Source: Botryllus schlosseri (taxonomy: Eukaryota). Taken from it: a DNA stretch of 64,000 nucleotides. Position numbers and translations under genes: made by a program. The notes under the pieces were generated by a model that did no database searches, was not told the DNA's origin, and worked only from the letters and a program-made list of their open reading frames with translations. Shown here one piece after another: positions 1-64,000 of this stretch (the stretch's first letter is position 1; every line of letters begins with the position of its first letter). The stretch covers positions 13,764,001 to 13,828,000 of the forward strand of contig CM119386.1 in assembly GCA_051294905.1 (NCBI GenBank), in the 5' to 3' direction.

Positions 1-265
1 TTTCATCGTTTCAAAACATCACAAGACTGCGATACAATGAAAAGATAGGAAGCTGTCGAAACAACTTGGAGTAGCCATTAAGATCAGACACCCACCTTAG
101 CCTATGCGAAGCAAATAAGAGGCATGCACATTGAATGAAAAGTGTAATGCAGAGAATATAAGACGCAAGCGACAAAATGAGGTGGCTTGTGACGGAGGGC
201 GAGGTCGATGTTAGGTCGTGGTCCGGTAATCCGGGAGACTGGCTAGTATTGATTTAGAAGAAATT
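1..265 (+). repeat. Unclassified dispersed repeat (copies ~3555-3900, ~12060-12150, ~23400-23725 reverse, ~44100-44240)
   Basis: catcacaagactgcgatacaatgaaaagatagg...cttggagtag...tcagacacccac...gaggcatgcac shared among copies. Confidence 0.75.
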
Positions 266-524
266 GCTTGTATTTCGACTTGAATGCGGACATGCTCGAA
301 GACTGTCGGATAGCCGGCGATATGCTGTTTCACAATTGGGGTCCGGCATACTTGATAGAGCAATGCGTTTTCTTGTATTCAGTCCTGATCATATGGTACT
401 TGTTGTTTGTTGACGCGCATGTGCTGTATTTGTGCGCTTTTGACTCCGAGGTGAAGTAGTCGTTGAAATTTGAGGGACATTGACCGCAATGGAACTGATA
501 CATAAACTTGGCTATTTTTAGCTT

Positions 525-1392
525 CCTCCCTGATTAGAATCGCTGGCCTTTTTGCCTGATATATCAGGTGAGCAGCGATGATTTTCCAAGTTAAAGTAAT
601 TTAATAAAAAATAATTAAAAAATAAAACGTAGTGTGAGCACAGGACATCGATTCCCCTCATATCTTTCAAGTTTAGAACACCAAATCTTTTGAGAAGCGA
701 TTTATCAGTTGCACATCCAGGCCCCCGTGGGGCTTTGGCAATGATACGGATGACCCGATGTTGAAGTTTTTGCAGTGGGTCAATTGTATTCTTGCAGGCA
801 GCACCCCAACAAAGACTTCCGTATTGTAACTTTGATAGGAATAGAGTGTTGAAGAGTATCAACAGCACGCTGACTGGCAGAGTGTAGCTAAGGCGGTAAA
901 ATAGACCACATACCTTCGACAGTTGTGGTTTGAGTGATTGTATGTGACTCTTCCAGGACATGTCCGAATCCAGTAAAACACCAAGGTATTTGACATTTTT
1001 AGTGTTGGAAATTGGTTGGCCAGCGATGTCAACGGTTAGGTTATCGCAGGAGTTCACGACCAATAATTGGGATTTCGCAGCGTTAATCCGAAGGCTATTA
1101 TGGGACGTCCACTCATACACTTTGGGCATGTGATCACGGGTGACGGCATTCAAGCTTGCGGTAGTAGGTGCGTGAGATAGGAGGTGAGTATCGTCAGCGA
1201 AGAGTGTGGCATTCAATGATGTCAATCTATACTTCCAAACCATCATTATCAACCTGTATAGAATCGGTCTCCTGTGCTCACACTATGTTTTATTTTTCAA
1301 TTATTTTTTATTAAATCACTTTAACTTGGTAAATCATCGCTGCTCACATGTTATATTAGGTAAAACGTACCGAGATTCCAGTAGGGATTATC
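525..1392. repeat. ~120-bp inverted repeat arms (525-650 and 1262-1392) bracketing the LINE fragment; third diverged copy ~1615-1735
   Basis: cctgtgctcacacta(c/t)gttttatttt...tttaacttgg(a/t)aaatcatcgctgctcac occurs on the - strand at left and the + strand at right. The same peptide LCSHYVLFFNYFLLN appears in opposite-strand ORFs. Confidence 0.8.
647..1262 (-). mobile_element. Truncated non-LTR retrotransposon (CR1/L2 group) reverse-transcriptase fragment
   Basis: ORF 518-1252(-): LFADDTHL, WTSHNSLRINAAKSQLL, VKYLGVLLDSDMSWKSHI, LQKLQHRVIRII. This is the YADD-type RT core and C-terminal thumb region typical of CR1/L2/Crack-like ORF2. Confidence 0.88.
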
Positions 1393-1799
1393 GATGATGT
1401 AATATTGTATAAATTCTTCTGTACAAATAATTGCTAAATTCCACAAGAAAACAACCAGGGAAAGATTTATGAATTATTTTATTGATTTTTATTGCAGAAA
1501 TTAAACGGCTAAACAACTCCCTTTATTTGAATATTTAAGTAATTAATGGATATTATCTGTCATCACAAAGGAAAGTGCACAGTCTGCCATGTGTATAGAT
1601 TTAACCCAATATGGAATCGGTGTCTCGTGCACACCAGAGATTCTACTGACTACGCACAGGTGTGACGCTGAGAAGTGTCTTGGCACACCAAATATATTAC
1701 GCTAAACGTACCAGGATTCCAACCCGGGATTTAACCATAATTCATTGACGCTCCATCTACTGGAACTGAATTTCACATTTTGTTTAATCGTTTCTTTAG

Positions 1800-4678
1800 T
1801 GTCACGGCTACTCAACCCTCGGTGAGTTTTTGAGACGCGTGCACATCACCAATTCCGTGTGGCAAGAAGGCAGATTTCATTACGTAATGTGCCTGATTGA
1901 GCTGGTTGTCGGCGAAAAGTTTTATAGTCTCAGTGGGACCGCACGCAAAAACCTTTTCAACATTATTGGCACTCTAGTGGACAGAGGTAAGATTACTAGG
2001 TTGAATTAATGAAGGTCTGCATTGCAATAGCAGTATGAATGGAAGTATGGAAGTATGAAAATTATAAAGGTATGGATTTTTAATGTAATATTGGATTGTA
2101 TCCTTTAGTTTTAGATACAAAAGAGAGTATTCGGCAAATGAAGAAAATCGTCTACAGTGTTATGAAGTTGATGTTTATGTACAAAGTATCGTACATCGGT
2201 TCCAATCAAATTTGGTATGAAGAAATTGAAGTTGTGAGAACATGGATAAGAAAGTTGAAGCTTCTCAAGATTATTCCGGTAATATGTTTAAATCCCTTGA
2301 CTTGTCAGCCAAAAATATTCCGGTTTATGTCAATATCAATATACTATTCAGTTAAAAAAACGTTCTGAAATTCGAGCACCATTGGACCATGTCATGAAAA
2401 TATATTCATTGAAGTTTACATTTGAAAGTTGAATAGTATATTCATATTGAATTGAACCCGAATATTTTCGGCTGACACTCGTCAGGGGTAATCATCGGCA
2501 ACTAGTAGAGAATTCAAAAGCACATTGTATATCAACAATCGTATCACAAAATATGATATCACCAGCATGAAATTTTGAATACCAGAGCGCTCAATATACT
2601 ATTTTTAGATGTCTCGCTTCGTTGGGAGGGGCCGTTCACACTTTCATTTGTGTGTCTTCGAGTCGACTTTTATCAAAATACACCAGTCGAGGCTGTTCGG
2701 CAAGTGTCAGCCGAAAATATTCGGGTTCATTTCAATATGAACATACTATTCAATTGTATACTGAAGTCCTGTACCTCCAAGAAGCTCTTCATTTGAAAAG
2801 TTCTGAAATTCGAGCATCATGGGACCATGTCATGAAAATATATTTATTGTAGTTTGCAATTGAGAAGTAATTTGCATGTGGTAATGCTGTGGTTCATTTG
2901 GAAATGAAAAAAACGAAGATGTGCAGTAATTCAAATCATTCACAGGAAGCAAAATGCTACATTCTAAATTCGGTAGCCTATCCTGGATCAGGTCCTGATC
3001 TCTATAAAACCTGGTATTAAACTCTAATATGAGATCTCAGACTAATCTTTATCCTGTAAATATGTAATGCGCTGTACTCAGCTAACGTAAGATGTCTGTA
3101 ATTATTTCAGAGAGTTGACTTGAGCATAACGTTGACCGACATGCCGATTGAAGTGCAGAGAATTATCGTGCAGAGTCTCAATGATCATCGCGACCTCGAA
3201 AGCATGAGCCATGTCAACAAAATCTTCAAGGAACTGTGTAACGAGCCGGACGTTTGGAGAAATATGTGCCTACATCACTTTACAGAGGTTTGTTGCAATA
3301 GTTCTGAAATTGTATGAATAGAGCTGGTTGCTCCAGTGGGCCTACTGTAAATACAATTCCTTATTAAAACGAGGTAGTTTCTTATGAGATCAAGGCTTAT
3401 CTCTAGATGTTTGTTATGAAAGCATTTCTAAAATAGACCTATTTGACTGAAGTTGTGTAGGAACAGCGATTGCAAATCTGTTCAAGTCAAAACTTACCAA
3501 TCTTTTATCACATTTTCTTGACTGACTTATTCTAGAGACAAACCAACGGAGTGCAATGGTGGAATGAATACAGATTCAGTTCGATTTATTAACAATTTTT
3601 ATCAATTGAAAAACCACAAGATTGCGATAGAATTGAAAAGACAGGAAGGCGTCAAAACGACTTGGAGTAGTACTTGAAATCAGACCAGATCAGTACCACT
3701 TGAAATCAGACACCCACCTGGGCCTAGGCGATGTAAAGAGGCATGCACACTGAATGAAAAGTAAAAGAATGTAATATAAAAATAAGCGACAAAATGAGGT
3801 GGCAAATGAAGGCGAGAATGTAATGTTAGCTCGTGGCCCCTGGTAATCTTGAGGGCTGACTAGCAGTATTGTTGTGGCTTTCTGGGTGTAAAGATGATGG
3901 GTCATCTCATTGTATTTAAACATTAAAAACTTGACAAAACTGCAGAGGAAAATTGTCACCCATGCTGATGTAATTCGAAGATTGTAGAAGTGAATTGTAA
4001 AAAATGCATTACTTACATGGGATATTTTAGGTATCAGGGTATCTTTAGTGGTCTACGCTATGCGAAGAGTTTGTTTGAAATCCGTTACCGTGGTGGTTCA
4101 TGTTGAATCCTTTGTTGTTAGCAACAATTGGCCGAATGTGAAGAGGTTCTTGAACGGCGGAGGCGGAAGAGCTTGCTATCTGGAAGCAGTATTCATGACG
4201 TCACATGGAAAGTTAAATATCATTTCATGCTGAGGTTAGAGGACTGTTAGAGGACTGAAATATTTCTTGAACTTTTGGTCGTGGGAATGCAAACGTGCTG
4301 AGTAAATGGGTGATTGGTACTTGAATTATTATCATTATTGATGCTTCTGGCAATTTCGTATGTGTTGCCTGGGTTCTAACACATCTATATCTATATATGT
4401 ACTATTATTTTATAATCTTTTTTCTTCAAGGAGATACGAATTGAAGGAAGAATTCGCAGACCCTCTCATGCTTTGTCGGAAATGTCGCATATTGTTTTGG
4501 CAGGTCAGTAGCTCATTACTCAGTTTCAAAGCCATTTTGATATCGGAACAAGAACAACCATCCATAATCCTGCTTACAGGACTCGGGACACCCATGCGTG
4601 TCTGAAAATATGACGTCACTGTACGAAAAGATTCCCCCAAGGAAGTTGGTCTCGCTGTTTCAACTGCCTAATATCTAA
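1800..4678 (+). CDS. FBXO32: F-box only protein 32/25-like (atrogin-1/MAFbx family), 3' six coding exons; 5' exons not found in window
   Basis: Exons 1800-1986 (CHGYSTLGEF...RFHYVMCLIEL...SLSGTARKNLFNII), 2109-2278 (VLDTKESIRQMKK...), 3111-3287 (F-box LSITLTDMPIEVQRIIVQSLNDHRDL...VWRNMCLHHFTE), 4122-4234, 4431-4503 (RYELKEEFADPLMLCRKCRILFWQ), 4580-4678 (DSGHPCV...SLFQLPNI*). All GT-AG and phases match. Motifs recalled from atrogin-1 (HGYCTLGE, SLSGIAQKNF, LTLSDLP, LCKHCHILSWK, HPC). FBXO32 vs FBXO25 cannot be separated here. Confidence 0.92.
2425..2800. mobile_element. Hammerhead-bearing repeat family (Penelope-like/retrozyme-like, non-autonomous): head-to-head pair (- copy ~2425-2575, + copy ~2695-2800)
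   Basis: Shared consensus caattctctactagttgctgacgattacccctgacgagtgtcagccgaaaatattcgggttcatttcaatatgaatatactattcaattgtatattgaagttctg. Confidence 0.7.
2455..2490 (-). ncRNA. Minimal type I hammerhead ribozyme (intact core)
   Basis: Minus strand reads UACCC CUGACGA G UGUCAGC C GAAA AUAU UC GGGUU. Helix I is ACCC/GGGU; core CUGANGA and GAAA are present; there is a G10.1-C11.1 pair; helix III is the palindrome AAUAUU; the UC cleavage triplet end predicts a cut between 2460 and 2459. Confidence 0.75.
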
Positions 4679-5211
4679 GCACATATATTATATTGCACTT
4701 TCCTTTTTTAAAATTGTTATTTAATATGTTTTACTTGATTTTTCGCTGCTTAAGAGACTGCCTTCCTTGAATATGCCACCCACATTGGCGTTGATCAGAA
4801 CTTAGCTTGATAATGCAATGATGTAGTTGGATCATGAATCCTAAATTACATTGTCTGATATATTATGGTACAGCTGTGAGCGATTTCACCCGCATTTCTA
4901 ATATTGATGTTGATTTGTACTCAAATGTATGACATACTATGACAACATGCTTATGCGCTTTTCAAGGTATGCGTGGCTGGGATTAAATTCCCTGATTAAT
5001 GGCACCTTAATCATATGGGGAAGTTATTTGAGCTGTTGGCACTGTTTTTAAGGTTATTGATAACTGTGATTTCTCATAAGATAGTTCTGTGAACACTGAA
5101 GTTGATTGCTGTGTTAGATCTGATCTGAAAATTACTGGTCACTGTAAAATATTTCATTGCACTTTGTAAATAATCATGTTATCGAGTTTATCTTTACGTG
5201 TTTGGAGTTTT

Positions 5212-5217
5212 AATAAA
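5212..5217 (+). terminator. Candidate polyadenylation signal of the F-box gene
   Basis: First AATAAA I located after the stop at 4678, in AT-rich 3' sequence; unverified. Confidence 0.3.
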
Positions 5218-5526
5218 TTTTATGCATGCGAAGTTGTTCCGGTAGGCTACCGTTGTGAATTCCTTTGGCTATCAAATCGTGAGAGCCCGGCTAGCGTCTC
5301 GGGGATTACAGGTCTCCGACTCCGATATTTCAGGAGTATATTTGGGCTCATCCTCCCATGGGTCTCTGTTCCTACGGCGTCTCAGCAAAAATGCTCAGAA
5401 GCCAGTGAAGGGCATGTACAAAGAAGAAAGGCGTACAACAGAAATGATAACCAAACAACCAATATCAATATCGTCGAGTTATATTTTCATCTGAACAAGA
5501 CACACACACAGTGTACACTGTACAAT

Positions 5527-6424
5527 CAGTGTTGGGATCAAGTCAGTACCTTCGAGTCATTTCGAGTCACTGCACATTTTGACTCGAGTCAAGTCAATCA
5601 ATTTTCGAAAGTGACTTGAGTCAAGTCAAGTCACCCGATTTTTGGAGGTGACTCGAGTCAAGTCAAGTTGCCTTTTCGAAGTATGGGGCATGATTACGTC
5701 ATTGCATTGATTTAGCTGTCTGAAATGCAGATTGAGTTGTCATTGATTCTGAACCGATGAACGAATGAAGAGTTAAATATACACGCTGTATCGCTCACAT
5801 ATATGTAGAACTGTTAAACTACGTGGGTAATTGCATAGCCTCAGTGTATAGTTCGCAGCAGAATAGAGAATAGAGAAACGAATTGATAAGATGCAATACA
5901 TTACCCACTTTCAAATTGATTTGATACAATTCGAGCCTGCGCCAATGATTGAGAACTATATAAACTATATTCGAATTCAATATCAATAAAACAAGAGGCT
6001 TGGTTAAGGTAAGAACAGAAATAGACATTTTGCTGTTAAATTATTTTACCATAAGTTTACGACAACGTAAGCTGTAAGCTTCGATAACTTCGTTTGCGGT
6101 CAATATATTTGTGAGAGAACAATGGTGGCTCATTTAATCATTGAATTATTGAATGATTGCTCACTCCCACGGGTTACGCCAGCGTTTCGCGAACAATTCG
6201 ACCATATGCAAGAAACAGTGATTTTTATAGACACCGATTACTTGATGACTTGAAATTGACTCGTGAATTTTGCTCCGAGTCACGAGTCAATCCACATTTC
6301 TGATACGCCGAGTCAAGTCAAGTCAAGTCATTTTAGCAAAGTGACTCGAGTCAAGTCAAGTCATACGAAAAGGTGACTCGAGTCTAACTCGAGTCAAGTC
6401 ATGACTCGAGTCATCCCAACACTG
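5527..6424. mobile_element. hAT-type MITE with GACTCGAGTC-rich subterminal arrays
   Basis: TIR CAGTGTTGGGAT...ATCCCAACACTG; perfect 8-bp TSD TGTACAAT on both sides. Confidence 0.85.
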
Positions 6425-6489
6425 TGTACAATGCGACGCAATGAACAGATAAGAGGATGCCGAACGACGCGCAGTTGCGCTCTTTAGAC

Positions 6490-7690
6490 TGACGTCTACC
6501 TCGGCCCAGAGTGGCCGATCAGGGACGAAATAGCACTTCGTCAGCCCCCCCCCCCAAAAAAAAAAAGAAAAAACGTTGGCCTTGGGCCCTCCATATGATG
6601 ATAAACCGAACTTCTGGGGGGCGTTAGCTGAATCAACGTTTCTCGCGTGCTCGCGCTACGCGCGAAAAAATTCTATAGTTCATGATTGAATCGGTCAATA
6701 TGATCGGGAATTGCATACATATTGCTATCAATTTTTATCCTCTCTCTGCTCACGTAATCAGATTTAGGCTACAGGTAGAGCTGAGTGAGGTGTGTTTGAA
6801 AGGGAAGGACCCCTCAATAATAATTAAACATCTTATTCGGGCGTATACCCGTTGGCAGGAACGAAACAGCACTTCGTCAGGCCCCCAAAAAACACTTGGG
6901 TCTTGGGCTTCCATTGGGTGATAAACCTACCCCCAATCACGTTGTTCGCTTTTGCCATGGAATTAGCCGTACCGTTTAGAGAGCCGGCGCGCCTAAGCGC
7001 GAAAATTTTCGATAATTCATGATCAAATCGGTCAATAAGATTGGGAATTGCATATATATTGCCAGGGTTGTAATGACTCGAGTCGACTCGAGTCACGATT
7101 TTCTGATGACTCGACTTGACTCGAGTCATTTTTTCATAATACGGAAATGACTCGACTCGACTCGAGTCAATCTGTGTATTGACTCGACTTGGACTCGAGT
7201 CAATGCGCATGACTCGAACCAAGTCATTGACTCGAGACTCAGACGGCCAAGACCGACATTTCATTGTAATTCCGAAGCCAGCACACTGGTACTGGTAGGC
7301 TACTTGAAAATGTGACCAGAAACTGCAAAAAGTGGGGAAAATTGTTATATTATAAATGCGAACCATTCGATATCGCCAAACAGAGTTATACAAAGTGGGT
7401 TTACCAAGACTTTAACTGGAAACTGAGCAGTCAACACAATGACTTGGACTCGGACTCGAGTCATACTTCCATGACTCGGACTCGACCCTCTGCTCGGGGA
7501 CTCGGACTTGACTCGGTGGTGAATTGAAATGACTCGACTTGACTCGAGTCAAAACTATAAAAGTGAGATTGACTTGTGACTCGGGCCTTGTGACTTGGTT
7601 ACAACCCTGTATATTGCTATCAATTTCGTGTCCTCTCTGCTCACGTAATCAGATTTACCGCTAGAGCTGAGTGAGGTGTTATGGAAACTG
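6490..7690 (+). repeat. Tandem ~340-bp subunits of an unclassified repeat; inverted copy at ~9610-10090
   Basis: Shared blocks gaaa(c/t)agcacttcgtcagg/cccc, tcacgtaatcagattta..gagctgagtgaggtgtgtttgaaa, tcggtcaata.gatcgggaattgcat recur forward here and reverse-complemented at 9.6-10.1 kb. Confidence 0.7.
7063..7609. mobile_element. hAT-type MITE, GACTCGAGTC family (reference copy)
   Basis: TIR CAGGGTTGTAA...TTACAACCCTG; 8-bp TSD TATATTGC. The empty site is visible in the paralogous repeat at ~6712-6735. Confidence 0.9.
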
Positions 7691-8263
7691 TAGGGCCCGT
7701 TGGTATGACACCGTAACATAATGTTATTTTGTGACCTCCTGTTTGCTATATCAAAAATATAGAATCGCCCAAACGTAGGCTACTAAACTAAAAGACGCAC
7801 ACCAAATTTTAATTGGTATTTCTTCCCTGCGGGATGGTATTTGTCTTGTGAGATCCAGATTGCCAGGAGAGGAACATTCGCCGCCATTCATTTATGTAGG
7901 CGCTTAATTAAACCTATATGTATTTTGTATATATAACGAAGTTTTCGGTGAGCATAAGGGCAGTCCTTTTCGGCCAAGGTTTCCTCGCTGTCGATCGTTA
8001 TGGCACACTTCTTGGAGTCGCATGTTACATGTCCTAAAACTTTATATGTCTTGGTGCATCGTGGCCCGGTTATGGTCAACGTCGATAAATGCCCATTTCC
8101 AGAGGTGGTCAAAGTAGCCAAGAAAGCTACTCAAGTATAAGTAGAAGTAGCGACGAAAAAATCTACTTAAGTACGTGTAGAAATACTTCTTCCATAAGCA
8201 ACCTAAAAGTACTTGAAGTAGAAGTAGAATTGACTGACTTTAAAACTACTCAAGCATGTAAGT

Positions 8264-10320
8264 CAGTGATTCCCAAGTGCGGCCCCGAGGGCCGCATGCG
8301 GCCCTCAGATAGCCTTCGTGCGGCTCCCAAAATATATTAAGAAATCGATTTATGACAAAAATTTAAATTTATAAAATTCTTTTGCTTGGCTTGGCCTCTG
8401 TAGTTTTTAATTATAGAATTACAGGATAGTTGTGAGTATAGATTTCTAACGTTATGTCATTGCTCTTTCAATGCAATGTGCCCTAACTTTCCAGTTGAAC
8501 GGGCAGTAGCTCTAGATATAAATAGGTATTGATAACTTTCAAAACCGGAGAAAAATCCTGGAAAATGGTAAATTTTTCCCACTTCGTGGTCGCTTGACTA
8601 TAAGAGAAAAAGAAGCTCAACTGCCGGAAAATACAGTTTTTCTTTCACATTAACAGGTGGTTGACTGAAGAAAAGGTCAACTTTCCGGTCCAGCTCCCGA
8701 AATAGTCGCCGTAGCGTTCCCACAGTGCTGATTTAATGTATATCAGTCGAATTTGCCCCTATATGTGACCAAAATCCTCAAAAAAGAGACAAAATCTCAA
8801 AAATGAGGGCGTCCTACGAGGACACTTTTAAAAAAATCGAAAAATAGGACAAATCATCTTAAAAGAGGACGTATGGTAACCCGAAGATAACTAGATGTGC
8901 AACACGTGACTCGCGGTTGAATACGCCGAAATGCATACTGCTTAGCCAGCTAAAAGCAGCATAATTAGTAGTCCTATAGTCAGGGCCGTAGCTGTCGCAC
9001 CCCAAACCCCCCAATTGAGGGGGGGAGCTCGAAGGGGGCACACAATTATTTTTTCGTGAGTTAGCATAAATTCTAGAGTATCTATTCAACTTTTTCAAAA
9101 ATTTTTCGCGCGGTGCGCGATTTCAATTCGCCACATATCTTGATTATTGGGTACTCTTCCCCCAGAAAAAATATGCAAGGATTATAGAAATGGGCATATC
9201 AGCGTTTGCCATGACCGCACCAAGACATATAAAGTTTTAGGCCATGTAACATGTGACTCCAAGAAGTGTGTCAGAACGATCGGCAGCGAGAAAGCCTTGG
9301 CCGTAAAGGACTGCTTTTATGCTGACCAAAAACTTCGAAATACCAAAAAATTCGCTATATATACAAAATATATATAGGTTTAATTGTCCATATAGGCGCC
9401 TAAATGACAGGCGCCGAATGTTCTTGTCTTGGCAATCTGAACCTCACAAGACAAATACCATCCCGCAGGAAAGAAAATTATATGCCAGTGAAGAAATACC
9501 AATCTGAAATCGTTTGATCTTTCAGTTTAGTAGGTTTGGGCAATTCTACATCTTTTGATATAGCAGACAGGAGGTCACGAAATAACATCATGTAAAGAAG
9601 TCATATCTAGGGGTCCGCCCGCCCGAAGATGTTTAATTTTACGGAGTCTGCAGTTTCAAAGACACTTCTCACTCAGCTCTACCGGTAAATCTGATTACGT
9701 GGGCAAAGAGGACAACCATGCAATTCCCGATCTTATTCACTGATTTTATCATGAATTATCGAAATATTCGCGCTTCGCGCTGTCTCACTAAACAGTACAA
9801 CTTTAATTTCGTGGCAAAAGCGAACAACGTGATGCGGGGTCAGTTTATCACCCTATGGGAGCCTGGGGTCCTGACGAAGTGCTGTTACATTCCTGCCAAC
9901 GGGTATACCCCGGAGATGTTTAATTACTATTGAGGGGGCCTATACCTTTTCAAACACACCTCACTCAGCTCTACCGGTAAATCAGTTTACGTGAACAGAG
10001 ACAGGATGAAAATTAATAGCAATACATGCAATTCCTGATCATATTGACCGATTCAGTGATGAAACTAAAGAAATTTCTCGCGCTTCGCGCGTTTAGGTCA
10101 TGAAAGCTAATTCACTCAACGGACACCCAATGCAGCAGATAAGTAGCGGTAAACAGTGTACACTGTACAGTTTTGAAATCTCGTCAGGGCAATAAAACTA
10201 CTCCAAAATAGCCACGACGGCTGTTTGGGTCCGTTTCGTAACCGTAGTATTCGTGCGGCCCCGACCGCACTCTGAAATTCTAAATTTGGCCCTCACACCG
10301 AAAAAGTTTGGGAACCACTG
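8264..10320. mobile_element. hAT/Charlie-like element nested in the AGTAG element
   Basis: CAGTGATTCCCAA...TTGGGAACCACTG TIR, GCGGCCC...GGGCCGCATGCGGCCC subterminal motif, 8-bp TSD ATGTAAGT. Confidence 0.88.
8981..9610 (+). mobile_element. CAGGGCCGTA-ended element; a second, inverted copy (~7690-8099 plus 11482-11712) is split by the AGTAG element
   Basis: 9190-9600 is the reverse complement of 7700-8099, and 8981-9190 of 11482-11712. TSD not resolved. Confidence 0.7.
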
Positions 10321-12320
10321 ATGTAAGTAGTTGTGAAAGCGATCGTTCGCTTGGATTGTAAAAAAGGTGCAAATTGAGCTATGCGAAAGGTGTCGAGCTT
10401 GATTCATATTGATGCATACCAGGAGGTATTCAATTTTCGACAGCATAAGCAACCGTCAGCATCGTGGGATGAAAATGATATGGATTGATATGGAAATGCG
10501 ATACTATAATCCTCTGTTTAATCGAACATTACGCTATAGAAAATATCATGGTTTGGCGCATTCCCCCCAATTATAAGGCCCGTAGTTTAGTCGAAGAGCA
10601 ATGCGGTGAAGTTGTATAGGATACGCTGTGAACACTGTACCACGATTAGTAAAGCGTTATTTAATAAAAAATATGATGGGTCGTAAAAATACCGTATTGT
10701 GTAGCTTATTTTCGGAAATTAAAGGCATTACTACACTTGCTTTTATAGCCTAGGCCTACTTAAACATGTCTGTTATCGAGACAAAAGACCTGATATTTAT
10801 TAGACCTCAGAGTAGCCTATATGATATTGATGGGAATTGAAAGTGAAATATAAATAGTAGGCCTACTTCTAAAAGCGGAATTTGTATTTCATGTCTAAAG
10901 ACAAAATGTTTCAGATGTGGTATGCTAAAACAGCTATAAAACTAAAAAAAGTCAGAGTTTACTTTTCCAGATTAGGACACGCCATGGACTGCTAGATTAC
11001 GATATGATAAGTGAATGCTAGATTGTTAAATATCAGTTTCAAGCGTTATGATGAGCCATATATACTGTGGTGAAATATTTCATATGGGCGAAGGGCGACA
11101 ATGCGGTGTGAACGGAACCACGCCAACCCGCTACCCTAAATTATACACGCCGATACTTTCGTGAAATCATTCTGGATGCTTCGTATCCACTGAAAGCGAA
11201 GCACGACGAAAATTCTAGGCTTTAGTCAACTTTTATGAAAATCAAATGTTGATAATCCGTGAAAACAGCCCCGAAATTCCTCATGCTGTCTTCCTGATTG
11301 AGAGATTAAACTACTTCTACTTGACAAACTGAAAATAACGAAAAAAATGAGTAAGTAGATCACAAAATTTCACGAAGTAGAAGTAGCGAAAATCATATCT
11401 ACTTGAGGAAGTACTAGAAGTAGAGGAAAACTACTTGAGCACTTGGATAAAGTATAAGTACTTCATTACTGACCACCTCTGCCCATTTCTATAAATCTTG
11501 CGTATTTTTCTTGGGGGAAGAGTAGGCTACCCCAAAATCATTAAGATACTCGGCAACTTTGAAATCGCGCAAAGCGCGCAAATTTTTTGAAAAAGTTGCT
11601 AAATTTTCAAAAAATACTCTATAAGTCATGCTAATTCACGAAATAATTTTGGGCCCCCTTCGAGCTCGCCTCCCCCCAATTGGGGGGTTTAGGGTGCGCC
11701 AGTTACGGTCCTGTGCCCGATGTCACAGTTCTTTTTCGATTTTTATCGTTAGAAGCCCCGGCCCTTTCTAGTTCTTTCCATCCCTTGTGAGCGCTTTTTT
11801 CTCATTCGAACAGTGTTATATCGTACACCAGGACGAGGTGGATGTGTGATTGCGTGACTGTACGTCGTTTCAAAATCCTCCTGTCCGTGTTCATGACTTC
11901 GCATTGTGTGTTGTCTATCGCATTTGACGTAAATTGTGTCGTGAGCTCGATGGTTGAGATGATGGAAATATAAAGCTTATGATCATTACGACCTTTCAGT
12001 CAGCAATGGTCAATGGGCACTTTGACCATCAGTGTGGTATTGCGTGATTGATTAACTTGGTTCATTACTAATTTACTCATTTGAAAACATCACAATAATG
12101 CGATAAAACGAACAGGCTATCGTTGTCGAACCATACTAAATACAGCTTTGTTCAGGGATCCACTGGCACTGAGCTAAGAAATGAACTGCGGGTTGGTCAC
12201 TGCTCATTTTCTCAAGCTCGTACATTTGGGTTATTGAGCTCATTGGTCGAAAATGCTGAACTCACTTACTCGTGAGTCTGGAAATAAGAGCGACCCGAAC
12301 GCTACTGAACTGATGAATAC

Positions 12321-13061
12321 TAGGGCTACCATATTTTTGGAATCTGAAAAGAGGACACTTGTTCAAAATTTCCAGACTTACAATACCGGAGTAAAATCCG
12401 AAAAAATTGGTAAATTTATGTCGTCTTTCCGACTCGACTCCCAAAATACCCACTTCGTTAAAATGTTCGTCTTTCTGGGTCAACTCCCGCAAAACTCGCC
12501 GGGCCGTTACGTGAGTACTGACTACTGATTTCCTAAATCTCAGTCCGATTTCCGGATACATTTAATCAACATTTTCAAAAAAGAGGACATATAGATTCTC
12601 AAAAAAAGAGGACATTTGGGCGGCCTCCGAGGACACTTTCATCATAGCCTTTATATGAAAGGACGTAGTTTATTTTTGTCCTTGATGTTTTTTGCGGCAT
12701 ATATACCGACTCATGATACACATACACACGATCTGTCCATACGCATACCACGAGTGCATGATGTGCATATGTCGCTGGACATGGACAAGGAAGTGCAGAT
12801 ATAGCCTTTACGGCTTCTCAAGTCATGCACCACCCCTCCATGCTATCCCAGTAATGCATGAGCGCCAAGCATGGAAGTCATGGATACCAGTGTTACTAAT
12901 CAGGTCTTTGGTCTGACCCGGCCGGGGATCGAACCCACGACCTACCGACCAAGAAGCCGGACGCTTCACCATTACGCTATCTTGTCGGTATAAAGACTAT
13001 GCTTTCATAAAAGTAAAAAATGAGGACAAATCCTCTTAAAAGAGGACTATTGGTAACCCTA
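12321..13061. mobile_element. hAT-type MITE with GAGGAC motifs, interrupted by a SINE
   Basis: TAGGGCTACCA...TGGTAACCCTA TIR; 7/8 TSD (A/C)TGAATAC. A related right end lies at ~8770-8883. Confidence 0.8.
12650..12988 (-). mobile_element. tRNA-derived SINE
   Basis: Minus strand head has A box TAGCGTAATGG and B box GGTTCGATCC, followed by gggtcagaccaaagacc and a body shared with the copy at 21.4-21.7 kb. Confidence 0.85.
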
Positions 13062-14481
13062 CTGAATACTAACCTCATCCGAATATTAACTCCTTAGTAA
13101 TTACGTTCTTACTGACGCAGTTCCCTTTGAGGTGAATCCGAGATTAGTAGGCAATAGGGATTTGGACCTGAAATTGACCAAAACAATTTTAGTAATATTC
13201 GGATTACCGTCGAACGTTTATTGATCTCGTCAAACATCACAAGATTCTTGTCTTGTCACAGACATGAAACAGCCTAGTGAAATCAATGAATTGAACGAGA
13301 ACACCAACATCAGATTGATTTTTGTATCCGCTAACAAAGAGCAAGAGAACATCGGGTATACTCGGAGATCGAGTTTCTATGATTGAAATGCGGTTCCACT
13401 CCGGTTCTACTCCCGAATCCTATTTCCATTGTATGCGTTGATTGCGTTCGCGAGTGCATTGCAGTGCAGAGTCAAGTGCGATGTTGCAGCTCATCGTATT
13501 AGTCACATATTTGCAGGGTTCATACAATTGCTGTTGCCTGCGGTAATAGGGTTTCGCATAGTTTCAGTACATAGTTTACGGATCGATTGATGATGAATAC
13601 GGATTGTATCCAACTGTAGCCAGTACCCATGGCATCTATAGGGTGAGGCTTGGCTTCTGTTACATCTATGGCCTCCCGCCTATACCTTGTTTATCTCATC
13701 TGTACATTATATTCCGCACAGCTGTATTTTTGCTGTATGTATTATGGATTTGCACGTTTGACAAATAGAGACTTCTCTTATATGCATGCTATGCAGCCAC
13801 CGAGAGTACAGGCCAGGCCTGCAAGTAAATGCATGATTCGGGACTAAAGTAGCTATGAATCGGAACTTCAAAAGCATCATACATATCTACTGTTTGGATA
13901 TATTTCGTTTTAACATCACTGAGCAGTCTGAGCTGAGAACTGCAGGCAGAGGATAAAATCCTGAACCTGTTAAAGCTAATGCTTTCACTTGAACTGTGTG
14001 CTAAAGTGGTTTTGTCAGAATTGTGTAGGTACCCACTATGGTTTCATCCCCATTCATAGAAGCGTAGTCCTTTAATGAATTGAAATTTGTAGCATTTTAA
14101 GATTTTTGTAATGTACACACGCCCTTAATTACTGATGGCTGATCTAATTTTAAATGCGGACTTCCACGCGCCGTGGTTAGGTGGAGACAGCACTATCTGT
14201 GTGATTGCCTGTATGGAGTGTCTGACTCTAAAATTCATGATCTTTTTGCTTTACATTTCATTTATGAGAATATTTTCTTTGATAATTTATGTTTTCAGAA
14301 TTTTTACCTCGTAAGTTTTTCATTAGTTTTCTACTTGATTAATGGACCTTTCAAAGGCAATAACATAAGATTTTTGCTGGACTGTACAGCTGATATCGGG
14401 TGTCATATCTGCTTGGATCCCAACATACATTGGAATGTTATAACATTTATGTCAATATCTGAGTGAAAATTTGGCAACGCA

Positions 14482-17400
14482 ATGGATTTTATGCGAAAAT
14501 TAGTTCGCGGTAGCACATTGAGTGTGAGTATGCCTGCTTTGTGTGCCTTATTTGAGGAAAAACTTGCTGACAATGTGTTTTACAGTCGTCTCCGGCAATG
14601 CCGTCTAGTCACGACAACACTTTTCAACTTCTGACTTTGCGGCGTAAATTTCTGGAGATCAGCCATTCTCAAAGGCCTAACACATCTAAAGAAGTGGAGG
14701 AAAAATTATACTCCATGCTTACACTGTTTCATGAGGTAAAGATCTACAGAGCATATATCTCTTGCTCTATTTTGCCTAGCAGAAAAATGGTAACGTATGT
14801 AATGTTGCTGGTTGTGGTATTTTCCGTCCTAACTTGACAATGACTCTGACGCCTACCTTTGGTTTGTGACATGGTTTTATTCGAGATATTAAGAATTCTT
14901 GATGTTTATAACAAAATTTAATGACCAAATGGGCGATATGATGATATTAGTATAAAAATTGTGTATATAAGCGGTGCATAAATGATTCTAAAACAAATTT
15001 GGTACCGTATCAGCTGGAAACATGAATGCAGCACTAGTTCCTATGCCAATTCCTGCATCATATGACTTTACTGCATGAATTATTTCTCAAACACTGCTGA
15101 CAATCAGCTTTCATATACGGGAGCAAGCACATTAATGTAGTCTTGATACCAATTTTGCTTCAATTTCAGGTGTTCATTAATGCACCGCCGCAAAGCATGC
15201 GCGAAAAGTTTGGGGATGTAGTTCCTTTCGCAAATCAGGTATGAAATTTGACTGAAGTTATCTGTGGTAAATTCTATAACTTGTAACTATCCAATGTTTA
15301 GGTTTCTAAACTGATGGTAACGGAAATTCGACGAAGAGCTTCGGACAAGTCTACGGAAGAGGCTAGTTTGGCTATCACGGAATTTCTACTTGTGCATGAC
15401 TCAGAAGAATCCAGTAGAGGCTGGATTCTATTGAATTCACTATGTCTTTTATCAACAGGCAGTCAGGTTAGAAAATTTCAAGCACCTTTAATGATCGCTT
15501 ACAATGTACATTTAGGTAAAACTCCATGTATAAAACGAGAATACTGTACTGTGTTGGTAGGAAACCTAAGCAAAAATGCCAGGCAATAAATGTTTGTTGT
15601 GTAAAATGGTATCATATTATCTTGAGAGCCGTCAATAGCAATCCTACAGTGTATGTGTGTTTAGTATGCAGAACGTGAGAAAATGAATGAAGATTAGTAC
15701 TTTTGCGATGACCAGGCAGCATTCATAAGAAATAGACCCATTCGTGATAATTGATTGTTGGTCATTGGAGTGTCATTTTTAGCCTATCCTAATCCTTGAT
15801 CAATCCCTTACACTTATTGACGTGCGTGTGTAGGTCCATGATAGTATCATATCTAAACCGCATCCAGACTTTATAACATTTTGTTGAAAAATAGTATTGG
15901 TATGGATTAAATCGATTACATGGTTGATTAGATGGAAAAATAATATATTAGGCCTCTGTTACAATGTTAAAGGGAAGCAGTTTGAAATAGTTCAGCATTG
16001 AAGTTGTCACTGTGATATTATTCTTGGTGGTCAAGTTTTACTAGTATTTCTCTGGTTTCTGATAATGGGACCATCAGAAGGTGATATACGTAGCAACGCT
16101 AAAGAGAAACACCTAGGACAACATCTAATTTCACACTATTTTCGGAATATAGATATGTGTAGGCCTACCTAGCATGTCGAAAGCAATGCCAATTTTTTGT
16201 TGTTATGGTGCTTCGAGTTATCACTTTTCTATTATCTAATTAACAGAAGATTGAAAACATTAGCTTCAAATATGGATCATATACTACCATGTCGTCTTAT
16301 AATGTCCATCAAACTATGTTAAATGTGTTCGCATAATGATAGAAATCAAATGGCTTGTTGCTCAAAATATTTCTTCCATTCGTTCGATTGCACTATTGAG
16401 CAGCGAGATCTATGACTTCAATGTCCATCCATTATTTATATTGAACCAGTTGGTTGTTTTTAGCATCCTAAAGGCAACCAGCTCGTGTTGCTCGAATGAT
16501 CTCAATGTCAAAATGATAGTGGTCTGTTGCGTCTGACACTACATCACTCTCTAAGTCGAAATAACTCAAGTCACCGTGTTGAGAGTGACTCGCAGATAGG
16601 ATACACTTCATCTGTCAAAACTTGCTACTTGCTAGACTATAAAGTTTATACTGTTCATGTACAAGTTACTTTCATCTCAGTCAGACCATTGGTATTGCAT
16701 CTTTGTCAAAAATATACTGAGCCTATGGAGTGGGCCAATGAAATTAAATTTATTTCAAGTGAAGATCTGTTTTTACAAGCATTCATGGTCCACTGAGCCT
16801 TTATTCAATACAGTGGCTTACAGTGTCCTATGCATTGGTATAGAAATAGGTCAATAAAGCCATAGGCCTGTATACTGTAAATCCCCCATAAAAAAATCCA
16901 CCTCCAAGCAATATCAAGATACGCGCCATAACTATTATGCAGTGCACTAACTAACAACACCCACAAGCTGTTGATTGCATTCACAATGCTGCATATTTAT
17001 CAGAGAACGTCATGCATATATTGAAAATGGCTGTAACACAGTTAAGAATCTAAATACCGTGTTTTGTTTTATGAATATGGAACAAATCTATTTGTATTTG
17101 CAGTTTTCAATCAGCTTTAATTTTCTCTATTACATTCTTTTGTAGAGTATTGTGGACTGTATGACTGCCACACACCTCCCGTCAACCCTGGTAAGGTGCT
17201 TGTATCTCTTCTTTGACCTGCCTGCCGTGGCGGATGCCGGGGGAGAAGATGTGACGCGTCCCACAATTCCCAAGCCGCCCGCTAAAGATACCGTTTCGCC
17301 ACCTTCCTCACCTGCCGCTAGTGACCAAGGGGTGAAGTCTAGGTCTGCCACGCAACGACCCGTCAGTGACAAGAAGATTGAGAAGGGAAGTTTGATCGAT

Positions 17401-20400
17401 TTAGCAAACGCGAGTGACTTGGAGAAACGCAGACAGCTTCATAAAATTTTTGTACGGGTATGTATTTTTAAGCGTTTTGTCGCTTGTTTTTCTGGCAAGG
17501 AGTTTCCGCCCCCCATCGAACAGTTGTGATATGACCGTTAAAATCAGTACTGAAAAGAGCACAGATTCACAAGAGTAGGCCCGCAGCTATTTTGTTTCTT
17601 ATGATCTATCACACAGGAGTATCAGATATTGTATAAAGCCAATGATTATTCCATAAGTAGCTAAAATCACTAGGAGGCTTACAATATGTGTGTGAGTGTA
17701 ACAGCCCACTCTGTTTTGCTTTTCATATTTAATGTAGGTAGTTACTAATTTGATCAAATGTTCGTAAGCCAAGCTCCAAGCTATCTGTGAAACACGAGAC
17801 CCGACCATTTTTCTGCATTGCAGACATGCTATCATTTCACATGCAGCCTAACGTAAACACTTGGATGTAAGGCGCGCGAATAACATGTCGGCAAATTTTG
17901 TACACCACACTTGAAAAATTTGCGCTAATCCAATGACACTAAACGTAAGGATATGTGCAGTGAATAGAAAAAATGATAGTTTGAAAAAATGGAAATCATT
18001 GCACAATATAAACGCATCTGTTCCAGAGATGTTAACTTGACAAAGATGTGTTAGATACATGAACAACTTGGCATGTTTATCTGCATGCAAGTAACATCTA
18101 TTGTGCTACATTTCAGCTGATGCCAATCACACTGCTACTAGGTTGATTTGAACCCAACTATTTGTTATTCTTCAATCTGTGTCACCATGTAGCCTGCACT
18201 GCGTGGATATGATGAATCATAGATTTTGATTTGCAGACGTTAGTACGACTATGCAAGCACATGTCTCCATCTGAAGAATTGTCGCAGCGAGATGACTTAA
18301 ACCTGTTATTTTCCGCTGTCACTTCTTGGTGTCCGTCCCATAACGTGTCATGGCGGCAAGCGGCCGTCGAAGTACTCGGTGTCATTTCGAGGCACGGACT
18401 GAGCCACAATGTTGTGGAATATATACGAAGTGGGTATATTAAGTTAATATTTTATTTTCATGACAAATCTGATGTGTTGCTGGTCTTTTAAAATTGTGCG
18501 TGTCGTAATCACATTCTCTCCGCATTATGTAAAGAAAAATAGGCTGATCTGAAAAAATTATAACCCCCATTAACGTATTACCTGTCATTGCAGGCTTTAT
18601 CAAGAGAGCCAACTGAGTTGTTGTCTATTGCTGATGTACCTTAGGTCCATAGTTTTCTTGAGCAAATTGTTTGTGCCTCACAATTTCCAATATTTGCCGT
18701 AGCGATATTCCTGTTTATTACGGATCAGTCATGTTAGTCAGCCAAGAGCGAATAGTTTTGTCATTTGTCTTGTATCACGCTAAAAAGATTTATATAATAT
18801 AATACGTTGTTATCATTTTCAAAGAATCGCACATTGCAAACTAAGTCCAACAATTGCAAGGCGTTAATGTTACTTGTATTAGTAATGGCGGATGAACTTG
18901 ATGTGACTCAGCTTTTACTGCTCTCTTGAGTGTCTTTAAATTCCAATTTTAGTATAACAAAGTCCAATTTACTTCTTTGCTGGTAGTGGCCTCGCATGGC
19001 GAGACACTAAACAGCCATTATAGAGTGACGTTGTGATTCTAATTCTTCAAACCTTGTGGACGTGTGTTTGATTCCTCTGCTGTTATAAACGTTGGGCCCG
19101 TTGGATTTAGTTCAGTTAATGTCATAGAGCGTATTCTGATAAAATGTAAGTGCTTTTTAGGATGGTTCTGGCATTATGTTATCTTGAATTCTTTTGCTGT
19201 TGTGTTTTGTTCCAACTACCTCTGTAGAAGCAGCTCATTCGTGGTTACATGCTGATATTTTGCATAGGAGTGAATTCTTTCCTTGAAAATGTTTGCAATT
19301 TTCCAATGTCCATTTTTATCACGATTCTCTAAAACATTTTTTAAACCCCTTCCATGGCTGTAAACTTCATTGTGATTCGTCTCAACAAACTACTTGACAT
19401 GTTGTGGAAAAACGATATCAGGCAAGAGTGTCATCTTTAATTGTGTTTTACGGTGTAATTGAACTGTTGTCTGACTTGTTTTTGAGGCTCTACTCTGGAT
19501 TATCTACTTGAATAGGGTTTGCTAAATGACTAATTTGCCAGTTGTATGATAACGTAATGGTAACTTGTGCTTATGTGTGTTGTAAAAATTCAGTTTGAGC
19601 TATATATTTTAGTGCTGTGGTCAGTTTCCTGTTATTTGTATCTTCTCGATAAACCTTGGTTTCCTTTTTATATGATCGAATCGGCTGCGTTATTAGTTTC
19701 GCACATTGGACCCAGTTTCCGTCAGTCACCAATATGTCGCATACAGTTCCATAGGCCTATACTCGATTTCAGATTCAATTCAGATTTTTCCATTTCTGTT
19801 GTAGGCCTTCATTTCGTTGTGTTCAGCAGTAGCACGAGATATGAGGATCATCACATAATCTGATTTGTAGCACAATACCATTCCCACCGGCAGTCATTAT
19901 AGGCAATACTTCTACTGCATAAGGCTCGAGGGTTGATTAATATTAATACGCGTGAAGCAATTCTTGCATTGCTATCAAAGCAAAATCTTTTGATAAACAG
20001 TTTCACATTTTACATTCCTTGTTTCTTCATCTGCGATTGACTGATGTTCAAAGTATCTGCATGATAACTGATAAACAGTAAAGTTAGTTGCCAATCGGAC
20101 AATTTTTAAATACGTAAACTGCCATAATATAGGAATAATAGGATAGTTTTGCGGTTTAGTAAACAAATCTGATAAAAATTAAGGGTAATTTAGAGTTTTA
20201 AAAGAAATTTTCACATTTTTCACACATTTTCAGGTGCCTGCAATAATGAATGTATAATATATTGATACAGAAATAAAACCAAATATTTTCGGCTACACTT
20301 GTCACCGTTAACAGCAACTTGTATAGATTTATATAGAACATTGTATATCAATTGACTGACCCTGACTCCTTGGGGAGTGTCCGCCCAAAATATTCTGGTT

Positions 20401-23400
20401 GATTGTTGTTATATAATGTTATTTCTAATTCTCTACTAGTTGCTGACCTGACGAGTGTTGACTGTAAACAATCTGGTTTGTTTGAATATTAATACATTAT
20501 TTTATTGTATATTGAAGTTCTCTACCTCTCACAGTCTCTTCAATTAATTAATTAAATTATGTCTAGGATGAGAGTGAGTATCCAGGCCATTGGGTATCAT
20601 ACTTGTGTGTACTCTACCTATATTCATAAAAACCCGGATGTGCCACTTCACTGTAATCTAAGATAAATTCTGTGGTCAAGTTCGGTGCCTCACCCATCGC
20701 ATGTTTCCTACTGTGCTGTGCAATGACACCAACATTTCATCATTGCAGACAAGAAGTGCATAGCAGGTGCCGTCGACAATCTTCGGCGGTCCATGCTCAG
20801 CTCCATGAATACTCTCGTCGGAGAGCCTCTGACAACGGGAAATCCCGACAGCGAAATGAGCGAATTGGAACTCGTCCAAGGCTTGGTGTGTATTGTGAGA
20901 TTCATTCGCGACACGGCCGAAGTGACTCAGATGATACTGGACGATTTCAAACAATGCAACGGTTATGGATTTCTTATTGAATTTCTCTTGAGGTAATGTA
21001 CCGTGTGGTATGCATCAGTTTCATACCGACTGCTATCTGCATTATTGACGTTATGCATCGTTATTTTGAGTATGATGATGTAACCTTGTGGCCTGATCAA
21101 GTCCTGTAAAAAACCACAAAATTGATTTTGATTGTTCGGTTTCTTTTGTGGCAACTGCGACTTAACTGTTTGCTAGGCTCTCCGCCAAATGTCATTATGT
21201 TGTATTGTGGAAATCCAATTTAATTTATTTAAAAAGCTTGGATTTCATATATAGCAGGTCTTAAATGAGTGATGGCTACCTTTAAAAAACAATATGGTGC
21301 ACCACCATGCCGTGGCTTTGCGCGTTACAGCACCTTAACGGGGCAGATGAAAACACAATCATCATTCATTTGCGGTTAATAAGGCTAAATAACTGAAATA
21401 GGACGTAGCATATTTTTGTCCTTGAGGTTTTTGCGACATTTACATCGACTCATGATATACATACACACGATATCTGCTTATGCAAATCATAAGTGCATGA
21501 TGTGCACAAGGAAGGAAAAGTAAGATGCAGATATCGCCTTGTAAGGTTTTCCAAGTCTTGCATTGTACTGAATGTACTCCAGTATTGCTGAGCCATGGAC
21601 ACCGGTGTTACTAATCAGGTCTTTGGTCTGACCCGGCCGGGGATGGAACCCACGAGCTACCGATCAAGAAGCTGGACACTTCACCATTACGCTATCTTGT
21701 CGGCCAAGCTTGGCATGGCTCTGTATTACACAGCAGATGAATATATTTATACATACTTGGAGGTGATCAGTAACTTCCTCTTAAGGGGGGATACTCAATA
21801 TGTTTTGCCCACTTGTACTGTTTGCTCAGTTCGTTTTGTTTTGAGAATACTTACACTTCTACTCAGCAGTTTTTCCATCAAAACTACTTACTTTTTGTAC
21901 CCTGCAATTTAGAGAGTGACCAACTTAACTCGGCAAAATCTACTTTTGGAAACTACTTGAGTAGGCTACTTTCTAGATCTTCGTGCTCCACTTTCGCTGC
22001 TATTAGTTTTGACGTGTCTTTTTCTACTTCTACTTGTAATTGAGTAGAAATTGAAGACGTGACTGCTACTTTACTTCAGTAGCAACACTGGCTATTTTTA
22101 CCACCTCTGTTGGATTATCGAATCAGACCTTTAATGCATCGATAAGATTCCACTGCCTTTCCTGTAGCTATAAGCTCGACTGTGTTGTGCCGTGTCGTGA
22201 TCTCGTACAGATAGATTGGTTTTGAAATTCTCAATCACGGCAACTGTATGTAGGCTTTGATGACATGTTGAAACATGAGCTTACTCGGTGACTTAGCGTT
22301 ATTTTGTGCCATTTTCCACCTCATAAGCTTAGGTATGAGTCTAGTCATGACGCGATTTCCTGTTACAATCCCGCACCTATTTCCAGGCTAGAGCTGCTGG
22401 CCGAGGGCAGCGTTGTGCACCATGAAGCGACCAGGAGCATTGTCAGCAACTTGGAGATTTTGGCGACGTCGGGCTTTCTAGAACTGCCAGCCAGATCCGC
22501 GATACAAGCGTCACCGTTTCAAACTGAGTTTCGCGTGCCAAAGCCGATAGGGAAAGGTAGGGTTCAGATTTAAGAGTGTTTTGATATAGGAGTTTGTCAT
22601 TGAGAGCTTGTCTGCTATTACTGGAGTTTAACGTTCAACTTTCATGTAGTTTTTCACCTCGAATCATTACTTTCAGTCATCAGTTTATAATTAGTCTTTA
22701 TCTTCCTGATGGGCAGACTGGGACAACTAAAAAATTTTCAGCCTTTCTAAATTAAATTAGAATTATATTTGTATAGTTTTTTCCAATATACAGTAGCTAG
22801 AATTGTCTGGTTGTCCAAGTCTGCCGATGGGTGTGTGGATGTCGTTACAGTTTATGGTTAATGGAACCCTAAAAATGATTTATGCTTGCAACATGTGTAA
22901 TTGCTAACTAAAAGGTAGTCGTGTGTTTCTGATGACTGTAAATAAATGATTGGTACCTCTCAGATTTTGTGAATATTCGTCATAGGTTATACCATATAGT
23001 GTTAGTGTGGTTTGTAACATAGTCTGTGATAATCTGTTAATTATAGACCGCAGTATTGACCAACTGTATAATCGACAGCATTTGTAGCTGAACGTGAATG
23101 AAATTTCGGACATGAGTCTCTTGCAATAGTGTTCAGCTAGTGGGTCTGCACTGTAATAGATATTATACCAGTTATAGGCCTACTTTGATAACATAGTAGC
23201 AGGAGTCCTTCATGGGACATTCATCGCACAGACAGTAGGCACTAAAATATTGGAGGGGCATGGAGTAGGTGCTGATTTAGAGGCTATTCTCCTTCCCAGT
23301 GACCCAAAACAACCTAACTGAAGTATGAGTAGGCACACCATTAGTCGCAGCTCGAGAAGTACATCATTGGATTATTTTGAGTCGTCATTGTTCGAATGGT

Positions 23401-26400
23401 AGTCATTTGTTGGCTAGTAGATATCGATTTTATCCAACCACTGAACAGAATGAACACAATTCGCATTTCAGGTTTTGACAAAATTGCCTTAATGATTTCT
23501 TTTAAACTTTTTATACTCTATCTTTTATACTCGCTAGTTGTTATATGTTATCCCTCATTTCTTTCCATTCAGTGTGTATGCCTCTTATTTACATCACCTA
23601 GGCCCAGTTGGTTGTCTGATTTCAAAGACTACTCCAAGTCGTTTTGACGCCTTCCTATCTTTTCATTGTATCGCATTCTTAAGTTGTTTTGGATCGATGA
23701 AATTTTTATTAAACTGATACTGATACTTTTGAAGAGCTTTTTGACAGTACAGAACTTCAATATACAATTATAGTATATTCATATTGAAATGAACCTGAAT
23801 ATTTTAAGCTGACACTCGTCAGGGTTAATTGTCAGTAAGTAGTATAGAATTGGAAAGAACATTGCTGATGATAACCCCTGACGAGTTTCAGCCGAAAATA
23901 TTTGTAGGCTTCTCATTATGAATATACTATTCAATGATACAGTCTTATTTTGTAATAATTCAGTATTACTCTCGCCACTACACCAGGTTTGCGTCATGCA
24001 TTAGTGAGTGGAGATCGATGGTTGGTGGGATTATACTAAAACTGAAAATGCAACTTGACTGGAATTGGGTGATTTTCCATTTTGTTACATTTCAGGAGCG
24101 AGTGTTCGTAATGTGCAAGCCTTCCAAGTGTTGGAACAAGTATTCATAAGGGGACGTACGGTGATCCTCTGCGCCGGGGCTCTCGAAGGCATTCTGAACG
24201 TGTATCGGCGCGACCCAGCTAATTACTTCATACTAGCGGCGCAGCAGACGATTTCGGCATTCGCCGAGCCCTTGCTTGAAAAGAAGAGTTTGATATTTCC
24301 GAAATTTTTCGCGTTACTCGAGTACGTGGCGTTGGAGCTGTCGTACGTGCCGAGCAAGGAGCTCGTGAGTCTGTCGCTCATTCTGAAGGACGACAGGTGG
24401 GGCGTCTCTCATCTTGGTGATATTCGATCGTTGAATTTCAATGGCCCGTGTAAATCAGAATTGCGAGTGATTCATTAGGCCAAATTAATTATTTCTGGGA
24501 TTCCAAATCTCCTTTAGCACAGGAGCCTGAAGTTGCGCGGACCTCCCATATTGAACTTGGTTTGAGATAATATTTGAGTGGCCTAACTGCAAAATTTGGG
24601 AAGGTGATTACCAAAACAATGAAAGTCATCCATTTCGACCAGTCCTAATCTTGGTTTGATGACCTCATTGCCCGGAGCCATTTGGATTGCAATTATTGGT
24701 GTTTGTGTGTTGTCTGTGTGGCTATTGAGACCTTATGTGAACGATGGAAATGAGACAAAACATGGACATAAGAACATAAGGATGGATCTTATGAGGGCCA
24801 TGTAGGCAGTTTTACAGTTGTATTTTAAACATTGGCATTTCATGGATTCATCCCTGAATTAAGTTTTTAATAGGGTAAGTTTTTGTTGCACTAAAATCGT
24901 GAGAAAGTTGCCCATAACTTTACCAAAAGTTGCAGTGCACGGTTGCATTTACAATTTTTTAGAATTATTAGGCTATGAGATACTCGAAAGGTTCCACTGC
25001 ATAATCCAACAGTCGAAGATATGCAGTCGGTCTGCTTGTTCGTTAGTTTCTTCGCCATTCAATCGATCATGCATACATTTTTATGTTCATTAGGTTTGGA
25101 ACCTACATGACAGCAGCTCCTGCAGAGCTTTCGAATTTGGTACTGCCAAAAATTAGATGTAGAATAAGTTTTCGCATAGCGATAGCCATAGAACAAGTCC
25201 AAAACCTGCCTGTGGGGTCTATAGTATGTCAATACACGCCGTAAAGGGAGAGTCCGACTTACGGAGGTTTTACAACAGTTTTGTGGAAATTATTATGATG
25301 TAAAATACATTTATTTTCGTGAACCATCGTGTGCAATTTGAGATCTCAGACCCTGTAAGCTACAGTAACTGATCTGTAGAAACATATCACATTGTCAAAA
25401 TTTGCTTTCCCGCTGTACCATCTCATGCAGGGCAATGCAAGAAGCCACTTTTCATACGTGTTAATTCTACAATGCATAATTTCTTTTGAACACTTGGACC
25501 AAACTATCTTACTAAGCTTAGAATACAATATATATTTCGTGCATAACCGCAATTTACATGTCTTGGTCGGGATATTTCTAGGATGGTGACCAACATTAAT
25601 GTATGACGGGTGCATTTTTTCGAGGCTCTCAATGTCAACTATATCTTTTCGTGGTCAGGTCTCCATGGTGCAGCGTAGCATGCGTCGAAAGCCTTCGGAA
25701 AATCCTGTGCAGCAACCCGCAGATGTACAGGGATGTGTACCGCGAGGTTGGCATCCTGGAGGTTCTCGTGACGTGCCTTCATAAGTATGTAACATACTGA
25801 TATTAGTATGAGTAGCATTATACGCTTTTTACGCTGGCCTTGCCGGGTAGATATGCGGCGATTCTCAAGAGCTCGGACGAATTGGAAGATAACAGATCGA
25901 AACTAGGCCGTCTGTGCATGGACGTCCTCGCGGAATTGGTTAGAAACTGCCCGGCTAACGCAAGTGAGTACGGTATTGATTTCTTAATATGCTTCATGTC
26001 ATCACCTACCACATTTGAAGTCAATTTTTATTGAAATTTCTCAGATTTAATATAGCGCGTCTCAAAGTGGACCGTATTGACCATGGGGGCCATTTTGCGA
26101 GACAAGGGTGCCGTGGGAGGCAAAACTGTATGATGGGTGTGACAGGGTCGAAAATTTGCCCAATTGACTGTTTGGTTTCTTCTTAAGATGTATTTACAAT
26201 CCATGTGAGGAAGATCAAATCAGGGAAAATTGCTGTGCATTACGCCAACGTAACTTTTTTATGAATTCGACATGTAGTCGAACACTTTTCGCTGGGCGTT
26301 ATCAAGTGTGTAAAAATCAGAATCGAAAAGCTGTTGAAGTAAAAGTAGCACACCATCCAAACATACTTGAGTGGAGAAAGTTGGGTACTGCTGAAAAGCA

Positions 26401-29400
26401 GATCTACTTTGTTACTGATGACCTCTAGCTTTCAGGAGACGATAAATTTATGCCGGCCTAGATTAGAACAGGGTGTAACCAATTCGCAAGGTTCCGAGTC
26501 GCAAGTCAATTTTACTCTCATAGCTTTGACTTGAGTAAAGTCGAGTCATTTTTACTTCACCACCGTGTCAAGTCCGATCCAAGTCAGGGAGATATGGGTT
26601 GAGTCTGAGTCATAATGGTCATTGTTCATTATTGAAATCAAGACGGGCTCAGCACACCTCTGTGAGCCTAAAATGTTTAGAAGCCACCGATTTATTAAAT
26701 ATATTCTTTGTCGATCGTAGATGTTTTTCGAGAGACTGGCGGGGCACGGTGCGCCCACAATCTGGTCCCGCGCTCGGAAAGCCGCCCCAAAGCGTTGACC
26801 ATCATCGAAGCGCTAATACTGAAGCCCCACGGGTCATCGTCCGACGACGACGACATGGGCACGCTCTTGGGTCTGTTGAGCACGGTGCATCCGAAAGACC
26901 TGACTCTGAAAAGGGATATTTTGAAATCCCTGGTGAAGGTACGCTTTTCCCCCTTACTTACCAATGGTAGTATGTAAGGACAGACAGTTCCAATCAGGAA
27001 CTGTAACTACAATTTCAACTTATTCGGCAGTAATGCGTAATTTAGCTACCAAAGTTCTTTGTGTGTCAAAATTGTGTCAAGATGAAGCTTTTGAATGTAA
27101 AAAATGTGGAAGTATTCAGTTTTTGAGTCAGGATTTTTCATGTTTTAGATGTAAAAAATTACCCTACCTGGGACTGAAACATGGTATAAATGTGTCAAAA
27201 TTAATTCTTTGCCTATCAAAAATGTTAAAATTCTCAATTTCACGGTATTTAGTTAAAAAATGATCGCCCTACTTATGACTAAACAAATGGTCATCATTTT
27301 CGCACAGTCCTAATCACCGCCACTGATCCAGTTCGGGCCTAAAAAGCTACCTATTACCTGAAAATGGGTCATCAATTTTGCTCAGACTTTGTCAAGGCCA
27401 GATTATCAGTTCGGAGTGCAATAATTAGTGTTTGTATTATCCCAGTGGGCTGTGTTGATAACTGAAAATAACATAAAGTAAGGATAAGTGAGGCACAAAT
27501 AAGGACAGATTTTTTAAGTATGGACAATGTAGTTTTTTAGTTGTACTTTCAACATTGGCCTTTCATGGACCCCTTAAAACTAGTCCACGGACCCCAAGAG
27601 ATCCATGCATCCCAGTTTAGCCTGTGCTAACTGGAGGACCTCTATTTTTGTATGTCGAAAAAAGGTTATCGAACAAAGCAGAGACGCGCGAGCCATGTTT
27701 CGTAAAGTTGGCGGCTTCATCAATGTGATATCGGCGCTGGTTTCTATTGAAGGTGAGTGCGTTATTAGCTATGGTCAGTCACGTGCAATTCTCAATATCT
27801 TACCTCGGTATGGATTGAAATGATTTCCGTCAGGTATAAGATATTTGTTTTTCTCGAGTGCCGTAAGTGAATGAAAAACTTATTGTCAGTCGATTATATT
27901 TGTCGCTGTGCAGCGCATGTAACACATATACATTGCAGGATGCTTGGAATATCCGTCTGTCGGTCTCTGGGCGGCCTTGGAATTTGGCGACGTGCTGAAG
28001 TTGTTGGAAGTTATCATTCATACTCTATGCGTCGCGCTCAGACTCCCATCAAATAAGAGATTTTTCCACTCTGAGGTGCGTAGTAATGCTTTATGGAACG
28101 TTGAACACGTGGAGTGTGAAAAAACGTGTGAAAAATACTCATCCTCACTACCAGGGACACTGTCCTTACAATCCTCTCTGATAGAGTTACGTGGTAGCTA
28201 GTGCTGGGCAACATCTAGTACATGACATATTCTGAATCGAGTATTGGGCTTCATCCTGATCTGTGCAGTTACGCCCCTAATTTATGTTGCGTTTGCTTCC
28301 AGGTTAGGTTTGAAAGCTTACGGAGCGCCGTGCTGCACCTCGGCTGCTTTGCCGACGAGAATAACATGGAAAAGACGCATTCCGTGACCTCCGAACCCTC
28401 GTCTCTTGCTGCGTCCGAATCCACGGTTTCGGTGTCAGACCCACCCGTTTTGGAGATACCATTGGCCGCCGTCAACCCGTTGGTCTTGTTGAATTCTGAT
28501 AAAAAATGGGACACGACATCGGTCAGCGTCGTGGCAGTGTTTCGTTTCTTGTACCTTCTTGCCATCGATTCCTTCCCGGACGACTCTAAAAAGGGAACGC
28601 TTCGAGACAGCAAGTGTGTATTGCTAGAGAAATTCTATTTAGTATGATCCAGGGGTTCTCATCCGGCTGTCTGTGTCAAGTTTCCGAATATACTACCGTT
28701 TTATATCTCAATTACGAGATGCGTAATGTTGGACGCTTGTATGTTAATTTGAGAAAGGAAATCTCCAATTGTAAATTGATGAAGATATTTAGAATATATT
28801 TTTCTATGGGATCTCGTAATATAGACTACTTTGGTCTACTTTGGATTTGGCGTCATCATAACTCACAATACAGCAAGTGTTGTACGAAACTGTTTAAAAT
28901 TATCTTTCAACTTGGCTCATAACTTGAGACCATTTGTATAGTTAAACGTTGAATTTTCACAGTAGAATTTCCACAGTAGGCTACGATTTAGAGACATTTG
29001 GCAGTGTAATTAAGGCTGGCAAACCGCAAGGTCGCATTCCTTTCGAAAGAAATCCAGCAATGAAAATCAAGTTGGTGGTTTTTAAAATGACTCCGTCTTG
29101 GCAAACACTTCAATAGTATCAATTGTAACAGTTGTGATATCACGAAGGCACTATTTAATGAAGTTCACAATATTTGCTCTCCAGTCGCATACGTTTGCTG
29201 TAATTAGATTTATGGTTCATGTTTATTTATTAAGATTCACAGATCTGCAAAATTTGTTTTGTAATTCTACCGTGCTTGTAACCAAGTCACAAGGCTCCGA
29301 GTCACAAGTCAATCTCACTTTTTTAGTTTTGACTCTAGTCAAGTCGAGTCATTTTCAATTCACCACCGAGTCAAGTTCGAGTCCAAGTCATCGAGCAGAG

Positions 29401-32400
29401 GTTCGAGTCCGAGTCATAGTGTTGTGACTCGACTCCGAGTCCAAGTCATTGTGATGACTTCTCAGTTACCAGTTAAAGTCTTGTTAAACCCACTGTTATA
29501 ATTCTACTTGGTGATATCGCATGGTTCGCATTCATAATATACTAATTTTCCTCACTTTTAACAGTTTCTGGTCGCATTTTCAAGTATCAGTACCAATAGA
29601 CAAAATCCCAATAGGTGTCGGTCTTGGTCGTCCGAGTCTCGAGTCATATGACTTGGTTCGAGTCATGCGCAATGACTCTAGTCCAAGTTGAGTCAATACA
29701 CATTAGGGCTGTTCAAAAATAACTTTTTTTCCTGAATCTTGCGGGTTACTTGATTAAATCGTTAGGTTGCCTTAAAAAATGACGCACACCAAATTTGAAT
29801 TCATTCCAACCAATATTCGCGGATTTCGTAGAGTTTGAAAATTTTGAATTTGCCTAAAAATGCAAAAAAAAACTTTTTTCCAATTTTCCTTCCAACCTTA
29901 TGAAATTGTTGCGCTGTCTTCAAAAATGATGCAAAACAAATTTGACTCAATTCGAAGTCGTAGAAGTGGAGTTATTTCAGTTTTTCTTTGATAATTCTGG
30001 GATTATCCTTGATTGGTGGATCATCCCAGAATTATCAAAGAAAAACTTGAATAACTCGGCTTCTGCAGCTTGGAATTGAGTCAAATTTGTTTTGCATCGT
30101 TTTTGAAGACAGCGCAACAATTTCATAAGGTTGGAAGGAAAATTGGAAAAAAATTTTTTTGCATTTTTAGGCAAATTCAAAATTTTCAAACTCTACGAAA
30201 TCCGCGAATATTGGTTGGAATGAATTCAAATTTGGTGTGCGTCATTTTTTAAGGCAACCTAACGATTTAATCAAGTAACCCGCAAGATTCAGGAAAAAAG
30301 GTTATTTTTGAACAGCCCTAATACACATATTGACTCGAGTAGAGTCATTACCATATTTTGAAAAAATAACTCGAGTCAAATCGAGTCATCAGAAAATCGT
30401 GACTCGAGTCGTTACAACCCTGAATTCTACTTGGTCCGCAAGCTCAAAAAGGTTAAAAGTATTGGGTTAGTGCATTCGTGTGTTTGTGATAGTTGATCTT
30501 ATCTAGCCGATGTATATTATGGTAATGGGTATTCCCTGCTGCGACATGTAGAGACTAATTTACCAGACTGTTCTTACTTCTTAGTTTCGATGTGCAAATG
30601 CATATTACATGTGATGTCATATGGTTATCTGTTGTGGTGTGCAGCCAAACGCCTGTTAACTGTTTTAGATTTAAAGTACAGTTTTATTTTCAGTCAATCC
30701 GATCATTCTCCATCGCACAGACACGTTCCGCGCTGCTACCATTCTCTTGTCGTTAACATCATGGTGCAACTCATACCTGCGATTCCGAATTACTCCAGAC
30801 AGGTACGGCGTTGGTCGCTTTGGTTGCTGTGTTTGAATCTAATGAAACTAACGGAGTCAATCAACATGGGATCATTGGTTAACTAATTAACGTAGGGATC
30901 AGTATAAAACATTAATTAACTTGGGAACACAATAAAACTAATTAGCCCCTTCCTGATTCTGGCTTAGAAAAGCGTGGATTAGGCTTTAACTTAAGTAAAT
31001 TTAGATATTCAAATACAAATCCGAATTTTTGAATCCTGATTCCAATAGTCAAGTTCAGATTTGGTTACACAAACTCCAAAAACATGATACTCCTAGTGAA
31101 AAATAAGGGAACTAATGAACGTACTGATATAAACTGAACTTTATCTTTATTGTAGTTCTTTTTAATTCAGTAATACTAATTCTAACCTTATTTTGAAATA
31201 TAAGTGTGTGGTTGTAATTCTAATTCTGATCTAGTCTGGAAAAGCTGAAAATTTTCTAGCTGGCCAGCTATGCATCTGACCAGGGTGTTCGCACTTTCAG
31301 ATGCAAATCGATCTCCAGCATTACATGCTGGAACAGATCAACGGCCTTCTGGAATCGGAACGTAACGAACAGATCCTTTGCAAGAGCGGACTGCTGTCGA
31401 CGCTGTTGCGAACGTACTCGGACGTGCTGTCACACGAAGCCCATCCGCTCAACGCAATCGTGCAGAGGGTCATGGAGAGATTGGCGACGCAGACCATCGC
31501 GCCTGCGGAATTAAGGTCGGTCGTGCGGGAAGTAGTAATGTGTCGTTGTCTCAGAAATGGTTACAATTGAATTTGGTACTTGGTGAACCCAAATCCTAAC
31601 TGTTTCTTTGCCTTCACTCTAACCGTGACTTAAACCTTAATCCCAACGTGAGCAATATCGCCCCCCAGTGGCCGATTTTGAGAAGCAAGGGCCGAAAATG
31701 TTTGAATGTTTGAATGTTTGAGATATATTTAATTAACATGATTATAAAATGCATGTGAAGCAGGCTTATTCGGCATATGACGCGAAAAAAAAGGTCACCT
31801 CAACTTTAAGTAAACGCGGAAACCAGTTTTCCGAGCGCTCACCACCTCGAAAAAATGGCATTTTTTTAGTAAATTCACCACCGACCAGAGTTAGGTGGAT
31901 AAACTTCCCGATTATGCGTCCTCTTTTTCGTATTCGTAAGTACGAGGGGCGAAAATTTGTGTCGAGATCGATAGGGGGGAAAAAGGTTGGGAACCACCGC
32001 TTAATCCATAACCATAACTGCTATACTAACCCTAAGCCCTAACTTGAACACTTACTTACTCTGTTACAAGCATAAGTAGCGATTTCCGAGTAGGTAAGGA
32101 CATGGAATTTCTAAGAATTTTTATTTTCTTGGAATTGGATTTGAAGACATTAAATTTGCTCATCCCTGTCGTTCTGTCATCAGTCAATTTTATCTGTTTG
32201 GCTGTAACTTTTGTTCGCCCATGCCTTTGAATTTCCTACGTTATGATCTTGGTCCTTGGATCTTTAGTCAGTGATTTTATACATTTGCACCAACTGTACT
32301 CTGGCAGCCTTTCAAGTAGCACATGTTGTTTTCCCACGTAGAAACTCGTTGATATGAAACGGTTTCACGCGCGCCATTGGCTTTTTAGGGAATTTTTACG

Positions 32401-35400
32401 AATCGGCGACCCGCTGCACTGTCGTGACGCCTTCATTCGCGGCGCCCCGGTAAGCTTGTCGCGGGTAAAGAATTTGGTGTCGATGGCGACCCCGAGGAAC
32501 ATGTCGTTCCAAGACGACGCCACCAGCTATTTCAGAATGCCGGAATTTTTGGAATTTGACATGGTGCAACAGGTACGCGGTAGTGCTGTGTCATACTTTT
32601 TCAAAGTACGCCGGTAGGTTTACCGTCTTTCAATACCAGCTCAATCATATTTATAGACTACTTCCACTTCCAGTAGGCTGTTTTTAACCAAATATACTTA
32701 ATTTTTACAATTTTGATTTTAAAAAGTTGTCAGTTGTTTGGGGTTGTCATGTGGGATGAGCCCCTGTGTGGTGGCCATTACATATATTTTCAAAGGCTCT
32801 ACCTGTTTCTGGTGTCATTTTGCGTTCGTTACAAATATACACACACCCTTCTATTTCATAAGTACTGTGAACTGTGCATAAACAACAGTGTTGGAAGAGC
32901 AAAACCATTAAAATAAAATTTTCACACTAAACAAAAAGATTTTTATGAATATTTAATACAAGCCATTGTCGCTTCTGTATGAGTATGGACTGTGTGCGTT
33001 GACCCCGGCCAAAACCCCGAGTCTAGCACGGCGAAACCCGTTTAGAGCCACTGGTCGATTGACCTTTATTTGATCATTTTGACGTGCCTTGCAGGGGTGC
33101 AGCTATCTGTTTATCCCCAGCCTTTTCCCGCAAATCACATCAAACGCTCCCAGCGCAGGGCAAACTGAAACCGCCAACGTATCGGGTATAGGAAGCGGAG
33201 GTAAGAATGTAAATTTACAAATGTGATTTCACGCGGCTCAAATTACTTTTTGCCGCCATTTTCGAGTTGCTCAACAGCCGACATGAGTCATTTTAAACAG
33301 GACTACAAGTGCTTTGCTATTACATCACTGATTGTTTCAGTGCTGGAAGCCCTCCCGTGGTGAAATGATTCATTAACTTAACACAGTGGTAATAATAAGG
33401 CATTACATCATGGCTTGGTACCTGTGCTGTAATTTTTCCGTTGGTTGCGTTGTGGTTTCGCGGAACCGGACTGGTGCTTGTCCTGTGTGGAGGTGGTTTG
33501 CGTCAATTCGCGGCGCGGTAGGTGTTTGATGCGTGTGGAACAATGTTAGGATGTAATCGCGATTTGTTTACATGTTATGATGCCGGCGTTTGCGCTTCTC
33601 GTGTTTCTTGAGATTACGTATGCCGACCGGCGCATACGTATTTCGGACAATACTCCTGGTTTGCTATTGTTCTTTTGTTGATGTGAACATGTACTGGGTT
33701 GGGAAGTATTAGATCACCATTTTCGACTCAGTATAGAGACCCTGAAAGCAAAATTGTAGAAATTGTGTTTTGCGTCTTTTTTCTACCAGTATGTTTATTT
33801 TGTTTGTATAACTTTGTGACTTGGAAAAAAGTTATTACTGTCTGCGAATAGCAGATGAGGTAATGTCATTTTAAAGTTTTTCCCTTCTAGGGCTGCGGTC
33901 TGTATCCTTTACTTACTAACCTGGTGAACCCTTACACTAATCAGCAACCCTTCAGCCAACCACTAAAACAAAAATGTACCGCATTACACATCTAACATGT
34001 TACTACAGAATACTGGTGCACATAATGAACTGTTCATCAACAGCGCCACATGAAGATTATAATATAATGAATATTTACAGCGAGTCTGTGTGATTTCTGC
34101 TGTGTGAGTTGCCTGGCGTGTCTTGACCTCTGCTGAACCCCTGAGACTAGATCAGCGAACCCCTGGATTTCGTGTTAAACCACTGTTTTATCCTAAAAAA
34201 CTGCTTTTCTATGTGTCTTATTTGACACTTTTTAATTCCTTACCCCAGGTGTTACTGTTGTTTCTATTAAACTCCAATATCCATCTAGATAACAGTATTG
34301 ATTATTTACTGGATGCTTAAAACAAAGCGCTTTTAAATCTATGGTGGCTATGAGTAAAATATGGCTATCTGTTTCGCAATCTAAATTCTGGAAGGAATTT
34401 GATCACGTCGACATTGAGGCAAGCTCGCCTTGATCTGGATTGTGGTAAGCCTAGTCATTAAGACTATTATTCGGCTTAATAGGGTTGCGGAGAGGTCGGT
34501 ATGCGGGCATTGTTTGATGGATGAGATGGCAGGGTGTGAATCTGTTTTCAAGCTATTCATAGATGGGACTTAATGAGATTCCCGTCAGCAATATTTACAC
34601 TTGATTACTGTGGGCAGTCGTTCGTTTATGGGATAGTTTAGTGTGAGACCAGCAAAAATTCCATCACAAGTCCTACTTAGGGAATGGAGGACAAGATTAG
34701 AAGTAATTTGCGTCTACGAGAAAGGATGGTTTTGTGCTATCACCCGTTTGACGTGCCTACAATGACGTAGACGGTATTGTATTACTTTCGGCAGCTAACT
34801 CTTTTGAACTCTGTTGTCTCTTTGTGAAAATTGACATGGTGATTAAGTGTAGCTTATCTGGTTAAGGTATCGTAAATAAACTGTGGATGTGTATATATTG
34901 GATGAGTGTTGAGGGGTGGTAGTCAGTCTTTAATGACTGGGGAAGTGTGAATACAGTCTGATAGCTTTACACAAGCTGTGTTTGAAACAAACTGGCAATG
35001 TGAAGTGAAGAATCAAGCCAGCAGCGCTGAGGATATATCTACAGGTAATGTGAATGATTTGTGTGTTTCCTTGCAGTGCGTTTATTCTTTTACTTCGTTT
35101 TGCAGTTCATATGAACTATTGATGACAAATTGATACCAGCATCAATGGACCTGTGAGGATACTTGGCATCCTTGATATGCAGAGAAACTGGACGACCCCA
35201 ATATAAGGGGATATGTGGAGGATGCAGCCTTTTTACAGGGAGACTTATGATTGACGACCTCAAAACGGTCATTCTTGCCCCAACACTCGGTGGTTGCTAG
35301 AGTTAATTGTATTTGCCTTGAGTATTTTTTGAGTACCAAGCATATCATGAAATGACCTTGGTGTTTTTGATTCCGGCTTCCGGGAACCATGCACCTATTC

Positions 35401-38400
35401 GACTGAAGTTGTGAAGCTGCAACTTGACTTATTCCCCGTTTGGAGACCTAAAGTTTAAGGAACTCCTAATGACTCGTTTGTATTGTAAGATATTTATATT
35501 TTGGACGCCCGACAGTCATCTGGTAATGCAGAAATGTTTGCTCGGATGGAATCACCTTAGACTTAATTTCTTTTCATATATTCTTGAAATGAATGGACCG
35601 TGATGCTGTTAGAACCTTTTGCCACATAATTTGAGGCTAAAGCTGATAAGCTTCTACCTGACTCGGTCCCCGATTGGGGACCTAAAGCTTAATGGACTGT
35701 TTGATAACTTCTATTGCAAACAATTTGAATTTTGCACGACTACATCTGGGTTACACAGAAATTTTGTAGGATAAAATTATTTGACGATGCATTTTCTGTA
35801 TGAAATGCTGCGATCTGTACATAGGGACACGTACAATGCTGCTATGATTCGATATCATTACCTTTTCTTAGTGACAAGAATCAGTAGTACTGATATTTAG
35901 CTGCGTTTAGACATGTTATTCCTTGGGTGCATTCAATATTTGCGATGACAAGCGATTTTCGTGCATTTCTTTACTATTGGCTTGAAGACATGGTTGCTGA
36001 AAGTATCAAGCTAGATTTTGTTGCTAATACGCACACCTCAAATACATATGTTCACTTACTGCTCTTTGTCGATACTAATTTGTGACAATTTCTTATTAAA
36101 ATGTTGAAGAAAAATATTGTCTTGAGTTCTTGTTCCGTTGAATAATAAATAGATTTTCCCTGTTGAGTCTCACCCGCTGTGGATTGGAATAGTTTTGTTA
36201 ATAGTAACATGGCGACAGCAAACTTTTGCTCATTTACATGCATTGTGTCAAACATAAGAATGGCCAGCGTATGGCCGAAAAAAAGAAGAAAAGAATCTTA
36301 CAAAAACTGGACGTTCCCAAAATGCTAAAAATCGGCACCAGCTTCTCTGATTCCACTGCAACGGTATATACATGTAATATGTGTTAATTCGCCATTGACA
36401 AGTCCCAGATTTTACACGTCTTTGAAAAGCTGTGGGACTCATGTTCAGGTCACTGACTATATACCTGTAAATTTAGCCCCAATTTGTGATATCACCACGA
36501 TGATGCTATTGGTTATGCCACAAGTTCGCCGTTGCAGAATCTGTAAAACTACAATGTCATCACATAGGGTTCACCTCATCCCGAAACTATTGCTTTTTGC
36601 TGATGCGAGTGTGAATAATTGACTGAAATACTCTCACAAGTTGAGTTTTCACAAAAAATCAACAGAAAAATTTTCTCTCAATGAGTTTTTTTAAAAACTC
36701 ATGAACTAGCTATGTAGCCAAATATGCATATTAATTTTATTGACTATACAACTGCCTGTGACGAAATCACTAAATTTAACATTAATATTGACTTAGCATT
36801 GATTTAATTGCTTAAGGGCTTAAGGGGCTTCAGGGGTGGGCAGACCTTCGTCATGCGCAAGTCATTTATCAAAAATCTTGTGACTAAAAGAGCCACAACA
36901 CAAAAATTAAAACACACGAATCTATTCCATCGCAATCTAATGTAGGCTATCTAATGCAGTATATTATTGTGTGGTCTGCATGCATGGGGATTGATGATAC
37001 GGCGCGTCTTCACTTGAGTGGTAAGGTATTTGAAATAAGGCTGATATGACGTCAGGGCAGTGAGGTACAGCTTCTTCAAGTGCTGCTGAACCTTTAAGGA
37101 AGATTTCTGCTCTGTAATCTTATTATTCTGTAAATCTGTAACTCGTGGCAAAGTTTTGGTGTTTTGTTTCGTGATGACGTTTCAAGCTATGTAATTATTT
37201 AGCTAATTTTGACAGATAAGGCAAAGTGGCTTACCTCCATTATGGCTGAATGCAAACTGTTCCTTCCATTCTCTTTCTAAAGTTCTGTTTTCCTGTTCAT
37301 AGTTTCTCTTGCAACAACATTTTCTTGATCAAACTCTACAGTTATTGCTAGGCTTTACAATACCGGTGGAAGAGCCGTATTCATCATTGTTTGCCCGGAG
37401 ATGATCGTTACCTGTACTTCTGTGATTAATTATAAAGTTCATCGTTGAACACAGTGATTTATCATAGATTGATGACTAACTGACCATATACCATTGTTCC
37501 GAGAGAAACGTTTAAGTGAACTCGACTCGAGAGTTCAATTGTGAAGTTCTAACCCAGTAGTTCCACCGTCCTCTAAATTTTACAAGTATTGTGTGAACCA
37601 TAAGGAGAGAAACGCAAAAATAACACACAATTTGTCAATACGCGATAGAATGCATCTACCGTATCTATAATCGGGTTAAACTTCTGTAGCAAAATGACAA
37701 AAGCACATTTGCAATCATTGAATTTTTCGTTGATAGTTCTCGGATTATCCTTGATAGGTGGATAATCTGAGGATTATCAACGAAAAATTCCGACAACTCC
37801 ACTTCTACTAGTCCGAATTGAGTCAAATTTTTTTGCATCGTCTCCAAAGACAGCTCAACAATTTCATGGGGTTGACAGAAAAATTTAAAAAAATGTTTGT
37901 AAAATTTTTCTGTATAAATTAAAAATATTAATTGGATCTGCGGATCCCTATACTTGTTAGAATTGAATCAAATTTGGTATGCAGCGATTTTTGGGGTAAC
38001 CCGACAATTCAATGACTGAATGGCTGGAATCTAAAAAAAAAGTTATTTTGGAACAGCCTTAATGTACAGGGAATTTCTCGGCATGCATTATTAAGCAAGC
38101 ATTACGCCAAGAATTGTGATAATGGGAACACTAATTTAATCATTTTGTTGAACATAACCCACCACTAAACCATTCCTGCAATTGTGTTCTAGGGGAGAGA
38201 ACGTTTCCACCGCCAGCCGGATTGACAGTGTCATCTTGGATTTACATTGACAAATTTTGTTCGAAAAATCTCCATCCAATCAGAATTCTTACCGTGACTA
38301 GAGAGGTATACGATTCGCTGAGATATTCAAATGCCTACATACTCTTGTGCTCTTTGCTAGGCTACTGTTGATACTGGAAGTAACCCAAGTGGCCCATTGC

Positions 38401-41400
38401 TTAGCTCAGTAGGTAGATTTAACGAACTAAAATCTCGCATTACAAAAATATTGTTCCAAGTTCTATACATCATCCCTGGCAGCTATGCTTTTTAATTTGG
38501 TTATCATAAGGACACAATAGCTAGTGCCATCGGCACTTATTTCTGTCGATGTTCAGGTCACCCGTCAAGAAGATTCAGTGCAATACTCATGCTTATCTAT
38601 TCATATTGCTGCGAAAAACAAGAACGTAATCATATCCACCCATGAGAATATCTTCAATCATATGGGTGAGATGCATATGCGATTTTGAATTGCTTGTGGC
38701 ATATATGAAAATGAAATCATATCGCAAACTGTGTTGGATGATACTTTTCAAAGTTTGTTGGCTTTGCATGTATATCCTGTTGTTTTTTTTCGACACAGAT
38801 TGTGTTGTTTATCGCATGTGATATTTTTATTGGGATGTCGGGCTTATTTTTGTTGTTCAAAAATAATGCTGTTTTTGTATCGTAAAGCAGTCTTCTTACA
38901 TGCCTAGATGATGCTAGTTGTCAAATTAAATTGATTGGACTGAGTTGTCGGTAATCTAGGTCTAGCGTAATTTGTGAAATGTTTCCATGCTCTAGTTTTA
39001 ATTCTGGTCAAATTTCTGATTCTTCTGAAAATACCACAGGAGAACTGTGTAGTGAGAAACAAGCCAAGCTTAGCTTTGCGACATTTACCATTTTCATGCT
39101 TAGTTTTGAGCCTTTCAGCGTAGAAATCAATGTCTCCCTGGTCCTTATCTTAGCTCTGACTGACATACTGGTAATGTTGTGTAACCCATTTACCTGGTGA
39201 CTTGACTTATGATCAATCAAAGGTCCAGGAGACTTGGAACCCGGATCCGAGCTCATATCTGCGATGGCTAGCTTTTCAACAGACAATTTGTTACACGAAG
39301 CACGCTGGCACCATTTAGTCGTCGTCATGACTAAAGCGACCGTGCTGAAACATAGTACCGCGGTCGTTTATCTCAACGGGAAACAACTCGGCTCTGCTAA
39401 GGTACCTTGTTTCTTTGCTGTGTAATGTTTACGTTTGTACGAATAGCGACTAAACTTTTTTGTCTGAGTAACAACAAAATGGGTAAAAATTATGTTTCGG
39501 TAAAATCCAATTCTGAATATAATATCGTCAAGCCCACATTTCAACTACAGTGGTGCAGTAAAACTTCTTGCCCCTTCCAAGGAAATTATTTTATGTAAGG
39601 AGCTAATAACAGAGGTGTTCACTGATCAGTGACAAAGTGCTTGAGTGGGTATGGGACCGTCCAAAAGCGGTCCGCAAATATTGGAAAATTCTGAGGGTAT
39701 GCATTACAAATGTCTAAAAATCTCCTAAATTATAATGGAATTAGCCTTAAACGGAACCAAGACATCAGACACTCTCTGCCTTCTGTTTTCAGTTGAGATA
39801 CATTCACAACAGCCCAGGCGGCAATGCGTCAAACGTAGCAAACGCCACTGTCCAAGTGATGGGCTACATCGGAACGCCACCTTGCCTACGTGCGGAATCG
39901 ACCCTTCTGTGGCGATTAGCGTCGTTGCATATTGCGGACGACTCATCGTACACGACGGCAGCTAACATCCTCTCGCAGCACTGGCTGGGTCCGTCTTATG
40001 TCGGAAACTTTCAATCGGTGAAGTTGTCAGGTGGGTTTCGCGTTGGAGATGTGTGCATGTTTTTACGATCTGATATCTCGACTGTTTGCAGACGGAAATT
40101 TCGGACCTCTGCTCACCGAGGAACACGTTTGCTTCTCGCTGCACGCTCACGCCTGCGAGACCGCGTCCTGTTTAAGACTCCGACGGCAGAGTCATAAAGT
40201 CGACAGTAAATCGATCGCAACAGAGGTTCGTTGTTGTTGCGGCAAGATACTGCGGAGCGTATCAGTATGTGTAGCTTATCAGTATTGCTTATTAGTATGG
40301 AATTGTATCTGAAGCGAGGTTGCGAACCACAGATCTATACAAACTGGCTTGGCACAGTGTTCATATAAAACGCAGACTCCGTACTTTCGTCGGTCCCAGC
40401 TAAGATGCAGTGAACATTGTCTGTACAGTAACAAAGATTCTGCTGCAATTAATGTTCTACCCGGGAAATTGTTTTCATTCCAGCTACATTTGAGCGTTAA
40501 TGACGGGCTGACTCCAATTTTACTGATTCGAAACTCGTGCCTGCACATGCCTGGAGCTGCAAGGGCTATCGGAGCCGTGACTGTCTTCGATCAGGCATCT
40601 GCTGCCGTACGTAGCTTTGCGCCTGGACCGATTTCAAGAGTGCTGCAGGTAAAACGCGCACCCCATGTTACCAAAAGCTTAGTTTCAGCACTTGGTATTC
40701 CGGCAGAACGTTGGAGGCACGGCCATCATACTCAATCTCGTCTCCATGGCCACCGACGTGGAAGGACTTTATGCCGCTGTAAAGAGTTTGGTTTGCATCG
40801 TGAAAAATAACGAAGCGGCCGCCATGGAAATGGACAAGAAGAGAGGATATCAAGTCGGTTATCTATCATTTCTCTTTGATAGGTTCAGGGTGGACATGCA
40901 GTTTTGTATGCTTGTGACACTTCAAGTGTGTTTGGACTAGTTCTACTTCTACTAAACAATGTCTTGATCATAATTGCTCAGTTTTTTCGTTTTGTATTTT
41001 GTCAAGTAAAAAGTAGTTTCTAAATAAGTTCTTGAGCGAAATTGTTATCGTAACAAGTAAAACGACCATACGAAGTAACCCCTATATCACGCTGCAACTT
41101 TTTATAAGCCATAAAGATGAATGTTCAGCATGCGAGTATCCAGCTCCTCCTTAAACTAATTGAAACTACTTGCTTGGGCATCCTACAGACCTTCTGCTTG
41201 AAGTAATTTTGACATAACTTGGAAGTACATTAACCTGGGTAGCAATGGCTAATGCTTTGACCGCCACAACATCCATTGCAAGAATGCATTATTGTTCTAC
41301 TTTTTGTGTGCCTCTGTCCTGGCTCGTTCTTCTGATTGTTATACATCATATCTTATAATATCGGTTTCACTTTGGAATCTGTTTGAAATCCTTCAGTGCC

Positions 41401-44400
41401 GATCACTTATGATACAAGGCACCCAAAAAGTCTCGTAGTTATAATGAATGTATTCTTGCAATCGATATTGTGATGAGAGCAATTTGGTCTGTGGCGAAAT
41501 CCTGCTATATAGACATATATGTCAAGCTAGTTTTCTCTTTCAGCTCATCAATTGATTGTTTCAGGCTTTGGCGATGCATTTGAGACGGAAAAGGCACTTG
41601 CTCAACTCTCACGTTCTGCATCTCGCGTATTCGCTAGCCGGCACTGTAGACGCAGGACGCGAATCGGCGTTCATTCCAAACGTGACGGCTTTCGAAGATC
41701 TGCTCTGCGATCTTGAGGTGATTTTTAGTTTTCTCTACTATCTTGTTATATTGGGAAGTAATTTGAAACAACGCGATTGGCGTTAAATGGCAATGATAAC
41801 TCGCTCTGAATGAGTTAATACAGCACCTTTTCCAAATCATGTACCACGCCCCACCTCCGACAACACCCAGACGTTGTAAATGTAATCTCCAGGTTGAATA
41901 GCTACTAATAACTTGTTTTCTAGAAGTCTGCTCTAGCAGAGCAGATCATATCAGCGGGTTCGTTGGTGTTCGTCATACCTGGCTCACAGCAAGTTGATTT
42001 GGAGTGAAAAACTAATACCCCACTTCAATTATGTATTCATATCCAGTATCGACGGTGCCCCAGTGCGCCATTAACTACCTTTGCTAGATAGGATATGTAT
42101 TTCAAGTGACCCTTCCCGTTACAGAACTTCAATATACAATTGAATAATATATTCATATTGAAATCAACTGGTCAGATATATACAAAGTTGTATTCCATTA
42201 TCTACTAATTGCTGACGATTACCCCTTATGAGTATCATATTATTCAATTATATATTGAAGTTCTGTACATACAAGAGTCTCTTTTAAAACTCTAGAGCTT
42301 TTGATATTATTGCAATCTTCTCTTTGCACCAAGAAAGTCCACGGAATACTCAACTTATATATTGGCGACTTGAATTAATGTATTTTGCTGATAACATTCT
42401 TTTCAGTTGTTTGCTTTGGTGACATTTTATTTTTTTAAACAGGTGTGGCACAACGCTCCCGACGAATTGCACAAGTCTCTCCTCGAACACATTTATGAGC
42501 TACTGACTGAGTCCAGGTATGGATTACCCATTGTGTAGTTGCTTCTCGCCTCCATTATAATTTTCTACCTTTGCAGCGACACCGGTGCTAATTGCTTGAT
42601 CATCAACGAACGAGATATGGTGAAGCGTTGCCTGCATTTTTTACTCGCTGACGCATCGCTGTCGTACGGCACCGTACAAATTGTGTTTCGAATATTGGAG
42701 GTCCTTCTGAAATGTCCCGGAAACAATTCCAACTTACTGAGGTGAGACGGCTGTGTAAATCGCCATATGATATGACGCTAATCTGTCGTTCAGAGTGACA
42801 AAACTAATGAGAATTGTTATGATATTATTATTGGTGTGCATAGAGCGATACTGAACGCGTTTTTCTGTTGCACATATTGAAATCCAACGCATGACAAGTA
42901 TATTTTGCTGGAAATAACTTTCATCTCGGGTTACCGACCGATGAAGGTCAAAGCAAACAATTTAAAAATCATCTCTTTGGGTAATTTTGGGCTAAAGCTG
43001 GCAGTTATAGATGCTAGCACTTACGAATGATTACTGGTGAAGCTTTGAGCTTCCGATAATATGAAGAATATCTGACACGTAAACCTTGCGCTATTTGGCA
43101 GGTTCGGACAGTTTCTCGTCATGTTGCTGCCTCCCGTCAACCAAAGCGAGAAGCAATTAAAGTTAGACAACGCCGACATTGCAAGCGATTTCAAGACGTC
43201 TAATTCTACCGGAGGTAAGGAGTATTTTTATACAAATCCGAAGGTAACGAAACGAATTTGATTTCAGCGGAATACTATTTTTTCTGTTATGGTGATAGTG
43301 AGAAGTAAAGTTGAATCTGAAAAAATCATCAGTATCTGGGATCCTGACTCTGTTTTGTTTGGTTGAGTGTAAACTGCGAATGGCCTTCATTCCACTTACA
43401 GAAACTGTCCGATTATCTTCGAAGCCTGTGTGTGCGCGTAACATCCGTATCAGAAACATGGGCTTGAGCCTGCTGCGCCAGGGTCTTCATGACGGCAACA
43501 CAGGAGAGCCCGACACAAGGTTCGTTTCTCAACGGTAAACTTAGATGTAGTTTACGTTTGAATCTCTGCTTACACTTGTAACTGATGAAGGGTATTCGAG
43601 TTGAATTAATTATATTCAAATTAATGTAGTCTTGAGGGCACTATTCAATTATAAGTAGAAGTAACTAATTTTAACTAAATTTATGACCGTGGGTTGATTC
43701 AGTAATAGAGAAATTTCATGTACTCGACTGAATAATAGTTCATAATATATATGTTAATGACAAACATACGTACGTTGTACATGGACGAACGTTACGGTAA
43801 TATAAAGGTAACCCGAGTGGCGAGTAATACCGTATTTCTTTGTTTCAGCTTTTGCGACGAGCTTCAATATACCTTGGGTTGGGATTGGATGCTGCTCTTT
43901 CTCAACGAATACGTCCACGACTCTACCATTGTCGAGGCCACTCTACTGCTGCTGGAAGCTTTGAGGTTTGCGCTTGGAATTTTCAAATTTTGTTTTTTCT
44001 GTGTGTGTTCTAGTCAGACTTTGACAAAGAGATAGTTCTAAGTATACGTCAGTGATCTAATTTGTGAAATGCTTCTATATACTGTAATTTTAATTCTAAA
44101 TAATAATTTCATCATTTCAAAACACCACAAGACTGCAAGACTGTGATACAATAATGGACTTGGAGTAGTCTTGGCAATAAGACACCCAACCGGGCTTATG
44201 TAATGTAAATAAGAGGGCATGCACTCCGATTTGACATGAACTAAACTTGGTTCTTGTTGCATTTCTTTCAATTCTGGAATTTTAATTCAATAATTTTAAT
44301 TATAATCAAATTTGGAAAAAAACTGTAGCTATCATTCTAATTCTAATCTAAATTAGAAAAGATGTAAATTTTCTAGTTCCTTCAACTGTGGTTCAGGTGC

Positions 44401-47400
44401 GGTTCCTCCGGCACTAAGAGCTCTCACACGTACTCTGTGTCGACCGGGTCGCTGTCCGCTGCTGCGCTGTCAACCCCGGCATCAATCGTAGCAGCGGGTA
44501 TTGGCGCATCAAACTCTACTGCCCCGACACACAGCTCGGCGTACGAACGGTTTAAGCACGGGGAATTGTTTGGCGGTTGGCTGGCCGGGACGGAGGCTAT
44601 CTTGAAGAACATGGAGGAATCTTTGCTCGGTAAGTCAGTGTTGTGATTGGGATATGGGATGAGCTGGGGCTTATTGAATTCTTCTCATGATGAGTGTCAG
44701 TGGGACGCTTCCATCATTGCCGACTACGCTAGTATTGGAAATTAGTGTCCCGGCCCATATTTACTGCAAAGGGGGCCGAATAATTGGTTGGTGGCTTTGA
44801 ACTCAAATATAAGGTTGGGTTGTCAGTACCTGGGAATGAAAATGAGAATAAGATTTTAGTTGGCGTCAAAATCGAGTCGGAGACAAGAACCCCTCTCCCT
44901 TTATAGATATGCTCAGTGGCTTTGTTTTGGAAGTCATATATTCCGTTCGAACTCTGGCCGCAGATTCGGTAAGCGGAAGCGTCCCGCAGGGTTGTAACCA
45001 AGTCACAAGGCTCCGAGTCGCGAGTCAATCTCACTTTCATCGTTTCGACTCGAGTCAAGTCGAGTCATTTTCAATTCACCACCGAGTCAAGTCCAAGTCA
45101 GTGAGGAGAGGGTTGAGTCCGAGTCACGGTGTTATGACTCGAGTCTGAGTCCAAGTCATTGCGTTGACAGCTCAGTTTCCAGTTAAAGTCTTGTTAAACC
45201 CACTTTTTATGTCACTTTGGTGATATCGAATTGCTCGCATTTATAAGATACTGATTTTCCTCAATTATATTGTCAAATGAATTGTATTGTCTGCTAAGTC
45301 TGCTTAGCGTTCGCGTATTGTTGGATATAGGCTGCTTCTAAACAGTTTGGAACAAGACTTGCAGCATTGTGATGTAGGATGAGTTGAAAGTAAATCGCAA
45401 ACTCTACATTCAGAAAGCGTTCTAAACTACTAAAGTCTTCAATGTCTTGCACTTTCCGATTGCGAATAACATTGAAATATATCGAGCAGTCTGGCTGGAA
45501 AGCTGACGTTGACCGGCGGCTGAGAAGCACTGATCTAGAGCAATTAAATAATTATTGCAAATTTTTTCTGTATTTAAACCTCCTATTTCTTGCACGCCCT
45601 GATTTGTATCTTGAGATACATTAACTTATCCTGTGTTCAGGCTTCAACGTAGGCTCCGGCGAGGACATGGAATATCACCGACAGGTTTTTCGCGACGCGT
45701 GCCCCGGACCCGGTTTCCAGTTGTTGACTTACAACTTGCTGCGGCACATGGACTCGCCCCGGTTGTATATCGCGTTGCTACAGTTTGCCGTGTCTGACAA
45801 GATGACGGAGCCACCGCCCACGGACAAGGTGAGGCTTTGATTTCAAAGTGTAAAGCTAGCGATTTCTAGAGATGCCCTACGTAACTGAGAACGAGAAGTG
45901 TATATTAAAAAATGTCATGCGATCATGCCAAGTAAAGTGAAGGCCCGTAATCTAGTTGTAATGTTTACTGTAGAGTTGCCATAACCACCTTTCATTACCT
46001 TCTCACATATTAAAGAATCATTTCTCACTCTTTGACTCAAATCATTACAAATATTTGGTGATGCGATTGTTGATATGCGATGTTCTTTTCAATTCTCTAC
46101 TAGTTGCTGACCATTACCCCTGACGTCGGAAATATTCGGGTTTATTTCAATATCGACATAATAATCAATTGTATATTGAAGTTCTGCACCTCCAAGATGC
46201 TCATTGCAATAATCGATTTGCATTTGTGCACTTCAATCATTGTGCCCAACCAAAAAAAATTACTTTGATTGTGTTTAAATCCCATTACAGGACCATAAAC
46301 AATGGTCCATATCCATAATTACTTGCCTACATGGTACCAACGGCAGTGTCATGTAAATTTCAACCCTCTCAAAGAGCACTCCGACCCAATGACATATTAT
46401 TAATGTCTGAAAATGCGTCGAAAAACATCATTTGATGACAAACTTTTCAAGTCAAGATTCAAGTCACAACTTTGTCATGCAGTGTAAACTATACCGAATA
46501 AAGTAAATTTAAGTAGTCTGCTATGTGACTATGTCAGTTGTGTTTTGTAGATCGATCTGGACACGATGTACGAACTGATATTCGGTCACAACGCCTCTTC
46601 AGGGCCGACCAGCCCTAGAAGCAAACTGAAGACGAGCGTCAGTTTCAGCGGTCCTAGCATATCCCCCCAAAACAACACGGCCATGTGTGTGGAAGTGTTT
46701 CAAGTCATTCTGTCGATGGTCCGCAGTATGATAAACAAGGTAAGAGAATTTGTGTTGCCGTCCCAGCCATTGCTAGCTCAGATTCATCAGTACTAACTGT
46801 GGCGTAGCCAGGAGCGAGTTTTTTTGGGTCCGAACCCGTCTTATTTCAAACTTGTTCTGATGTCGATGTTGAAAACCAATCCAATTTCGATCACACATGA
46901 TTGTTGATATGCAATGTTCTTCCCAATTCTCTACTTATGCATGCCACCATTATATGTACAGGACTGGATGAAGGAGTCCAGCAAGCATTGGATTCAGACG
47001 TACCCCATCGTCATGCTGCAGACGTTCATATTTATCTATCAGTTCGACTATAACAGCCTGGCGTCAGCGTTTGTGACTCCGGACTTTCTCTCCTATCTCT
47101 GCTCCACTGTCTTTCCGCGGCAGGAAGATGATGATTTTTACGTAAGTCTGTTAGGGCATTGGCATTTTTACGTTTGCATTCTCGGACAATATTATCATTG
47201 CCGGGGCTGGGTTATCATGGTCATGAGGTGACTCCCAAAATTTTTTAAACGTAACCTATGTGGAAACTCCACTGAGAGAGACTTTCGTCGTGAAATAAAT
47301 CAAATCTCAAATGCAATTTAAAGCACTTTCGACAGGCATTGAATGCAACCGGATATAGCCTATGTCACAAGTTCAGATTCGGACGCCTAGAAATTTTTAC

Positions 47401-50400
47401 CGATTAAATTGGATATGAATTAGAATTATAGCCGCACAGATTGTTTCAAATTAGATTAGAATTACTGAATTTGCAAAACAAAGAAAATTGAATTGAGTTC
47501 CGAATTAAAAAAGATGTCTTGGCTAATTGGAAATCGAACGTTTTCCAGATGCCAGCAACCGTGGACCCGACCTCATCCTCGTCAACGGACCAGCCGTCTC
47601 CAGCTGCGTCACCCACTGAGCAACACCGGGGCAGCGTTTCCTCCAAGGGGGCGCTGTTATCAACCCACCCGTGCAGAAAATTCATATTCAACCTGCTTCA
47701 ACATATTGTGTTCGATTCTCTGTCGCTTCCCTCCTCGAACGCAGGGAAGCATGGACAAGTTGTTGACCTAATACTAGAGGTAGATCCAACACTGTTGTCT
47801 AACAACCCAAAAACTGTTTGATTAGGTATAGATCAGTGGCTCTTAGCCAGGGTTGTAATGACTCGAGTCATAACTCGATTCAAGTCACGATTTTCTGATG
47901 ACTCGACTTGACTCGAGTCATTTTCTCAAAATACGGAAATGACTCGGCTCGAGTGAATTTGTCTATTGACTCGACTTGGACTCGAGTCATTGCACATGAC
48001 CTGAGACTCAGACCTCCAAGATCGATTTAACGCAGAGCGAATGTTTGTAGTTGTGTAATTGTATATCTGACTCCAAGAAGGCTGCGTTTACAATTCGCTG
48101 CGTGTTTCTTCTTTCGTTCGACGACCGGCGTAACCACGCCGTACGACCTTGTTGGCTGACGTACCACCAAGCCTGTCTCTTGCACACGTATTCGATGGAT
48201 CACACTGACGAATATTTTTTTGTTTCCGTCTCCCCGACTTGTAACTTTATTGAATGTCACGTACGGTTCAAAATGCAATATATTTATGAACGTCTATCGA
48301 CTTCCGAATCATCAAAATAACCATGAATGTATATCGACTTCCGAGTTAGCTAATAATCACCAATGCATGCATCAATGTCTCTACGTGGTATTACACACGT
48401 ATATCTCGAATAGCCACGAGATTACATGCACCAAACATCGTACGATTTAATTCACACGACAAATAGACGACTCACGAAGGTCTTTCGGGTTTTCACTTCA
48501 GGGAATTGGGTAAGGTTCACAACACTCTCTATTGCTCAAATCTTAAAATGGCGTGAACAATATATTTCGTTAAAATCGACATTTCATTGTAATTTCGAAG
48601 AATAGCGAAGTAACCACACCATTGGGATTTCGTCTATTGGTACTGCCGTGCTGGTACTTGAAAAGAGTGAAAAATTAGTATACTATAAATGCGAACCATT
48701 CGATATCACAAAACAGAGTTATAAAAAGTGGGCTTAACAAGACTTTAACTTGAAACCGAGCAGTCAACTCAATGGCTTGGACTCGGACTGGAGTCATAAT
48801 AGCATGACTAAAACTCGACCCTCTGCTTGCTGACATGGAGTCGGACTTGACTCGGAGTCACAAGTCAATCTCACTTTTATAGTTCTGACTCGAGTCAAGT
48901 CGAGTCATTTTCAATTCACCATCGAGTCGAGTCCCAGTCAGTGAGTAGAGAGGCGAGTCCGAGTCATAGCGCTGTGACTCGAGTGTGAGTCCAAGTCATT
49001 ATGTTCACTGTTGAGTTTTGAGTTTTATCCGGTTCAATCCACTACTCGAGTGATATAGAATTGCTCGCATTCATAACATCGTAATTTTCCTCAGTCATAA
49101 CAGTTTCTGGCTCGATTTCCCAAGTATCAGGACTGATAGACGAAATAACGATCACGTGGTGACTTTACTATTCTTTGCAGTGGCAATAAAATGTCTGTCT
49201 TGGCTGTCCTTGTCTCGAGTCAAGACACAAAATGACTCGAGTCAAGTCTAGTCACCAAGAAATTGTGACTTGAGTCATTATAACCGTGGTATTAACCGAT
49301 TATCGGATTTTGTTACTGTGTTCTGTCTGCTAGCGTAGGTACATCAAATGGCGTTAGTTTACTGGCGCTTCATGCGTACAAAGTTTTTTGACCCGTTGCA
49401 ATCAGGCGAGTGTAATTTCGCAACTGTTTATTTGCACTAGATCATTTTTAAAATCTGCTTTCAAGACTATAATCGAGATTGCTTTTCTTCTCAGTTCTCT
49501 CCGCAACGTTGCACCGTGGCTCAGCTGAAAGAATTCCAAACCGACGTCATCGATCATCTTTTCGCGAACCTCATCGACGCCGAGCCCTTCATGGGCGAAA
49601 GCGGGGTTCTGCTAAGTCACGGATCGCACGCTCACCCCACGAGCAAAAAGAGCCAGTCCAACAGCGCGGCGTACGACAATATCCAGCAGAACGTCGCGTA
49701 TTTTACGTCGAGAGTGGTGGACAGGCTTTGGCAAGGTAAAAGGCTTTATACCGGGGGTGATTTTGGGTTGCCGATGCGTAGAGCTTGCCATGAACGCCCT
49801 TTCCCGCCAAGTTATATTATCACCCTGGAAACCTTGTCGCAGCATCAACAACGGTCCCATCCTCGCTTGACCTTGCCTTCCGTTCTTGTTCAGGCATGTA
49901 TAATCACGATGCAAGAAAACTGTTTGAAAACATTCGAAAATTGCTGTTCCAAGCCAAAAATAAAGGTGAGGAAATCATGTGGTCATCTGTGCTAAAATAT
50001 TTAAATTTGTACTTGAAACGTTGCGAGTTGTGATATGAGAACCCGAGAATTGTGTCTGTTTGCAATATTTATTCCATACTGCTGTATTGCAGGTGTGCGT
50101 TGCACGCAGGCTGTTATCGATAGCCTGTTCAGAAGCTTGTACCGCGTCGTTCTCTACCAACTGAGCAGGCAGCATCAGAGCATCTCGGAGCAAATGACGG
50201 TGCTCGACGCCCTTCACAATTTGACTAATAACAGGTGCGTGTGGAGATTTGTGGCATTATGTAGTTTATATGGTACCTAATTCGTTGGTTTTCAGATGAA
50301 TATTCGATGAAAAAACTAGTCTGATTTTTTAAATTTTGGATCAAAGTGGTCAATTCCTTAAAACCGCACATAAACAGTCGGAAGTTTTCGTGTGTGAGAT

Positions 50401-53400
50401 TGCAAGTCTGTAGTATATCCAATCAATTGAATCATATATTCATATTGAAATAAGCCCGAATATTGTCGGCTGACACTCGTCAGGGGTAATCGTCAGCAAC
50501 TAGTAGAGAATTGAAAAGAACTTCGTATATCAACAATCGTGACAAGGGCAGTTATGTTTTATTACAATTATTTTCCATTTATTCATGTTTTTTATGTTCT
50601 TTATTACACTATACAGAGAGTTGATCTTCGAAAACAGACGACACGACCAGCTGTTTCTCAGCGGACTCTGCCATTGCCTATTCATGCTTGCAAGTGACAG
50701 GTATGTATATTGCCATACCACCGTAATAACAAGTTACGGTAGATGCCTCGCAATTTCAGTGACGGCGTTGGATTCGGAGTGGAAGATGAGCCAAGGCAAA
50801 CCACGTGGCATGTCAATATCGGCAGCCATGATTCAGAGAGCGCAGCAGTCAAGAACAAAGGTTGTTAATTTGATGTCACTTTTAGCACGACTTAGTCAAT
50901 TTTATCTTTTTTCATCAGCGAAAGCCTATTTATTTTGTAATTAATGGGGAGGTGTAGATTAATGCAGAGACAGAACAGTGTGTGCACACTGCACAGTTAA
51001 CTTCGCGCTTACCAATGATAACTGACGGGAATTGCTAATTTTATGTTGTCTGCCACCATATAATGATGGGTTATGGAATATGGGCTAATCATTTGAGGCT
51101 CAAGTTTTGGTAACCGTCCATATTTTGAAATAAACCCCTTCGGCATACCGGAAACTTCTCGTGATCTTGTGCAGAGTGTGTCTTTTGCATTTTGTTATGC
51201 TATGCTCAACTATATTCTTAGCTGAAGGATTATTTCTGCGTGTTGCAGCATGCCACCTTTTTATGAGTCGAGTTTTTGACAAGCCTGCAACTGCATAGGT
51301 ATATTTGGTGGTACGGTTGTTGATGCACAATGTTCTTTCCAATTCTGTAGTTGCTGCTGACGATTACCCCTGACGAGTGTCAGCCGAATATATTCGGGTT
51401 CATTTTAATATGAATATATAATATTTATTTGTGTATTGAAGCTGCGTATCTCCAAGAAGCTCTGCATTGGTGTTTTGCGCAGGTAACTCACCTGAGAACC
51501 TACCAGGACAACCTGTGTCACCACAGGAAAAAGGGAAGCTTCTACTTTCCAAAGCCGCGGCTAGAGTTTGGACGGAATTGATGACTTCCAAAAAGCAAGC
51601 TATAGAAGATATTTATAAAGTGAGTGTAACTTCTACTAGTCCGCGATTTGATTTCAAATTAATTGCCACCTAAAATCTTAAATCTGTTATTGGAAAGATA
51701 TTTTCCCTATTGTAAAGCGTCGGTAGAATTGATGCGATGCCCCGTGTTACATTTTCAGGTGCAGTTTTACGATTTGGGCTCGAGTCAATCCACTCTGGAT
51801 TCGGCTAGGACGAAAGTGAAGGAGGTGGCTGGCAAAATGTGGTCCGGATATTTGGCTTTGGAGAAAAAGGGACAGGCCGGTACCAAGGAAATTGTGAACA
51901 TCAGCGTAAGTAGCATTGTTACGGATAAAATTCATTGCTGTTCCGATTGTAGTTGTGACTCGAGTCAAGTCGAGTCTTTTTCAATTCACCACCGAGTCAA
52001 GTCCGAGTCCAAGTCAACTAGTAGACGGTCGATTCCGAGACATAGTGTTGTGACTCCAGTTCAAGTCATTATGTTCACTGTTCAGTTAAGTCCGGTTCAA
52101 CCCACTTTTTTCAATTCGACTCGAGTGATATAGAATAGCTCACATTCATAATATAGTAATTTTCATCGATCTTTGCAGTTTCTGACCCCTTTTTCCAAGT
52201 ATCAGGACTGATAGACTAAATACCAATAATGTGGTAACTTTATTGTTCTTCGAAGTTACAATGGAATGTATGTCTTGGCCGATGGCCGTCCTAGTCTCGA
52301 GTCATACGACTTGGTTCGAGTCATACACAATGACTTGAGTACAAGTCGAGTCAATATAACAATTGACTCAAGTTGAGTCATTTTACGCATTCGAAAAAAT
52401 GTCTCGCGTAAAGTCGAGTCAACAAAAAATTGCGAATCGAGTCGGACTCGAGTTGGGTCATGACTGAGTCATTACAACCCTCGCTCTGGTATAACCGGAG
52501 GTGATCAAAGTAGCCAGCTTTGCTACATGAGTAGAAGTGGGGTAATGCCGTCAACCTTTACTCAAAATACAAGTAGAAATAGCTTTTCCAAGACATGTCT
52601 AATCTATTTAAAGTGAAGGTTGAAAATCAATGGTCTTGAAAGTATTTGAGTCAGCTTTGGTCGAGAGTTTCATACCTTGCCACGTTAATCAGAGATGGCT
52701 AATTAGGCTATTTTTCGAAATGAAAGACGTATCTTCGTGGCAATGCAGAATGTCTAATTACCCACAAATAAGGCGAAATCTCCGAAAATATATTCAATTA
52801 CCGTGCTGCAAGAGTCATTTCACGCTGTTCTCTGGACAATTTCATTCGTAAAAGCAATGCAAACTTGTACCAAAACTACTTTTTGCTTTTCAAAATCCAA
52901 ATTTAAAAAAGTAAGTAGTTTTGCTTGAAGACTGTGATCCAAGTAAGTATTCTAGGCCTAGTTTTAACTGAGAACCAGGAATAGTCTACAATTGTTAACG
53001 CTTGAGTATTTTGTGTACTTGCATACTGACCGTTTCTGTATATACCTCGATATTCTCTTGCTATAGGACCTATACAGATAGAAAGTGATCATCATCCGCT
53101 TCCTATCCATTGCTGTTCTTCCTAGCAGGCTTACATCGGTTATATTTTTTACCGCAGAAACTAGCAAAAAAGGTGACGAGTCTCGCGTTAATGGGAGCCA
53201 GCAGAAAGTCGCGGAAGGATATCACGAGCAAAGCCAACAAGCAGTTTTCAATACAGGTAGGTCATCATTAGCTGCTGTGTTCGGGCGACTTGTAATAACC
53301 TTTTTGTATATTTTGCACTGTGCAATCGTGCGTAGAAGAGTCTGAAACCGCTTATTATGCTCTGATTTCAGTTTACATGGAAGATATTCATATTATACCG

Positions 53401-56400
53401 CGTTATATTTTATGCCATAAGATGCACTGTTGATGTACAAAGTTTTTTTGAAATCTGTGCTAGTTGCTGAGCTGACGATTACCCTTGACAAGCGTCAGCC
53501 GATAATATTCAGGTTTATTTCAACATGAATGTATTACTCAACTGAATATTGCAGTTCTGTAACTCCAAGAATCTCTTTTTATTTTATTGTTTGCAAATGG
53601 TGTCTTACTAAGGGGTCACGCACATTGAAAAATGGATATAGCAGGGCAACTCAACTCAAAGGTCCAGTTACATAAGTTTCACGTATGCTTAGGTCTGTTA
53701 TAACTCTCATGAAATAATTTACTGTGATACAAACGTAGTACCGTGTAACTATATACAAAATCCGGTGAAGAAGTATCAGCATCTTAAGCGAAATGTATCT
53801 ATTGTCACAGCTAGTTGGAGACTTTGCATTTTTTATGTATTGCTGGTTCTTTTAATCTTGGTGTCTAAAGTGGTGAGAGCGAGGTGAAGGCAGTGGTGAA
53901 GGTTTTCAATTGTCGTACAGATGCGAATTCTATATTCTAGAAAGCTCATGTTTGAAAACGCGGACAGAAGAGCTGTACAGAGAGAATAAAACGTAGGACT
54001 CTGTTTTCGCATATCAACGATAATGGATTTGGTTTTGTTAAAAAATTTGTAATTAATGAGGCAGATCAGGTCCGACGTATTGAACCACGTCTTTAGCTTA
54101 GGTTGTAAAGGTCACATTTATGCAACAGGTGACTCGCTATCAGACTGGTTACCGCATAACGCAACATTTTCCGTAGCAGACCTACGACGACATTCTCCGC
54201 GTAAATTCCTTCTCTTTCTACCGCGAACGTCAGCATTGTCGCAATACGTGACGTCACACACGCGTCGTCAGAACCTATGGACAATTGGACATGTGCCGGT
54301 GGAAGTCATGAGGCGATATATGCGAAATGTCGCTTCTGATATGCGCTATTTATTAGTCTGTGTGATGTGTGTACTTCTTGTAGGAGCTTGGAAGTAGTCA
54401 GGTGGAGGCAGAATTGGACAATGGACAACTAGAAGATTGTCAGCTTTTACCAATTAGGCTGGAATTGGAATTATAACTACACAGTATTGTTCCCAATTAA
54501 ATTGCTGAATTCGCAAAAACTCGTAAATTGAATTCAATTCCTTGCTTGTAGCGCACGAGATGCAGCAAGACGTCGATTACGGTTATCGATTGATACAGCA
54601 AGCAACGGCGGGGTAATTGATCACGTTGCAAATTCGATATTGGCGTTCGGGGTTAGCCTGTCTCGTCGCGGTAATTCCCGTGGTGTGTCGCAGCTGGATC
54701 GAACCATATGTCACTTTATCGATGGTTTTTGCTCACGATTGATATCGGGTCGCGTACGCCTGTAGCGAATAGGCATTAAGCCCATTTACATGGCCGTTTG
54801 GGTCAGCTTCGAAGCTGACTCGTCAATCCGACTCTCTCGTTTTTGAAAAAGAGAAAAAGGCTGACGGCTTCAATCCGTCTTGGGCTCAATCCGTTCCGCA
54901 GAGTCGCTTGGAGACGGCTTGAACATTACCGGTACTTGAAAACGAATCCAGACTACAGCAACGTACCAACATTTCATGTTCATATTTCACGAAACCGGCA
55001 CGTATTTCAACTGGGTGAATATGAAAGCTCTATCAGTACATGATACTGCTTTTCTAATATGCACGTGGTCTTATTTGTTCAGTGTCACAACTTATGAAGC
55101 TAGTACAGCCACAATATAACTTGCACAACTCACTATCAGAAATAATATATACACGGTGTATTTGGTCATTTTAGAGTTGTGTTGAAGTATTTCTGGATAT
55201 CTCAACTGCCGTAGCATATTCCCGAGCTGAACCCCAAAGTGCTGTGTATCACTCGAGCTGCGATAAACATCACCATGTAAACTCGATCACTTTGGCAAGC
55301 CGTCTCATGACGTCACTCCAAGACGACTTGGCTTCAAGACGACTTGACCATGTAAATGGGCTTATTGTATGCCCGTCTTGTGCATTAAAATTGGAAGCAA
55401 TCACGATAATTTGAAGTTTTTAAGATTGGTGTGGAAGAATCTGGGCTATATTGAGAAGGACAGTTTACAGGCAGTTGCTAAGGTCATGTCATATTTGCCC
55501 AGCGATTTTGGAATGCATTACGGCGGCGGGTGTCCATTAAAACAGAATCGTTTGCTTTCGATAATTGGTTTGTTTTTCTGGAATAAGGTCGGGTAAACGT
55601 TTTCGCCACTGCGTGTTTGTTCCGGAGGTTTTAGCGGAGCGCATCTTTGCGAGGTTCGCGGAGGCTTCCGGCTGCAATTCACGCGCCGCTGCAGTTCGCC
55701 TGTCGCGCGTGCGAAACCATTAGCGCGGGGCATGTGCCGCTTTTCGCGGAGGCTGAAATGAGGTAGATTCAGACGCGGGCTGCGGAAGCACAAGCTGGAT
55801 GCCAGCGTTTCGTTGGCGTAATTGGATAGTCGACCACGCGCGCTAAGCAGCCGTGTCAGATTGAAGAGCAGTCGTTGTTTTCAGATATTCGTATGTTCAG
55901 AAATATCGATATTGAACGATATTGGTTTCGGCTTTGCATTTCCATCGGCCGATATGTTTCTCATAAAACCGTTATTTCACTTTCGCAATTTTGTTTTCGA
56001 TTTGTTACTCGATGAATTATAATTTGCCTCACAAACTCAAATCTCTGCCCGTCGTTATATAGGTCATCAAAGCAGATGGTATTTCCCGTTTTATTTGTAA
56101 ACGGTGCGAGTCAATGCTTTACAAAAATGCAACTGTGTGAAATATGATAACATAAGACAAGCTGTCTTATCTAACGACTTCCTGCAGAATGCATTTCACT
56201 TAAAACTAATAACTGGATACGTGAATAAATGAAGAAGTTTACGTACAGAGGATGCATCAAGTACTTACGGCAAAATCTTGACGCAGGCTCCGACAAATTT
56301 TAGTTCGGAGTGTGAATGGAGAAGCAGCGACAAGGGTAACTGTTGTCGTTGTTTTGGTCACGTGACAAATCGCAGACTTTGGACTCGCCAAAATCCTTCT

Positions 56401-59400
56401 GGGCTCAGGGACGCTTCTTCGAGGATTCTGTTTCTCGCCGCTGGCTACGTCTGTTCGCGCTACGTTGCTGTTTTAGGTTACGCGAGTCTGCTGTTTACCT
56501 CGCAGTAACCGAACACTTGTTTTGGTCGCGCTCTTGAAACCTAGATCGGTTTGTGTTTCAAACGCGACACATCACAGACATGAGCTGTGGCTATTCAGAA
56601 GTCACGGCACTAGTTCAACATATCATGGCTCAGCGAACGCGATTTCTGCTTATAATCACAGAAATACTAAGCCAACGCAGACTTTCAGTTGACGAACGAC
56701 GGCTGAGAAGTGATCATGCAATGTTTTGTTTACGTCATAAAGATCGGTGCGATTTCACCAGTGCCCAAGCCCAGTGGCGCTTCGCTGTCGCAACGCTATT
56801 CATTTCTTGATAATAATTTTAAAAACATTCCAAACTGGTGTCATTACGTCCCTATCTCGCAATTAGCTGGGATTATTTTATTAATTGATTGGTCGATTTT
56901 GTTTTTCGCGGAATTCTCGGAAATTATTGCTTTGTGCACGGAACAGTGACACGGAACAGTGACACGGTGAATTTCAACGTTGATACGAATGCGATTTGGT
57001 TAATTTCATTGGCCGCGAATAAGCCTGTTGTTATTTTTGGAAACGCAGTTGTTAAAAGGGTCAAATGTCATTCACATTGTTCTGTTTTGGGAAAATGTTC
57101 GTCACCGAGGTTGAGTCTTTATACGCGTATGCTATTTCTTAACGAAACCCATCGTCTTGCGCGTATCCTATTCAAAATTGCTTGACTGAACGCGGCCTTG
57201 TTATGCCGAATTCGGTCGTGCGTTGAGATTTTCTTGGGTCGCCTGTGGCCGCGCGGTTGGGAGAATGGTTCTTCTCGTAGCATTAGTTTTTATTTTTTGT
57301 GAAATGCTGCTGATGCGAGGTTTGCAGTGTTGCGTATAACGATACGACACAGATAAGCTAGGCTGTAATATGTTCGAATGTGAAATCGGTCGGGGATTTC
57401 AGTTTCTAAGTCAAGGTGTATCCGTGTTGACATCCGTTTTGTGTGAAATTCATTCGCAATCACTTTTGAATCTGAAATCAGTCGGAATTTCATTTCCAGA
57501 TCATATTATAATATCACGGTGTCGCAAAAACCGTGTCAGATATTCAAAGCCGTTTCTTTTTTGTTCGAGTATGAATCGATTTCACCCGTTCAGTTAATTA
57601 GATTATGGCGTTACAGTGTCCGCCACTTACAGGACCGTTTCCGGAGGTAACTCACAGCTGAGCAGTTAGCGTAAAACACCTGCCGTAACTCGCCAAATTT
57701 TTTATCGCTACTTAATATCCGCCTAGCACAGATCAATAATACGTTCGCCTGGTACGGGCTGGTCAATCTTTTTACCCCGACAGACATTGATCATAGTAGA
57801 TACCTATCGATTTTGATTCCCGCTCTCCAAATGGCACCAGATTTCGGCTGCCAGTCGCTTAGCTTAATAATCGATTTATTTCCGACACCCGCTGTTACGT
57901 CAACCTATTTTACTGGTATATATTACCGAAATATGGAAAGAAAATTATATAATCAGTAATTTGCGTCGAAGGCACGTTAATCTAGGCCTAATTGCGAATT
58001 TGATTGTGTAGATTTTGCCCCTGTGACGCTACGTAGCCGTTCCGAGAATTCGTTTATTTTTACGACGCCAAATCGCTTGGAGAAGTCCGTTCAACTCGTT
58101 AGGTTTAATAGTATTGAAAGCCCGGCGCGTGTAGGCTCTATCCGACTCCGTGGTGGCTATTTTGATCAGCCTGAAGGTAGTTGGTGCAGGATGGAATTGC
58201 TTTGTAGGATTTCCAAATTAGACCAAGTTTAGTTTTCCGTTGCGATTCATCATGGCGTGTTTGTCGTCATAGACGCGCCGGAACGCGATTAACCATCGAC
58301 TACTGTCGATTTCGACATGATTTTGTTTGTGATGATTTCCTGACCATCAGCGAAACCCAAACTAATTTCTCTTAGCTTCAAACGTAGTTTTGACCCCAGT
58401 ACATAGCAGGCTGTGTTGATACGCGTCTAAAATATTGTTACACGTCGTTATTTAGAGTTAGCTGCTTTATTTTTACAGCACGCGAACGGAAAAGAATATC
58501 CAATTTGCCAGCACGAAACCCCGTGACGTGATTTGTTGTCTCGGGAGAAAAAGGAATTATTGGTTTTCGCGCATTGTCGGCCGTGTTTTGACGGTCCGTT
58601 CTCAGACGTATTCAGGCTTCCGCGTCGCGTACGTGAAATCTTAATGACAAGTGGCGGGATTGAAGTGGTCTTTGGGGATGTTGATTATAATGACAGCCTG
58701 GTGCTAAGAGCTACGGGTCTTTGTTGTCAGCGTATGGGACTTGATTTAGAATGTTGCAGATTGCTCTTAGGCCTTGATGATCAGCTGGTTTTAGAATGTA
58801 TTTGATGGTGATGGTCGGGTATGATTTCTTAGACATGAAGAGGGAGATATTCAGAATTATAAGATTTAGCTAAATTGGTTTTGCTACTGCCTTTTATTGC
58901 TGTAATAATTGATTTTTTTCTTGGAATTTATTTAGTGTTAGAACAGACTCTTGGAGATACAGAGCTTCAGTATGCAATTAAATAATATGTTTATCATGAA
59001 TAAACTGGAATGTTTTCGGCCTACACTATATCAGTTGCTGACAATTGCACCTGACGATTTTTGGCTGAAAATTTTTAGGTTTCGGTCGGTATATGAATAT
59101 ATTTTGCAAAGCCTTGGTAGTTAATGGACTTTCAAGTGTTGCAGTTAATAGTTTTTTGTTTGATTCGTCACATTTGTAATTTAGCCAAAATTTTATTTCC
59201 TCCCATATTACTCTAACCTGGCTATTTGTGGTCCGCAGAGCTGTCACTTATTTAATAATGTTAATCAAGAGACGTGCCAGCTGAAATTTTGTCACAAATG
59301 CATTGGGATATATTAGCGAGAAAGGAGAAACATTGAGTGATTCACAAAGACCAAACCAGAAAATATGTTTGATCGATTTATGCTGAAACCGTTAGTCTTC

Positions 59401-62400
59401 AAGTCGTCATCGGCGCCGTCATCAGCCGTAAATAGCCCCACAGAACCCTTTTCCCCACCGCAAAGAAAAAGAGGCTCCCCGCTATGGTGGATTACCAACC
59501 GGAGGCCGTCTACACCGACTAGTGTCGCCAATTCTCCGAGTATGGACAGAAAAAATAGCAGTCCTGTCGATTCGGTTGTGAGCTTTTTCGGGGAGGTCAA
59601 AAAAGATCTAGAGGCCTCCCTGAGACTCAGGGACGTCTATTTGCTGGACAGTGCGGAAGAGTTGCTCATACTGCAGGTGTTATATTGTTTTGATTCTGAG
59701 AATAGCCACGTTAGTTGTGAACGATGTAGTGGTGAGGTTGGACCCAATAGTCTTTCTGGTTCTAGAGTGAAATTCTAAAAATTGGATTTCTTTCTAAAAA
59801 TACAAATTTTCATTTCAATTCATATCTTATTGGCTACCCCATGAAATTGTCACCTTGTCTACAAAAACGATATATAACAACTTTGGCTTAATTCTAACCC
59901 TTTGAAGTGAAGTTATTGGAAAAATTTCTCGGGGCATGCAGTGAAATTTCTAAAACTTTAAAATTTTAAAAATTAACCCAAAATGTTTACTCTTATACCT
60001 CAGCAGCAGCCAAATTCGATGTGCATCATTACTTTTCAGGCAACCTAACAATATTATCAAACAGCCAATAAATTTGAAAAAAAGGTTATTTTTGAACTAC
60101 CCTAATGTACATATCCTAAAAGAACGGTATACAAGTATTCAAACTGCCGACAGTTTTTGTCTCTTGATGTATTTTTGTATTCTTATGCTGGTGTGGTAAT
60201 GACCATACTGGTACTAAAAGTATCTGGTATTTAAGCAGATTGTAGATACGAATGAAGTCTAATTTATAGACTATCTGGCTGGTTGTGGAATTCATTTTTT
60301 TAGGATTATGGATTTGTCTTCAGAATTTGCAATATAGTAAACAGTACTCTTTCACAAGCTTTCAGTTAGTCATAGTCTGTCATGTTTTAAGACAGATTCT
60401 GTCCATTTTTGTTTTGAGGCTTTCGTAGATTTTATCGATTCCTCAACACAGCAATGCCTGCAGCTATGTTGAGAGAATTGGTTGATGTAATTGTTATATA
60501 TTGCGTGGTTAGGCTGATTCTGCTTTTTTTTGCAATGGGTGTAATTTAACATGTCAAGGAGATTTGTAATCAAGTCTTCCGTTATCTTGATATAATTCTT
60601 GATTGCACATGCGCATATACATGTTCGGTTCCAATGAAATCCAATGTATATTATGTGAAGAACCCCTGCTATATTACTTACTCATCATCTGTATATTGCA
60701 GGACAATTCTGTGTGGGCTCTGAATCATTTGACGGTGGTTCAAGATCTCGTGAATTTTCAACACAACAGCTACCGACAGGTAATATCTTCTGTTCTATTG
60801 TTTGATCTCGGTCATGGTCGACAGTACAATGGGGCAATATAATCTTGTAGATGTTATGATATGGCGCATGCATTCTGCCATGAATATTTTCATTGAACTT
60901 GCTTTTCTCTGTGTAGTTTTCACTTGTTGACGCCAGTAATAATCAATTTTGATCCAGGATATGCAATGATTGTGATCAAAATCAAAACAGTTTCAATATT
61001 TCATGCTTGATATCCGTTGTCTAGTGTCACCATTGTGGAAATGCAAAGGAATCGCTGAACTTTGACCTCTGCTTCATTAAGTGTAGAACACTGCCGTGAA
61101 ATAGTGTTTATAGTTTCAATTTATATTGCACAGCATCCAAATTACAGCTAGTTCTCAATAGTATCCAAGATATTATTGATTCAACTAGGACCAGGACCAT
61201 TTGATTCGATATGCGGACGAGGAGTGGTCAGAAATCGAAAGGGAACTTGTCCGCGAGCGTGGCGTATGGGGTCCGGACCGGCCCACGGCTTTGCACAAAT
61301 GGATGTTGGATTCCACTGAAGGTCCTTGCCGAATGAGAAAGAAATTGAAGCGAAACGACAACTTTTACGAACACTATCCTCACCGAACGAAAGAAGAGGT
61401 CGTGAAAATGGTGAGTGATTTTGGTTTTGGTGTTTGTATCCGAGCGACCTGACATGATGAAAGTTTGTAAATATAAAATTGTATCCTAAAAAGTTTGTTT
61501 TGAAAACTGAAAGCCACTCTGTTGCGAAGTTGTAGCGCAGTGTGATCATATTTATGTTGTGGAAAGTCATTATATCCTGGGGCGAAAATCCGTATAAGGC
61601 GTATTCCGTGGTAGTAGTTTGGGATTAGTCAGATACAATTTGATGATATCATTTCCAATTGCTATGATTTGCAATTCTGTGCGCTTTGTCAGAAATCGTG
61701 CAAGCAAGCAAGCAATAGGAAATGTTTAGTATGGAGACTCTTGCAAAGCTAGGTGTTTTTATTTATAAATCGGGTCACATGTCCCGCTTCATTGCATCGT
61801 GATTTTGAAAACAGGCATGTACGGTAATTTTTTTTCATAGATTTACTTGATTTGTAATGGTAACCACCAAATATCTAATATCGCACTCATATTTCAGTCG
61901 ACTTGGCACAAACGCACTAAGTAATCACCAATGCTACCGAAGTAAAACTAAAATTAATCTACTCAATCAAGTGACATTCTTGTAATAGATTCCCCGACCA
62001 TGACACCAGGCTTATATTCATCCATGTTTCATTAATTAAATGGATAAGAAAAGGGTTAAAAGTGGAGGTAGCTTGTAAAGAAAACCGGCTGAGTATAGAA
62101 ATCGCATTGGGATATTCGGGGGTGGGTGAAATGAATCAACTTTGCTGCTGAAATAGAAGTTTCTGTTCCATTACAAGGGGAATATAACTATCTCAAATAC
62201 ATACTAAAACAATTTAATGAACTAGCCGGTAATTTTTTTTTAAATATGTCACTTTTGAACAGCCCTACGTACCGGAGACCATTTCAGCAAATCCGTGAAT
62301 AATTTGTAAGTGCCGTCATCAAAATGAGTATTATTCATCTCTTACAGCGATTGAAGCACCGCAAGCCCATCAGTCGCGACAGCGTCAAGCACTACAGACA

Positions 62401-63757
62401 CGTACACGAACTGCCACCTGTATTCGCTGACGACGATGACTCTGCAAACGATACCTCGGATTCTCCCAGATTCACTTTTAAAGCCATCAAGCAAGACTCG
62501 CAAGACCTGCAGTCCGACAACAGCGACGGAAGCCGGTCGGAAACGCCAAATCAGTTAAACGCGAGTGATGATGTAAAAGAGAACGCAGCCCGGCAAATCG
62601 AAAGCGTGGCTACCGTTAATTCAAAGCAGGACAGTACCAAACAGGAAGATTGTAATGATACAAAAAATGTGACCGAGACTGATACGGGCACGAATAATGA
62701 TGTGGATTCGGCGGAGAATAATGAAGAGAAAAGGGGGGATGATGGTTCTGGCAAGGACTCGGCGAGTTCGGAGTCGCAGTTGAATTTGTCGGAGCAGGAG
62801 AACAAGCCCGATAATCAGACCGTGTTGAGATTGCTCGAGGAAGGGGAAAAGATCAGGTACGGTGTTTTTATTGACTTTAAAAATTTGGTTTTTGAGATTT
62901 TTAGTGAGATTGACGTTATGTTTTTAGGCTGCTTGTACTTCTATTGGTCAGTTTTTTGTCAAATCCACTCGAGAAATTTTGTTATGATAAGTTGAATGTA
63001 GTTTTTGGTTGTCTTTGCGTCCTTTGTGAGTGAGAAATTTTCATAGCCCTTTGGCGAAATATCTTCCGTGTCATGTTCATTGTGTACATTGGGGTGGAGT
63101 GTAAAGTGAAAATTTTTGAATTTCAAAAAGGCGTCTTGAAATGTGGTGCCAAATAGCAAATAAATAAATTCTATCATAATTTTGGGTTCGTGCACCCTCT
63201 AGTGGTCGTGCATTTTCACCGAACGAGTCGAAAATAGCTAATTTCGCTATATCTTGATAACCGCTTACACTAGAAAGCTAGTTTTGGGCTTAAAAGATGC
63301 AGCAGCAACACGTCTCTATCTCACTTCCATAGAACTTACTCTTAAAAATGAACAGAAAACAACTTACAAGCAAATTATTGATTTTACAGGTAAAATTCAA
63401 CACTGAAGGAGTGGGTGGGATGTCAAAAGCGTCTAGTGATTGATCTTACGACTGAGAAACACATCCCACTGTACATTCTCGAAAATTGCATGTGTCATTA
63501 ATTGTTTTTGCATCCTGCAATTGTATTTTCTATTTATAATAGTGGTAGTTTTAGCATGCCTTGGAAATCGAATATTTCAGCACCCCTTACGACTATCACT
63601 GTTATTTCGGCAGGCACATGTTCCGATGCGCAAGAGTGCAAGGTCTCGATACCTATGAAGGTCTCCTGCTTTTCGGCAAAGACAACTTCTACATCCTCGA
63701 CGGGTTTACAATGCTGAAGAACAAAGAGATTCGGGAAATCGATTCCTTGCCCCAAGC
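14482..63757 (+). CDS. WDFY3: WD repeat and FYVE domain-containing protein 3 (ALFY/Blue cheese ortholog), 49 coding exons, 3' end beyond window
   Basis: Exons: 14482-14523,14586-14735,15170-15238,15302-15466,17146-17457,18237-18429,20749-20992,22387-22556,24096-24396,25659-25784,25851-25963,26721-26938,27665-27752,27939-28075,28303-28613,30694-30802,31301-31515,32389-32572,33095-33200,38193-38305,38557-38665,39223-39401,39793-40030,40092-40225,40484-40648,40707-40853,41565-41717,42443-42516,42577-42741,43102-43214,43402-43519,43849-43965,44397-44629,45641-45828,46551-46739,46962-47141,47549-47779,49495-49735,49894-49965,50093-50234,50617-50700,50760-50860,51483-51619,51759-51905,53158-53256,60702-60779,61189-61410,62348-62856,63614-63757. 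All GT-AG with compatible phases. Diagnostic peptides: MVTEIRRRASDKSTE, PSTLVRCLYLFFDLP, LLFSAVTSWCP, AMATDVEGLYAAVKSLVC-like, ERGVWGP...WMLDSTEGPCRMRKK, HMFRCARVQGLDTYEGLLLFGK (PH domain start). Confidence 0.96.
20255..20530. mobile_element. Decayed copies of hammerhead-bearing repeat (one -, two +)
   Basis: aaatattttcggctacacttgtca (-), gtgtccgcccaaaatattctggtt (+), tctactagttgctgacctgacgagtgt (+). Confidence 0.55.
21398..21705 (-). mobile_element. tRNA-derived SINE (second copy)
   Basis: Collinear with 12650-12988; B box GGTTCCATCC. Confidence 0.85.
21759..22109. mobile_element. AGTAG-family hAT MITE (further partial copies ~40940-41225 and ~52495-52950)
   Basis: GAGGTGATCA...TTTTACCACCTCTG ends and ctact/agtag arrays matching the ends of 8100-11481. 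Confidence 0.7.
23730..23960. mobile_element. Head-to-head pair of hammerhead-bearing repeats (- ribozyme 23792-23827, + ribozyme 23873-23905)
   Basis: The - copy has GAAA changed to UAAA. The + copy keeps CUGACGAG..CGAAAAUAUU but its helix I 3' strand is disrupted (UGUAGG). Confidence 0.7.
24480..24900 (+). repeat. Unclassified repeat, diverged copy at ~27260-27600
   Basis: gtcatc..tttcg..cagtcctaatc, gcaat.att.gtgtttgt and agttgta.ttt.aacattggc.tttcatgga occur in both. Confidence 0.45.
26470..26640. mobile_element. Partial GACTCGAGTC-family MITE
   Basis: agggtgtaaccaattcgcaaggttccgagtcgcaagtcaa matches the right end of 7063-7609 in reverse. Confidence 0.6.
29704..30320. mobile_element. 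Foldback hAT-type MITE (near-perfect ~300-bp inverted arms), inserted into a GACTCGAGTC MITE (~29273-30422)
   Basis: TAGGGCTGTTCAAAAATAAC...GTTATTTTTGAACAGCCCTA; 8-bp TSD ATACACAT. Diverged half copies at ~37700-38062, ~59900-60110 and ~62240-62270. Confidence 0.9.
36055..36240 (-). mobile_element. Decayed 3' end of a CR1/L2-group LINE ORF2
   Basis: Minus frame KLFQSTAGETQQGKSIYYSTEQELKTIFF resembles the recalled KLWNSLPxxIRxxxSIxxFKxxLKTxLF terminal motif. Confidence 0.4.
42115..42300. mobile_element. Decayed hammerhead-bearing repeat (inverted + direct remnants)
   Basis: acagaacttcaatatacaattgaataatatattcatattgaaat (-) followed by tctactaattgctgacgattaccctta (+); ribozyme core lost. Confidence 0.55.
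44987..45270. mobile_element. Partial GACTCGAGTC-family MITE (reverse orientation)
   Basis: cagggttgtaaccaagtcacaaggctccgagtc start. Confidence 0.75.
46040..46200 (+). mobile_element. Hammerhead-bearing repeat, helix II deleted
   Basis: ttacccctgacgtcggaaatattcgggttt at 46114-46143. Confidence 0.65.
47848..49288. mobile_element. Two GACTCGAGTC-family MITE copies in opposite orientation, the first interrupted by ~530 bp of unrelated sequence (~48030-48560)
   Basis: cagggttgtaatgactcgagtc at left, gagtcattataaccgtg at right; 48560-48850 matches 7250-7520. Confidence 0.7.
50420..50535 (-). mobile_element. Hammerhead-bearing repeat, GAAA to GACA
   Basis: gcccgaatattgtcggctgacactcgtcaggggta at 50454-50488. 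Confidence 0.7.
51320..51465 (+). mobile_element. Hammerhead-bearing repeat, GAAA to GAAU
   Basis: tacccctgacgagtgtcagccgaatatattcgggtt at 51365-51400. Confidence 0.7.
51957..52482. mobile_element. GACTCGAGTC-family MITE (reverse orientation)
   Basis: Ends gagtcattacaaccct; interior collinear with 48860-49288. Confidence 0.75.
53455..53580 (+). mobile_element. Hammerhead-bearing repeat, multiple core substitutions
   Basis: tacccttgacaagcgtcagccgataatattcaggtt at 53480-53515. Confidence 0.6.
54000..58800. promoter_or_regulatory. CpG-rich, repeat-poor intronic block; candidate internal promoter/enhancer region
   Basis: By eye it has many more CG dinucleotides and fewer repeats than other introns, no credible ORF, and lies directly upstream of the candidate alternative exon at 59365. 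Confidence 0.4.
54777..55364. mobile_element. TIR element (Tc1/mariner- or PIF/Harbinger-like MITE)
   Basis: Perfect 17-bp inverted repeat TAAGCCCATTTACATGG / CCATGTAAATGGGCTTA including TA flanks. Confidence 0.65.
59365..59676 (+). CDS. Candidate alternative first (or cassette) coding exon of WDFY3, 104 codons, Ser/Pro-rich
   Basis: ATG at 59365 with in-frame TGA at 59338. Coding-like composition (MFDRFMLKPLVFKSSSAPSS...LLDSAEELLILQ) ends at CAG|GTGTTA, a phase-0 donor compatible with the phase-0 exon at 60702. A weak in-frame acceptor AAAG| exists at 59349. Confidence 0.55.
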
Positions 63758-63787
63758 GTACGTGTTCTTAAGCAGACTTGTTGACAA

Positions 63788-64000
63788 CTAGAAAATTTTC
63801 AGCTTCACCAAAATTTGATTAGAATTACAGCTACTCAATATTTTTCCAAATTAGAATCACTAGTTTTTTTTTAAAATTGTATTAGGACTAGAGTTATAGC
63901 TACTTGGTATTTTTCCGAATTAGACTAGAATTTGAAGTGTAACTACAGTTTATTTAAATAACATTGGAATTAGAATTATAGTTACAGTTTTTCCAAATTA
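63788..64000 (-). repeat. AATTAG/AATTGG-rich repeat with fixed CTAG terminus (Helitron-like); copies ~31140-31259, ~44250-44376, ~47387-47515, ~54429-54540
   Basis: Five copies stop at the same ...gctgaaaattttCTAG-like end; 3 of 5 are followed by T. Confidence 0.4.

What the first reader, a model, noticed from the sequence alone, without database searches (positions are those of the whole stretch)
2455..2490. Intact minimal hammerhead ribozyme in an intronic repeat: a Penelope/retrozyme-like mobile RNA family
Seen: the minus strand reads UACCC-CUGACGA-G-UGUCAGC-C-GAAA-AUAU-UC-GGGUU. Every hammerhead core element is in type I order: helix I ACCC/GGGU, CUGANGA, G10.1-C11.1, GAAA, A15.1-U16.1 and a UC cleavage site. 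Helix III is only the palindrome AAUAUU. Known: minimal type I hammerheads with a palindromic helix III occur in Penelope-like elements and animal retrozymes, where they cleave as dimers. Inference: the ~150-200-bp repeat around it, with at least 9 loci in this window and no ORF, is a non-autonomous ribozyme-bearing retroelement family, possibly making self-processed or circular RNAs. Caveat: helix II is a single pair, and CUGAC/GUCAG can form a competing hairpin that sequesters the core.
Basis: partly seen in the sequence, partly recalled or inferred. Interest (0 to 1): 0.85.

Follow-up and report, generated by a model that had tools for sequence, protein, structure and literature searches.

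The report
Penelope retrotransposon hammerhead, pseudoknotted variant
The motif is real. It is the small self-cleaving hammerhead RNA motif in the tail of a dead, truncated copy of a very abundant Penelope-like retrotransposon, which is a known pairing, but here the second helix is formed by pairing with a box just upstream instead of by a hairpin.

Summary
Every hammerhead core position is present, and the predicted cut lies between 2460 and 2459.

It is not a non-autonomous family. All of about 16 fragments in the window align to the last ~100-180 bp of an autonomous Penelope-like element (PLE). [quoted passage not shown] It forms tandem arrays and head-to-head pairs, and shows steep 5' truncation and two classes of 3' end (the PLE "tail"). 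The 34-nt motif occurs 3,093 times exactly in the 495-Mb genome.

PLE relatives from other organisms (47-64% protein identity) carry the same motif just upstream of their ATG. Across about 8 lineages, helix I covaries, helix III stays palindromic, the C3-G8 core pair varies as C-G, U-G and U-A, and a 6-bp pseudoknot between loop II and an upstream box changes on both sides at all six pairs. The competing two-hairpin fold shows no covariation. More distant PLEs have the ordinary hairpin helix II at the same position.

The window copy is a relic, and its upstream box is mutated. RNA-seq shows read-through transcripts but no ends at the cut site. Earlier notes of this scan reached the same reading on other DNA of this genome.

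The parts
2429..2611 (-). 5'-truncated PLE insertion: last ~20 nt of the ORF, the 3' UTR, the hammerhead, and ~30 nt after the cut. It has the short type of 3' end, without the tail.
   Evidence: blastn to the full unit (unit 2546-2728, 91% identity) and to the 3' reference.
2494..2499 (-). Upstream box, the 5' strand of the pseudoknot helix II. It reads GCCGAU here and GCUGAC in the family, which gives one mismatch and one wobble against loop II.
2486..2489 (-). Helix I 5' strand, ACCC.
   Evidence: Covariation with the 3' strand across relatives.
2479..2485 (-). Catalytic box CUGACGA (C3-A9).
   Evidence: U4, G5, A6 and A9 are invariant in 22 relatives, and C3/G8 vary as C-G, U-G and U-A.
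2470..2478 (-). G10.1 (2478), a one-nucleotide linker (2477), the loop II strand GUCAGC (2476-2471) that pairs with the upstream box, and C11.1 (2470).
   Evidence: All six pseudoknot pairs change on both sides and 96% of cells are paired.
2461..2469 (-). G12 A13 A14, then the 6-nt palindrome AAUAUU (A15.1 to U16.1), which is a helix III that can form only between two copies.
   Evidence: Relatives have AAGCUU, AACGUU, AAAAUUUU and AAAGCUUU.
2459..2460 (-). Predicted cleavage site, C17 (2460) | G1.1 (2459).
   Evidence: Position in the motif. No read ends at the matching site of the family.
2456..2459 (-). Helix I 3' strand, GGGU.
2443..2445 (-). Remnant of the PLE ORF start codon, 14 nt after the cut.
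   Evidence: Compared with the full unit, L044 ATG at 2165.
2619..2685 (+). PLE ORF fragment in the opposite orientation, head to head with the copy above.
   Evidence: unit 2445-2511, 85% identity.
2703..2791 (+). PLE fragment from the middle of the hammerhead to the end of the tail. It forms the 51-nt inverted repeat with 2429-2479.
   Evidence: 95.5% identity.
2303..2348 (+). Older fragment of the same region, with a decayed core.
20254..20549 (.). An older (-) fragment at 20254-20351, a short (+) piece at 20375-20404 and a (+) fragment at 20401-20549 (78-87% identity), with broken cores.
23728..23935 (.). Head-to-head pair, (-) 23728-23864 and (+) 23862-23935, with mutations in or next to the core.
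42120..42283 (.). Three short fragments of the family.
46051..46202 (+). Truncated copy with an 8-nt deletion inside the hammerhead.
50424..50540 (-). Truncated copy with an A13-to-C change in the core.
51301..51466 (+). Truncated copy with tail, and an A15.1-to-U change.
53401..53577 (+). Older truncated copy (78% identity) with several core changes.
58938..59101 (.). Head-to-head pair of old fragments (74-78% identity).

Best explanation
Window 2455-2490 (-) is the hammerhead motif of a dead, 5'-truncated insertion of a very abundant autonomous Penelope-like element. In the intact element the motif lies ~105 nt after the ORF stop of one unit and 14 nt before the ATG of the next, that is, in the pseudo-LTR. 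It is a minimal type I hammerhead with a 4-bp helix I, the full catalytic core, and a helix III reduced to a 6-nt palindrome that can pair only between two copies (a dimer). Its stem II is a single G10.1-C11.1 pair. The six loop nucleotides pair with a box 4 nt upstream of helix I, and one linker nucleotide spans that 6-bp helix. Shown here: the element's identity, the position of the motif, and selection for this fold across PLE lineages. Inferred: in transcripts of tandem or pLTR-flanked elements the ribozyme cuts just upstream of the ORF, probably as a dimer and perhaps helped by the element's own protein. Also inferred: reverse transcription starts at either of two sites (about 25-30 or 65-75 nt) downstream of the cut site of the 3' copy, so each new insertion carries the motif, with or without the tail beyond it. 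Solo truncated copies such as this one are neutral relics.
For: The sequence is as reported. Homology among genomic copies has a shared 3' end and variable 5' ends. The full unit is 2,692 bp in a tandem array, with the motif between ORFs. The ORF hits RVT_1 at E=7.8e-9, above the Pfam cut-off. GIY-YIG residues are visible, the Pfam hit is weak, and Y727/Y737/G739/R748/H752 are invariant in 22 proteins. There are at least 4 copies with 860-aa open frames and many head-to-head pairs. Exact genome counts are 3,093 for the 34-nt motif and 1,826 for the 57-nt stretch from box to ATG, with reversed controls at 0. All window copies map to the unit's 3' end. Relatives found by protein alone carry the same architecture next to their ATG. 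On the 22-sequence alignment 91% of cells pair, against 31-43% when the partners are slid, and 0 of 500 shuffles reach the observed value. All six pseudoknot pairs and 3 of 4 helix I pairs change on both sides, and C3-G8 appears as CG 9, UG 11 and UA 2. The two-hairpin alternative equals its shuffles. More distant PLEs have a hairpin helix II at the same position. Insertion ends fall at two places. This matches the tail and the two reverse-transcription start sites reported in PMC11167929. Hammerheads in PLE pLTRs are described in PMC4209133. Pseudoknots between loop II and the stem I region, and stems II of 1-2 bp, are described in PMC3088659.
Against: No cleavage was measured. In about 1.9 billion letters of bulk RNA-seq and 1.3 billion of single-cell RNA-seq, no place on the stretch showed an excess of read starts or ends, although depth over the motif was 400-1,400. 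Nearly all of those reads come from solo copies inside host transcripts. Rfam hammerhead models give no hit, but they also miss a canonical PLE min-hammerhead, so this says little. In this family the nested minimum-energy fold is the inactive two-hairpin form. The 22 sequences represent only about 8 independent lineages, and they were picked with a core pattern that fixed G10.1, C11.1 and the boxes. The window copy itself has a damaged upstream box.
Confidence: 0.8

Rival explanations
1. The fold is conserved, but it no longer works as a ribozyme. On this view it is a protein-binding or template-recognition structure for the PLE reverse transcriptase or nuclease, or a 5' UTR element for translation, that keeps a hammerhead-like shape.
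For: Metazoan PLE min-hammerheads cleave poorly in vitro (PMC4209133). In the anole PLE, catalytic mutants insert normally and cleavage needs the protein (PMC11167929). No read ends were found at the cut site here. The motif lies 14 nt from the ATG and ~25-70 nt from the insertion ends.
Against: Every catalytic nucleotide is kept across lineages. The C3-G8 pair, which matters for the active site, varies only among pairing combinations (CG, UG, UA). A mere binding site would not need U4, G5, A6, A9, G12-A14 and a non-G at position 17 all together.
Confidence: 0.15
2. One reading: a non-autonomous, ORF-less, retrozyme-like family of ~150-200 bp that spreads on its own and makes self-processed or circular RNAs.
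For: Short copies vastly outnumber long ones. Contig depth over the motif is ~1,600 times that over the 5' end of the ORF. Starts of the window copies cluster within ~60 nt after the ORF stop. Animal retrozymes are proposed to derive from PLE pLTRs (bioRxiv 10.64898/2026.07.22.740005, abstract only).
Against: Copies are collinear with the autonomous element, and their 5' ends are graded rather than fixed. No short tandem arrays of the unit were seen. The only back-joints are at the 2,692-nt unit, and tandem DNA arrays explain those. 97% of bulk RNA-seq reads run into unrelated flanks.
Confidence: 0.04
3. A chance match, or the end of a DNA transposon: the inverted repeats around 2303-2791 would be MITE terminal repeats, and the two small palindromes (CTGAC..GTCAG and CCGAA..TTCGG) would be the real features.
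For: Inverted repeats of 48-51 nt are present. The two hairpins make up the predicted minimum-energy fold. Loose core patterns are not enriched in the window.
Against: The inverted repeats are head-to-head PLE fragments. The two hairpins show no covariation, while the hammerhead fold does.
Confidence: 0.01

Closest known systems
Minimal hammerheads (min-HHR) in the pLTRs of metazoan Penelope-like elements (Cervera & De la Pena 2014, PMC4209133; Lunse et al. 2017, not held in the library)
   Same: Type I order, a 4-5-bp helix I, G10.1-C11.1, and a helix III reduced to a palindrome that implies dimers. The location is the pLTR of an element with reverse transcriptase and GIY-YIG nuclease. There are thousands of solo copies from truncated elements, opposite-strand pairs 100-700 bp apart, and a U3-A8 core variant in some lineages.
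   Different: Published metazoan PLE motifs have a 6-8-bp hairpin helix II with one unpaired nucleotide before it. Here the hairpin is one pair, and the helix is made with a box upstream of helix I. The motif would escape their descriptor, and Rfam misses it.
Hammerheads stabilised by a pseudoknot between loop II and the stem I region (Perreault et al. 2011, PMC3088659)
   Same: A 5-6-bp Watson-Crick pseudoknot holds stems I and II side by side. Stem II can be 2 bp, or even 1 bp. In that work, breaking the pseudoknot lowered activity more than 100-fold.
   Different: Those examples are mostly bacterial or metagenomic type II hammerheads, plus a human intronic one with a normal helix III. They were not described as PLE-borne dimeric min-hammerheads.
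Poseidon PLE of Anolis carolinensis, PAc (Frangieh et al. 2024, PMC11167929)
   Same: The hammerhead lies at the ORF start. Genomic insertions have two 3' end classes (the tail), explained there by two internal reverse-transcription start sites. No RNA-seq ends were seen at the cut site.
   Different: In PAc the ORF begins inside the motif and the cut is 26 nt after the ATG, whereas here the cut is 14 nt before it. As described, PAc has a regular stem II and loop II.
Non-circularly permuted hammerheads, types SGC and CSG (Eckert & Weinberg 2023, PMC10085705)
   Same: A hammerhead core whose helices can only be drawn with crossing lines. Stems I and II are joined by a short linker of about 3 nt.
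   Different: There whole blocks are reordered. Here the block order is the classic type I, and only the 5' strand of helix II (beyond G10.1) has moved upstream.
Animal non-LTR retrozymes
   Same: Type I hammerheads related to PLE pLTRs.
   Different: Retrozymes are short tandem, ORF-less units that give circular RNAs. The copies here are truncated pieces of the autonomous element.

Membership tests
Hammerhead ribozyme, type I | Core boxes C3-U4-G5-A6-N7-G8-A9 and G12-A13-A14 in type I order | tested here: met
   (2485-2479 and 2469-2467). U4, G5, A6, A9 and GAAA are invariant in 22 relatives, but the search pattern fixed them.
Hammerhead ribozyme, type I | A15.1-U16.1 pair followed by a non-G at position 17 | tested here: met
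   A2466, U2461 and C2460. Relatives have C, U or A at position 17.
Hammerhead ribozyme, type I | Helix I supported by compensatory changes | tested here: met
   ACCC/GGGU here. Relatives have CGCUA/UAGCG, CAUCA/UGAUG, AUACU/AGUAU and UACUU/AAGUA. 3 of 4 pairs change on both sides.
Hammerhead ribozyme, type I | Helix II as a local hairpin starting with G10.1-C11.1 | tested here: not met
   Only G10.1-C11.1 can form locally. In its place is a 6-bp pairing of loop II with an upstream box, in which all 6 pairs covary and 96% of cells are paired.
Hammerhead ribozyme, type I | C3-G8 tertiary pair | tested here: met
   CG in 9 sequences, UG in 11, UA in 2, and no non-pairing combination.
Hammerhead ribozyme, type I | Site-specific self-cleavage | tested here: inconclusive
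   No excess of read starts or ends at the predicted site in two raw RNA runs. The reads come mostly from solo copies, and ordinary RNA-seq is a weak test. No biochemistry was possible.
Hammerhead ribozyme, type I | Match to Rfam hammerhead covariance models | tested here: not met
   No hit at gathering score, or at E<=10 on 201 nt. As a control, a canonical PLE min-hammerhead (L064) is also missed, so the test lacks power.
Penelope-like element (endonuclease-bearing, C-terminal GIY-YIG) | Single ORF with a reverse transcriptase domain | tested here: met
   RVT_1 at E=7.8e-9, 36 bits against a cut-off of 29.6. 843 homologues carry PF00078/PF28514/PF26215.
Penelope-like element (endonuclease-bearing, C-terminal GIY-YIG) | C-terminal GIY-YIG nuclease preceded by Cys/His residues | tested here: met
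   The Pfam GIY-YIG hit is below cut-off (E=0.023). The residues are visible and invariant in 22 proteins. PF01541 is on record for relatives P0012 and P0087.
Penelope-like element (endonuclease-bearing, C-terminal GIY-YIG) | Tandem or partial-tandem copies (pLTRs), head-to-head inverted copies, 5' truncation | tested here: met
   Four units spaced 2,692 bp apart. Many minus/plus pairs. A graded 5' extent. The head-to-head pair in the window.
Penelope-like element (endonuclease-bearing, C-terminal GIY-YIG) | Optional 30-40-bp 3' tail | tested here: met
   Insertion ends cluster at unit positions about 2173-2184 and 2215-2226 of L044, roughly 40-45 nt apart.
Retrozyme (non-autonomous, circular-RNA forming) | Own ORF-less unit bounded by hammerheads, in short tandem repeats, giving circular RNA | tested here: not met
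   Copies are collinear with the PLE 3' end and have graded 5' ends. The only back-joints are at the 2,692-nt unit, which exists as tandem DNA.
MITE / DNA transposon with terminal inverted repeats | Terminal inverted repeats bounding a unit | tested here: not met
   The inverted repeats are opposed PLE fragments.

The most novel reading that the evidence does not exclude
One clade of Penelope-like elements has replaced the hairpin helix II of its hammerhead with a pseudoknot to a box upstream of helix I. In several lineages that box is a near-copy of the catalytic CUGAYGA box. Loop II can then pair either with the box (active fold) or with the core itself (inactive two-hairpin fold). That would be a built-in conformational switch, set by dimerisation or by the element's protein, which decides when the retrotransposon RNA is cut.
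Probability: 0.15. Interest if true: 0.6.

Novelty: new variant of a known kind. Interest (0 to 1): 0.4.

Why it matters
Hammerheads in Penelope-like elements are established, so the finding as stated is mostly a correct recognition of a known pairing. Three things are added. First, the short repeat is not a separate ribozyme-bearing family but the truncated tail of an autonomous, probably recently active PLE with thousands of identical motifs. Second, this PLE clade builds helix II as a covarying pseudoknot. Published descriptors for PLE hammerheads and the Rfam models do not capture that form, so such motifs are likely under-counted in animal genomes. Third, the clade offers a natural series for testing what the ribozyme does for the element: box and loop variants, C3-G8 variants, and different palindromes.

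Tried and rejected
- **Rfam.** Scans at gathering score over the whole window, and at E<=10 over 201 nt, gave no hammerhead hit. The control on a canonical PLE min-hammerhead also gave none, so this is not evidence against.
- **Loose core pattern.** A loose IUPAC core pattern in the window was no more frequent than in shuffles.
- **MITE reading.** Reading the inverted repeats as MITE ends was rejected once the full unit was mapped.
- **Two-hairpin fold.** It is the thermodynamic minimum for this family but shows no covariation.
- **Alternative register.** Using the upstream CUGAYGA-like box as the catalytic box was rejected by inspection, because it gives no G10.1-C11.1 pair and no helix I partner.
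- **RNA-seq test for cleavage ends.** No signal, and not decisive.
- **Literature access.** Lunse et al. 2017 (PMC5785218) is not held, and the supplement of Cervera 2014 is not held. I therefore could not check whether a pseudoknotted PLE variant is drawn there.
- One translation call used a wrong frame and was corrected.
- **Not done.** The host organism was not identified and 'intronic' was not checked.
Full report
**Observation.**
- Helix I is ACCC/GGGU and the catalytic box is CUGACGA.
- G10.1 (2478) and C11.1 (2470) enclose seven nucleotides.
- GAAA is followed by the palindrome AAUAUU (counting A15.1 and U16.1), then C17 at 2460 and G1.1 at 2459.
- A loose core pattern is no more common in the window than in shuffles (22 against 20.6).
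- Rfam gives no hammerhead hit at gathering score, or at E<=10 on 201 nt.
- Rfam equally misses a canonical Penelope min-hammerhead taken from a relative, so its silence is not evidence against.

**What the repeat is.**
- blastn of the region against the window finds many copies, and also inverted repeats around 2303-2791.
- The 132-nt piece around the motif has at least 1,716 candidates in the 495-Mb genome, and the best are 94-96% identical.
- Flank comparison shows a shared 3' end and 5' ends that fall away gradually, which is the signature of 5' truncation.
- One longer copy has an ORF with GIY-YIG residues directly upstream.
- That ORF has at least 5,989 candidates, open frames of up to 860 aa, many minus/plus pairs, and a tandem array with 2,692-bp spacing.
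- In the array (locus L044) each unit carries an 848-aa ORF from ATG 2165 to the stop at 4711.
- The ORF hits RVT_1 above the Pfam cut-off.
- The motif sits ~105 nt after the stop of one ORF, and its predicted cut is 14 nt before the ATG of the next.
- Together these features make it a Penelope-like element (PLE) with the hammerhead in its pseudo-LTR, as described in PMC4209133 and PMC8557442.

**The window copies.** About 16 fragments at 12 or more places map to the last 100-180 bp of the unit.
- The copy holding the finding spans 2429-2611 (-).
- It meets an oppositely oriented ORF fragment at 2619-2685 (+), followed by 2703-2791 (+). This is the head-to-head arrangement typical of PLE insertions, and it explains the "terminal inverted repeats".
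- Only the copy at 2455-2490 keeps the core and helix I intact. The others carry core substitutions or deletions, as expected for neutral decay.
- The 3' ends of copies fall into two classes about 40-45 nt apart. Loose ends in reads and contigs lie at the same two places.
- This matches the PLE "tail" and the two internal reverse-transcription start sites shown for the anole element (PMC11167929).
- Genome-wide, the 34-nt motif occurs 3,093 times exactly, and the 57-nt stretch from box to ATG 1,826 times. Reversed controls give 0.

**Is it a real hammerhead?** Copies within one young family say nothing about selection, so I collected relatives by protein alone.
- The ORF has 843 homologues. 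Four contigs fetched by protein identity (55-64%) all carry the same architecture next to their ATG.
- A protein-profile scan of metagenome contigs gave 80 more loci. 27 of them, together with the four contigs, make 31 loci with the motif; the lowest protein identity among them is 47%.
- The box:loop pairs are GCUGAC:GUCAGC (this genome), UCUGAC:GUCAGA, ACUAAC:GUUAGU, UCUAGC:GCUAGA, UCCAGU:GCUGGA, UCCGAC:GUCGGA, UGACGC:GCGUCA and GCAUU:AAUGC.
- On the 22-sequence alignment, the hammerhead-plus-pseudoknot structure has 91% of cells paired, against 31-43% when the partners are slid by 1-3 columns.
- No shuffle out of 500 reaches the observed pairing or covariation score.
- All six pseudoknot pairs, and three of four helix I pairs, change on both sides.
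- C3-G8 appears as CG (9), UG (11) and UA (2), and never as a non-pair. The U3-A8 form was reported for a Schistosoma PLE (PMC4209133).
- Helix III is always a palindrome: AAUAUU, AAGCUU, AACGUU, AAAAUUUU or AAAGCUUU. This fits pairing between two copies rather than a hairpin.
- Caveats: the set holds only about 8 independent lineages, and the selection pattern fixed the boxes, G10.1 and C11.1.

**Geometry (inference from textbook pseudoknot stereochemistry).**
- The 3' strand runs continuously from the loop strand into C11.1.
- G10.1 is followed by one linker nucleotide that has to span a 6-bp helix across its deep groove. This is the standard solution in H-type pseudoknots.
- The box ends 3-4 nt before the distal end of helix I. 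That fits the side-by-side arrangement of stems I and II in active hammerheads.
- The near-constant sizes (6 bp, 1 nt, 3-4 nt) across lineages agree with such a constraint.

**Relation to what is known.**
- More distant PLEs in the same search (34-40% protein identity) have the published form: one unpaired nucleotide, a 6-bp hairpin helix II, a 4-bp helix I and ACGU. For three of them (L064, L108, L111) it lies at the same position relative to the ORF.
- The pseudoknot form is therefore a clade-specific variant.
- Pseudoknots linking loop II with the stem I region, and stems II of two pairs or even one, are documented for other hammerheads, where breaking the pseudoknot lowers activity more than 100-fold (PMC3088659).
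- The non-circular permutations of PMC10085705 reorder whole blocks and are a different thing.
- I could not read Lunse et al. 2017, which surveys ~150,000 PLE-linked variants, so prior description of this form cannot be excluded.

**Function.** For PLE hammerheads the proposed role is to process transcripts of tandem or pLTR-flanked elements (PMC4209133). In the anole element the ribozyme needs the element's protein and is dispensable for insertion in vitro (PMC11167929). The read-laying results here are:
- Bulk and single-cell RNA reads cover the 3' UTR and motif at depth 200-1,400 in both orientations, but the ORF body only at 0-5.
- 97% of the bulk-run reads continue into unrelated sequence.
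- No position shows an excess of read starts or ends.
- The RNA seen is therefore read-through of solo relics inside host transcripts. Cleavage there is undetectable, which is expected if two copies, or the protein, are needed.
- Joints that "go back 2,692" match the tandem DNA arrays and need no circular RNA.

**Verdict.**
It is wrong about a non-autonomous, retrozyme-like family.
- The window copy is a relic whose upstream box (GCCGAU at 2499-2494) has lost one pair.
- The family-level motif is a genuine hammerhead under selection, with a pseudoknot in place of hairpin helix II: a new variant of a known kind.
- The same reading was reached earlier in this scan on other DNA of this genome (notes s1-231978, s1-229058, s1-236790). 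I tested it independently here with relatives from other organisms.

Noticed in passing
L044 (G000:C16:20950500-20960499), units at 2132-4711 and 4824-7403: A tandem array of at least four 2,692-bp PLE units, two of them with uninterrupted 859-aa open frames. Other 860-aa frames occur on C1 and C4. With 1,826 identical 57-nt motifs, the family looks recently active.
   Followed up: partly
L044 2173-2184 and 2215-2226; window copies listed: Insertions end at two discrete places about 40-45 nt apart, both inside the 5' end of the ORF. This matches the PLE tail and the two reverse-transcription start sites reported for the anole element.
   Followed up: partly
L055, L057, L060 and about 15 similar loci; L045, L058: Relatives carry the core box as UUGAAGA (U3 with G8) or as UUGAUAA / UUGACAA (U3 with A8). 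This forms a wobble-mediated path of covariation inside the catalytic core.
   Followed up: partly
L064:2566, L108:1423, L111:830: More distant PLEs (34-40% protein identity) have the textbook PLE min-hammerhead with a 6-bp hairpin helix II at the same position. Rfam does not detect it either.
   Followed up: yes
L044:2020-4711, depth table: Summed contig depth in run X1 rises from about 70-110 over the 5' part of the ORF to about 162,000 over the motif. This implies that well over 99% of copies are severely 5'-truncated.
   Followed up: no
G000:C1:9279348/9279420, 22181638/22181761, 23274492/23274600, 30467163/30467242: Many exact motifs lie as minus/plus pairs only 70-125 bp apart, which are very short head-to-head double insertions. 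A transcript through such a pair would fold into a long hairpin.
   Followed up: no
window 2358-2425 and 2796-2863: A 68-nt direct repeat (90% identity) follows two of the PLE fragments and is not part of the PLE unit. It may be another repeat, or a duplicated target.
   Followed up: no
window 59338-60779: Another note of this scan places the window inside the largest intron of a WDFY3 orthologue. That would make the 'intronic' label plausible, but it was not checked here.
   Followed up: no
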